A DNA stretch of 64,000 nt from Octopus sinensis (Eukaryota), in assembly GCF_006345805.1 (NCBI RefSeq), contig NC_043000.1, positions 60,636,001 to 60,700,000 of the forward strand, read 5' to 3'. The notes under the pieces were generated by a model. That model was not told where the DNA came from. It saw only the letters and a list, made by a program, of their open reading frames with translations, and made no database searches. Positions within the stretch are counted from its first letter, which is position 1. Each line of letters starts with the position of its first letter. The translations under genes and the position numbers were made by a program. This document shows positions 1-64,000 of this stretch, piece by piece.

Positions 1-608
1 CTGCGACGGAAGCAGTGACCCTCCCATTAACTGCAGCATCCAGGATGTTAGAGAGAGCAAAGGAGTCGCAGACTGTGACGTTCCAAATGAGGTACCTGCC
101 TCTAACACAGGGACAGAGAGTAAGACTATCTGGTCTCTTTCCATCACTTTTGGATAACCCCCGACGGCTCCAGAACTGAGGGGGATATCCGAGCCAAAGC
201 CTGTTTAAGATAAAGACGAGCACTTGCGCAGACCTGGACCCCCAAACCGTTTGGGCAAAGCAGCTTGGTCGTGGAAATCTGAGGAGAGTTTGACATTGAC
301 CAAGTATTCGAGTTTCCTGAAGATTAAGGTTCGTCAAATTATTGGAGAGACAACAAGAATCTGTAAGGAATAACTCGCAGAAAATACAATGCTTGAGGAA
401 TTGGCAAATAATTCCTATGTATAAAAAACCTTGGTGGGGCTCAATTACTTCAAGGTTTTTTAAAAGTTGTTCCAGATTAGCCAGTTCAGATCTAAAGACG
501 GACTCGAAAGCTAGGTCAGTAATTGGTGCTCCAAGGGAGCATCACGCTGATGAAGGAAGAATCGCAATTGAGGAGAGGGAGTCAACAAATAGTTTGAAAA
601 GCTATAAT
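1..608 (-). mobile_element. CRE-clade non-LTR retrotransposon fragment (late RT plus REL endonuclease), internally deleted; runs off window start
   Basis: Reverse complement of 1-205 reads LKQALARI..VLEPSG..SDGKRPDSLTLCPCVRGRYLIWNVTVCDSF (REL PD-D motif). 210-600 is the inverted homolog of about 22400-22800. About 370 bp present in the second copy are missing at the junction near 207. Confidence 0.85.
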
Positions 609-613
609 CACGA

Positions 614-1125
614 TACATACATACATACATACATACATAATGTGTGTGCATGTATGTGTCCAAATGTTTGTGTATCTGTCACTATAAACGTTTACAGTGT
701 GAAGCAGAATTTTTCACTGAATGTATGTATGAATATATGTATGCACGCACGCATGCATGCATGCATGTATGTATGTATGTATGTATGTATGTATGTATGT
801 ATGCATGTATGCATGTATGCATGTATGTATGTATGTATGTATGTATGTATGTATGCATGTATGCATGTATGCATGTATGTATGTATGTATGTATGTATGT
901 ATGTATGTATGTATGTATGTACGCATGTTAGCATGTATGGACAGAGACAGACATGCACATGTACACGCACGCATACTTATAAATAGATAGAATAGATAAA
1001 TAGATAGATAGGTGCATAGATAGACAGATAGATAGACAGACATACAGATGGACAGATATACAGACAGGCAGACAGGTAGACAGACAGGCAGACAGACAGA
1101 CAGACAGACAAAAAGACAGACAAAC

Positions 1126-1191
<66 letters not shown>

Positions 1192-1205
1192 GTAAATTGA
1201 TAGAT
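614..1205. repeat. Compound microsatellites (ATAC/ATGT)n and (GATA/GACA)n
   Basis: Direct reading; they explain the MYVC/THTY-type ORFs. Confidence 0.97.
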
Positions 1206-1309
1206 ATGTCTTCGACGTCATATATCGTAAGCTTTTGCAGCGCCTCGATCATGGAACAGGTAGCACTGGTTTATATTGTACCTGTAGCATGTGTATACAC
1301 GTGAGTATA

Positions 1310-1428
1310 AACCACCACCACCACCACAGCCATCCTACCATCAACACTAACACAACACCACCAACACCACCACCGCTGCCGTCACCGTCACCATGACCGC
1401 CGCCAAAAACACCACCACCATCACCACC

Positions 1429-1460
<32 letters not shown>

Positions 1461-1738
1461 CGCCATCGCCACCAGCCCACCAACTCCTTCGCAGTCAGCA
1501 ACTGCATCTATAGTTCGAACAAGATAATCAATTTCATCTAGTATATATAAATTACAGTATATGTGTGTATAATGATTAACGCATACATTTCCACAATTCT
1601 CAACCGATTTTCTCCAAACTTTACACACACATTACTAATATGTCTTAAGGTTGGTCATGCACTATAACATTTTGCCGAGAGCTCTCGCGTAAATGGATAT
1701 AGCTTTTTTGGCTGTAGAGTCTTCCATACTTTTTAAAT

Positions 1739-1801
<63 letters not shown>

Positions 1802-1860
1802 TACATACATACATACATACATACATACATACATACATACATACATACATACATACACAC
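1310..1860. repeat. (CAC/CAA)n, (CT)n and (ACAT)n simple repeats
   Basis: Direct reading at 1310-1470 and 1745-1860. Confidence 0.95.
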
Positions 1861-2319
1861 AAATCCTGTGCATCTCTGTTCCCAATGCATTCTCAAACGG
1901 CTCAAACAAATCAAATCAAATTTTACATGGTAATACTATGAGACCCCGTGAGTGTCAACATGTAACTTTTGTGGATTAAAACAATGCAACATTGGCACTG
2001 GTTCCGTATTACGTCTCAAAACTCGAAGAATAAAAGTGAAACCTTCGACGGAATAACATGTCTTTATGTCTGTGAGCATGCAAAATTTGAGCAAACGCAC
2101 TGAAAACTGATTCATTGATATTAGAGAAACACTTGAGTTTCTAAAAGCTTATTGACAATATCCATTTTCCTTGCTTTCGTTTGTTTATACATATTATTTA
2201 GACTACATGAAACACGGTTTTTTCACACGCCTGCATATGACAACATCACGTGTTTTGCACATGATTGTTAAATAGCTGAATACTCTAGTGAAGCAACCAG
2301 ATCTTAATATTTCAACATA

Positions 2320-3325
2320 CATTGGTACCTTGACCTACAAGTATTCCAACTAATGAGTTTTTCGAGATACGAGCCGTCTCTCGGCCGACTTTTTGCTTTG
2401 AGTTGCGAGCTAAAATTCAGGTTACGAGCCAGCTTCACATTCCCCATTGCTAATTGGCGTAGCGAACGCCGGAACATCCTCCCAGCATTCCTTGTCTCAC
2501 TCGACAGCTAGACAGATATGCACATCAGAAAGTGCGAAGATCATTAGTAGATCGATGATTAGACAGACATGCGCGTTAGCAAGTACGAAGATCGTTAGTG
2601 GATCGTTAGCTAGACGAGTGGTAAAATACTTACTTAGTCGTTTCAGGCTACAGAAGCATCAGTGTTGTGCTCGCAATTGTGCCTGCAGTTGTTTTGCAAA
2701 ACTTCATTTTTCCAACCATGGGTCCTAAGTAAACGAATGCGAAGGACAGTGCTGAGAAGAAGAAGCAGATGATGTGCTCTGAATTAAAGAAAGAAATTAT
2801 CGAATGAAATGATCAAGGTGTGCGTGTAGTCGACATGGCGAAGCAGTACGATTGTAGAACCATACTGAAGCAGAATCAGTCGATAAAGGCTATGACGTCA
2901 GCTAAGGCCGTTAAAATAATTTCTAAACAGCAGACATCTATCCATGAAAATATAGAGAAGTTGCTGATAGTGTGGTTGACGGAGAAGCAGTTCGTAGGAA
3001 ATACTATGACAGAGGCTATAATCTGCGAGAAGGCACCAGCTATTTACGTTGATTTGATGCAGCACACACCAGGCACTTGTACGGACGAGGCATCGGGCGG
3101 GTTGGTTCGAGAATTTTAAAAAGAGGACCGGCATTCACCCCTTTGTCAGGCATGGTGAAACTGCGAGAGCGGACATGAAGGATTACCTCAAAACTTTTGC
3201 CGCAATTATAAGAGCTGAAGGATACATCCGCCACTAAGTCTTCAACTGTGATGAGACACGAGACAGGACTTTTTTGCCCAGGAGGTAATATATAACGACA
3301 GAGGAGAAGAAAATGCCAAGCCACA
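2320..3325 (+). mobile_element. Tigger/pogo-like DNA transposon, decayed 5' part
   Basis: Left end TA|CATTGGTACCTTGACCTACAAG resembles Tigger TIRs. Disrupted transposase: MGPK..KKEIIE..GVRVVD..EKLLIVWLTEKQ..GWFENFKKRTGIH..RHGE..VFNCDET (CENP-B HTH and start of the DDE domain). Confidence 0.85.
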
Positions 3326-3600
3326 AACCTGTAACGGGTGGTAATGCTGATTCAGAAGGCAGCGATTTTTTTCCACGGGGTCATCAGTTGTAACGATAAA
3401 AATTTGTTGTTATAATTGCATACTGTTGGATGTGAAAGATGAACAATACATGAAGTTTTAAGAAAGTATTTATTTACCGTTACGTTACAAATACCTTGCC
3501 TCGCCGGGCAAGCTATGATAAATCCAAAAGCATGCAAAGTAAAGTTTGTGTTTGTGTCTTCTTCATTGTTTAGTAGTAAATACAGAGAGAGATAGAATGA

Positions 3601-4100
3601 TGTTGTCAGAGAACAGAATTAGAGCTAGTGAGAGTAGTAGGGTGTTGTCTCATAGTTGCTGACAGTAAACTTCATTTCTCTCACTGACTATTATCTTTAG
3701 TGGAGGCATTCCTTTTGATCCTGATTCTAGCAGTCCGTTCCCTAACTAATTGAGTCGTCACCATGTGACTGGACTCGAGTCGTCACGACTGTGACTAACT
3801 GATTTTTGCTTGGGGTATTCTTGCTTTTATAACCATCCAGAAGGATAGACATATCATTGAGAACAATAGATTTAGTTGGTGGTCTTGTTATCTCTATTCT
3901 AGTTTTTGGTGAAGTAGAAGAGGTTAGAAAGGGTCAAGTGGTGAAGACATTATTTCGGTCTAGCTAAAGGCATCTGGAAAATGTAAAACTGCTGTCAGAG
4001 AAAAACCATTGTTCCACCGTGGCAAAAGTTCTGTTGCAGTGTTAATTTAAATTTGGCTATGGTGGATCGAATCCACTTCATGCATGCAAGATCCACTACA
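3601..4100 (-). mobile_element. Probable LTR (about 500 bp) of an LTR retrotransposon
   Basis: Minus strand starts TGTAGTGG, ends GACAACA, contains TATAAAAG..CAGTTAGTC and is preceded by purine-rich GGCAAGGGGTGTGA. Its first 60 bp recur at about 26848-26912. Confidence 0.5.
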
Positions 4101-5225
4101 TCACACCCCTTGCCAGTGAGGTTCCGGGAAAGGAAGCGAACGATTGAAGGAGACAAAGAAATGCATGGTAAATGCCTTGCAATGTTTTTCAGCAGTGAAA
4201 TGCGTCTGGTGCCGTTGTCGTGGTTAATTGCTGAGATAGTAAGGGCGACAGTGTAAGCATGCTGGAGGGATGCGCGAGACAGATAATTTTCTCTGTTAAT
4301 TACGTGACCAAACCGGGGTCTAACAGGTGGAAATTATGTCTAAACATGAACGCAGAGCATGTGATCATCCGACGTGCCATGAGTCGGGAGAAGAATTGAG
4401 CTGACGCAGACGTATTGCAAAACAAGGGAATAGATGCATAAAATATAGTGTTCAGTATTGAATATGCCAGTGATTAATGCAGTAAGGCTGAGGCTGCCAG
4501 CCGGTGCATGAGGTATTATATGACACCGCATTCATATTTACACTCTTTCTGTGTCATTGTGCATGTATATTTTGTTCTACTTGATTGAATACCTTTCTTT
4601 GCTGAACGTTTTTCCCTTGTACATACTTGCATTGTATTTTTCAATTGTTTTGTCATAGTTCTGCAAGAACAGACATTTTCCTGCATGTTTCTTCCCAATT
4701 TGTACTCTTGCATTGATCATACAACTGTTTTGCCATGTTACATTCTTATGTGCCCTTCATTTGCACACGTTCTTCGTTTACCTTACTCTTATTCGACCTG
4801 TACCTGTCTAAAGGGAGAAGACCTGTAGGCGCAGTTACCTCCCTTGACAGCGGCTGTTTAAAAAAAAAGCTCGCGACTAGATGGCGCAAGTAGCGTTTAG
4901 GTTCTGACACGAATCTCTGGCTCTTCCTCTTTTCGCATCGAGACGTCGGAGAGCAAAGACATGACCTAGCTATCTCTCGTACACACGCAGACAGTAAGCA
5001 CATGAGGTGGTACACAGAAGATGAACATAGCCCTTCACTTATGATCTCTTTCCATTATTATTCAACTGGTATGTATTTGAGACCGAGAGTAAAGGTATTT
5101 AAAGTTACAGCTTTGTTCTATGAATTCATTGTACCGTGTTCCTTTATCAAATGATATTACAGCCTTCTGAACGGAGTCATTATCAGATGTCTTCACAGCC
5201 TGAGAACATCATCATCTAAAATTAA

Positions 5226-5370
5226 TAATCGTTTCTACTATAGGCACAAGGCCTGAAATTTGTGGAGAGGGGGTAAGCCAATCACATCGACTCTAGTACT
5301 TAACTGGTACTTAATTTATCGACCCCGAAAGGATGAAAGGCAAAGTTGACCTCGCCGGTTTAATAATAAT
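5226..5370 (-). mobile_element. SINE 3' part with the core GCCTTTCATCCTTTCGGGGTCGATAAATTAAGTACCAG (Nin/Meta-like domain)
   Basis: The same core occurs at 25495-25705 (+) and 32790-33010 (-). Confidence 0.8.
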
Positions 5371-5969
5371 AATAATAATAACTAGTTGGACCCGTGAAAA
5401 ATTCACGGAAAATCTAAAAAAATGTAAGCATCTGTAAATTGTGCGCTGGTGCCATGAGAAATGTTTCTATATTGTGACAGTTACAGAATATAGAAAGACG
5501 TGTAAAATCGATAACTATATAATCCAACCAAAATATCTCAGTTATGCAAATGTTAACAGAATTACTATTTAGCCTTAAGGCTAACATATTCAAAGAACCT
5601 TCTTGGTTGAGTGGTACGGAACGTTCTTCTGGTATTCTCTTATTCTTTTACTAGTTTTAGTCAGTTGACGGTGGCCACGCTGGAGTCGAAGAATTCGACC
5701 CTTGGACTTATTTCCTGTAAGCCTGGTGCTTATTCTACCAGTCTCTTCCGCCGAACAACTAAGTTACGGGGATGCAAACACACCAACATCGGTTGTCAAG
5801 CAATGGTGGTGGACGGACACACACATTCACACACATACACGCACGCACGCACACACACACACACATATATATGTACTCATGGTTTTACGATCGCGGGCTG
5901 TATACTCCTAACCACTGCTTTCCTTTTTCTGTCGCTATCGCTTCACTCCATTTCTCTACGGTTAAGAGA

Positions 5970-6288
5970 GTGAAGGTGTGTGGCTCAGTGGTTAGAAGTA
6001 TACAGCCCGCGATCGTAAAATCATGAGTACGATTCCCTGCGGCGCGCTGTGTTCTTGAGCAAGGTACTCTACTTCACCGTGCTGCAGTGCACTCAGCAGG
6101 CAAAAAATTAGTTGTAGCTGTAATTCAAAGGGGCCAGCCTTGTCACATTCTGTGTGAGGCTGAATCTCCTTATAGTTTGCATGCCTGTGGAGTACTCAGC
6201 CACTTGCGAGTTAATTTTACGAGCAGACTGTTCCGTTGATCAGATAAACAGGAACCTCGTCGTCGTAACCGGCGGATGCCACTTTTTA
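5970..6288 (+). mobile_element. tRNA-derived SINE, same family as 13364-13690
   Basis: A-box TGGCTCAGTGG and degenerate B-box; body homologous to the SINE inside the Dong element. Partial second copy at about 6600-6745. Confidence 0.85.
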
Positions 6289-7139
6289 AATAGAGTGAAA
6301 GAAAAGGAAATGTTCCATATTGTAAGGTAAAAATGTCGTGTTTAGTAAGTAGTGAAAGCTAAGACGAAATAATTGCTATTCCGTTGTGTATTCGCCCTCG
6401 ACTCACGCTCAGTTTGATAACAACAGCCTGCGCATCGGTTTTGACTGATGGCTTGGCCTCCAGATCTGTGACACGCACAAATGCCGCTGTAGGACCGGAT
6501 TAACACCCATAGTGACCCTAACTACCAAAACGTTTTTCCTGCTCCTATATAGGATCTTCTTTCGTTTTGCTTCCAACCACTTAAAGGTTTATCTTGCTCC
6601 AGTCAACTCATTTGGTCAAAATGAGTTGTAGCTGTAATTCAAAGGGGCCAGCCTTGTCACATTCTGTGAGAGGCTGAATCTCCCTGAGAACTACGTTAAT
6701 AGTATGCATGTCGGTGAAGTACTCACCCACTTGCGAGTTAATTTTGTCCTCGTGTGGTAATGAAAAGTGAAAGTGACATCCAATATTTGCTGTAGTTGTC
6801 TTTGATTTAACAATATGTTTATGTTTCTCTGTATCAACTTTTTTCGATCTATGTATCTACTGTCTCCCTCACTTTCTCTGTGTCCTTCCTCTCTCCCGCT
6901 TTTAATTTAACAATGCGTGTATGTATCTGTGTATCAACTTTTCTTGCGATGTGATAAACATTTAAAAACACAAAGCGAATGCCACCACTCACTTTCTCTC
7001 TTTCTCTCTCACTTCCTCTCTGTCCTCCTCCCTCCCGCTTTGCAACTCCTTCCTTTGAAGTAAGTGTGACACATACCACAGGTACACGATCTCAGATCAG
7101 ATCACTCGTTATGCAAGTACATCTCTGTAACATTATGTA

Positions 7140-7790
7140 ACTTTTCATCAAGTGGATAAGTGGGAATATTTTTGTTGTTGTCTACTTTCAGCTTTGAAAA
7201 TATCAAATTTGAATTTTTTACGATTTTGTTTTATGATCGGCTTTGGTCTCATTTTCATCTTACTACAAACCATAGCTTGGTCAGACCAGCAATCCGCCTT
7301 ATGAAAAGAACGTGATAATTTAACATCATTTCTGTCTCGGCTTCGGACAACCACCTAGTCAATCAAATGATCATGAACCTGATCTCGGAAGATATCAAGT
7401 TATTTTGTTTTTATTGCATTATTAAAAAAGTGTATAGGAGACAGAAAGTACAAAGATATTAACAGGAGTTCATTTGAGTTCATTTTGCCCAGACCATGCT
7501 TACCAAGTATATTTGGCCAAGAAAAGTAATCTGAACCAACACGGGGATTAAAATCTCCCAAAAGAAAAATCTTATCTTGACTGAGAATTCGGTTCAATGA
7601 TATTCGTAAATCGGAACAGAGCTTTTCTTTAGCTGCATCTGTAAAACCAATTGTTAGTGCGTATGCACTTACTAGCGTAGGCCAATTGGGTTTCCCAATA
7701 ACATAAGACGATCATTCTTCCATTTGGTAAGAATTCTGGTTTATATGCAATACCATTACTAGTAATGAAATTCATACCAAGATTCCTTTT
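7140..7790 (-). mobile_element. RTE/BovB-like LINE APE endonuclease fragment, decayed
   Basis: LVSAYA..DKIFLLGDFNPRVGSD..ILGKHGLGKMNSN..VVRSRDRNDV..ADCWSD motifs with frameshifts. Confidence 0.8.
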
Positions 7791-8758
7791 TTTACTGCCT
7801 ATGATTTACCAATACAGAAAAAAATTTAGTCTCGAACTGCTTCAGAAAACGAGCTATAAGTACTGTTTTACGCCCAGGATGCTTTTTGTGGCCCAGGAGT
7901 ATGCGTACGTTCCAAGCTGCTATACTCATGTCTGCGCATAGCAGTTTGGTTTGCCCACAGATAAATTGTAAAATAGGAATATAGTTTATAATATCAGGTG
8001 TACAAAGGGACGGTACAGAAACAGGACAACAATATAAGTGAACACAGGCAGTAACTCATGGAGGAGGAAAGCTCAATTAGAGCATGCAGTTCGGTTGATA
8101 ACATAGATGTTTAGATATTATCAATACATAGAATAGACACGACTCTTAGGCAGATTACAGAGGCAGCCTCAATAGAAAGCATGAATGGAATAATAATTCC
8201 ATCACACTACGCAACCTGACGACTAAAGACAGAATGAGGAGAGAGAAAAAGGACACAGATACAACCAGTGTAATACACAAATCCATACACACACAAAACA
8301 TACATACACATACTAAAGACAGAATGAGAAAGAAGAAAAATGAATGAAAGACAAGGGTACATACAATATAACAGGCGAACCCATATACACGCACACAAAA
8401 CACATACTAAGCACGCATACACACGCGTGGACACACAGACATGCAAACGCATCCGCAGATAGGGATACATACCACAGAAAGACAGAATGGAATTAGCAGA
8501 ATAAGAGGAAACATACAAAACAGAGAGTCGTTGAAAAGGTCACAAGATGTGTGACGAAAGTACTTTGACAAAGAAAAGAAAATAAGAATAATATAGCGTG
8601 TGTTTAATTGGCAAAATAAGACCATCCCCAAGTATAACACACAAGTACATATGTGTGTGTGTGTGTTGATAACTGATGTTTGTTTGTTTACGTTCCTGTA
8701 AATTAGCAGTCCGACAAAAAAGAGAATACAGTAACTATCGCCAGAACTTCAAACTAAG

Positions 8759-8965
8759 GGTACTATTTAAGAAGCTAGCTAGTCGTGACTAGTCGATCCT
8801 TACTTTGTGTTTTATTTACTTTATTTTAAAAAATTATTTACTTTGTGTAAAAATATTATTTATTTTGTGTTTTATTTACCTTGCTAGGTAGTCGTTGTAG
8901 GATCGACTAGTCACGAATAGCTAGCGTGAATGCGCGCACCGGGACCACTCTTCTTAAATAGTACC
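8759..8965. mobile_element. 207-bp MITE with 16-bp TIRs and 8-bp TSD (Merlin-like), inserted in a SINE tail
   Basis: TIR GGTACTATTTAAGAAG / CTTCTTAAATAGTACC; TSD AAACTAAG at 8751-8758 and 8966-8973; additional subterminal IR GCTAGCTAGTCGTGACTAGTCGATCCT. Confidence 0.85.
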
Positions 8966-9651
8966 AAACTAAGTATTGAGGTCAGTTTAATCGATTATAC
9001 TCTTCAAGGCCTCGGCAGGGTCTCACTCGAATGAATGAAACCAGTAAAAGAATAAAATACACGTGTATGTGTGTGTGTGTTTATTTATTATTATTTTATT
9101 TTTGCCGGATTTTTACAATGCAAATCCAAAATAAGCGATTCAGAGAAAGCTTTTGTGTATTTTTGACCGGCGGCACCATCACCACCACCGCCGCCGCTCT
9201 AGCCGCCTGCTCTTTTGTTGTTTACTCTTGCTATTACACGTGACCGTCATCGCCACTGCCTGTGTTTATTGTTTTTAACTTTCCCTCCATTATTTCTCTT
9301 TCTCTACGTCAGCAATAATTCAGCCAATCATAAATCATTTTCCGCACCTATACAACCAAAAATAGACATTACTTTCCCACACACGGATGAGGGCAGCCCA
9401 TAACGCTTTACTATCTGTCAATCCTTGCTACTAGATAATGGTATTCATGAAAGAAGTGAACATCTTTAGTGTCGAATTTTGTGAGAGGTACTCCGAGTAA
9501 TTTTTCACACTGAATCTGATATTGTTATTCACTAGTTCCAGATTTTTTTTTTTTTTGAAAACTGTGCATTAGAATGCACCTTTTGATCATAGGTCTTCCC
9601 GCTCAACTGCATCATCTTCCATAATGCAGTTCTATATTTAAGAGATGGGGA

Positions 9652-11014
9652 GGATCTTTTCTATTTTGAGGCCAGTTTTTTCAAATTTTTCCTACTGAAC
9701 CAAACAATTTGAAACTTCGTATACTGGTAGAATGTGTCAAAAGTAAACTTAATTGTAAACCAGAATGAAAACGGAATTGTAACTTCTAAGTTTAACGTTG
9801 TTTAATAATTAGAATTTTAACCAATGATATTCCGTCATTCGGCTTTATTTTATTTACTCCGTCTCGACCACCAATTTCGTGACGTATTAACATCTTAAAT
9901 GTAAACAAGTCAGCCACCTTCTAATAACAATATTTAAAACTAGTTAATAAGCCACATGTATTAAATTGAAAATGTTTCCATTCTGTATGTCTGCATGTAT
10001 GTGTGTGTGTATGTATGTGTAAGTATGTGTGTGTGTGTATGTATGTGTGTGTGTGTATGTATGTATAGCCGATTCATCGTAATCGTAATTACGATGAATT
10101 GGCCATACATACATAGATACATACACACACACACATACATGCAGACATACATATACACATACACCGAGTAAAAAATTTCAGTTATCTCTCTCTTTCACAC
10201 ATTACTCTCTCTGTCTCTTCACACACACTAACAGAAGCACTTCACTTACACAACATACTGTCTCCCACACCCCATCAAACACACACACACACACACACAT
10301 GTACATCAATGCTTCCCCTAGACCAGGGGTGGGCAAACTACGGCCCGCGGGCCGCATGCGGCCCGCCATAGGTTTTCATGCGGCCCGCCGAGAGCTTTTA
10401 TGAATCCCAACTTCTATGCAGATACTTCGTAACTGTACGGTAATTCACAATATTTTCACTTGATTTTTATAAATGAGGCCCGCCAAGGTTCAAAAAAGTT
10501 TGCCCACCCCTGCCCTAGACGGTAACTTCAAAGACAAACTTCCCTCGTCATAAAATCGCTTCCTCTTAGTCTCTTTCGCTCTCATTTATGTAAAAAAAAT
10601 AAAAGTTTTTTACGGAAATCGACGGAAAACTTGTGCTACGACAAGCGAAACTTCGCCGAAATTTAATATTAAAAAAGCAAAGAGCTGGCAGAAACGTTAG
10701 CACGCCGGGCGAAATGCGTAGCCGTATTTCGTCTGCCGTGTTTGTTTACAGTTTTCCGAACGTTAGTACGTCACAAAAGCGCTTTCTACGTCACACTAAT
10801 AGAATGCAGTCAAGTTTTACACATGAAAACAAACAATCCGATTGGTTAAAATTCGCAGTTTTAATCTACGATTAAAGTCATAAAATAGATTTTTCTCAAA
10901 TAAACTAGTTCCAACCTGTGTCTTGTTTTGCTAGACTCTATCAGCATACGAAGTTTCAGATTATTTAGTTAAGTAGAAAGATCTGTGGTCCTGGCCTCAA
11001 AATAGAAAAGATCC
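9652..11014. mobile_element. 1.36-kb non-autonomous TIR element with 8-bp TSD (Merlin-like)
   Basis: Perfect TIR GGATCTTTTCTATTTTGAGGCCAG / CTGGCCTCAAAATAGAAAAGATCC; TSD GATGGGGA at 9644-9651 and 11015-11022. Confidence 0.88.
10324..10512. mobile_element. hAT (Charlie-like) MITE, 189 bp, nested in the 9652-11014 element
   Basis: 16-bp TIR CAGGGGTGGGCAAACT; TSD CCCTAGAC at 10316-10323 and 10513-10520; empty-site paralog near 25285-25310. Confidence 0.93.
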
Positions 11015-11058
11015 GATGGGGAATTATGTGCATTATTTACATTATTTGCAATATGTCT

Positions 11059-11173
11059 GTGGGCATATGGCGTAGTGGTTAAGAGCGCGGGTTACTAACC
11101 CCAAGATTCCGAGTTCGATTCCAAGTAGTGACCTGAACAACAACAATAATAATAATAATAATAATAATAATAA
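11059..11173 (+). mobile_element. Short tRNA-derived SINE with (AAC)/(AAT)n tail
   Basis: A-box TGGCGTAGTGG and B-box GAGTTCGATTCC, but no tRNA acceptor stem; followed by a (TAA)n tract. Confidence 0.75.
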
Positions 11174-11206
11174 GCAACGCTACTGAGCAACAAAAAGAGA
11201 ACAAAA

Positions 11207-12913
11207 ATGCTCCGCAAATATAACATCACAGAAAAAGATTTGCCGGAGATAAAAGAAAAGCTGAAGCAAGATATCCTTGCCAAAGCTCAAAGGATCCGCC
11301 GGTACGAGAAACGCCAACGCTTCTTTGAACAGAACAAAAAGTTCAACTCCGACCCCAAAAAGTTCTACCAAGAACTGGGCAAAAATAAAATAGAAGTCAC
11401 TGCAGCACCAACGGCAGAAGAATTGGAAGAATTCTGGAAAGAAATATGGTCGGCGAACGAACAGCCAAAAAAAAGGAGTATGAAAATAACAAACTCGGCA
11501 TCTGAACAACTTTGGACCCCCATAACAACTGAAGAGGTCACCGAGGCACTGCAAAAACTAAGCAACTGGAAGGCACCTGGGCATGACAAGATCCCCAACT
11601 TCTGGTTGAAATATCTAACAGGAATGCACAAAAAGCTGGCTGAAAACTTTAACAGCATACTAGCAGAGCCAGAGACAATGCCTGAATGGCTCACGAAGGG
11701 GAAAACCATCTTAATTCCCAAATCAAATGAAACAACAAAACCAGAAAACTACAGGCCAATAACCTGCCTCCCTACTATGTTCAAGGCATTTACTGCAGTG
11801 ATATCGCGAAGGCTGAACAAGCACCTGGACGAAAACAAACTGTTCCCAGAAGAGCAGAAAGGATGCCGCAAGGGCTCATATGGCTGTGAAGATCAACTAA
11901 TGATTAATAAAGCCGTAACTGAAGACAGCCACAGAAAGAAGAAAGGCCTCAGTATGGCCTGGATTGACTACAAAAAGGCGTTTGATAGCATCCCCCACAC
12001 ATGGATCCTCGAAACACTAGCCATTAACAAAGTAGCACCAACAATCATAAAATTCATAGAGCACTCTATGAATAAATGGCAAACAGTCCTACACCTCCAA
12101 ACAAAAGAGGGACTCATGAAAACCAAAGACATCCCCATTAGAAGAGGAATATTCCAGGGAGACACACTCTCTCCACTCCTTTTCTGCTTGGCACTGTCAC
12201 CTCTATCTGATATGCTAAATAGAACTGGATGCGGATATAAATGCTACGGCAAAACGATCAGCCACCTTTTATATATGGATGACCTAAAACTATACGCTGC
12301 AAATGACAAACAGCTGGAAACACTATTAAAGACAGTTCATGGATTTACCAAAGAAATAGATATGAAATTTGGATTAGAAAAATGCGCCAAAGTAACCATG
12401 AAAAGAGGAAAACTAGTTAAGAGTAACAACATCACACTAGATAAAACCAATGAAATAAAAGAATTAGACCAAAGCCAAACTTACAAATACTTAGGAATCC
12501 ATGAACTAGATAAGACACAACACACACAAATGAAAGAGAAAATAAAAAAAGAATATTATAGACGAGTTAGATCAATACTAAAAACAGAGCTCAATGCTAA
12601 AAACAAGATAATAGGTATCAACACTTTAGCTGTCCCAGTTATAAGTTACAGCTACAATATCCTTAACTGGACACGAAATGAACTGTCCAAAATAGATAGG
12701 AAAACAAGAAAAATACTGACAGGATCTAGGATGCATCACCCAAAATCTGACATAGAAAGACTATATATACAACGTATAGAAGGTGGTAGAGGCCTTATAC
12801 AGCTGGAAAACTACTATAAAATAACCACCATAGGACTGCAAAAATACCTACTTCAGAAGGAAGGAAAACTGATCCAGATAGCAGCAAAACAAAAAACTGT
12901 TCTCAGTATTTAA
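11207..12913 (+). pseudogene. R4/Dong reverse transcriptase ORF (568 aa); frameshifted downstream near 12895 and 13170 and interrupted by a SINE
   Basis: KAPGHDKI, NYRPITCL, WIDYKKAFDS, GIFQGDTLSP, LLYMDDLK, YKYLG, GGRGL. Confidence 0.92.
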
Positions 12914-12940
12914 GGAAGCTGACAAATACAAACAAGAAAT

Positions 12941-15052
12941 CATACCACCTAATAAACACAAAGAAGAAGAAGAAGATGATGAAGAAACAACAAAAGCTAT
13001 AAAACAAATGAAATCCAAACTAAAAATAGAACAGCAACGAGCCATGATAAAACGATGGCAAGAAAAACCCCTTCATGGTAAATACTGCACTAAACTAAAC
13101 GCAAAAGAAATAGACAAAGAAAAATCCCAGCAATGGTTGAGAAGCTCAGGACTCAAAGCAGAAACAGAGGATTTTTAATTGCAGCACAAGACCAAAGCCT
13201 CCCCACCAGAAATTACCAAAAACATGTAATGAAAAGAAATATTACAAGTAACTGCAGAATATGTGGAGATGGACAAGAAACAATAAATCATATTATCTCT
13301 AGCTGCCCAGTCCTGGCTAAGAAGGAATATATTCACAGACATGACAGAGTTGGAACCTACATAAAAAAAGACTCCGCCGGTTACGACGACGAGGGTCCCA
13401 GCTGATACGATCAACGGAACAGCTTGCTCGTGAAATTAACGTGCAAATGGCTGAGCATTCCACAGACACGTGTACCCTTAACGTAGTTCTCGGGGATAAT
13501 CAGCGTGACACAGAGAGTGACAAGGCTGACCCTTTGAAATACAAGTACAACTCATTTTTGCCAGCTGAGTGGACTGGAGCAACGTGAAATAAAGTGTCTT
13601 GCTCAAGGACACAACGCGTCGCCGGGAATCGAACTCACAACCTTACGATCATGAGCCGAATGCCCTAACCACTAAGCCACGCGCCCTCACGGAACCTACA
13701 TACATTGGAAGCTATGCCAACATTATGGAATAACAACAGAAAAAAGATGGTATAGGCACACACCAGAAAAGGTCACAGAAAACGAGAAAGCAACCATACT
13801 CTGGGATATGCCGATACACACAGATAGAGAAATTAAGGCCAACAGACCAGATATAGTTGTCAGAGATCATGAAGAAAAAAAATGCTTTCTAATTGATGTA
13901 TCAATACCGGCAGATGACAACGATTCTCTAAAAGAAATGGAGAAACTCTCAAAATACAAAGACCTGGAAATAGAGGTAACTAGAATGTGGAACCTGAAAA
14001 CAGAAACAATTCCTATCATAGTAGGTGCATTAGGCATGATAAAAAAATATTCAGATAAATACATAACAAAAACACCAGGACTTACAAACACATATAACAT
14101 ACAGAAAATTGCACTACTAGGCACTGCACACATCCTACGCAGAACACTTTCCATACAATAACCATCAGAACATCACAACAAATCACAGCACATACCCAAG
14201 GCACACAGAGCTGCGCTCGGTAGTGAAGTGAAAGCACGCTATAAAAATAAAACTACTGAATAATAATAATAACATTGAAAAAATACTTTAGGAATGAGAA
14301 CCTAGGTTCGAAATTTCCCCCAAGACACCTGAAGAAGACTGGAGGGTATATCAAACGTGTTAACAACAAACAAGTTGAATGTAAATAATGCATCCTCTTC
14401 AGTTTTCAATTTCTGAATGATATACAAAAGGCAGAATATACAACAGCTTGACTTGTTACTATGGAAACAGACACCTATATGTCTGTGGCTTTCGATTGAT
14501 TAAGTTTACCCCAAATTTGTAAGCTTTAAAAGTTATTAACTTTTTATTCATTAATTTAAGGCAAAAGGAATTTCGATTCCATAAGTAGCATAGAAAACTA
14601 CATCAATACACAAAATTCACTCAAACTGGAAAATCGGCAATAAAAAACCTCTACATTTGAATTTTTCAACGGAAAAAATTTTGTGCACTGTATGTAACAG
14701 TAATTGAGACGACTGAGCATCAATATTCATTCAGGATTTGTGGAAGGTTCGTTGTTCGAAGGTGTACTTGATCTTCACTATATGCACGGCATTCAATCAC
14801 TTTGTAAGATGGCTTCCGAGTGCGAATAGTTATTACAACGGTGTGTACGATGTCGTCAGTTTTTGCGGTTCGGTCAAGGTCACCGGTTTTTGTTCGAAGG
14901 TTTAGGGTCTCTCTTGGTTTTACTAAGAAATACTGTAAGCACAAACACAAATCACGTAAGCATTTCCATCTCTACACATATACACACTCCTGTTTATAGA
15001 AGCCACTCACAAGCAAAACAAACACTGATCACACAGTATTTCAATTACTTAA

Positions 15053-15094
<42 letters not shown>

Positions 15095-17228
15095 TCGTTC
15101 GTTCATACCACCTAATAAACACAAAGAAGAAGAAGAAGATGATGAAGAAACAACAAAAGCTATAAAACAAATGAAATCCAAACTAAAAATAGAACAGCAA
15201 CGAGCCATGATAAAACGATGGCAAGAAAAACCCTTCATGGTAAATACTGCACTAAACTAAACGCAAAAGAAATAGACAAAGAAAAATCCCAGCAATGGTT
15301 GAGAAGCTCAGGACTCAAAGCAGAAACAGAGGGATTTTTAATTGCAGCACAAGACCAAAGCCTCCCCACCAGAAATTACCAAAAAATGTAATGAAAAGAA
15401 ATATTACAAGTAACTGCAGAATATGTGGAGATGGACAAGAAACAATAAATCATATTATCTCTAGCTGCCCAGTCCTGGCTAAGAAGGAATATATTCACAG
15501 ACATGACAGAGTTGGAACCTACATAAAAAAAGACTCCGCCGGTTACGACGACGAGGGTCCCAGCTGATACGATCAACGGAACAGCTTGCTCGTGAAATTA
15601 ACGTGCAAATGGCTGAGCATTCCACAGACACGTGTACCCTTAACGTAGTTCTCGGGGATAATCAGCGTGACACAGAGAGTGACAAGGCTGACCCTTTGAA
15701 ATACAAGTACAACTCATTTTTGCCAGCTGAGTGGACTGGAGCAACGTGAAATAAAGTGTCTTGCTCAAGGACACAACGCGTCGCCGGGAATCGAACTCAC
15801 AACCTTACGATCATGAGCCGAATGCCCTAACCACTAAGCCACGCGCCCTCACGGAACCTACATACATTGGAAGCTATGCCAACATTATGGAATAACAACA
15901 GAAAAAAGATGGTATAGGCACACACCAGAAAAGGTCACAGAAAACGAGAAAGCAACCATACTCTGGGATATGCCGATACACACAGATAGAGAAATTAAGG
16001 CCAACAGACCAGATATAGTTGTCAGAGATCATGAAGAAAAAAAATGCTTTCTAATTGATGTATCAATACCGGCAGATGACAACGATTCTCTAAAGAATGA
16101 AAGGAGAAACTCTCAAAATACAAAGACCTGGAAATAGAGGTAACTAGAATGTGGAACCTGAAAACAGAAACAATTCCTATCATAGTAGGTGCATTAGGCA
16201 TGATAAAAAAATATTCAGATAAATACATAACAAAAACACCAGGACTTACAAACACATATAACATACAGAAAATTGCACTACTAGGCACTGCACACATCCT
16301 ACGCAGAACACTTTCCATACAATAACCATCAGAACATCACAACAAATCACAGCACATACCCAAGGCACACAGAGCTGCGCTCGGTAGTGAAGTGAAAGCA
16401 CGCTATAAAAATAAAACTACTGAATAATAATAATAACATTGAAAAAATACTTTAGGAATGAGAACCTAGGTTCGAAATTTCCCCCAAGACACCTGAAGAA
16501 GACTGGAGGGTATATCAAACGTGTTAAAACAAACAAGTTGAATGTAAATAATGCATCCTCTTCAGTTTTCAATTTCTGAATGATATACAAAAGGCAGATA
16601 TACAACAGCTTGACTTGTTACTATGGAAACAGACACCTATATGTCTGTGGCTTTCGATTGATTAAGTTTACCCCAAATTTGTAAGCTTTAAAAGTTATTA
16701 ACTTTTTATTCATTAATTTAAGGCAAAAAGGAATTTCGATTCCATAAGTAGCATAGAAAACTACATCAATACACAAAATTCACTCAAACTGGAAAATCGG
16801 CAATAAAAAACTACATTTGAATTTTTCAACGGAAAAAATTTTGTGCACTGTATGTAACAGTAATTGAGACGACTGAGCATCAATATTCATTCAGGATTTG
16901 TGGAAGGTTCGTTGTTCGAAGGTGTACTTGATCTTCACTATATGCACGGCATTCAATCACTTTGTAAGATGGCTTCCGAGTGCGAATAGTTATTACAACG
17001 GTGTGTACGATGTCGTCAGTTTTTGCGGTTCGGTCAAGGTCACCGGTTTTTGTTCGAAGGTTTAGGGTCTCTCTTGGTTTTACTAAGAAATACTGTAAGC
17101 ACAAACACAAATCACGTAAGCATTTCCATCTCTACACATATACACACTCCTGTTTATAGAAGCCACTCACAAGCAAAACAAACACTGATCACACAGTATT
17201 TCAATTACTTAAATTAATAATAATAATA

Positions 17229-17259
<31 letters not shown>

Positions 17260-19383
17260 TCGTTCGTTCATACCACCTAATAAACAAAGAAGAAGAAGAA
17301 GAAGATGAAGAAGAAACAACAAAAGCTATAAAACAAATGAAATCCAAACTAAAAATAGAACAGCAACGAGCCATGATAAAACGATGGCAAGAAAAAACCC
17401 CTTCATGGTAAATACTGCACTAAACTAAACGCAAAAGAAATAGACAAAGAAAAATCCCAGCAATGGTTGAGAAGCTCAGGACTCAAAGCAGAAACAGAGG
17501 GATTTTTAATTGCAGCACAAGACCAAAGCCTCCCCACCAGAAATTACCAAAAACATGTAATGAAAAGAAATATTACAAGTAACTGCAGAATATGTGGAGA
17601 TGGACAAGAAACAATAAATCATATTATCTCTAGCTGCCCAGTCCTGGCTAAGAAGGAATATATTCACAGACATGACAGAGTTGGAACCTACATAAAAAAA
17701 GACTCCGCCGGTTACGACGACGAGGGTCCCAGCTGATACGATCAACGGAACAGCTTGCTCGTGAAATTAACGTGCAAATGGCTGAGCATTCCACAGACAC
17801 GTGTACCCTTAACGTAGTTCTCGGGGATAATCAGCGTGACACAGAGAGTGACAAGGCTGACCCTTTGAAATACAAGTACAACTCATTTTTGCCAGCTGAG
17901 TGGACTGGAGCAACGTGAAATAAAGTGTCTTGCTCAAGGACACAACGCGTCGCCGGGAATCGAACTCACAACCTTACGATCATGAGCCGAATGCCCTAAC
18001 CACTAAGCCACGCGCCCTCACGGAACCTACATACATTGGAAGCTATGCCAACATTATGGAATAACAACAGAAAAAAATGGTATAGGCACACACCAGAAAA
18101 GGTCACAGAAAACGAGAAAGCAACCATACTCTGGGATATGCCGATACACACAGATAGAGAAATTAAGGCCAACAGACCAGATATAGTTGTCAGAGATCAT
18201 GAAGAAAAAAAATGCTTTCTAATTGATGTATCAATACCGGCAGATGACAACGATTCTCTAAAAGAAATGGAGAAACTCTCAAAATACAAAGACCTGGAAA
18301 TAGAGGTAACTAGAATGTGGAACCTGAAAACAGAAACAATTCCTATCATAGTAGGTGCATTAGGCATGATAAAAAAATATTCAGATAAATACATAACAAA
18401 AACACCAGGACTTACAAACACATATAACATACAGAAAATTGCACTACTAGGCACTGCACACATCCTACGCAGAACACTTTCCATACAATAACCATCAGAG
18501 CATCACAACAAATCACAGCACATACCCAAGGCACACAGAGCTGCGCTCGGTAGTGAAGTGAAAGCACGCTATAAAAATAAAACTACTGAATAATAATAAT
18601 AACATTGAAAAAATACTTTAGGAATGAGAACCCAGGTTCGAAATTTCCCCCAAGACACCTGAAGAAGACTGGAGGGTATATCAAACGTGTTAACAACAAA
18701 CAAGTTGAATGTAAATAATGCATCCTCTTCAGTTTTCAATTTCTGAATGATATACAAAAGGCAGAATATACAACAGCTTGACTTGTTACTATGGAAACAG
18801 ACACCTATATGTCTGTGGCTTTCGATTGATTAAGTTTACCCCAAATTTGTAAGCTTTAAAAGTTATTAACTTTTTATTCATTAATTTAAGGCAAAAAGGA
18901 ATTTCGATTCCATAAGTAGCATAGAAAACTACATCAATACACAAAATTCACTCAAACTGGAAAATCGGCAATAAAAAACCTCTACATTTGAATTTTTCAA
19001 CGGAAAAAATTTTGTGCACTGTATGTAACAGTAATTGAGACGACTGAGCATCAATATTCATTCAGGATTTGTGGAAGGTTCGTTGTTCGAAGGTGTACTT
19101 GATCTTCACTATATGCACGGCATTCAATCACTTTGTAAGATGGCTTCCGAGTGCGAATAGTTATTACAACGGTGTGTACGATGTCGTCAGTTTTTGCGGT
19201 TCGGTCAAGGTCACCGGTTTTTGTTCGAAGGTTTAGGGTCTCTCTTGGTTTTACTAAGAAATACTGTAAGCACAAACACAAATCACGTAAGCATTTCCAT
19301 CTCTACACATATACACACTCCTGTTTATAGAAGCCACTCACAAGCAAAACAAACACTGATCACACAGTATTTCAATTACTTAA

Positions 19384-19434
<51 letters not shown>

Positions 19435-19787
19435 TCGTTCGTTCATACCACCTAATAAACACAAAGAAGAAGAAGAAGATGATGAAGAAACAACAAAAGC
19501 TATAAAACAAATGAAATCCAAACTAAAAATAGAACAGCAACGAGCCATGATAAAACGATGGCAAGAAAAACCCCTTCATGGTAAATACTGCACTAAACTA
19601 AACGCAAAAGAAATAGACAAAGAAAAATCCCAGCAATGGTTGAGAAGCTCAGGACTCAAAGCAGAAACAGAGGGATTTTTAATTGCAGCACAAGACCAAA
19701 GCCTCCCCACCAGAAATTACCAAAAACATGTAATGAAAAGAAATATTACAAGTAACTGCAGAATATGTGGAGATGGACAAGAAACAA
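12941..19787 (+). repeat. Tandem array: three ~2.16-kb units plus a 344-bp partial unit (Dong 3' end + SINE + flank + (TAA)n)
   Basis: CATACCACCTAATAAAC starts at 12941, 15104, 17269 and 19444; units are near-identical; homology stops at 19787. Confidence 0.95.
13364..13690 (-). mobile_element. tRNA-derived SINE inserted in Dong ORF with 12-bp TSD
   Basis: TSD GGAACCTACATA at 13352-13363 and 13691-13702; removal restores HDRVGTYIHW. A-box TGGCTTAGTGG, B-box GAGTTCGATTCC. Repeated at 15526-15852 and 17695-18021. Confidence 0.95.
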
Positions 19788-21149
19788 GGGCTAACAAAAA
19801 TCAATTAAAATATAAAGGGATAAAACAAGACGAAAGTTACAAAGGGTTTTGTCCGTTTGAAAAAGTCCGTGTACAAAAGCAGGATAACAACGAAATGTAA
19901 GTAACAATTAAAACTCCCAATAGGGGTGGCGCTTTGAAAGGTTACTCGTGGAAAAACTCATAAAAGCCACGGGAGCCTGGTCAAAAGAAGGGTAGAGAGC
20001 CCCTTTCTCCTTTTATATTTCCTTTTAATTTTAATAATAATTGGTGTTGACAAGGATGATGAAGATTATTCTCCGTTGCTGCCCTCAAACTTTTGCAAAA
20101 AGCCGTAATGGCTAGCTTAAATCCCGTGGCAAGAGCTGCAAGCACGGAGGTAGCAGTGAAAGAAACAGTTTAAAAAAAAAAAAAAAAGAACTGACGTGAC
20201 GCTTATGAATGTCGGTGCTTATACATTGCTTTTGTATCCTATAATCTTAGTAACTTTTATTCCTTTTCCTTCTTTCCCACTTTCACCACTTCTTTTTTTA
20301 AACTTTTGTAATTTTCTTCAGTTCCTTTTCGTATTTTAGTGTTTACTTATTTCTTGATCCCCCCCCCTGCTGTTTAATTCTGCTACACCTCAAATTCTTC
20401 AGTTCCATTTTCTCTCCAATGTTTTAATGCCTCCACTTTTCTATTATCGCACTTCTGCTACACGATGGCCTCGCTGGACTTTGCATTGGCGGTCTGTTGA
20501 AGGGGAGGAAAAACAAAGTAAGATTAATCAAGAACTCCCAAGCTATGCAACGAGTAACCAAGGGACCGGCATGGTTAAACGATTTCGTCATACCCTACCA
20601 GCTTTCGTCCTCTTGTTCCCTACCTCTTCCGAGTTAACACGTATCTCTCCCCTAAGCCCTTCCATCGTCAGATTCAGCTGGTATTAGTCCTGATTGTCCC
20701 TTTAATTACCTCACAACTCCCGTAATAGTTAGCCACCGCCATCACTTCCTGCACCTCAGCCGAACCACACCGCCAGTATTAATGCCCTTCATTCAGTTCC
20801 CCTCTCTACCTCCATCACTAACCTTTTCCCACCTCCCCTTATTCACCCCCACTAATCCCGTTAAAGTCAGCCTACCTGCATCGCCTCCTGCACCCTATCC
20901 GAATCCCACCACCAGAGTTAATGTTGTTCATTCAGCTACCCCACCCCACCTCCAGCGACATTCTTCCCTCACTACCACCCTCTCTTCGTCTGAATTCTAA
21001 TTCTAACGCTGACCCCACTGATACTACCAGTTCACCTCCAAGTTGTATTCTCTACACCTGTTTCAAGTCGCTATTACTAAGTTTCAGGTCGAAGGTTTTT
21101 TCTAACTGGAAAATGCAGCCGATATCACTTCAGCTCTGACATCCTTAGT

Positions 21150-23600
21150 AGGACAGAACCTTACCTTGAAGTCCAGATCCCTGTTGAAAATTTTGCCGCT
21201 GCCTTCCAGGGTTTGTCCAAGCCGAAGCTCGCCAAATTAGATCTCTAAGGGTGCTCGGACTTGTTTCGCCCGTGTTCTCTCGAAACTGTTGAAGAACGTC
21301 TGCTTATCCAACAACATCTCGGATTGGCAGAAACTGTTCCTGTTCCGTTTGGTCTCTCTCCACATAACGAATGGGAATAGTGGATCCCTCACTTCTTCCC
21401 TGAAACGGCAGTTCGGGCTGTTCGAATCTACCCCAACCACTGTTTATCTCAACCCCGAACAATGGTCGACTACCTAACTTAAAGAAGGCTGTTAATGCAA
21501 AATTCAGCGAATTTGACATTAAAGGGGCTGTTCGCCTTCTTTCCTCTCTGTCCTCCCTCGTCCTGTGTACCACAGATTCCCTCAACCAACTGAAGGAGAA
21601 ACATCTTCCGGCCCCTCCAGATGATTACCTACACTGGCCGGACCCACTAAGTTTTCTACAACCCGTCTTCACTCCTGACAATACCCGGAGAGCAATTTCC
21701 TCTTTCCCGGCGGGTTCTGGCGATGGGATCGATGGCTTACGACCTCAGCATCTCAAGGATGGTATCTCCCTGTCAGCTGGTGATGCTGGGCTCGAACTCT
21801 TGGAGAACCAAATACAGTTCATAAACTTGTTCTCTGTCGAGAGTGCCCTTACCTACATTAGTCCTCTGTTCTGTGGCGCCAAATATTTGGTCTCACCAAA
21901 CCCAACGGTGACCTCCGTACCATAGCAGTTGGTTATATTCTGCGACGGCTCACAGCAAAAGTGTACCTATCCTCAGTTTCTAACTGCCTGACTAAGGAAT
22001 TTTCTCCTATTCAACTAGTGGGTACTAAGCCAGGTTGTGAGACTCATGCCATCAGGACTTTCTCCAACCTGCCCCCTGAGTCCCCAAAGGTCATCCTCAA
22101 CTAGATCTTGAGAATCCTTTTTAACTCCATCAGTCGAGACATCATCCTCTGCGCACTGAGCCCTCCTACCTCTCGTTTGGTGACCACCTCATTCCATCTG
22201 CCTCTGAAGTCCAACAGGGTGATCCACTTTGTCCAGCCTTATTCGCATTGGATATTGATAATGTCACCAAGATGGGAGCCGACCTAGACCTAAATGTCTG
22301 GTACCCCGATGATGCTTGCTTGAGAGGTCGTAGAGATCTTAGCGTTAACAGCTCCAAATGCGAGCTCTGGCTTCTCAACCACCCAGCTTTCGCATGAGCA
22401 GACTACTAGACTATTTGTAGACACCCTCCCCCCAATCGCGATTCTTCTTTCATCAGCGTGGTACTCCCTTGGAACCCCAATTACTGACCTAGCTTTCGAG
22501 TCCATCTTTAGATCCGAATTAGCTAACCTCGAACAACTTTTAAAAAACCTTGAAGTAACTGAGCCCATTCAAGGATTTTTTATACTTAAGAATTATTTGT
22601 CAATTCCTAAGCTATTGTATTTTCTGAGAGTTAGTCCCTCTTACAGATTCTAGTTGTCCCTCCAATACTTTGACGACCTAATCTTCAGGAAACTCAAATA
22701 CTTGGTCAATGTCAAACTCTCCCCAGACTTCCGCGAGCAAGCTGCTTTGACCTAATGGTCTGGGATGTCTAGGTTTGCGCAAGTGCTCGTCTTTATCTCT
22801 TCCATGTTTTCTTTCCTCCATCCACGCTAGCTTCCCTTTGGTAGGCAACATCCTCTCCTCTCCAACAAGGACTAATTCCAACAGGGAGATGGATGAAGCT
22901 CTATCACAGTGGAGAGAGCTGGGTTTGTTAGTTCCGGTTACAGTGGAGGATTGACAGAAATAGAGAGTATGGGACAATCTGCCTTCAGGTGTCACTTTCA
23001 ACTCTCTCCTTGATCAATCTGAACTTCGCATTTCCATCGCACTCAGAGTGGGAACTGACGTCTATAGGTCTGCCGCTGTGGTAGGCCCCTCGAACCCACA
23101 GGTCTTCGCAGTCTGTCTTGCAGCCTAAATGCTGGTCGCTTCGCTCGTCACACTGAGCTAAACCTAATCATTAAGCGGGCCCTGGCTCGAATTAATATCG
23201 CCTCCGTTCTGGCGCCGCCAGGGTTATCCAGAAGTGATTGAAAGAGACCAGATGATCTTACCCTCTGTCCCTGGGTAGAGGTAGGTGCCTCATTTGGGAC
23301 ACCACAGTCTGCGATTCCTTTGCTGGAACCTGCAGTTAATAAGGTCACTGCTTCCATAGCCGAACGGAAATGAACCCTGAAGTAATGGCTGAACTATCAC
23401 TTCCAACTCGTGGCGTTTGAGACGTTCGGAGGGAGTGGGCCACTAACCGTGAAGTTCTTGTCAACGTTATCAGCCTGCCTCACCCAAGTGTCTGGTGATG
23501 CCGACGAGGGCGCTTGGCTTTCCTAACGCATTTGCCTCGCCATCGCCCGTGATAATGCTGCGAGCGTGCTGGCTTGCTTCAGTAGGTTCCGTTAAACTTT
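21150..23600 (+). mobile_element. CRE-clade non-LTR retrotransposon, decayed (RT plus REL endonuclease)
   Basis: KGARTCFARVLSKLL..WQKLFLF; FDIKGAVRLLSS; SFPAGSG..DGLRPQHLKD; KPNGDLRTIAVG; QQGDPL; WYPDDA; RHTELNLIIKRAL..KRPDDLTLCPW..WDTTVCDS; NAASVL. Many stops and frameshifts. The pyrimidine-rich 20200-21150 may be its 5' part. Confidence 0.88.
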
Positions 23601-25029
23601 GTAGTGAGCGACTAGTAGCTGTGATAGAAAAATTCCCCACAAATGGTTTCAATACAGTTTCAACATAAACATTTAGAAGAATTAGGTGAAAGTTATCTGG
23701 TAATTGTCTTTCATGTAAATAAATGTTTATGTTAATTTTTCTTCTTCTGACTGGGGTATTCTCAACGCAACAGTAAAGATGGGGTGAGTCTGGTATTTAA
23801 TAGTTATTCCCCTATGACACCCCAATAAAGCAAAATTGTGTAAATAAATATGAAATTGAATTATGTCTAAAGTTAGTTTCAACATTTTTCTCTGTCAGAC
23901 CTGTTCAACAAGTTTTAAACTTACATAAACCCTTTCTTATGCTTTGGTGGGAATAATGTAGTTGGGTGAGATTTTTCTTTATTATTGCCAATGACTTTGA
24001 AATTGCGGTTTCTTTGTTATTTGAATTAGCGAAAAATCAGCGGCCGAAAACTACGTATAATCTTTTATTTAAAAGTAAATTTGCGATATCTATTTCTAGA
24101 ACCAATGTTCCAATATCCTGTCTATATATAAACCGAATAGAAGTAGTTTACATACATACTTTACAAATTAAAAGATCGTGAGATTTAAAGCGTTGAAAGT
24201 CTAAAATCAGGCACTGGCTGCAGTAAGTTTTCTTTATGTAATGTGTAAAAAGTGTGTTCAATATATAATAACATTGATATTTGTCTCTAATTCTAAATAT
24301 TAACGCAGTTGTTGAAGATGAGTGAAACATTACAAATATTGATTTATAGCCATGAAAAATCTTAGTAACATCTTTAGTTCGGGCAAGAATAGAAACTTAT
24401 GAGTGTCATACTTTAACCAAGAATATTATTTCGGTGGCATCCTTCCGATATAGATATTTTATTTGTCATTCCTGATGGCGTGTTCGGTAAAATCCTTAAA
24501 AAGATTTTATGCATTTATTTTTTGTTTTGATATACCACACACGCTTTGATGTTCAAGACCGACGCTCATTCTCTTGACAGCTACTGTCACTGACACACTC
24601 TCACACACAAACACTAACGTAGTCATTCACACACACAGTTATCTACACACATACACAAACATATACATAAATCTGTTTTATGTTCATGTATTTTTTAAAA
24701 TATTAAGCATCAGTAACCCCCCCCCCCCAGTGGCTAGCCACATTCAGATGGCTAATACCCCTTACGTTATTATACTTAATTTTTATGTAATTGTTTGGTA
24801 CTTTTTGGTTATCTCACCCCCATTAAAAAAATGGAGTCATCTACCCACTAAAAATGTTGGTTATTCCTATATATAAAAACCATCACTTTTTTCAAGTGAG
24901 CAGATTAAAAAAGTTAGAGCCTTTTGATTCAATACTTCAACACACTGTTGACTTTTGGCCTCCTCAACAGGCATTCAGTAAGATGTTTAATTTTTGTTTT
25001 TCCTATGATTTGTTACAGAAATATTATCA

Positions 25030-25460
25030 GATTCGGCGATCTTTCGTCTCTAGTAGACCTTTCCGTCGATTTCCGTAAAAAAAGTTTTTTTTTTTTACAC
25101 ATGGGCTTGCGGGAACTTTTGAAGTAATATACATACATATACACATACACCGAGTAAAAAATTTCAGTTATCTCTTTCTTTCACACATTACTCTGTCTCT
25201 TCACACACTAACAGAAGCACTTCACTTACACAACATACTGTCTGTCTCCCACACCCCATCAAACACACACACACATGTACATCAATGCGTCCCATGCACG
25301 GTAACTTCAAAAGAATTTCCCTCATACAATCGCTTTCTCTTAGTCTCTTTCGCTCTCATTACTTCAAAAGTTCCCGCAAGCCCATATGTAAAAAAAAAAA
25401 AAAATTTTACGGAAATCGACGGAAAGGTCTACTAGAGACGAAAGATTGCCTCAGATTCAA
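25030..25460. repeat. Fold-back: ~100-bp inverted arms flanking a segment paralogous to 10140-10640
   Basis: 25030-25128 is the reverse complement of about 25357-25455 (TCTTTCGTCTCTAGTAGACCTTTCCGTCGATTTCCGTAA..GGGCTTGCGGGAACTTTTGAAGTAAT). Confidence 0.85.
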
Positions 25461-25494
25461 TACGATGTTTCATCTTTTCGCTTTTCGTGTTTAG

Positions 25495-25700
25495 TGTGTG
25501 CGAATTGCGTAGCTGGGCGAAATGTGTAGCTGTATTTCGTCTGCCGTTACGTTCTGAGTTCAAAATCCGCCGAGGTCGACTTTGCCTTTCATCCTTTCAG
25601 GGTCGATAAATTAAGTACCAGTTACGCACCGGGGTCGACGTAGTCCGTTTGTCTGCCCTTGTTTGTCCCTTCCGTGTTTAGCCTCTTGTGGGTAGTAAAG

Positions 25701-25705
<5 letters not shown>
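25495..25705 (+). mobile_element. SINE with Nin/Meta-like core
   Basis: CTGGGCGAAATG..GAGTTCAAAATCC (B-box) followed by GTCGACTTTGCCTTTCATCCTTTCAGGGTCGATAAATTAAGTACC. Confidence 0.8.
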
Positions 25706-25758
<53 letters not shown>

Positions 25759-25905
25759 TATATATATAGTTTGATTTGAAAACCCCACTAGAATGGGAGA
25801 AAGCGCTCATGATCTAAGTGATATGATATATATATAAAATGTAATATACAAATAAATATCTGTAAATATAAACCATCCGATTTTCTGAGTACCTCATTTC
25901 TTCTA

Positions 25906-25951
<46 letters not shown>

Positions 25952-25954
25952 TTA

Positions 25955-26369
25955 ACGCAGGTGTTATTCAGATTCTTTTACTTCCGACACGTTTTGAAGA
26001 TATCACTGATATTATTCCAAAGGAATAAAATGGTATAAAGCAATGTAATCTCTTCAGGGAAGTGAAAAAATGAAACTCGTCAATAAGACATTTTAACAGA
26101 AAATGACGGATAACTGAACGCTATTAATATTGTTTCAAAAAAACGTTATAGGATAGAATGTTTTTTTGAAATAATATTAATAGCGTTTAGTTAATCACTA
26201 TACATATCCATCATTTTCTGTTAAAATGTCTTATTGACGAGTTTCATTTCTTCACTTCCCTGAAGAGAAGATTACATTGTTTTACAGCATTTTATTCCTT
26301 TGGAATAATATCAGTGATATCTTCGAAACATATGTCGGAAATAAAAGAATTTGAATAACACCTGCGTTT
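25955..26369. repeat. ~415-bp palindrome made of two inverted hammerhead-bearing (Penelope pLTR-like) arms
   Basis: AACGCAGGTGTTATTCA..TGAATAACACCTGCGTT with arms of about 200 bp and a centre near 26150. Confidence 0.85.
26256..26340 (+). ncRNA. Minimal type-I hammerhead ribozyme, apparently intact
   Basis: TTCC|CTGAAGA|GAAGAT..ATCTTC|GAAAC|ATAT|GTC|GGAA: stem I 4 bp, stem II 6 bp plus extension, palindromic ACATATGT stem III, GUC triplet with predicted cleavage after 26336. Confidence 0.8.
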
Positions 26370-26543
26370 GACTCCATTTATTTATATATATTTATTTATA
26401 CAAAAAATTTCACGTAAACTTGAAGCTTCTACCTTTAAAAACAAGGAGTTACAACCTTTTTACTTGTGTGATTTTTTGCTACCCTGGTAACTATTTATTT
26501 ATTTTTTTCTGTGTTAATTGTTTACAAGGGAAAAATACTCACA

Positions 26544-26589
<46 letters not shown>

Positions 26590-26594
<5 letters not shown>

Positions 26595-26712
26595 TTTATT
26601 TACAAGCAGCAGAAATATAACAAAAGCCGTTACTCAGTTTCACGTTCCCGTTCAACGTGAAACTTTGAGTAATAGCTTTTGTTATATTTCTGCTGCTTTT
26701 AAATAAAGTATA
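26590..26712. repeat. Imperfect ~120-bp palindrome containing the 3' half of a hammerhead motif in each arm
   Basis: TACTTTATTT..GCAGCAGAAATATAACAAAAGC..GTTTCACGTT CCCGTTC AACGTGAAAC..GCTTTTGTTATATTTCTGCTGC..AAATAAAGTA; same family as 40768-40840 and 47560-47700. Confidence 0.8.
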
Positions 26713-26808
26713 TTACTCTACCTCTGGTATTTGAGTACTCTTTTTCCCACCTTGTTTCACATTTATGTGCTTACTCCGGGGTGTGTGTATATATCCATAT
26801 ATATATAT

Positions 26809-26850
<42 letters not shown>

Positions 26851-26940
26851 ATGGATCTTGCAGGCATGAAGTGGATTCACTCCTAGATAGCCAAATTTAA
26901 ATTAACACACACACAAACACACACACACATCTATATACAT

Positions 26941-27445
26941 ATACCCCGCTTTTTGGTTACAGGGAAGGCGAATCTGCAAAAAAATTTGCAAAAATCGGCA
27001 TTTTAAAATTACCCTCTAACCTCATTTCCTTCATTTCTTTCTTTTTTTAGAAATTTGTTGTTTTTTTTTTCAAAATATGCGCAAAAATACAGAGATTATG
27101 ATTCTGAGAAAAATTTCCAAAAATTTTTGTAAAATTTTTTTTAAGAACTTTTTTTTTCTAAATATGCAGGAAAATACGGACATTATGATTCGGACAAAAA
27201 TTTCAAAACATTTCTGTAATTATGGTTAGGGTTAGTGTTGGGGAAAAAAAAATCAAAATTGAAGAATTGTGGGGGAGAATTTAACAATGCTGATTTTTTG
27301 GCAATTTTCTGGAACCTCCGTATCCAAAAACGGGGGTTTTTGGCAAAAAAAAAAGAAAAAAAAATATTAAAGAATTAAAAAATAAAAAAAATTTGGGAGA
27401 AAATAGGGGTGGCGGGCGGAAGACTCTCCGAGAATTTTGTCTCCA
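26941..27445. repeat. Non-coding element with imperfect IRs, an internal duplication and a GGTTAGGGTTAG motif
   Basis: ACCCCGCTTTTTGGTTACAGGGAAGG near 26942 versus CCTCCGTATCCAAAAACGGGGGT near 27316; AAATATGC..ATTATGATTC..AAAAATTTC occurs twice. Confidence 0.5.
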
Positions 27446-27973
27446 GATTTTATTACCTACAGAGATTAAGTACTGACCAGCTTTTCAACCTTGTCTATCA
27501 CCAACGCCAGTCTGTGTGTATAAGTATGTATATGTATGTATGTCTGTTGTATGCATGCAGGTGTGTGTGTGTATATTTTGTATGTATATATGGATAAGTA
27601 TACACCCACACCTTTCATCACCATTGCTTCTTTTTCTTCTCGTTTCTGTTGAAGTTGTTCTTGTAACTGTTGTCATACTTCACGTTGTTCTTATTTTCAT
27701 TTCTTTGATTTCTTTCGTTTTTCTTTTATCTCCCTAGGTTTTCCGTTGACAAACTTCTTTTCATTTACTTTCTTCGTTTCTTTTAAATTTATCTAAGATA
27801 CACCCTCATATTTTTTTCCTCGTCTGGTTTGTGGGCCACTTAAACTCTTAGGCTTTAGGTTAACCCCACTTCTTCTCAGTGGGACTGTATATATATAGAG
27901 AGAGATAGATAGATAGATAGATAAAACTTACTTGGAAGAGGATGCATGGTGTTCAATCATAATAATATAAATA

Positions 27974-28013
<40 letters not shown>

Positions 28014-28221
28014 CAATAAGAAAATAGATGGGATCAATAGGTGGTATTCATCAACTTTTAGACATTATATTATGTTAATTTATTTATTTATTTACTAAAA
28101 TTACAATTATGAGAATATACATGTATAACATATTATGCTTTACATATAAAAATATATTAATATATAAAGATACCAGTTATTATTAAAATATAACATACAG
28201 GAATATAAATTGGGAAAATAA

Positions 28222-28342
28222 CTTACAGCTGTTTCAGCCAAGAGGCAAAAATACCTCATTCTACCTTTATTCTTCCAGTAGACTGAAGTAATAAGCAGAT
28301 GAAATTGAGGTACTTGGGTGTTACTCTAGGCTTCGTCAGAGA
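28222..28342 (-). ncRNA. Minimal type-I hammerhead-like motif (Penelope pLTR type) with long stem II
   Basis: Minus strand: CT|CTGACGA|AGCCTAGAG..CTCTTGGCT|GAAAC|AGCT|GTA|AG; palindromic ACAGCTGT; stem I is weak (2 bp). Confidence 0.6.
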
Positions 28343-28723
28343 TTTTTATAAAGTACATAAGGTTAAGTTATAAATAAATATAAATATAAAATAAATAAAA
28401 ATACACACATTTAAATACATATACAGATACATACATATATAAATATACATAAATACTTATATATACACTTAAATGTACATACATATTTACATTTATAAGC
28501 ATACACAATAATCAATTATTATTAATAATATTAGATACATTATATTATTTATATTAGATAAAATATAAACAGAGGTATGAGAAAGTTATAAGAAAAGTAA
28601 TTTTGCAATCTATTAAATCCATATATCTTAAAGTTATTTCAGTTATGTCAGAACGAAATTGCAAACACATGAGGAACACACATATATATATACTCACACA
28701 CACACACAACATACATATATATG

Positions 28724-28826
28724 TAATCAAAATAAGCAACAAGGATATCCAGAGGTAATGCAGTATGATTGTTTCATTCGATCATACTGCATTACCTCTG
28801 GATATCCTTCTTGCTTATTTTGATTA
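28724..28826. repeat. Hairpin with 46-bp arms (one mismatch) and 11-nt loop
   Basis: TAATCAAAATAAGCAACAAGGATATCCAGAGGTAATGCAGTATGAT tgtttcattcg ATCATACTGCATTACCTCTGGATATCCTTCTTGCTTATTTTGATTA. Confidence 0.95.
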
Positions 28827-29479
28827 TAATCACCTTATTTTAAATTGTATGGATAATACCTTACTAAATTTCTGGTGCTTCAACTTAAGTGCCATATTCA
28901 TCTGAATCTAAATCTAAATGTATGTCTGCATGTATGTATGTAGTATGTGTGCGCGCACATGCGTTTGCAAATGGACTCTTCTCAATTGAACTATCTTTGA
29001 TAAAACCTCTCAAAAAGAGAATATTTATTAAGATTTAACTCTACAGTACATCTTAAAATTTATGATGCTTGTTTTATATTATGAAGATAGTATTTGTATT
29101 AGTTCTTAAAATGTCCTGAATGTAAGTAAATCTCAAGAAAAATTAATAAGATAGGACATATATAAAGCTAACTTGAAAAAGGCGATGTTTTTTTTTTCAT
29201 ACAGAGGAGGTAACCCCATTTTATAATGGCAGTTTTTTAATGGAGGTGAGATAACCAAAAAGTACCAATTGTTTTTACGAATCGTATTTTATTTTTAGAT
29301 ATATTTTTGTGATTTTGTTTTAGTCTTGTTTCTTGAACCTTTCATAGATAGATAGTTATAGAAGAAACCATAACTACAAAACTAATTTCTCTTGGAGTTA
29401 TGAAATGAATAATGATCTATTTAACTGCTACAAAAATGTGAAACAAAACCCCGCTGTTGGCTATATGAAACGATTGAAA

Positions 29480-31979
29480 TCATATTAATCACTCCTTGCT
29501 CCAGATCCTCTTACACTTGCAACCAGGCTTTCTTTACTCTGGTCAGGATGTCTGCTCTTAGAGGGCACAAAAACTACACTCAGCCTCAGGTCAAACTCGG
29601 CAGCTAGCTCACCCAGAATTCCCTCTGCTTGCTGGTAACCACTGATCCCACCCATCTAAGCAGAGTGGCTGAATCAGTATGCAGCCCCCTACTCAGGGCC
29701 AGGTTTAGCCTCTTCAACACGGCATCCAGCTACACCATGTTGATGTGGTTGCAGTCGTCCTTCTTCCTGAGCCAGGCTGCATCCTCCACCATGACACCTC
29801 CAATTTCCAGGACAACTCTCATTGCTATGCTGCTGACAGCACACCACAAAATCCCAGTCTTCAATTTGGGCACATACCAGTTTCCTCTTACTGGGTCCTC
29901 CACAGTCACTCTCTCCAAGACTTCTTGCATCATGGCAGTTGTCTTCTCACCCACGTTGTCACTCCATCTCATTCCTTCAGCTTGCCTCATGATGAAGCTG
30001 CATGCTGTCCAGAGCTATCCTACAATCGGATAGTGTCCCAGCAGCTTCCTACACGCAGAAAACAGTTCTCACCTACTTGTCTTGGAGCCCAGTTCTGGGA
30101 TCTTATTCCCTCTCCGAAGCACAAATACGCCAACCTCATCTCTCCATAGTTGAGTCTCAGTGCAGCTCCTCCTTCCATCACTTCCAGCAGTTTGGCAGTT
30201 AGCCCAAACCTCTTCAGGTGGCTTATGACCTCCTTTGCCAACACTGTGCTCTCCTCTACCAGGATGTCATCAATATAGGAAGTGGTGGATCTTTTCACTT
30301 TGTCTGCCTTTCTCAGGATGGTTTTGAGAATTGTCACCATAATCTTTGGTGCTGAATTTAGCTCAAATCCCAGCCTGGTTAGGCAGTATGTCCGACCCTT
30401 ATATCTTACAAGCTGATATTTCCACAGTCTCTCAGTCACATGCAGCTGCAGGTATGCCGACTTCAAATTGCCGATTATGGAGGCCCCTATCACTTACCTT
30501 GACTCTCTTAAAGTTTTGCTGCTAATGTCCATAGCTTCGCCGCCCATGTAGCATAATGCGTGGTTGTTCAGTTCTCAGAAATCTAAAACTGACCTGACTT
30601 TATGCTTTGTTGGCTGCCCCACTGCCATCAGTGGTAGCATTCCACTCTCCACTTCCTCCTTTCAAGAGATCAGAATACCTTCCTTGATCCACCATTCCCC
30701 ATCTCCCTCAAACTTGCTTCTGGCATCCCCTTTCAGGGTATGTTGATAGCAGTATACTGTGTTTTTTAACATCGGAGGATCTCCCTTCCAGTACCATTCC
30801 ACTGTTCACTGCCAGCCATTGGACACAACCTGAAAATCCTTGTCTGTAATGGTGTGTGCAGCATATTTTTTACTTCGCAGCTCTTACCACTCTCCTGTCC
30901 CGGACTCACAGTGCATAGTACCCCCACATCACCAAACGCTAGACTGGCTTCATTGACAGTGATACCTCCCAAACGGACAATGGCATCCATCCCCATCACC
31001 ACATTGACTCTCACCACATTGACTCTCACCATGTGCAAACCCCGACACTGAAAACACTGCCTTTTGAAAGGTTGCAAACATTCCTTGTTCGACCCCTCTC
31101 TGTTGCTCTTTGTTTGATCCCTTCTTGTTGTTGCAGTTGCTGCTAAAGGTGTCATCCTGCAACATGAGATGATGGCTCTGGTCTGAGATACCTCTCCCAT
31201 TGCCATGAAGTGAATATTTGGCAGCTTTTGCAGTTCGACCAACACATGGTCAGGAAATCCTGTCACAAATGCTAATTTAACTGTTTGTTCCAATGCGTCA
31301 TCCCTGTATCCCACAAGTCTGGCCAATCTCCTGGTTTTGTTGGCAAACACATCAACCTGTTCATCTGTCCACTTCACTTCCCTCGATTGACCATATGTCA
31401 TAAATGGCCCTTCTGTAAAGCCTCCATCAGCTGGCCTTCTATTTTTTCTGCACTTAACTGGTCCTTCTCCTCCATTTCTAGGTATAGCACCAACGCTGAT
31501 CCATTGAGGTAGAATGGTATGAAACTTGCTAGGTCATCTATACCGTGGAGTTTTGCCACCAACTTAATTTTTTGGAGCCAAGTGGTGACATCTCCCTCGC
31601 CGCAAAATGGCCTAACCATCTCATTCAAAACACGGACCATACTCATTTTTTTTTTAGAGCTGAAATAGCTTGTGATGTGAAGGAGGAAAAAGACAGAAGC
31701 AGAGAGAGACTCCTGGTAGTCTTACCTGTCGGTCTGGAAAAGGTTGCTCACAACTTCCACGTGCTCTGTCTTGATCTGGAAGGTTCACTCACAATGTCCA
31801 CATGCCCTGTCCACTGCCATACCATCTAACATGCCTGCTCTCATGCACTGTCCACCGCCAACTGGCTGCATGCACCTCGCTGACCCCACATGCCCACTGT
31901 GGCCCTTCCAGTAGGACCCACAGGTTCCACTTCCAACAGGACATGTGTACTCCCTCACTTTCAGTCCTTCCCTACAACA
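29480..31979 (-). mobile_element. Ty3/Gypsy LTR retrotransposon, decayed, lacking integrase and 3' LTR
   Basis: gag (PFCGEGDVTTWLQK..FVTGFP..CFQCRGLH), RT (AYLQL..YCLTRLGF.LNSAP..YIDDIL) and RNase H (WCAVSSIA..EDAAWLRK..HIN). Possible 5' LTR about 31671-31979 starting TGTTGTAGG (weak). Confidence 0.85.
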
Positions 31980-32049
31980 CAGCCTGGCTCAAAATGCCAC
32001 ACTAATGACAAACAAATAAACAAGAAAAGAGACAAATTTCCTGAAAATG

Positions 32050-32745
32050 TTATGGAGGGGAAGCGCCAAGCAGTGAAATTATAATGTTATTATCAGTCCG
32101 AATATGCTTGATTAACATTCAAACTGGGAAACAAGCTACTCACTGCATATTGTCATGGAGAATATATCTTGCTTCTTAACAAATGGTGTGTATACACCTA
32201 GATCAGCTTGCAGCACCATCTACTTAGACTGTGAGATTCTAGCATTTTGGAGTAGTTATCTCCTCATTGGTCACAGACACTAAGTAGATGACACTACAAG
32301 CTGAATTTGTCAACAAGTGAAATATATTTGCTGACAAAACACAGTGAGTAGCTTGTTCCCCAGTTTGAACATGCATCAAGCATATTCGGGCTGATAATAA
32401 CATTGCAATTTCACTTATCACTGTTTAGCGCTCCCACTCTGTAATTTACTTACAGTGGGTCACTGTATAGTGCTGTGAGCTGCCAGTCATTGTACAGTGA
32501 CTGGAAAAGCAAGAGAGGTAATCTCTTAATTCAGCTTGTAGTGTCATCTACTTAGTGTCTGTCATCGACAAGGAGATAACTACTCCGAAATGCTAGCATC
32601 TCACAGTCTAAGTAGATGGTGCTGTGAGCTGAAATAGGTGCATACAACCTATTTGTCAACAAGCGAGATATATTCTCCATGATAAAATGTAGTAAGTAGC
32701 TTGTTCCCCAGTTCGAATGTGCATCAAACATATTCGCACTGAATA
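32050..32745. mobile_element. Fold-back MITE (about 32050-32445) plus adjacent inverted partial copy (32520-32745)
   Basis: AATGTTATTATCAGTCCGAATATGCTTG pairs with CAAGCATATTCGGGCTGATAATAACATT; 32098-32306 is also the reverse complement of 32530-32737. Confidence 0.75.
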
Positions 32746-32789
32746 TCTGCCCTTTGCATTATTATCAAAATGACATGAATTAGAAGCAT

Positions 32790-33010
32790 AAAATAATCCT
32801 TTCTACTAAAGGCACAAGGCCTGAAATTTGTGGGGAGGGGACTAGTTGATTACATCAACCTCAGTGTTTCACTGGTACTTAATTTATTAACCCCGAAAGG
32901 ATGAAAGGCAAAGTTGACCTCGACGGAATTTGAACTCAGAACATAGTGATGGGTGAAATACTGCTAAGCATTTCATCCAGCATGCTAACTATTCTGCCAG
33001 CTCACCTCTT
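32790..33010 (-). mobile_element. SINE with Nin/Meta-like core, near full length
   Basis: Homologous to 5226-5370 and 25495-25705, including the tRNA-like head GGCAGAATAGTTAGC. Confidence 0.8.
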
Positions 33011-33310
33011 AAGAAGCATGAAATTATGATTGCTTTCTATTCACCAAAATGGAGCAATGAAAATAAAAAATTGCTTGTTGGGGTCCCATGACGTAATCTT
33101 GAATCATTCTATCTTATAGGATACTGACATTCTTATAGCTTATTTCACTTATATTTCTAATCTTATTCATATTAACACACCATGACTAGTGTCTCAATTC
33201 TAGTGGTTATCCTTATGAACAATGGAGGACAGTCTTACACTTAGTAAATAAAGATTATTTGAAATTTATCAAACAATCTGCAGCTGAAATTAATTCTGTC
33301 TTCTTTTCAG

Positions 33311-33588
33311 ATGTGTGCAAATAAGTTATTTCTAATTTTCATGATAATGGATATATATGTGTATGCAAAATTAAATGATTTTAAGCATGCTCCAGATATT
33401 TCACGCAATCGAGCAAAGCTAAAACGTCAAGTAATGCCTAAGATTCAAAAAAGTATCGTGATGAAAATGCTTATGAAAAAAAAATACCCAGGTATATTTC
33501 ATACTAAGGAAGAAATTGAAAACAAGTTATCAAACGAATATGGTCAGCGTCAATACCAACCTAAAGGAAACAACTATTGTTGTCAAGT
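33311..33588 (+). CDS. Coding exon 1 of a secreted Spaetzle/neurotrophin-like cystine-knot protein (173 aa total)
   Basis: Acceptor TTCTTTTCAG|ATG; MCANKLFLIFMIMDIYVYA (signal-peptide-like), KLKR dibasic site, ends NNYCCQ(V); donor GT|GTAAGT, phase 2. Confidence 0.82.
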
Positions 33589-33621
33589 GTAAGTACTAGA
33601 ATGATTTTCATTTTGGTTTTA

Positions 33622-34416
33622 TTTGACCGGCAGATTTTTAAAATAATTTCTTTGTAACTGAAAAATTTTAAACTTCGTATACTGGTAGAATGTGTTTATA
33701 AAACATCTTTTTCTCTTGGCTTTCTTGAGAAACTTCTGTAGTTTGTAAGTTATTTGTTGTTTATTTTCTTGCATTTCGGCAATTTCAACCAATCAATGAC
33801 GTCTATTGAGGTGAAAACAATTTCTACCATAAACATTTTCTGGCGGTGTCATATGAAAATGTCCCTGTTATTTATGAGAAAAAAAGATACCCTGTGACCA
33901 TAAAATGAGGGGTCACTCGTAAACAGAGCTGGATAACAAAACCGTTCCCTCTTTAGTGTCCACCCATAATTATGACCCTAGTATCGATCTATTGCATTTC
34001 AATCTGTTTTAGGGTTAGGGTTAGAGTTGAGAGGAAAATTAAAACTGCATATATTGTGAACTTAGAATATGTGTTTATTAATAAAAGTTTAATAATGATA
34101 ATCTTTTATTCATACGAATGTAACTGATATGAAATATGTCGTAAATAACAGGGGCATTTTCATATGACACCGCCAGAAAATGTTGTTGACACACTACGGC
34201 AGAAATCGTTTTCACCCCAATAAACGTCATTGATTGGTTGAAATTGCCGAAATGCAAGAAAATAAACAACAAATATCTTACAAACTACAGAATTTTCTCA
34301 AGAAAGCCAAGAGAAAAAGATGCTTTATAAACACATTCTACCAGTATACGAAGTTTAAAATTTTTTAGTTACAAAGAAATTATTTTAAAAATCTGCCGGT
34401 CAAAGCGAAAAGATCC
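33622..34416. mobile_element. Fold-back element with ~255-bp inverted arms, related to the GGATCTTTTC (Merlin-like) family
   Basis: 33622-33877 pairs with 34139-34404; right end GAAAAGATCC; shares GAAACTTCGTATACTGGTAGAATGTGT with about 9710-9735; TTAGGGTTAGGG in the centre. Confidence 0.85.
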
Positions 34417-35369
34417 CCGCCGGAGGATACTATCATCATCATCATTAACCGTCACTATCACCATTATCATCATCATCATCTACCATCACTATCACCATCA
34501 TCATCATAGTAGTTCTTTTTCCCACTCTTAGTTGTGACATTATTCTATGCTTTGTCAAATGAAATTTTCTTTGGTGTACATGCTGAAAAGGATTAGAATT
34601 ACTTAAGGAAGACCTGATTCTGATATTCAAGGATAGAAAAAAAAATTGTTTTTATAGAATTTATATTATTTCTTGCACATGCTCGCTATATTTTCTCATT
34701 CAAAATGGATACTAGACATAAATAAATATGATACAAGATAAAATTTTGCAAGGACAAGCAAGGGGAAAAAGACAAAACAAAAACAAAATACACTAGTAAA
34801 TGAATAAAAAATACAGAAAACTATGAATCTTTTAAGGAACACTTAAATAGAAAAAAAAAATGCAACCAGTGTAACAGATAATTTTGAAAATAGCCATAAC
34901 AGCAGTATTCCTATTGGGTCAGGCATTTTGAACAGCTTATATAGTGATTGTGTTAAAGCTCATCTTGCCTCATTTGTGACAGAATTTTTAGATCCAACAC
35001 AGTTCCTAGAAAGAAAAAGTTGTCTGGAGACTTTTATAAAACCAGACACTGTTGCGTTGCTGCAAGATCTAATCCTAGAAAGAACAAAGAAAATAAAATT
35101 ACATATCTGTTTTAGAAAGACTGATACAGATTAGAATTAGTTTTACAACAGCAACTACAAACATTCCTGGATATCTTATGAGGAATATTTTGCAAGTGAA
35201 AAGTAAAATGCCCACTACACCATTTACAAAGTAAATCTTAGAGCTTGATTTATTTCTATTTACTCAAAGTCATCATGGAACATGGCAAGTTGTTCAAAAC
35301 CGTTTTTCTTCCCAGAAATCTTTATTGAACATTGTTTATTCACTGTATATGTTCATTCATCATGTGTCG

Positions 35370-35612
35370 GAATAAAACCTTGAACATGAAGCTATTCACA
35401 CAGGGTGAGTGCTCAGCTGGCAAAAATGAGTTGTACCTGCATTTCAAAGGGCCGGCCTTGTCACACTCTGTGTCACGCTGAATCTCCCCGAGAACTACGT
35501 TAGGGGTACACATGTCTGTGGATTGCTCAGCCACTTGCACGTCAATTTCATGAGCAGGCTGTTCCGTTGATCATATCAGCGGGGACCCTCGTCATCGTAA
35601 CTGATGGAGTGC
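35370..35612 (-). mobile_element. tRNA-SINE 3' body fragment (13364 family)
   Basis: CAGCTGGCAAAAATGAGTTGTAC..GAGAACTACGTTA..GACCCTCGTCATCGTAAC homologous to the family (orientation read from the family consensus is + for this block; boundaries approximate). Confidence 0.7.
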
Positions 35613-35794
35613 TCCTATATATATATTGTCTTTTATTGCACAGAGGTATTTCATGGTTACTGGATTAATGATTCAATCCAATTATTAAAGTGTTGACATT
35701 TTTATTACCGACTTTCCTAAAAGAAAAGTCAACTCTAAAACATTTAAAAGATTTGTGCTGGGGAACAACTTCCACAAAATCATCATGATCATGA

Positions 35795-36170
35795 TGATCA
35801 TCATCATCATTTAACATCGGTTTCCCATGCTGGCATGTGTTGGACGGTTTGACAGGGGACTGGCAAGCCAGGAGGTCACACCAGGCTCTAATCTGATTTG
35901 GTACTGTTTCTACAGCTGGATGCCCTTCCTAATGCCAACCACTCCGAGAGTGTAGTGGGTACTTTTTAATGTGCCACCAGCACAGGAGTCAGTCAGGTGG
36001 CACTGGCATTGGCCATGTTTGGATGATACTTTTTACATGCTACTGGCACAGAAGCCAGTCGGAGCAGGGGGTTGGGGGTTGGCTGGCATCGACCTCATTC
36101 GAATGGTGCTTTTTATGTACCACTAGCATGGAGAGCCAGTTAGGTGGCACTGGCAATGACCCATGTATGA
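35795..36170 (-). mobile_element. RTE LINE 3' tail copy
   Basis: CCACTACACTCTCGGAGTGGTTGGCATTAGGAAGGGCATCC..(GAT)n as in the full-length element. Further copies at 37105-37420 (-), 46985-47450 (+), 57480-57783 (+), 58730-59093 (+) and 63160-63460 (-). Confidence 0.88.
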
Positions 36171-36571
36171 ATGGTAGAAAATTCTGTCTGTCTGTCCATC
36201 CAGGACCCCCGTGTCTCAGTCTACATTTGCTCTACATAGTAAAATTATACCTTTTTGGAATCAGGATGATCCCAGGATTGAAAATCTGCCCTTCATTTGG
36301 TTCTTGAACATCTAACATTGGGATCAGGCTTCGATGAGGATTTGTTATATGCTAATAGTTGAAAATTCAAATTTTAAAAGAACTCCAAAAATTTGTGGAG
36401 AGTTTTCATTTAAACTGAATTTAAAGTAATACATATTGGTAGGGTACCAATATAATTATTGCTCTCTTCAGTTTGGGCTGCAGGCCCAATTAGCCCCCCC
36501 CCCACAGGAGCTAGCTTAAAAGTCCACACGGAGTGTGACTTTTAAGCTAATATATATATATATATATATAT

Positions 36572-37010
36572 GGATCTTAACCTGTCGACCTACAGATATA
36601 AAAAATAATTTTTTGTAACTAAACACTTTCAAACTTCAGACACTGGTAGAATGTGTCCTATAAAACATCTTTTACTCTTAGCATTTTTGAGAAAAACATA
36701 TTTACGAAGTAATTTCATGTTAAAGTAGTCCTATTTTGGTAATTTCAACCAATCAATGATGTGTATTCAGCTGAATAAAATTATTACCGTTGTTTGTCAA
36801 CAAGAACTTCCGGTGGTGTATTTTTCGTTTGTCACTGTTATTTATGACAACCCTAACCCTAACACCGTAACCCTAACCTTAACCCTAAAAACCTAACCCT
36901 AAAACCCTAACCCTAGCCCTAACCCTAACCCTAAAACCTTAAAACTAAAACCAGTACAAACACATGAACGATGTCATAAATAACAGTGACAAACGAAAAA
37001 TACACCGCCG
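36572..37010. mobile_element. Truncated GGATCTT-family fold-back element carrying a (CCCTAA)n telomere-like tract
   Basis: Starts GGATCTT; the left arm is homologous to 33622-33877; inner 39-bp IR (36811-36849 / 36972-37010) flanks degenerate CCCTAA repeats at 36850-36950. Confidence 0.8.
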
Positions 37011-37830
37011 ATAGTTATCAAAGTAACAAATAGGGAGAAAAAAGATACTTTGCATAAGGAAAGAAAAACGAGAGAAAGATAGGTGACAGAATATGTGTAA
37101 CAAACATCATCATCATCATCTTCGTTTAGCGTCCACTTTCCATGCTAGCATGGGTTGGACAGTTAAACTGGGGTCTGGGAAGTAAGAAGGCTGCACCAAG
37201 CCCAGTCTGATCTTGCTATGTTTCTATGGCTGGATGCCCTTCCTAACGCCAACCACTCCGTGAGTGTAGTGGATGCTTTTTACGTGCCACCGGCACAGGT
37301 GCCAGACGAGGCTGGCAAACGGCCATGATCGGATGGTGCTTTTTATGTGCCACCAGCACAGGGGCCAGGCGAGGCTGGCAACGGCCAAAATCGGATGGTG
37401 CTTTTTACGTGCCACTAGCACATATAAGATCATGTATATAAATCTATGGAAATATGCATGTGTAGGAAGTGATCCGCTACACGCATAATTACACATTCAC
37501 ACAAATATAAGTGCATACATGCATCCATATACATCCATGCACGTATGTGAACAAGTATAAACATACACATTTACTTACAAATATACATATATGCACACAT
37601 ACAAATACATATGCATGCCTACAATACAGACATCCACATAAAAACATATCTAGGTCCTGACGTGTATATACAAACAACTTTTTTAAAAAAATTGCTGAGT
37701 GTATTATAATAAAAATTGGATAAAAGACATGCAAAATGGAACACCATATATCGAATTATCTATAAATATAACAATTAAATGGGTTTGTAAAATACAATAA
37801 AATGAAATAAAAATGAAGTAAAGTCTTAAA

Positions 37831-40514
37831 CATGAAAATAATATATACATATAACAGTTGAAGGTTTTCTTAAGAAGTATATCGAAATATACACGATATC
37901 TTTGCGATGTGAAATAAACCATGCATTACAAAATTCAAATCCAACAGTGGGATTGAAAACTATTCAAGGTTTAAAAAATATATACTATCCATATGGTATT
38001 TTGTTAGCCGACATTTAAAATTTTGTTGCATGTCTGTAGGAATTTAAGAGTTCGCGTCTTTGATTCCAAATGCTATTGTCCTGGAATAAAATATAGAATT
38101 TATCCAAATGTAAGGTGATGCTTTATCTAAAATTGTCCATGTCACGTTGAAAGGCTAGGTTTCATTTTCTTTTAATTCCCAGACATTTTGCCAGGCTGGT
38201 CTCTGTCCTATTTTTGGGGTATCGGAAGGAATTTCTATGAGAATAAATTTGGGTCTTGAAAGAATTTTCAGAAACCCCTGTGTAAGTTCTATATTCGTGT
38301 GAGCCTTCTATTTGCACTTTGGCTCTATACACAATTCCTTTCTCCAGACATTTTCCTTCCAACAGACAGGAGGTCCCATCTTTGCAATTGCAATTCTTAG
38401 GAAAAGAATCAGCACTATGGTTTGCAATTATTTTATTGTTGTGTTGGTTAATGAAAGAGGCAAAGTTTTTGCAACAAGAATATCTGATCTTAAGTGTTTC
38501 TTCTATTAAATATTCTATAAAACTTATGGTTAGGTTAAAAATGTCTAGAGACTAATTTTAAGAGTTCCCTACCTATATTTGTTTTTACAGCCATATTAAA
38601 AGCTGGGTTGAACCACAAAACCCTCCTGGTCCTAGTTCTACGTGTTGCATTAAGCTGGTTATACTGGATCTTCTCAGAGAATCCACTATTCCTTAATGCG
38701 CTATTGTAATAAGGTGCAGCATTTCAAAATGCTGCTTCATCCAAAGAAATTGACGATATTCATCTACCTACATTACTAAGTTCCTAAGAATAACTGGCAG
38801 ATGATTGGATTCTTTGCTAATATAAAATAGCTTATCATTAGGCTTATGGTAAGGTTTGAATTTATCTGACTGCAAATTTAAATTTATATCTAAGAAATCT
38901 ACACTTTTAAGGTTAGTATCTATCGTAATCCGTAAGCCCATCCTTTGGAAGAAAGCAATTAGATCTTTCCTAAGCTTATCTAATTCATGGCTGTTAAATT
39001 ATGGGTGACTATAAGGCTGTCATCCCTATATAATCCTGTGTCTATAAATGGGAATTCTAACTTTAGATTGTGTAAAATATAAGCTCCTATGAGCACACAT
39101 AACTCAGCCCTGTTGTATGCCCCCTATCGGTACATCGAAAAGAGAATCCTCCCTCTTTTTGATCCAGGTAGAATCCTCGTAAAAAAGAAATCATTTCTTT
39201 GCATGTATGATAATATCTATTTCCTAGTTATTAATGTTGACATACTGCTTGGCGAAGTCTAATGCTTTTAGGAGCAAAGGCCTGGATATTGATGGGTAAA
39301 AGTCAATAATATCAAACTGCATAAATTTGTGGTTATGGCTAATCCCTTTAAACCAGTCTATTACTAATAGATTTAAACCAATCTATTTTTCCAAATCCTT
39401 AAGTTTAATTCACTATCTAACTTAGTTAAAATATGATCTATAATATATTTGCTAATAATACCTATTTCAGTTTTAGCCAGATTAATCAATCTACATTTAG
39501 GGTTTCTATTAAAATAAGCTTTATGGTCTTTTAAGGTAATAAAAGTGATAGGATAGAATTTAAAGATTGTTAGCTATTCTTCTTGCCTCCAAATTCACCT
39601 CTTTGTATAAATTTGTGTTATCTTTTTTGTATGTATCTGTGATGCTATTCAAAATTAGACGCTTGTAAACGTCCTTATCAACTGCATATAAGTTTTTTGA
39701 TTTCTCAGAGTTATCGAAGATCTTATTCGTGTTGTTAGTTTCTCTAATTTTTTCCTTCATATCTCTCTGTAATTGGTTGATGTATTTACAGAACCTAATT
39801 TTTCTAATGAGTTCGAAAAAGTCTTTTTCGAAGGCTTCTAATTCCGGAATAGGTGGTGGGTACGTGGAAGATTTAAGTCCGTATATGTTTCCGTTAGTTT
39901 TCTGTTTAGTATCAAAGAAGAAGGCTTTCCATCCCAATCTTTGAATAAACTCTTCCTTTTTCTCTATCAGACTTTTAAGATATTGTTTCTGTGTAGGGAT
40001 AGGTATATATTTTAGAGAAAAATCCAATGGGTAAAATTCCGACATGAAAATAATATATACATATAACAGTGAAAGGTTTTCTTAAGAAATATGCTGAAAT
40101 ATACACAATATCTTTGCGATGTGAAATAAACCATGCATTACAAAATACAAATCCAACAGTGGGATTGAAAACTAGTTCAAGATTCAAAAAATATATACTA
40201 TCCATATGGTATTTTGTTAGCTGACATTTTTAATTTTGTTGCATGTCTGCAGGAATTCAAGAGTTTGCATCTTTGATTCAAAGCACTATTGTCCTGGAAT
40301 AAAATATAGAATTTTTCCAAAAGACATAAATCACATTTGATGGGTCTTTAATGCGTGCACTTTGAATCAAAGACACAAACTCTTGAATTCCTGTAGACAC
40401 GCAACAAAATTTAAAATGTCAGCTAACAAAATACCATATGGATAGTATATATTTTTTGAATCTTGAACTAGTTTTCAAGATATTTTGTAATGCATGGTTT
40501 ATTTTGCATCACAA
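37831..40514 (-). mobile_element. Penelope-like element with RT, GIY-YIG endonuclease, direct and inverted pLTRs; decayed
   Basis: FSLKYIPIP..LIEK..WKAFFF; YRDDSL near 39015; GIVYRA..YTGVSENSFK; C-terminal RRELLNSYRH. Direct repeats 37831-38107 and 40043-40320; inverted copy 40355-40514. Confidence 0.9.
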
Positions 40515-40767
40515 AATTTTAATTTTAATGTAATAATTGACTTATATTTCGTATATAATTATTTACAATATGTATTTTGAACCCACTCATTGAGTTAAGG
40601 TTTTCTTCAATGTTGCAATAGGATGAATTTATATTGAATTCATTTATTTTGTTCATTGCATGCTTAAGACCATTAATTGAAAAGACAAATGAAACAAATC
40701 GATTTTTAAAGGTGTATCCTTTAACTAGTTTTGATTATATCGTTATTTCTGTTCCATATTAACTAAA

Positions 40768-40805
40768 CTGTCTGACGAACGGTAACATGAAACTCTGAAT
40801 AACAG
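40768..40805 (+). ncRNA. Minimal hammerhead motif, mutated
   Basis: CTGT|CTGACGA|ACG GTAA CAT|GAAAC|TCTGA ATA|ACAG; stem I CTGT/ACAG is intact, single mismatches in stems II and III. Confidence 0.6.
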
Positions 40806-40837
40806 CTTTTGTTATATTTCTGCTGCTTTTAAATAAA

Positions 40838-40898
<61 letters not shown>

Positions 40899-40899
<1 letters not shown>

Positions 40900-42370
40900 A
40901 CGTGGCCGTAACCAGTACCGCATCGACTGGCCTCCGTGCTGTGGGCGCAACACACACCATCCGATCGTGGCCGTTCGCCAGCCTCATCTGGCACCTGTGC
41001 CGGTGGCACATAAAGACACCATCCGAAGACCCGGCGACGTAGTCAGTCCACCTGTGCATACCTTCCCTCTTATGACACTTGTGAAGACCTGTTGAGGCAA
41101 GTGTGTGACACTTGTGAAGACCTGTTGAGGCAGAGGCAAGTGTGTGACACTTGTGGAGACCTGTTGAGGCAAGTGTGTGACCCTTGTGAAGACCTGTTGA
41201 GGCAAGTGAAAATCAAGTGAAAATCAAACCAAATCAAAATAGATGAATATCAATGGAATTTGTATCTTTGTGGTTCCAGTACCGGTGGCACACAAGAAAA
41301 CCATCCGAACGTGGCCGTAGCTGGTACCGCATCGACTGGCCTCCGTGCTATGGGCACAACAAACACCATCTGATCGTGGCCGTTCGCCAGCCTCACCTGG
41401 CACCTGTGTCGGTGGCACATAAAAACACCATCCAAAGACCCGGCGACGTAGTCAGTCCACCTGTGCATACCTTCCCTCTTATGACACTTGTGAAGACCTG
41501 TTGAGGCAGAGGCAAGTGTGTGACACTTTGTGAAGACCTGTTGAGGCAGAGGCAAGTGTGTGACACTTGTGGAGACCTGTTGAGGCAAGTGTGTGACACG
41601 CGTGACACTTGTGAAGACCTGTTGAGGCAAGTGAAATCAAACCAAATCAAAATAGATGAACATCAATGGAATTTGTATCTATGTGGTTCCAGTACCGGTG
41701 GCACACAAGAAAACCATCCGAGCCAGCCACATCTGGCACCTGTGTCGGTGGCACATAAAGACACCATCCGAAGACCCGGCGACGTAGACAGTCCACCTGT
41801 GCATACCTTCCTTCTTGTGACACTTGTGAAGACCTGTTGAGGCAAGTGAAAATCAAATCAAATCAAATCAAATCAAAACAAATCAAAATAGATGAACATA
41901 AATGGAATTTGTATCTTTGTGGTACCAGTGCCGGTGGCACACAAGAAAATCATCCGAACGTGGCCGTAGCCAGTACCGCATAGACTGGCCTCCGTGCTTT
42001 GGGGACGTAACAAACACCATCCGATCGTGGCCGTCCGCCAGCCTCATCTGGCACCTGTGTCGGTGGCACATAAAAACACCATCCGAGCGTGGCCGTCTGC
42101 CAGCCTCGTCTGGCACCTGTGTCGGTGGCACATAAAAACACCATCCGAGCGTGGCCGTTCGCCAGCCTCGTCTGGCACCTGTGTCGGTGGCACATAAAAT
42201 CACCCACTACACTCTCGGAGTGGTTGGCGTTAGGAAGGGCATCCAGCTGTAGAAACACTGCCAGATCTGACTGGCCTGGTGCAGCCTTCGGGCTCCCCAG
42301 ACCCCAGTTGAACCGTCCAACCCATGCTAGCATGGAAAACGGACGCTAAATGATGATGATGATGATGATG
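40899..42370 (+). mobile_element. RTE 3'UTR with higher-order tandem expansion
   Basis: Units start near 40900, 41310, 41722 and 41959; internal 33-39-bp and about 60-bp subrepeats; ends with the RTE tail and (GAT)n. Confidence 0.88.
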
Positions 42371-42744
42371 ATATATATAGAGAGAGAGAGATTAGTTACA
42401 GGATTCATAAAATCCAGGCACATCAACATGTAGGATGCTAGGACTGGCTGAGTACCATAGTTTTGAGTTTACAGTAATTTAAAACAGCCATTAGGTGTCC
42501 CTTGTTGGTAGTATACTGCAGATATGCATGTGAGTGTGTGTACATATGTATGTATGTCATTATTCAGTTTTATTTCAAGATTTCTTACCAATAGATGAAG
42601 AGCCATTTTCTAACCTAGATCCAAGGCTCCTTCATTGAAATTTCAATGTCAACAACAGGGTGTTTTTGTATGCAAGTATGTATGTATATGTGCAGATTTG
42701 TATGTTTTGTTTTATGTATGTATTCTCATGCAATAGTTGCATAT

Positions 42745-43140
42745 CTAGACATGCTCATATATACTTAAATGATAAACTTCTGGAAAGTTTTACAGATATT
42801 TACAGTTCCAGTGATGGCTTGGATCTGTAGTCTTTGAATCAGCTTTCTCTTTTCTGGTTTTGAGAAACCTAATTTCTCAAGATTGGTATTTAGTCGGTGT
42901 GTTACATATCCCGCTGCCCCAATAATTACAGGTATAAACCTGATATTGTAATCTGGATAGAATAACTGCAGATTTCTCAACAGTTCAGTGTAGGTTTTCT
43001 CTTTTTCACTGATCTTCAGGTTTATATTAATATCTGCTGGGCAACTGATTTCCATAACTGTACACAGTTTCTTTTCTCTATCCCAAATCATTATATCAGC
43101 TCTATTATGTTTACATTTTATTGAGGATTTTACTGGGTCA
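42745..43140 (-). mobile_element. 3' fragment of an REL-endonuclease LINE (R4-like), distinct from the Dong at 11174
   Basis: DIMIWDREKKLCTVMEISCP.D..EKEKTY..FIPVIIGAAG..GTVNICKTF. Confidence 0.8.
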
Positions 43141-43229
43141 TTCTACCCGTACTCCTTTTTATTATGAGTGGCTATTGCTTCCAGCATACAGCATCCTAAC
43201 TACAATATCATGTCTCATCAGTAGATAAT

Positions 43230-43930
43230 ACTGTGATGACATTTTCAGACTTCCCCAAATCCACAAAATCGAAACCATAAATGAAGCCTGTAGCAAATCA
43301 ACTTTGTTAGTCATCTGAGAGATCTCAAAATGAGATCAATTGTGACCGGTCCTTCCTGTGAGACACACAGACTCAGTACCTTTATTGATGTCCTCCTAAA
43401 ACCTATTCTCCAGCAAATACCAAGCTGTATAATGGATGACCTGAACTTTTTAAACCATTTCCTGAACAAAACCAGCAAGGACTCCCTTCTGGTTTCATTC
43501 GATGTAATAAACCTCTACATCTCAATTCCTCATGAATATGGAATAGAAGCCATACAATTTTGGTTGAAAAAATCCCCAAATGACATTGGAAGAGGATTCA
43601 TCATTGAAGGACTAAAATTCATCCTACAAAACGGTTTCTTCAATTTCAATGAGAACACCTGTAGACAAAAATTGGGCATTGCAATGGAAATGAGAATAAC
43701 CCCTATTTTTGCTAACCTTGTCAGAGCATACTTGTAAGTCCAAATATACAAGCATGCTAGACTGAAATTTGGAGACAACTTTCAAAAATACTTACTTGTC
43801 AGCTGGAAATGCTACCAGGATGATTATTTCATTCTGTGGTTACATAATCTTAAGCAACTCTTTAAATTTAAAAACTTAATCAACAGTAGTAACCACAGTA
43901 TCCAAGCTGTATAATGGATGACCTGAACTT
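43230..43930 (+). mobile_element. Penelope-like RT fragment
   Basis: LPKIHK; MRSIVTGP..THRLSTFIDVLLKP; LVSFDVINLYISIPH; GIAM; a 29-bp piece of about 43420-43448 is duplicated at about 43901-43930. Confidence 0.85.
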
Positions 43931-43989
43931 GGTGCTCATGCACTGGAGAATTCAAGGTCAATCTCTGTCAAGCAGCTTCACTCTCCATG

Positions 43990-44369
43990 CTTTAGCTTCG
44001 TTACTATAGCAACAGTCCGGATACTTATTGGTCAGACCACGTATACACTACACATACATTCTCATATACACCAAGTCAAGATTGTATACATACATATACT
44101 TGCGCATCAACATACAGTCACATACGCATATAAAATCAAATATACATATCCACATACATATACACTTATATATAGCATAGATATATAGACACCTATATGT
44201 AGACATGTAAACATAGACATATACATGAACATACATATATATATGTATTTTTGTATGGGCACAAATATATGCCCTATTACATACATTCATACATACACAC
44301 ATGCATACATGTACAGATCCACTTAATCATATATATACACCATTAGAAGTTTATGTGTGTGTGTGTATA

Positions 44370-44411
<42 letters not shown>

Positions 44412-45604
44412 AAAGTTAGTCCAAACAAGAAAACAAAAAAGACAACAACGCGAGGATGTGGAACAATTAAAGTATTATTAGGCGCTCAGGAAAAAAGGGA
44501 AGAAGGAGCTCTTCGTCGGAAACATAGGAGAAAGAAAGATCCCGAGGTGGGAGGACAGAGGGAAAAAAATGCAAGTGGTCTTCACGAGGTCAACATACTG
44601 GAAAGGCGGAAGTAGTAAACAAGAGAGTGCGGGTTTTCAAAGACAAGAGAGCGGAAAAAGAAGGAAGGTAAACAACAGTGTGCGAGATGACAAGGGTGTG
44701 TGTGTGAGTGTGTGTGTATGTGTGTATATGGTGGGCGAAGGCTGGGGCAACTGCAGTAGCAACAGTGTGCAAGATGACAAGGGTGCGTGTGTGTGTATGT
44801 GTGTATATGGTGGGCGAGGGCGAAGGCTAGCGAGTGACGGGTCAGAAACAAGAAGGAATGTGTGTGTGCTTGTATATGTCTTGTGTGTGTGTTTAGTTGT
44901 AGTATGTGTGTGTACGTGTGCATTTTTTTGTGTGTATGGCGAGTAACTGTGCTTAACTAAGTGTATGTGTGGGTGTGTGTGTGTGCTTATATGTGCGTAT
45001 ATGTATGATTGTGTGCATGTATGTATGTGTGCACATGTTTTGGTGTGCGTATGTATGTGTGTGTCTGCTTATATGTGTGTACGTATGTGTATGTGTGCGT
45101 GTGCATGGAGGTATATGTTGTGTGTATGTATGTGTCGGTGTGTATGTGAGTTCGTGTGTGTTTGTACGTGTGTAAGTGTGTGTGCGTGTATTGTATATAT
45201 ATATATGTAAACTTGTGTGTGGGAGTGAATGTATGTATGTATGTGCGTGTGTGTACAAGATGTAGGGGTATTATATGTGTGTTTATATGTTTATGTGTGT
45301 GTATATATATGCATGCAAGGAAACACTTCGCAACTGAAGGAATGATGGAAAATACTCCCGCAGTGACAGGCGTAAGAGAAACCCCAGGCACAACGCACCG
45401 GCCCAGACACGAAACCGAGATATAGCCAGAACCCACAGGCGTGCATGCATGTATGTATGCGTGCGTGTGCGCGCGCATGCATGTGTGTGCGCGTGCATGT
45501 GAGTGTGTGTGTAGGTATGTGTGTGTGTATGTATGTATGTGTGAGTGTGTATGTGTGTATGTCTGTGTATGTGTCCCCGTATAAGTGTATGTAAGTATAT
45601 ATAT

Positions 45605-45654
<50 letters not shown>

Positions 45655-45890
45655 ATATTTTTTCATGTGTCATCTCTTTGTTCCTATTACTGCTCTATAC
45701 ACATCTAACATTGTGTTCTACACCAGGTTATTAGTCCCGCTATGCCTAAGCAAAATATTAATACAGAGAGAGAGACACACACACACACACACACACACCT
45801 TTCTGTCTGTTTGTCTACACATACACAAACCACAGCCATATCTATCTGTCTGTCTATCTATCTATTTATCTATCTATCTATATATATATA
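43990..45890. repeat. Degenerate (CA/TG)n, (TA)n, (TATG)n and (TCTA)n microsatellite field
   Basis: Direct reading; source of the HTY/VCVC ORFs. Confidence 0.93.
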
Positions 45891-45898
45891 TATGTATA

Positions 45899-46980
45899 CA
45901 AGGGTTGAACAAAATTATGGAAATACCTAGCATCATATCTATAAAACCATCAAAATCTTGTTTATTTTTATGTTTTTTTATTTAATTATTTGTTTTGATG
46001 AAATTGCTGTTTCTTTTCAGATATCATCAGACAAAGGTAATTAAAATTCATTAAAATGACAGATCTATTGGACTTTCAAAGATGTCAAATTGTTGGTGCT
46101 TGTATGGCAAGCACTAGCATAACAAAAACAGCCGAAATGTTTGGTGTATCAAGAAGTACTGTCTTGAAAGTAATGACAGCTTTGAGAAAGAGGGAAAACC
46201 CTTCTCATTGAAACAAAACTCCGAACGAAAACCAAAACTTTCAGATAGGAACCACTGGACTCTTACACGAATTGTTAGAAAGGATCACAAAAGTACAGCT
46301 CTCAAAATTATTGCAGAGCTTAATGACCACCTCGAAAACCCAGTTTCCACAAAAACTGTTCACCAGGAGCTGCACAAAGCCAGGTTACATGTGAGGGCTG
46401 CAATCAGAAAACCACTACTTTCAAAAACAAACATTGCAAAGCATTTAGAGTGGAGTAAGAACCTACAGAATTGGTCCCTAGAACAGTGGCAGAATGTTAT
46501 TTTCTCAGACGAGTCATCCTTTACTTTATTTCTGACCACTAGCTGGGTATATGTGTGGAGACAACCAAAAGAGGCATTTGACCCAGACTGTCTTCTTCCA
46601 ACTGTTAAACATGGAGGAGGATCTGAGGGGCTATATCTTGGAAGTCTGCCAGCCCAGTGGTTTCCCTTCATGGCAGAATTAATAGTCAAGACTATTTAAG
46701 CATTTTATCTCATCAAATTCATCCTATGGCTGTGCAACTGTTTCTGGAGGGAAATGCAATCTTTCATGATGATTATGCAGCTATTCACACAGCTAAAGTT
46801 GTTACTGAATGGCATGAGAAACATTCTAGTGAAGTTGAACATCTTATCTGGCCACCACAGTCCCCAGATCTCAATATTATTAAACATTCATGGTGCATTT
46901 TAGATAAACAGGTAAGGACTCGATATGCACCAATTCACACAGCTAAAGTTGTTACTGAATGGCACAAGGAACATTCTTGT
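45899..46980 (+). mobile_element. Tc1-like transposon, decayed, right end missing
   Basis: TA|CAAGGGTTGAACAAAATTATGGAAATACC TIR; MTDL.DFQ..RKPLL..VIFSDES..TVKHGGGS..DDYAAIH..WPPQSPDLNIIKH (DD34E-type catalytic region). Confidence 0.92.
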
Positions 46981-48025
46981 GATCTGGCATCCGTGCTAGT
47001 GGAGCGCTAAGAATACCATACAAGCGTGATCGTTGCCAGAGCAACAAGCTGGCCCCCATGCCGATGGCACGTAAAAAGCACCATTCGAGCGTGATCGTTA
47101 CCTGTGTTGCCTTACTGGCACTTGTGCTGGTGGCACTTGAAAAAACATTCGAGCAAGGTTGTTGCCAGTGCCGCTGGTCTGGCTCCTGTGCAGGTGGCAC
47201 ATAAAAAGCATCATTTGGGCATGGCCATTACCAGTACCGCCTAACTGGCCCTCGTGCAGGTGACGCGTAAAAGCAACCACTACACTCACGGAGTGGTTGG
47301 CGTTAGGAAGGGCATCCAGCTGTAGAAACTCTGCCAGATCAGATTGGAGTCTGGTGCAGCCATCTGGTTTGCCAGACCTCAGTCAAATCGTCCAACCCAT
47401 GCCACCATGGAAAGCGGACGTTAAACAATGATGATGATGATGATGATGTATGTATATATATCAGCTTCGTACTGGGGTCAATGTAATCATCTAGCCCCCT
47501 TCCCCCTAAAAGTTTATGGCCTTGTACCTTGAGTTGAAATAATTGAGAATCTAAACTGTCCAACAAATGGTAACATGAAACTCTGAGTAGCAGCTTTTTG
47601 TGATGTTTTTACAGCTTTAATAATGATAAAGCATATTCCTCTTCCCCTGGTATTCGAGTACTGTTTTCCCCACCTTGTTTCACATTTATGTGCTTACTTT
47701 GATGTGTGTATGTGAGTGAGTGTGTGTGTGTATACTTTGGGCTTGCTACAGTTTCCATCTACCAAATTCACTCAAATGGCATTAGTCAACCGAGGGCTAT
47801 AGTAGAAGATATCTGCTCAGAATGCTGTATAGTGAGATTGCATTGGAGACGACATGGTTGCAAGGTGAACTTCTGGACCACATATTTGTTCTTTCATTTT
47901 CTAAAGAATTTGAAATCATAATACATGAAATTACATCAGATGGTAGCATAACACCTTATCTATGTCAACTAATTTTCCTCACTGTTTGCTTGCAATTAAA
48001 TTCTAATTTTTATTTTTGCTCTTAG

Positions 48026-48139
48026 AACACCTACTTTCCAAATGCTAGATGTCCTGCAAAATTTAGATGGACTTGAAAGACCTATAATTCATTTTGAGGA
48101 TGCGTACCAAGTTATTCCTTGGGTTAGTTGTTCAAGCGA
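48026..48139 (+). CDS. Coding exon 2 of the cystine-knot protein
   Basis: TTTTTATTTTTGCTCTTAG| 114 nt (phase 2 to 2) |GTAAGT; TPTFQMLDVLQNLDGLERPIIHFEDAYQVIPWVSCSS(E). Confidence 0.88.
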
Positions 48140-48169
48140 GTAAGTAGACAGATCAAAGACATATCTCAT

Positions 48170-48655
48170 CCTTCTTCCATCTACCATCCTAACCATTTGT
48201 ATATTTCTTTCATGTAACTTTTCATTCTATTCTCTTTTCCTCTTTCTCTTTTTCCATCATCTTTTTTGTCATTTCTTTTGTCTTTTTCTTTATTATTGTT
48301 TTTGTAGTTTTCATGCTCTTTCTTTTGAGTCTTCCTTCTTTCTTCATATTCTTCCCCTTCTTCCTTCTCCTCCTCCACCTTCTCTCCTCTTTCTTCTCTT
48401 CTCTGCCTTCTTCTCCTCTCCTTCTCTCCTCTTCACCCTCTGTCCTCTTTCTTCTCCTCTCCTCCTCTCCCCCTCTCCTCTTTCTTCTCCTTTCTTTCTC
48501 TCCTCTTTCTTCTTTCTTTTTCTCCTCTTTCCTTCCTCACTCACCTTTCTCCTTCCATTTCTCACCCTCCCTCCTACTTTCCCCTCCTCCAGCTCTTCCA
48601 CCTCCTCCAGCTCTTCCACCCCCTCCTCCTTTTCCATTCTTCTTTTTTGTTTTGT
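48170..48655. repeat. Polypyrimidine (TCT/CTT/CCT) low-complexity tract in intron 2
   Basis: Direct reading; gives the spurious LLSS/EEKR ORFs. Confidence 0.93.
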
Positions 48656-49140
48656 TCCTGGATCTTGGAAATGAAATGAAGATGGAAAGTAAATAAAACG
48701 TTTTCGTAACTTAAGAGCTATGCTGAGTGGAAAAGGTGCATCCAAATGAGCAACAGAGGCATGAATATGATGCAGAACAATGTTTGACAGTATAATGATT
48801 ATGGGTTTGATGTGTTGATGCCAAGGTCAAGGAAATGACATCAGTTGATGCTCCAGCCCAAATGTGACAGCATTTTCTGTATAGTGGTGAATAAATGCTT
48901 AATGAATATTAAGAATGCAATCAGAGAAAAGATGGTCAGCTCAATAAAAAAATATTTTTTATCTGTTATATACTTTTTAATATTTGCTGTTAGAAAAAAT
49001 TTTAAGTTTGCAAATTTTGGCATTTATAGAATAAGTTCATGATGTGGTAATTATACTATTAGAGTAAGAAAATAACATTTGCTAATGAGTGTGGACATGA
49101 ATACCTAAAATTATTCTCATTGCACTTTGTTTTTGTTTAG

Positions 49141-49270
49141 GGGTCTTTGTCCTGAATGCAGATCAAGGAACAGAACAATTTCCTTGCTGGCCTGGGAAAA
49201 TGCAACCGAATTGACACCAACTTTTGACTTATTCTCTGTCCCTCTTTATTGCACATGTATTCCTGGCTAG
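49141..49270 (+). CDS. Coding exon 3 (terminal) of the cystine-knot protein
   Basis: CTTTGTTTTTGTTTAG|G then GLCPECRSRNRTISLLAWENATELTPTFDLFSVPLYCTCIPG-TAG; the phase fits exon 2. Confidence 0.88.
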
Positions 49271-49388
49271 ACTGTGTTAAAGCAATCCAAACATTTCAAG
49301 CATTATCATTTAAATACTTTACATCTTTCTTGAAAGTAGTACATTGTATACATTTCATTATATTGATTGCGTTGTACTCATTCATTAT

Positions 49389-49394
49389 AATAAA
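49389..49394 (+). terminator. Candidate polyadenylation signal of the cystine-knot gene
   Basis: AATAAA about 120 nt after the stop codon, in AT-rich unique sequence. Confidence 0.55.
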
Positions 49395-49707
49395 CTATAT
49401 TTCTGAGATATGTGTCTGTAATGTTATGCTGATATTAAGTATATTTGTATGATGTTTTTTGTATATTTACTAATGATAAAATAGTAGGTACAGGTTGTGT
49501 AGTTAAAAAGTTTGTTTCCCTTCAGTGTGTTTGGAGACCACTACCACTGAAGAACATCCTGAGTAAGTGTCTTCTACTATAGAACTAGGGTGACCAAATC
49601 CTTGGAACTGGATATAGTAGGTGGAAACTGAAAGAATTATACGAACAGAAAATCTCTGTTTTCAAACAACTCTGATCATGAATAAATCGTGCTTTATATA
49701 TATATTA

Positions 49708-49837
49708 AATTAGAGATAAAACCACTATTAGGCAAATCAAACAGTGAAAATCATAAACCAATACATAGAAATGGTTGATTTCTATGTATTGGTTTATGAT
49801 TTTCACTGTTTGATTTGCCTAATAGTGGTTTTATCTC

Positions 49838-49842
<5 letters not shown>
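49708..49842. repeat. Perfect palindrome with 65-bp arms and 5-nt loop
   Basis: 49708-49772 is the exact reverse complement of 49778-49842; loop GGTTG. Confidence 0.95.
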
Positions 49843-49911
<69 letters not shown>

Positions 49912-50004
49912 CTATAAAATTAGATTTAATCCTAAATCTAATTTTTCCCTGTAAGTTTGGATTTACTCCCTAATATTATATATATATATATAGATCATCA
50001 TCAT

Positions 50005-51110
50005 CATCAAACTTCCGTTTTCCATGCAGACATGGGTTGGACGGTTTGACTGGGGTCTGGGAAGCCAGGAGGCTGCATCAGGCTCCAGTCTGATCTGGAA
50101 GTGTTTCTACAGCTGGATGCCCTTCCCAACGCCAACCACTCTGAGAGTGTAGCGGGTGCTTTTTTATGTGTCACCAGCACAGGGGTTAGATGGGGCTGGC
50201 ATCAACCATGATTGAATGGTGCTATTTACGTGCCACTGGCATGGGAGCCAGTCAAGGCGGCACTGGCATCAGCCACATTTGGATGGTGCCACTGGCACAG
50301 CGACCATAACTACAATTTCCATTTGACTGTAATTTGATTTAATTTTCATTTTGATATACTTGACTCAATAGGTCTTCTCAAGCACGGCATGTCACCCTAC
50401 AATCTAAGGTACATTTTGAGTGGGCTGGTTATGCGACACCAGTGTAGGTTACAGCTGTGGATTCACTTTATTTACCGGGTCTTCTCAGTCACAGTATATC
50501 TCCAGAGGCCTCGATCTTTTGTCATTGCCTCTAAGGCCCAACATTCGAATTTCATGCTTTACCACCTCATCCCATGTCTACCTGGGTCTCCTTCTACCCC
50601 GGATTCCTTCCACTGTTTGGGAGTGGCACTTCACACAGCTCTCCTCATCCATCCATAGTACATGACCATACCAACACAAATGTCTCTCTTGCAAGCCACA
50701 TCCAATGCTTCTTATATCCAACATTTCTCTCAGGGCACTTACACTGTCGTGTGTGCACACTGACATTACACATCCAGTGGATCATGCTAGCTTCATTTCT
50801 TTTGAGCCTATGCATGTCTTCAGCAGTTATGGCCCATGTTTCACTGCCTTGAAGCATGGCAGTTTGCATACATGCATCGTACAATCTACCTTTCACACTG
50901 AGTGAGAGGCCCTTTGTCACCAGTAGGAGTAGGAGCTTTCTGAACTTTGCCCAGGCTATTCTTATTCTAGAGGTAACACTCTCTGAGCATCCACCCCCAC
51001 TATAGACTTGGTCACCTAGGTAGTGGAAGCTATCAACTACTTCTAGTTTCTTCCCCTGGCATGTGATGGAATCTGTTTTCTGAGCATCTATGGTGTTTAT
51101 CACCCCTGTG
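50005..51110 (-). mobile_element. 5'-truncated older RTE copy (PHD end, RT C-terminus, 3'UTR)
   Basis: CSNIKGRLT..FVCGRC..YLGDQV..GSETWA; homologous to 52534-53300; tail ends in (GAT)n. Confidence 0.9.
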
Positions 51111-51244
51111 CATCTGCCGCACACGAAATCTATCTTCCAGGTTAATCTTCCTTTGATGTTGCTGCATATATATATATATTGATAAAAACGGTAAGACAAC
51201 AAAAGAATGAAAGAGACCTCGATATTATGTAAATAGAGGAGTTT

Positions 51245-51485
51245 ATCTGTAAATGTAATATGTGACAATTATTCGGTAGCCATGATAATACTCCGAGTTT
51301 CAGATGCCAAGGTGGAAATCCACGCCGCCGTCTCTTCAATTATCCGGCCATCGGAAAAATGCTATGGAAAATGCTATGATGGCCGGATAAATGAAGAGAT
51401 GGCAGCGTGGATTTCCACCTCGGCATCCGAAACTCGGAGTATTATCATGGCTACCGAATAATTGTCACATATTACATTTACAGAT
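51245..51485. repeat. Palindrome with 108-bp arms (5 mismatches), each arm holding a hammerhead-like motif
   Basis: Arms 51245-51352 and 51378-51485; GATAA|(A/T)TGAAGA..GAAAC TCGGA GTA|TTATC; the loop has a duplicated GGAAAATGCTAT. Confidence 0.9.
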
Positions 51486-51929
51486 TTATATATATATATA
51501 TATATATACATATATACAGAGAGAGAGAGAGAAAGAAAGATAAAGCATGATTTATTTGTGATCAGAGGCATTCATAATCTGAGGTAGTACTGTATTAAAT
51601 GAATATGAGAAAGACAGGAGATAAAGTACGATTTATTCATGATCAGAGTTGTTTGTAAACTGAGGTTCTATTGTATATATGTGTGTGTGTGTGTTAAAGT
51701 AAAAATGAAAAAGCAAGCCATTTGGCATCACTTGAAAAAAAACATTTAATTTAGATAGAGAACATAGATATACATAGGCGAAGGAGTGGCTGTGTGGTAA
51801 GTAACTTGCTTACCAACCAAATGGTTCCAGGTTCAGTCCCACTGCATGGCACCTTGGGCAAGTGTCTTCTATTATGCCTTGTGAGTGGATTTGGTAGACA
51901 GAAACTGAAAGAAGCCAGTTGTATATATA

Positions 51930-54900
51930 TATCATCATCATCGTTTAGCATCCGTTTTCCATGCTAGCATGGGTTGGACGGTTCTACTGGGGTCTGTGAA
52001 GCCAGAAGGCTTCATCAGGCCCAGTCAAATCTGGCAGTGTTTCTACGGCTGGATGCCCTTCCTAACGCCAACCACTCCGTGAGTGTAGTGGGTGCTTTTT
52101 ACGTGCCACCCGCACTGGTGCCAGACAGAGCTGGCAAACGGCCACGAACGGATGGTGCTTTTTATGTGCCACCGGCACGAGGGCCAGGCGAGGCTGGCAA
52201 TGGACACGAAACGGGGCGGTGCTGGCAACGGTCGCAAAACGGAAAGTTCTCTTACATGCCACCGGCACTGGTAACACATCTGCAATTTCCATTGATCGAT
52301 TTCCATTGATCGATTTCGATTCTGATCGTCACTTGCCTCAACGGGTCTTCACAAGCAGAGTTTTGATATGCCACCGGCACTGGTAGCACATCCGCAATTT
52401 CCATTGATCGATTTCGATTCTGATCCTCACTTGCCTCATCACGTCTTCACAAGTAGAGTTTTGTGTCCCAAGAAGGGAAGGTATGCATACGTAGGCTGGC
52501 TCCATCCCATGTAGAAGGCCACGGGTTATGGACTCACTTGTCCTGCCGGGTCTTCTCGCGCACAGCACACTTCCAGAGGTCTCGGTCTCTAGTCATTTCC
52601 TCAGTGAGACCTAAAGTTCGAAGGTCGTGCTTCACCACCTCGTCCCAGGTTTTCCTGGGTCTGCCTCTTCCACAGGTTCCCTCAACCGCTAGGGTGTGGC
52701 ACTTTTTCACACAACTATCTTCATCCATTCTCGCCACATGACCATACCAGCGCAAACGTCTCTCTTGCACACCACAACTGATGCTTCTTAGGTCCAGCTT
52801 TTCTCTCAAGGTACTTACACTCTGCCGAGTGTGAGTACCGGCATTACACATCCATCGGAGCATACTGGCTTCATTTCTAGCGAGCTTACGCATATCCTCA
52901 GCAGTCACGGCCCATGTTTCACTGCCATGTAGCATGGCTGTTCGTACACACGCATCATACAGTCTGCCTTTCACTCTGTGCGAGAGGCCTTTTGTCACCA
53001 GTAGAGGTAAGAGCTCTCTGAACTTTGCCCAAGCTATTCTTACTCTAGCAGTTACACTTTCAGCACACCCGCCCCCGCTGCTGACTTGGTCACCTAGGTA
53101 ACGGAAACTATCAACTATTTCTAGTTTTTCTCCCTGGAAAGTGACGGAAGTTGGTCTCAGAGCATTTTCAGTGTTTATTGTTCCTGAGCATCTGCCACAT
53201 ACAAAAACCATCTTCCTAGTTAGCCTTCCTTTGACATTGCTGCATCTCTTATGTGTCCATAGCTTACACTTGGTGCATCTTATAGAGTTTCTACCTACAC
53301 CTTTTCTACAGATCGAGCAGGGCCATCTACCTGAAGGTGTTTGTGATTTGTCTACCTTCCTACTGATTACGACTTTGGTTTTAGCTAGATTGACTCTGAG
53401 GCCCTTCGATTCTAATCCTTGTTTCCACACCTGAAACTTCTCCTCCAGTTCTGATAGCGACTCAGCAATTAGAGCAAGGTCATCAGCATAGAGGAGCTCC
53501 CAAGGGCATCCTGTCTTGAATTCCTCCGTTATTGCCTGGAGGACTATGATAAATAGGAGGGGGCTGAGTACTGAGCCTTGGTGGACTCCTACCTCTACCC
53601 GGAATTCTTCACTGTACACATTTCCAACCCTCACCCTACTAGCGGCGTCCCTGTACATGGCCCGCACAGCTCTCACTAACCATTCATCTATCCCTAGTTT
53701 CCTCATTGCCCACCAGATAAGGGATCGGGGGACCCTGTCGAAGGCTTTCTCCATGTCAACAAAAGCCAGGTACAGGGGCTTATCTTTGGCTAGGTATTTC
53801 TCCTGCAGCTGCCTTACCAGGAATATAGCATCAGTAGTACTTTTCCCTGGCACAAACCCAAACTGCATCTCATCTAAACTAACTCTCTCTCTAATTAGTT
53901 GGGCTATGACCCTCTCCATAACCTTCATCACCTGGTCCAACAGCTTGATACCTCTGTAGTTATTTGTATCTAGGGCATCACCTTTACCTTTGTAGCAGTT
54001 GACTATTATACTGCTACACCAGTCATTGGGTATGACCCCTTTGTGTATCACCTGATTAACTATACGGGTGACTAGGCTATAGCCGACACTACCAGACATT
54101 TTGAGCATCTCTGCAGTGATTCCTGATGGGCCTGGGGCTTTCCCTGTCTTCATGCTTCTAATTGCCTTAGCTACCACGGAACTATCAACTCGGATAGCTG
54201 GTCCCTCTGTTGGGTCAACATTCGGCAGACTCTCTTTATCCCATTCATTTTCTTCATTCAGCAACCTTTCATAGTGGCATCTCCAAACCTCTCTCTTTGC
54301 ATCCTCATTTAGCGCAAGTGAACCATCTTCCATGCGAACACACTTCTCTCCTACCACATCACGATTCTCTCTCACACACTGTCTTGCAACACGAAACACC
54401 TCCAGTCTTTGGTCCTCACGGCGCAGAACATTGGCAAATTTTTTCTTATCTGCTTCCCCTCTGGCTAAATAAACCTGTCTCCTAGCTTCTCTTTTGGCAG
54501 TCTGATACAATCCCCTGCTACCCCCATTTTTCCAGACCTTCCAAGCCTGTCTCTTTTCTCTAATAGCCCTGTCTACAATATTGTTCCACCACCACGTTAT
54601 TCTAGGTCGAGAGGGGACTTTGCACCAGCCACAGATCTGGTCAGTGGCTCTCAGCAGGTTGTCCCTTAGAAACGTCCAGCTGTCTTCTACCCCCTGTGAT
54701 GCTCTATCCCCTTCTACTTCGTCAGAGGCTTCAAGTAATATGTCCCTAAATCTCTGTCCATTTGCAGGATCTTTAAGCTTCCAGATCCTTCTTCTCCATA
54801 TTTGTCGTCTTCTGGTTGTCCTCCTAGTCCTGATCCTAAAGTCACTAACTACCAGTCTATGTTGTGGGGTACATTCTTCACCTGGGAAGGTTTTGGCATT

Positions 54901-55850
54901 TATAAGCAGCCATCTCTCCCTTTGCCTTGTAAGGATGTAGTCAATTTGGCTGGTATGTTGGCCCGATTGGTAAGTGACTAGGTGGCTGGTAGGTTTCCTG
55001 AAGTTAGTGTTGCAAATCATAAGATTATTTGCATCGCAGAACTCCAGCAGCCTGGTTCCCTCCTCGTTGCGGGAGCCATAGCCATAGCCTCCATGTACGC
55101 CATGGAAGCCCCCAGCATGTCGTCCAACGTGACCATTGAAGTCACCAGCCACAAAGATAAGGTCTCTGTCGTTCGTCAACAAGGTAGTCTGCAGTAGAGT
55201 GTCATAGAATCGGTCTTTCTGTCCATCGGGTAGCCCCGACTGAGGAGCATAGGCTGATATAATGGTTGCTAAACTATGATGAAGCACTAATCTAATCTTA
55301 AGTATTCTGTCACATACTCTGATTACCTCAATTACTTTATCTACCCATTTCTCAGCGATAAGTATACCCACGCCACCAACCCTGTCAGTGTTCCCTGCCC
55401 AGAAAATCTTGTACCTGCGTTCCTTGCCTGTGAGGAACCTAGCTGATCCTCCTCTCCACCTTATTTCTTGCATGCAACATATATCCACACATCTCCGTTC
55501 AAGCATCTCGACTATCTCACCAGACCTACCTTTCAGAGTGCCAACCCTGAGGGTGTGGGAGGCATGGGCTCTAGAGACCCTGGGACGGTGGACAGTAGCT
55601 TCGTGTACCTGAAAAGAAAGCTCGCATTTGGCAGAATTCATGTGCAAGAAATGAAGTAGTAAAGTAGCCTTCAGTACAACCTGCATAACGCTAGCCTTTC
55701 ATATTTTGCACTGTATGAACATTACCTTACATAGGTCGAGACTAGGGGTAGGGAGGGGTAGGGATGGTGAGAACATTTGCAGTCTTCATGGGAAGCAACC
55801 CCGGAATGGCAGAGAATAGGAACTTCCGGCATGCGTGGTGGGGGCGGGTG
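51930..55850 (-). mobile_element. Near full-length RTE-clade LINE (5'UTR, single ORF, structured 3'UTR, (GAT)n tail)
   Basis: Intact ORF plus a 3'UTR shared with many truncated copies in the window; the 5' end is near 55850. Confidence 0.95.
52534..55686 (-). CDS. RTE LINE ORF: APE endonuclease, reverse transcriptase, embedded PHD finger (1050 aa)
   Basis: CMQE, SAYAPQ, GDFNGHVG, IDYIL; KAPGP, NYRGIKL, FVDMEKAFDRV, GVHQGSVLSP, LLYADDL; C4HC3 finger CSIC..CTKC..HKRC..CGRC; no stops. Confidence 0.95.
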   Translation of the reverse strand: MQVVLKATLLLHFLHMNSAKCELSFQVHEATVHRPRVSRAHASHTLRVGTLKGRSGEIVEMLERRCVDICCMQEIRWRGGSARFLTGKERRYKIFWAGNTDRVGGVGILIAEKWVDKVIEVIRVCDRILKIRLVLHHSLATIISAYAPQSGLPDGQKDRFYDTLLQTTLLTNDRDLIFVAGDFNGHVGRHAGGFHGVHGGYGYGSRNEEGTRLLEFCDANNLMICNTNFRKPTSHLVTYQSGQHTSQIDYILTRQRERWLLINAKTFPGEECTPQHRLVVSDFRIRTRRTTRRRQIWRRRIWKLKDPANGQRFRDILLEASDEVEGDRASQGVEDSWTFLRDNLLRATDQICGWCKVPSRPRITWWWNNIVDRAIREKRQAWKVWKNGGSRGLYQTAKREARRQVYLARGEADKKKFANVLRREDQRLEVFRVARQCVRENRDVVGEKCVRMEDGSLALNEDAKREVWRCHYERLLNEENEWDKESLPNVDPTEGPAIRVDSSVVAKAIRSMKTGKAPGPSGITAEMLKMSGSVGYSLVTRIVNQVIHKGVIPNDWCSSIIVNCYKGKGDALDTNNYRGIKLLDQVMKVMERVIAQLIRERVSLDEMQFGFVPGKSTTDAIFLVRQLQEKYLAKDKPLYLAFVDMEKAFDRVPRSLIWWAMRKLGIDEWLVRAVRAMYRDAASRVRVGNVYSEEFRVEVGVHQGSVLSPLLFIIVLQAITEEFKTGCPWELLYADDLALIAESLSELEEKFQVWKQGLESKGLRVNLAKTKVVISRKVDKSQTPSGRWPCSICRKGVGRNSIRCTKCKLWTHKRCSNVKGRLTRKMVFVCGRCSGTINTENALRPTSVTFQGEKLEIVDSFRYLGDQVSSGGGCAESVTARVRIAWAKFRELLPLLVTKGLSHRVKGRLYDACVRTAMLHGSETWAVTAEDMRKLARNEASMLRWMCNAGTHTRQSVSTLREKLDLRSISCGVQERRLRWYGHVARMDEDSCVKKCHTLAVEGTCGRGRPRKTWDEVVKHDLRTLGLTEEMTRDRDLWKCAVREKTRQDK

Positions 55851-57154
55851 CACCGTGTCTGAGTAAAGAGGTTCTGTTAATCGTATGAGCTAGCAAATGG
55901 GTTTGTATGAATCGGGAGACAACACTAAACGAAAAATTGAAAAATCAGAGTGGCTATGAACCTGTAGACAAGTCTAAACGAAAAAAAAAAATGTTTGAGC
56001 TAGACAGGGTAATGAGGGAATACTGAAAGAATGAGGAACAATACAATGAGATGGAAATTGAAGAATAGAGAAAGAATAAGAATAAGTGCAAGAAAGAAGG
56101 TAGTCGTAGCGAGGTTGGACGATTCACTTAACTTTTAGCCATTCATGATCTGTGCGTATTCTTTAGATATTTTTAAGCGAGTGGGGTTAACGATAAATGC
56201 GATCGCTCTTTTATATATGGCGATGATGGTTTTGGGAAGGGGGGGGGCATAGAGAACCATGGCGATGATGGTTATGGGAAGGGGGGACACAGAGAGAGAG
56301 AGATAGGGTTAGTTAGAGAGAGAGGTCAAGGGACACGTGACAATAAGCGGTGTGAGGGAATTTGACTGGGGACGGCATTGTCGATAAATAAACATTAGAT
56401 AAATAGGTTTGAAAATCAGAAAAATCAGAGGGAATATCATTATTGATAGCTAATATAACACCGTGTCTGAGTAAAGAGGTTCTGTTAATCGTATGAGCTA
56501 GCAAATGGGTTTGTATGAATCGGGAGACAACACTAAACGAAAAATTGAAAAATCAGAGTGGCTATGAACCTGTAGACAAGTCTAAACGAAAAAAAAAATG
56601 TTTGAGCTAGACAGGGTAATGAGGGAATACTGAAAGAATGAGGAACAATACAATGAGATGGAAATTGAAGAATAGAGAAAGAATAAGAATAAGTGCAAGA
56701 AAGAAGGTAGTCGTAGCGAGGTTGGACGATTCACTTAACTTTTAGCCATTCATGATCTGTGCGTATTCTTTAGATATTTTTAAGCGAGTGGGGTTAACGA
56801 TAAATGCGATCACTCTTTTATATATGGCGATGATGGTTTTGGGAAGGGCGGGGGGCATAGAGAACCATGGCGATGATGGTTATGGGAAGGGGGGACATAG
56901 AGAGAGAGAGATAGGGTTAGTTAGAGAGAGAGGTCAAGGGACACGTGACAATAAGCGGTGTGAGGGAATTTGACTGGGGACGGCATTGTCGATAAATAAA
57001 CATTAGATAAATAGGTTTGAAAATCAGAAAAATCAGAGGGAATATCATTATTGATAGCTAATATAACACCGTGTCTGAGTAAAGAGGTTCTGTTAATCGT
57101 ATGAGCTAGTTAATGGGTTTGTATGAATCGGGAGACAACACTAAACGAAAAATT
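55851..57154. repeat. 608-bp tandem duplication (2 units plus 88 bp) abutting the RTE 5' end
   Basis: CACCGTGTCTGAGTAAAGAGG starts at 55851, 56459 and 57067; units are near-identical. Confidence 0.95.
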
Positions 57155-57811
57155 ATATATATATATATATATAATATATATATATATTATATATATTATG
57201 TGTGTGTGTGTGTATGTTTGTGTGTCTGTGTTTGTCCCCTCCAACATAGCTTGACAACCGATGCTGGTGTGTTTACATCCCTGTCACTTAGTGGTTCGGC
57301 AAAAGAGACCGATAGACTAAGTACTAGGCTTACAAAGAATAAGTCCTGGAGTCAATTTGCTCGACTAAAGGTGGTGCTCCAGCATGGCCACAGTCAAATG
57401 ACAGAAACAAGTAAAAGAGTATATGCCTCATGGAGGCAAGGTGGCTGAGTTCCTTTTGAGTGTTGGGCCTGACAGAGGCAAATGACTGAGACCTTTGGCA
57501 TTATGTTGTGCTTGAGAAGAAGACCCATCACGCCAAGCAAAATAACAGTTGTGGCAGATACCAGTGTCATGCAATTGGCACCCATAAGAGTGGCATGTAA
57601 GAACACCCAGTGTCATGCAAATGGCTCCCATGCCAGTGGTATGTAAAAGCACCCATCACACTCTCAGAGTGGTTGGCGTTAGGAAGGGATCTAGCTGTAG
57701 AAAACCATGCCAAATCAGACTGGAGTCTGTCCAACCCATGCCAGCATAGACAATGGATGTTAAATGATGTTGATGATGATGATGTGAATCTCTTAGAGCT
57801 GTTTTTTAGAA

Positions 57812-58121
57812 TAGTAGTTCCCAAGCTTTTTGGGGCTGCTGTTACCTTGACACTCAGGCCACATTCCCAGTGCACCCACCCCAACTAACCATCACAAGCA
57901 TAGACCTCTTTCTGAAGCAAATTCAAAGCAACTCTATTTCACAAATAAAACTTAACCGAATGAACCCATTATTTTGTTGTTTTTACATAAATCGCCACCC
58001 CATTATTGCCCCACTTTTTACATGAACTGTTACCCCATTATCACCCCACTTTTCTTCAACCCTCCCTTGGAACTTTCTACTGCCCCCAGGGCAGTAAGAC
58101 CACCCACTTTGGGAACTACTG
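57812..58121. mobile_element. hAT-like MITE, 310 bp, 8-bp TSD
   Basis: Ends TAGTAGTTCCCAA / TTGGGAACTACTG; TSD TTTTAGAA at 57804-57811 and 58122-58129. Confidence 0.88.
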
Positions 58122-59194
58122 TTTTAGAATAACCAAGCATATGAATAATCATACTGAGTGAGGGTTCCAGAGGCTGAGTATCCATCATCAGAGGGGGAGA
58201 AGTCAGAGATGTAAAAGCAAAAGAATATCCCCAGTCAAGGATATTAGTGTATTCCAGTTTTGTCAAGAATGGGGAAAGGATCAGAGTAAAATAGGAATGT
58301 GTTAAGTAGATCCATGATCAAATGAAAAGTACAGCTATAATATGTCCATTAGCAGTTTCAAATGAGAATGTTTGATGATAATCTGTTGTGTGGATGCCCC
58401 CAGACGATGAAGTAGACTAGCCCAATACGTAGATATAGAGGGAGAATTCTAGACGTCGGGAGAACAGTTGAATAGAAGAGAAGACTAGAACAGAGTTGAG
58501 TAGTAGGAGCAGAGTTGAGTAGTAGAGGCATCCAAATGTGCAACATAACATAATCCATGGTGAGGAACAGCGGAAGTTACCTGTTCCAATTTTGGAAAAA
58601 TTGGAATGTTTGTAATAATATTGGTTTCCCAAGGTGGGTCAAACCATACTATATTATCATTGCATAATTCCTATCAGCTTTTGGGTTTGTGGTATCTAAA
58701 TTTGGGCTTGTGGTATCTAAATCAAAATCAAAATCAAAATCATTCAACATCAATGGAAATTGTAGCTGTGATACCAGTGCCGGTGGCATGTAAGAGGACC
58801 ATCCGAATGTGGCCGTTGCCAGCGCCGCCCCGACTGGCCTCCGAGCCGGTGGCACGTAAAAAGCACCATCCGATTGTGGCCGTTGCCAGCCCCGTCTGGT
58901 ACCTGTGCAGGTGGCACGTAAAAAGCACCCACTACACTCACAGAGTGGTTGGCGTTAGGAAGGGCATCCAGCTGTAGAAACACTGCCAGATCAGACTGGG
59001 CCTGGTGCAGCCTTCTGGCTTCCCAGACCCCAGTTGAACCGTCCAACCCATGCTAGCATGGAAAACGGACATTAAACGATGATGATGATGATGAAATTTG
59101 CATGCTCTTATGGCATGATAAAGATGACCTGTATTGTTATTTATACTGATATTGTTGCTAATTGTGCTTTGACTGCTATCATTAGGAATTATTT

Positions 59195-59575
59195 ATAGGT
59201 GCAGCTGTGGCTGTGTGGTAAGAAGCTTGCTTCCCAACTACATGGTTCAGAGTTCAGTCCTACTGTGTGGCACCTTGGGCGAGTTTACTATAGCCATGGG
59301 ATGACCAAAGCCTTGTGAGTGGATTTGGTAGAAAGAAACTGAAACTGTATATGTATGTGTGTATTTGTATGTCTGTGTTTGTTCCCCCACCATCGCTTGA
59401 AAACTGATGCTGGTATGTTTATGCTTCCATGGCTTAGTCATTCAGCAAAGAGACTGATAGAATAAGTACTAGGCTTACACAGAATAACTCCTGGAGTCGA
59501 ATTGTTCAACTAAAGGTGTTGTTCCAGCATGGCTGCAGTCATATGACTAAAACAAGTAAAAGAATAAAAGAATGA
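59195..59575 (+). mobile_element. tRNA-derived SINE, third family (GTGGCTGTGTGGTAAG head)
   Basis: Head plus GGCACCTTGGGC..GTGAGTGGATTTGGTAG body and TGTGTCTGTGTTTGTCCCC tail. Related pieces at 8650-9060, 47700-47870, 49490-49640, 51775-51925, 57200-57420 and 62470-62590. Confidence 0.8.
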
Positions 59576-60320
59576 ATAACAGTGTTGGCAAATTTATTGC
59601 TACAATCATTCTGGTAGTCTTTAATACAAAATTAAAATTACACCTAAATCCACTTCAAATAATATCAACTCTGATGCCTGTAAAATAGTTGTAAACTAAA
59701 ATTAGAAGATTGCACAGAACCCTTTAGAGCTAAGGAGCCTAAGCTCAATTTAAAAACCATAAAGACAACTTATTTACCCCACCAAGTCAAACACTGGATG
59801 CTTAAACAAAGCTTTCTTGGGCAAAACTTTCTTGAACTAATCATGCTGACTGGTTAAAATACTGTTTGTAAGATTCTGTCTGCTGATGCCTATTGGAAGG
59901 TATTTAAAGGACAAAATCAATAATCTCATTACAGTTCTCAACTGTGAAAAAAAAGCTGTCAGTTAATACTGCTACTACATAAACCTGAAGATTGTGAAAA
60001 GCATTAAAATACTTGTATTACTATCATATGTAATATTGATTAGTTAAAAAATTCAAGAAATAACCATAAAAGCCAGACTGTGTTGGAATTTTATTTGCCA
60101 GTATAGTTATCTGTACATACAGATATATATTAATGGATCAAACTTATACACAGTACAAACGACAGAGAAAATTAAAGGTGTAGAGGTAAGGTGTTAGCTG
60201 TTTCTGGTGGCTCAGAGATCCATCATAATGTCAGTAGATGTAGTTCACCAAAATATGCAGCCAGTAATGGAAGCAAATAAACATTGGATTAGTTGAGACT
60301 CCATCATCAGGGTAGAAAAA

Positions 60321-60390
60321 AATCTTATATTTCAGATCATGATGCAGAAAAGTTTAAACTTCTCTGCATCATGATCTGAAATGTAAGATT
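60321..60390. repeat. 70-bp loopless palindrome (2 mismatches) beside a hammerhead-like remnant
   Basis: AATCTTATATTTCAGATCATGATGCAGAAAAGTTT/AAACTTCTCTGCATCATGATCTGAAATGTAAGATT; minus strand 60190-60313 has CTGATGA TGG..CCA GAAAC AGCT. Confidence 0.88.
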
Positions 60391-60427
60391 TTCAGCTGGT
60401 CATTTGTACACTGTAAGTTTGATCTAT

Positions 60428-61347
60428 TAGCTGTGTGAATTATGGCATTATCATTCTGAAAGATTGTTTCCCTCCAGAAACAGTTGTGCAACCATAGGAT
60501 GAATTTGATCAGATAAAATGCTTAAATATTCTTGACTATTAATTCTGCCATGAAGGGAAACCATTGGGCTGGCGGATTTCCAAGATTAGCCCCCACCAGG
60601 TCATTACAGATCCTCCTCGATGTTTAACAGTTGAAAAAAGGCAGTCTGGGTCAGATACTTCTTTTGGCTCTCTCCACACGTATACTTGGCCGGTGGTCAG
60701 AAGTAGGGTAAAGGATGACTTGTCTGAGAAAATAACATTATAGGGACCAATTCTGTAGTTTTTTACTCCACTCTAAACGCTTTGCAACCTTTGTTTTTGA
60801 AAGTAGTGGTTTTCTAATTGCAGCCCTCCTATGAAATCTGGCTTTGTGCAGCGCCCAGTGAACAGTTTTTATGGAAACTGGGTTCTCAAGGTGATCATTA
60901 AGCTCTGCAGTAATTTTGAGAGCTGTACTTTTGTGATCCTTTCTAACAATTCACATAAGAATTTGATGGTCCCTATCTGAAAGATTTGGTTTTCTTCTGG
61001 AGTTTTGTTTTGACAAGGAAGTTTTTCCCTCTTTCTCAAAGGCTGTCATTACTTTCAAGACAGTACTTCTTGATACACCAAACATTTTGGGTGTTTTCAT
61101 TCTGCTAGCGCCTGCCATGTAAGCACCAACAATTTGACCTCTTTGAAAGTCTGATAGATCTGTCATTTTGATGAATTTTAATTACCTTTGTCTGATGATT
61201 TCTGAAAAGAAACAGTAATTTTAGCAAAACATATTAAGCAACATTAATAATAAATAAAAAAACATAAAAATAAACAAGCTTTTAACGGTTTTATAGATAT
61301 TTCAAAATTATGATGCTAGGTATTTCCATTATTTTGTCCAACTCATG
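60428..61347 (-). mobile_element. Tc1-like transposon, same family as 45899, right end missing
   Basis: TIR CATGAGTTGGACAAAATAATGGAAATACC; MTDLSDFQRGQIVGA..; breaks after IFQNDNAIIHTA. Confidence 0.9.
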
Positions 61348-61499
61348 TTTATATATATACATACATACATATATATACATACATACATACATACATATAT
61401 ACATATATGTATGTATGTATGTGTGTGTATGTATATATATATTTTTTTTTTCATTTCATCCATATAGCTGTGGTCATGCTGGAGCACCACTGATTTTGC

Positions 61500-62410
61500 A
61501 CCTTATTTTATGATTCTCCTACAGCTAATTTCCTCAAGGTGGTGAGGTTTCATGTCACCATTCCAGTATGTGCTCTTGGCCCACTTGGTGTATAAGGGAA
61601 TTTGACTGCGCTGCCCTTGTCTGTACCTCAATGCTGGGCCATTGGTTCATCTGGTATTGTGGAGTGGAGAATGTCTAGTACCTCTTTGAAGACGTCTCCA
61701 TCCACATTGTGTAGGTTTCTTCATTTTTGTGGAAGAGCATTGAAGAGCTGTGGGTCTTTAAACCCTAAGCTATTGCAATGCCTGACCCTGAATTATAATG
61801 GAGTAGATGCTACCTTTGATACAATACAACAGCATTCATTTTTGGCATTTGTATAATACACAATACCAAAATTAGGTACTAGCCCTTCCAGAATATTCCA
61901 TATGTAGATTATTACATATCTGTTGCACTTTCACTCCAGGGAGTAAAGTCATAGTTTTTTCAGCTTCTTACTGTAACTCATCTGCTGCACTGTTACAATC
62001 TTTTTAGTATAGTGACATTGGACCATTTCAGACTCCACAGTTAGTTTGGCTCTATGTGGTGACCATAGCTGAGAGAAGCAGTCCAGGTGGCAAAGAACAA
62101 AGGTCTTCCACAGGGTTAATCTAACTACTTGATCTCTTTAGCTTGAAGGACATTAGTATCCATTCTGCTAGTTGTCTGCACTTTGCCTCCATCTTGGTAA
62201 TGTGCATATGAACTGATGCATCATTGCACATACTGATCCCCAAGCCTCTCACTACCTGTGACTCTGGGACTGCAGCACCTTCAGATCCTGTATATGCATG
62301 CTGTGTTGCATCTGTGAGTTGATAGTGCAGTGCTTGAAGTTTTCCAGCATTAAACTGCATATTGTTTACTTCAGCTCACTTGTATATTGCATTCAGGTCC
62401 AAGCATGGCC
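61500..62410 (-). mobile_element. CR1/L2-group LINE, decayed RT C-terminal fragment
   Basis: MQFNAGK..GLGI..CHLDY..WSP..KKL..LYSLE..YIWNILEGLVPNF. Confidence 0.75.
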
Positions 62411-63834
62411 AGTCTAATGACCAAAACCAGTAAAAGATAAATATATATATATATATATATATATATCAAATCTACCCATAAAGCTTTGGTTAGACTGGGG
62501 CTATAGTAGAAGACACTTGCTCAAGGTGTCATGCAATGGGACTGAACCAGGAACCATGTGGTTGGGAAGAAAACTTTTTTACAACATAACCAATTTGGAG
62601 TCAGTCAAATTCCATATAACATAAATCCTTGATGTATTAAAGTTAGTTCCACCTCTGCATGATGAATCATCTTTACCAAATGGCAAATATAACCAGCTCC
62701 ACTTGTGAAAAGGAGATAATCTCAACAATCCACAATTTCATGTGGCATTGTCTGTCCTCTTATCTCTGGACAATAAACCTATCCTCTTCAATGGCATTTT
62801 GGAGAAATCTTGATTCTTGACATTATATTCCCTTCCCATGTGAAGGGAAGATAATGTCCATTTGGTAATTATGCTACATCTTTTAGAAGTGGAGATGATT
62901 TTAATAAATCAAGAATATATATTGTATGTTATTTGACGTATTTTTATTTGTCTGTTATTTGAATGCATGCCACTGGTTACCTTGAACCAGTGTCTTCCAA
63001 CAAAGCTTTAGGTCGACCCTTTTGACAGGAATTTGGTAGATGAAAACTGCACAGAAGCCTATCTGGTGCATATGTTAATATCTGTGTTAATCTTTTGCTC
63101 AGTAAGAAATGTAAAGTTGGTGAGATAATGGAAATACCATTGCTTTCATGTCAAAATCATCATCATCATCATCATCGTTTAATGTTCGGTTTCCATGCTG
63201 GCATGGGTTGGACGATTTGACTAAGGACTGACGAACCAGATGGCTGCACTAGGCTTCAATCTGATCTGGCAGAGTTTCTACAGCTGGATGCCCTTCCTAA
63301 CACCAACCACTCCGAGAGTGTAGTGGGTGCTTTTATGTACCACTGGCACGAGGGCCAGTCAGGCAGTACTGGCAATGGCCACACTCAAATGGTGTTTTTT
63401 ACGTGCCACCTGCACAGGAGCCAGTCCAGCAGCACTGGCAATGACCTCACTCAAATATTTTTTTTTTTACATTGAAACACACCTATGAACAAAAGCATTT
63501 CAGCTATGACCATGCAAATATTTTAAAGTTATCTAGGACTACATTATCTAATGCAAACATTTCCTAGCCTTTCCTGTTGCTTGTGCACCTAAAACACTTG
63601 AATACTTACAACTGCTTCCTACTTTTACTGTTATACAGATAAGCACAGCTGTATGTAGTTTCAGGTTTCATTACACAGCATCTCTGGCAAATGTTATCCC
63701 CTATAGCGTTTGGCTGATCAGTGTCTGGTGAGTAATAGTGGTTAGAGTAGAGAGAGTTACCTTTGTGAGTCATACTAACTCATAAGGGCTGGTTTCCCAG
63801 CCTCATGGCGGAGACATTCCCCGCCTAGAAAGAA

Positions 63835-63995
63835 TGCCAGTCTGTCACCAGATTACTCGTTTTTGCAAGCCGAGTGGACTGGTGCAATGTGAAACGAAGT
63901 GTCCTGCCCAAGAATACAATGCATTGCTCAGTCCAGAAATTGAAACCACAATTTTACAATCAAGAATCCAGTACCCTAACCACCAAGCCACCAAC
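63835..63995 (-). mobile_element. tRNA-SINE head fragment
   Basis: TGGCTTGGTGGTTAGGG A-box region and TGTATTCTTGGGCAGGACACTT, like the 13364 family. Confidence 0.7.
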
Positions 63996-64000
63996 TCCAT

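Follow-up and report, generated by a model that had tools for sequence, protein, structure and literature searches.

An alternative 5' coding exon in an octopus gene for a predicted Spätzle-like cystine-knot pro-protein

Does a 64,000-nucleotide stretch of the Octopus sinensis genome (contig NC_043000.1, positions 60,636,001 to 60,700,000 of the forward strand; hereafter the window) hold an overlooked gene for a secreted cystine-knot ligand of the Spätzle/neurotrophin type? The original prediction joined three exons on the plus strand, join(33311..33588,48026..48139,49141..49270), and this assembly was reproduced in the window, which is 100% identical to the O. sinensis sequence CM016862.1. 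The join amounts to 522 nt, is in frame throughout and translates into the claimed 173 amino acids followed by one stop codon. The two introns, 14,437 bp (33589..48025, full of transposon remnants) and 1,001 bp (48140..49140), are both GT..AG and of phase 2, with the sizes and phases proposed for them. The splice sites, described as strong, are indeed canonical, with a GTAAGT donor at both introns and a pyrimidine tract in front of each acceptor (...gctcttag/A and ...tttgtttag/G). A 3' untranslated region (49271..49394) extends to the proposed AATAAA signal at 49389-49394, which is also kept in O. vulgaris and O. bimaculoides. As a separate observation on repetitive DNA, a repeat search found a 2.17-kb repeat that was missed by Tandem Repeats Finder (longest period 500).

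The first of the three exons, referred to here as exon 1b (33311..33588, 278 nt, phase 0 to phase 2, aa 1-93), encodes the start methionine, a hydrophobic, signal-peptide-like segment (aa 1-19), a prodomain and the first two cysteines of the knot (CC, aa 90-91). The prodomain motif YPGIFHTKEEIENKL (aa 59-73, 33485..33529) corresponds, in the alignment of the family described below, to the family-wide YPGLFxTxxE motif. An acceptor-like pyrimidine tract followed by AG (taattctgtcttcttttcag, 33291..33310, plus strand) directly abuts the ATG, and the approximately 40 nt located 5' of this ATG are identical across O. vulgaris and O. bimaculoides. The tract suggests that exon 1b may be spliced to an exon further upstream, with taattctgtcttcttttcag as the putative acceptor. 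Exon 2 (48026..48139, 114 nt) supplies residues 94-131, part of the knot domain, among them the invariant LQNLDGLERPIIHFEDAYQVIPWV and Cys128, and is identical at the amino acid level to the corresponding part of the O. sinensis protein XP_029634877.1. The coding part of exon 3 (49141..49270) specifies aa 132-173 and a TAG stop, with Cys134, Cys137, Cys168 and Cys170, two N-glycosylation sequons (NRT, NAT) and FDLFSVPLYCTC as its terminus.

The description of this locus as a hidden gene is correct for its first exon, which is absent from the O. sinensis protein model, but not for exons 2 and 3, which already close the coding sequence of the annotated gene LOC115210415 (XP_029634877.1). The stretch covers the 3' two-thirds of that gene, and exon 1b sits inside an annotated intron of approximately 70 kb. 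LOC115210415 contains two homologous 5' coding exons, 1b and 2a, which have the same phases (0 to 2) and are each joined to the same two 3' exons, so that exon 2 with its knot residues is common to both isoforms. Each of the two encodes a hydrophobic leader, a prodomain with the motif YP(G/N)(I/L)F(H/Y)T and the first CC of the knot. The annotated models in O. sinensis and O. vulgaris (CAI9721673.1) use a 9-nt ATG mini-exon and the upstream exon 2a in place of the downstream exon 1b, and their products begin with MLK followed by INICIL...KRERRSLHLDEEFCCP; the last two coding exons are common to these models and to the predicted form, with no amino acid difference in O. sinensis. Exon 2a is located approximately 22.7 kb upstream of window position 1, outside the window, and tblastn of the window found neither the alternative first exon (MLKIN...) nor paralogous knot exons. 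The three exons are real and are read as an unannotated splice form of a known, uncharacterised O. sinensis gene, with an alternative 5' exon, and not as a separate new gene. The gene itself is not a discovery, as it is already listed by RefSeq and UniProt, the latter naming the O. bimaculoides ortholog as Spaetzle-domain-containing.

The exon model is supported by orthologs in two other octopuses. In O. vulgaris, these three exons recur, their splice sites unchanged and their frame open (98% amino acid identity), and the same holds for O. bimaculoides at 72% amino acid identity and 100% coverage, which is much more than would be expected by chance. The O. bimaculoides RefSeq annotation carries both forms, and the exon order is alike in both lineages. 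Isoform X1 of its gene LOC106877899 (XP_014782433.1 / XP_052823039.1; UniProt A0A0L8GC44, 'Spaetzle domain-containing protein') has the ortholog of exon 1b as its first coding exon and shares all three coding exons, their phases and splice sites, the cysteine framework and the C-terminus with the predicted protein. It differs in exon 1b, where amino acid identity is only 61%, with two in-frame indels and KPKH where O. sinensis has KLKR, and in two loops of the knot (aa 127-138 and 150-156).

The manner in which exon 1b has diverged is unexpected and bears directly on whether it is used. Compared with O. bimaculoides, it shows 19% divergence (53 substitutions and two 3-nt indels) and its rate of change is 2.6 times that of the flanking non-coding DNA, with the frame still open, whereas exon 2a (93.3% identity) evolves at the flanking rate and not faster. 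Mean dN/dS between octopus species is close to 1 for every exon (0.93 for exon 1b), a value that, taken alone, looks like relaxed constraint. The changes in the knot domain between octopus species fall on columns that are variable in the family (one-sided p=0.004), which speaks for constraint; clustering of amino acid changes in exons 2 and 3 was not significant in a run-length test (p=0.12).

These figures could be taken to mean that exon 1b is a decaying duplicate, unused in O. sinensis and O. vulgaris, in which case only the 2a form would be made and O. sinensis would have no 173-aa protein. Such a reading would agree with the dN/dS value, with the absence of exon 1b from the protein models on record for both species, with the lack of a conserved multibasic site in its product (KLKR versus KPKH) and with the 15-billion-protein collection, in which no entry was identical or at least 90% identical to the 173-aa protein and no matching protein came from transcript assemblies. 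We nevertheless consider it unlikely. In all three species the frame has stayed open in spite of the 19% divergence and of two indels whose lengths are multiples of three, an outcome reached by only 6.2% of random-substitution simulations. Both the GTAAGT donor and the acceptor-like tract have been conserved intact; the signal-peptide part and YPGIFHTKEEIENKL are almost unchanged, with a single nucleotide difference from O. bimaculoides in nt 181-210 of the exon. In addition, RefSeq has modelled the 1b form in two successive O. bimaculoides accessions, and a rate 2.6 times that of the flanking non-coding DNA is not producible by decay alone.

The family to which the protein belongs is not apparent from a single-sequence comparison. 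The 173-aa protein has no match in Pfam even at E<=10, and none to the NGF (PF00243) or IL17 (PF06083) profiles, and a direct sequence search of the PDB returned nothing. A profile search of 1.8 billion proteins, on the other hand, retrieved 31 proteins at E<=1e-3 (E 4.8e-14 to 7e-4), about 25 of them similar in length; the relatives that were looked up come from bivalves and gastropods. A second, word-indexed homolog search with the family alignment returned six proteins and added little. When a profile was built from the 25 non-octopus members, the window protein received 106 bits (E 3.5e-34, four sequences searched), and the protein carries the full family signature: YPGLFxTxxE, CC, N..G, YQ.IP...C, G.C..C, LL and FD.F..P.YC.C. 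The Spaetzle motif pattern noted in the original prediction is accordingly invisible to Pfam in the window protein by itself and was verified through its relatives: 19 of the 29 family members match the Spaetzle profile PF16077, two of them above its gathering score of 27 bits (36.3 and 31.6 bits, model positions 2-95 of 96), and the octopus orthologs reach 14.8-17.2 bits. The window protein thus appears to reach PF16077 solely by way of these relatives. In the PDB, the only meaningful matches of the family profile are to Drosophila Spätzle C-106 (chains 4bv4 and 3e07, E 0.0075-0.009). Of the seven cysteines in the knot domain (aa 90, 91, 128, 134, 137, 168 and 170), four (Cys128, Cys137, Cys168 and Cys170) align with Spätzle cysteines in this profile; Cys134 is absent from three family members. 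On the basis of these sequence comparisons, the family appears to span bivalves, gastropods and octopuses, and the window protein would be the octopus member of a mollusc-wide set of Spätzle-domain pro-proteins with an NGF-like cystine knot.

Structure prediction agrees with this assignment and, at the same time, brings in the competing relatives. An AlphaFold2 model was confident only when computed from the 29-sequence family alignment (pLDDT 87.7, pTM 0.67); with the five octopus sequences alone the pLDDT was 40.7 and the model unusable. The confident model has an all-beta C-terminal domain with long beta hairpins at aa 92-171, and pLDDT is about 95 at aa 51-70. In Foldseek, it matches neurotrophins and coagulogen (probability 0.97-1.0), which make up the top 20, and the cystine-knot fold that had been proposed is thereby borne out at the level of the model; E-values are modest, the best being 2.5e-3. 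The C-terminal domain is thus predicted to adopt an NGF-like cystine-knot fold.

Since the best structural matches are NGF, BDNF, NT-3 and NT-4 (E 2.5e-3 to 9e-2; TM normalised to target 0.47-0.69), and the solved Spätzle structures are missing from the Foldseek top 50, it might be argued that the gene encodes a true neurotrophin homolog of the NGF family, signalling via Trk/p75-type receptors and not as a Toll ligand. We regard this as quite improbable. Their common superfamily already leads one to expect a similar fold in Spätzle and NGF, and at the level of sequence the evidence points the other way: the NGF profile PF00243 matches none of the 29 family members, against 19 for Spaetzle, and the PDB sequence search with the family profile includes no neurotrophin chain. 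Spätzle C-106 has seven cysteines and the neurotrophins have six, and the octopus domain has seven. The remaining proposals, a non-signalling cystine-knot protein with a cleavage-activated clotting or structural role, like horseshoe-crab coagulogen, or a cytokine of the IL-17 type, are in our view extremely improbable. Coagulogen (1aoc) is a Foldseek match with probability 1.0 at rank 16, but it ranks under the neurotrophins and has no sequence-level signal, and it was rejected on those grounds. Octopus genomes hold many IL-17-like genes; IL-17A, however, appears in Foldseek at rank 41 (E 1.9, probability 0.35), no family member among the 29 matches the Pfam IL17 profile, and this candidate was likewise rejected.

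The Spätzle-family assignment also frames how the product might be processed. A hydrophobic N-terminus, followed by a prodomain and then the knot, is a layout that fits a secreted pro-protein cleaved just upstream of the knot. The KLKR sequence originally put forward as the convertase site is not supported and was rejected, being replaced by KPKH in O. bimaculoides and located approximately 50 residues upstream of the knot domain. The two 5' exons differ in what they offer closer to the knot: exon 2a has a conserved RERR/RGRR (RxRR) site about 9 residues before CC, and the 1b isoform has a single arginine 8-10 residues before CC and no conserved multibasic site. We favour, with a probability of roughly 0.75, the explanation that the gene is an octopus member of the Spätzle family with alternative exons, whose product would be secreted, cleaved and active as a dimeric extracellular ligand, the secretion, cleavage, dimerisation and receptor binding being steps that we infer. 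Its core, three exons encoding a presumably secreted pro-protein with a Spätzle/neurotrophin-like cystine knot at its end, is backed by the orthologous exons, the family profile and the AlphaFold fold. In the product, cleavage a few residues ahead of CC would remove or displace the largely helical prodomain, at the conserved furin-type RERR/RGRR site in the 2a form and possibly by a different protease in the 1b form, which has at most the one arginine. The seven-cysteine knot domain may then dimerise to give an extracellular ligand, with a Toll-type receptor as the most likely partner and putative functions in immunity, in neural or developmental signalling, or in both. Whether exon 1b or exon 2a is used would then set how the same ligand is activated.

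A more specific version of this explanation, which we put forward tentatively and with the odds against it, is that the two paralogous prodomain exons are mutually exclusive and give one knot ligand two activation routes, the 2a form being activated constitutively by a furin-type enzyme and the 1b form by another, perhaps infection-triggered, protease. The 1b prodomain would in that case be under diversifying selection, as its divergence exceeds that of the flanking non-coding DNA 2.6-fold with the frame kept. If this is true, the divergence pattern of exon 1b would fit an arms race against the proteases or inhibitors of pathogens, and activation by two routes would parallel, in a lophotrochozoan, the control of Spätzle by a protease cascade in insects. 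Two prodomains for one ligand is, in any event, a concrete and testable hypothesis.

The closest characterised system is Drosophila Spätzle C-106 (PDB 3E07, 4BV4, 4LXR/4LXS; PF16077), with which the octopus protein shares the order of a putative signal peptide, a prodomain and a predicted C-terminal NGF-like knot of about 85-105 aa with seven cysteines, together with the YQ.I motif, the L-L/A position and F..P..C.C, which are aligned in the family profile. Both octopus isoforms have an arginine 8-10 residues before the first cysteine, as at the Spätzle cleavage site. There are also clear differences: the octopus prodomain is unrelated, the stretch from Cys128 to Cys137 forms a much shorter loop, and the window protein itself lies under Pfam detection. 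The cysteine doublet is at the C-terminal end of the domain in Spätzle and at the N-terminal end in the octopus protein, and with these opposite positions the intermolecular disulfide that accompanies the three knot disulfides in Spätzle is no more than putative for the octopus protein. The neurotrophins (NGF, BDNF, NT-3 and NT-4) and coagulogen have the same cystine-knot cytokine fold as that predicted here, but lack sequence-profile similarity and differ in cysteine count and prodomain.

Outside arthropods, almost no endogenous Toll ligand has been characterised, and the function of this mollusc-wide family has hardly been tested. A homolog from the clam Paphia undulata (Yu et al. 2015, Fish Shellfish Immunol 47:712, PMID 26477575; referenced in PMC6915886) was presented as the first Spätzle homolog of a mollusc; a 2020 paper (PMC7773633) names it as the sole non-arthropod homolog described up to then, its link to TLR signalling being unproven. 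The present family includes other venerid clams (Ruditapes, Mercenaria). Publications dealing specifically with Spätzle in Octopus or in cephalopods did not turn up in literature searches. To this background the locus adds a family that takes in bivalves, gastropods and octopuses and has a confidently predicted fold, and it corrects the gene models of O. sinensis and O. vulgaris by a second coding exon at the 5' end. Cephalopods possess TLRs, in the smallest repertoire among molluscs (PMC10279657), and with so few candidate receptors the pairing of ligand and receptor should be tractable.

The window is identical to Octopus sinensis GCA_006345805.1 chromosome CM016862.1 from position 60,636,001 (100% identity, 59,270 nt compared) and ~98–99% identical to O. 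vulgaris OX597817.1. Within it, the original prediction joined three intervals, 33311-33588 (exon 1b, 278 nt), 48026-48139 and 49141-49270, into a hidden gene for a secreted Spätzle-like ligand. The join gives an open frame of 522 nt, whose translation is exactly the predicted 173 residues; GTAAGT is present at both donors and a pyrimidine tract ahead of both acceptors, in keeping with strong GT-AG sites, the two introns (14,437 and 1,001 bp) are indeed in phase 2, and the downstream AATAAA, at 49389-49394, is kept in three octopus species. A homolog search found three proteins. Isoform X1 of O. bimaculoides LOC106877899 (XP_014782433.1; UniProt A0A0L8GC44, named "Spaetzle domain-containing protein") is 72% identical to the window protein over its whole length. 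The second, isoform X2, shares just the C-terminal 80 residues with it, as does the third, O. vulgaris CAI9721673.1, which clusters with O. sinensis XP_029634877.1 (LOC115210415).

In the annotated models of O. sinensis and O. vulgaris, a 9-nt mini-exon, ATGTTGAAA, followed by gtaagt and situated ~27.8 kb ahead of the window's first base, leads to exon 2a (254 nt, reading INICIL...KRERRSLHLDEEFCCP) and then to the common coding exons 48026-48139 and 49141-49270. Exon 2a has no tblastn match within the window because it sits ~22.7 kb upstream of where the window begins. Since exon 1b lies inside an annotated intron of ~70 kb and the exon order in O. bimaculoides is identical (mini-exon, 2a, 1b, two common exons), the model reconstructs an X1-type isoform, which is modelled in O. 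bimaculoides but which the protein models on record for O. sinensis and O. vulgaris lack. The gene was therefore hidden only in part: it is already known as an uncharacterised protein, but the isoform is new and unannotated. Exons 2a and 1b both enter in phase 0 and leave in phase 2, and the product of each has a hydrophobic leader, followed by a prodomain that carries YP(N/G)(L/I)F(Y/H)T and by the CC with which the knot begins; the two exons are weakly similar (tblastn E 0.001). Exon 1b is immediately preceded by ttctgtcttcttttcag, the ~40 nt upstream of it do not differ between species, and joined to the mini-exon it would read in frame as MLK-MCANK...; included together, exons 2a and 1b (532 nt) would shift the frame. 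The two may be mutually exclusive exons or alternative first exons.

Taken alone, the window protein has no Pfam match and no match in a PDB sequence search, and the octopus orthologs score 15–17 bits against the Pfam Spaetzle model PF16077, below its cut-off of 27. An exhaustive profile search seeded with five octopus sequences recovered 31 proteins at E ≤ 1e-3, ~25 of them 150–300 aa long. The relatives looked up all come from bivalves (Pecten, Ruditapes, Mercenaria, Crassostrea, Pinctada, Potamilus) and gastropods (Patella, Elysia, Aplysia, Lymnaea), and several of these proteins carry Spaetzle-domain names in UniProt. In an alignment of 29 mollusc sequences the CC, Gln121, Cys128 and Cys137 are invariant, Asn105, Pro124, Leu147, Phe159, Phe162, Cys168 and Cys170 are nearly so, and the prodomain carries a YPGLFxTxxE motif. 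The window protein belongs to this family, scoring 106 bits against a profile built without the octopus members. PF16077 matches 19 of the 29 members, two of them above the gathering score over nearly the full model; NGF and IL-17 Pfam models match none. The only meaningful matches of the family profile in the PDB are chains 4bv4 and 3e07 of Drosophila Spätzle C-106 (E 0.0075–0.009), with four cysteines in register. The proposed Spaetzle-domain motifs thus hold through the relatives, but not through a Pfam match of the window protein itself. The closest non-octopus relative, protein P0005 (E 4.8e-14), is encoded as a single uninterrupted ORF on a short contig (L004, 919 nt, Logan SRR21372860) and combines a YPNLF motif, as in exon 2a, with a VRNRT...YCTC ending, as in exon 3 (49141-49270). 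Should it derive from a cephalopod, a prodomain of the 2a type would be the older cephalopod form.

With the family alignment, AlphaFold2 produced a model (pLDDT 87.7, pTM 0.67) in which three helices at the N-terminus precede an all-beta domain (aa 92-171); a shallow octopus-only alignment gave no usable model. Foldseek against the PDB placed neurotrophins at ranks 1–15 and 17–20 and coagulogen at rank 16 (top 20: probability 0.97–1.0, E 2.5e-3 to 9e-2, target-normalised TM 0.40 to 0.69); IL-17 reached E 1.9, and no solved Spätzle chain was among the top 50. These matches of the predicted model support a cystine-knot cytokine fold, as had been proposed, and sequence comparison places the family with Spätzle, not NGF. 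The observation is confirmed, and its core interpretation is supported with corrections; the product would be a ligand of a known kind.

When O. sinensis is compared with O. bimaculoides, the non-coding DNA around the window exons is 92–93.5% identical, exon 2a 93.3% (dN/dS 1.39), the two common exons 91% (dN/dS 1.39) and exon 1b 80.9% with two 3-nt indels (33311-33588; dN/dS 0.93). Exon 1b is more diverged than the pooled non-coding DNA (Fisher p = 4.5e-9), its synonymous divergence of 0.24 being ~3 times that of the introns. The changes are uneven, nt 91–180 and 211–270 being heavily altered and the leader and the YPGIFHTKEEIENKL segment nearly intact, and the frame is open, an outcome reached in only 6.2% of simulations that introduced 53 substitutions at random. 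Either diversifying selection or the replacement of several nucleotides in one event could account for this faster-than-flank change. The 12 differences in the knot domain tend to fall in columns that are variable among the mollusc relatives (one-sided p = 0.004). We read the sequence pattern as that of a functional gene, its core under constraint and its loops and prodomain evolving fast.

The window protein is probably secreted, since its N-terminus MCANKLFLIFMIMDIYVYA, with a presumed cut before K, has a hydrophobic core. The KLKR sequence at aa 36-39, proposed as a convertase site, is rejected as a processing site because it is replaced by KPKH in O. bimaculoides and is far from the domain boundary. 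Cleavage would instead occur shortly before CC, and the product would dimerise and bind a receptor. The 2a isoform has a conserved RERR/RGRR nine residues ahead of CC; the 1b isoform has just one Arg, 8–10 residues ahead of it. Basic residues at a similar distance are common, although not universal, across the family.

A 2020 paper names the clam Paphia undulata as the one non-arthropod from which a Spätzle homolog had been described, and states that a part for it in TLR signalling was then unproven (PMC7773633); the clam homolog is that of Yu et al. 2015 (PMID 26477575, cited in PMC6915886). For cephalopods, our literature search yielded no paper on Spätzle-like genes; their TLR repertoires are the smallest of any molluscs (PMC10279657). 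The interest of the locus lies mostly in its two-prodomain architecture and accelerated exon.

Low-complexity tracts at 342-986, 44569-45673 and 48313-48745, comprising TG/CA-rich repeats (read as CMYVCMYV, HTHTYTH) and a CT-rich tract in intron 2, give long spurious ORFs that are no evidence of genes. A unit of ~2.16–2.17 kb occurs in three tandem copies (12940-19787, ~99% mutual identity) just downstream of a reverse-transcriptase ORF (11207-12913); it appears to be single-copy in O. vulgaris, because 13691-15082, 15853-17241 and 18022-19413 all match one O. vulgaris segment by megablast. Segments 9651-11015, 25741-27194 and 40864-42379, without a megablast match of ≥800 nt at the collinear O. 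vulgaris position, are probably insertion/deletion differences between two very close species. Intron 1 holds a Tc1/mariner-type transposase remnant (46208-47010; HTH_Tnp_Tc3_2 and DDE_3 matches in two overlapping frames). A ~5.2-kb insertion (51932-57175) lies a short way downstream of the gene and has no counterpart at the O. vulgaris orthologous locus. Its minus-strand ORF (52534-55686), 1,050 aa without interruption, matches endonuclease (Exo_endo_phos), reverse transcriptase and, weakly, PHD; the insertion looks like a non-LTR retrotransposon that is young and may still be active.
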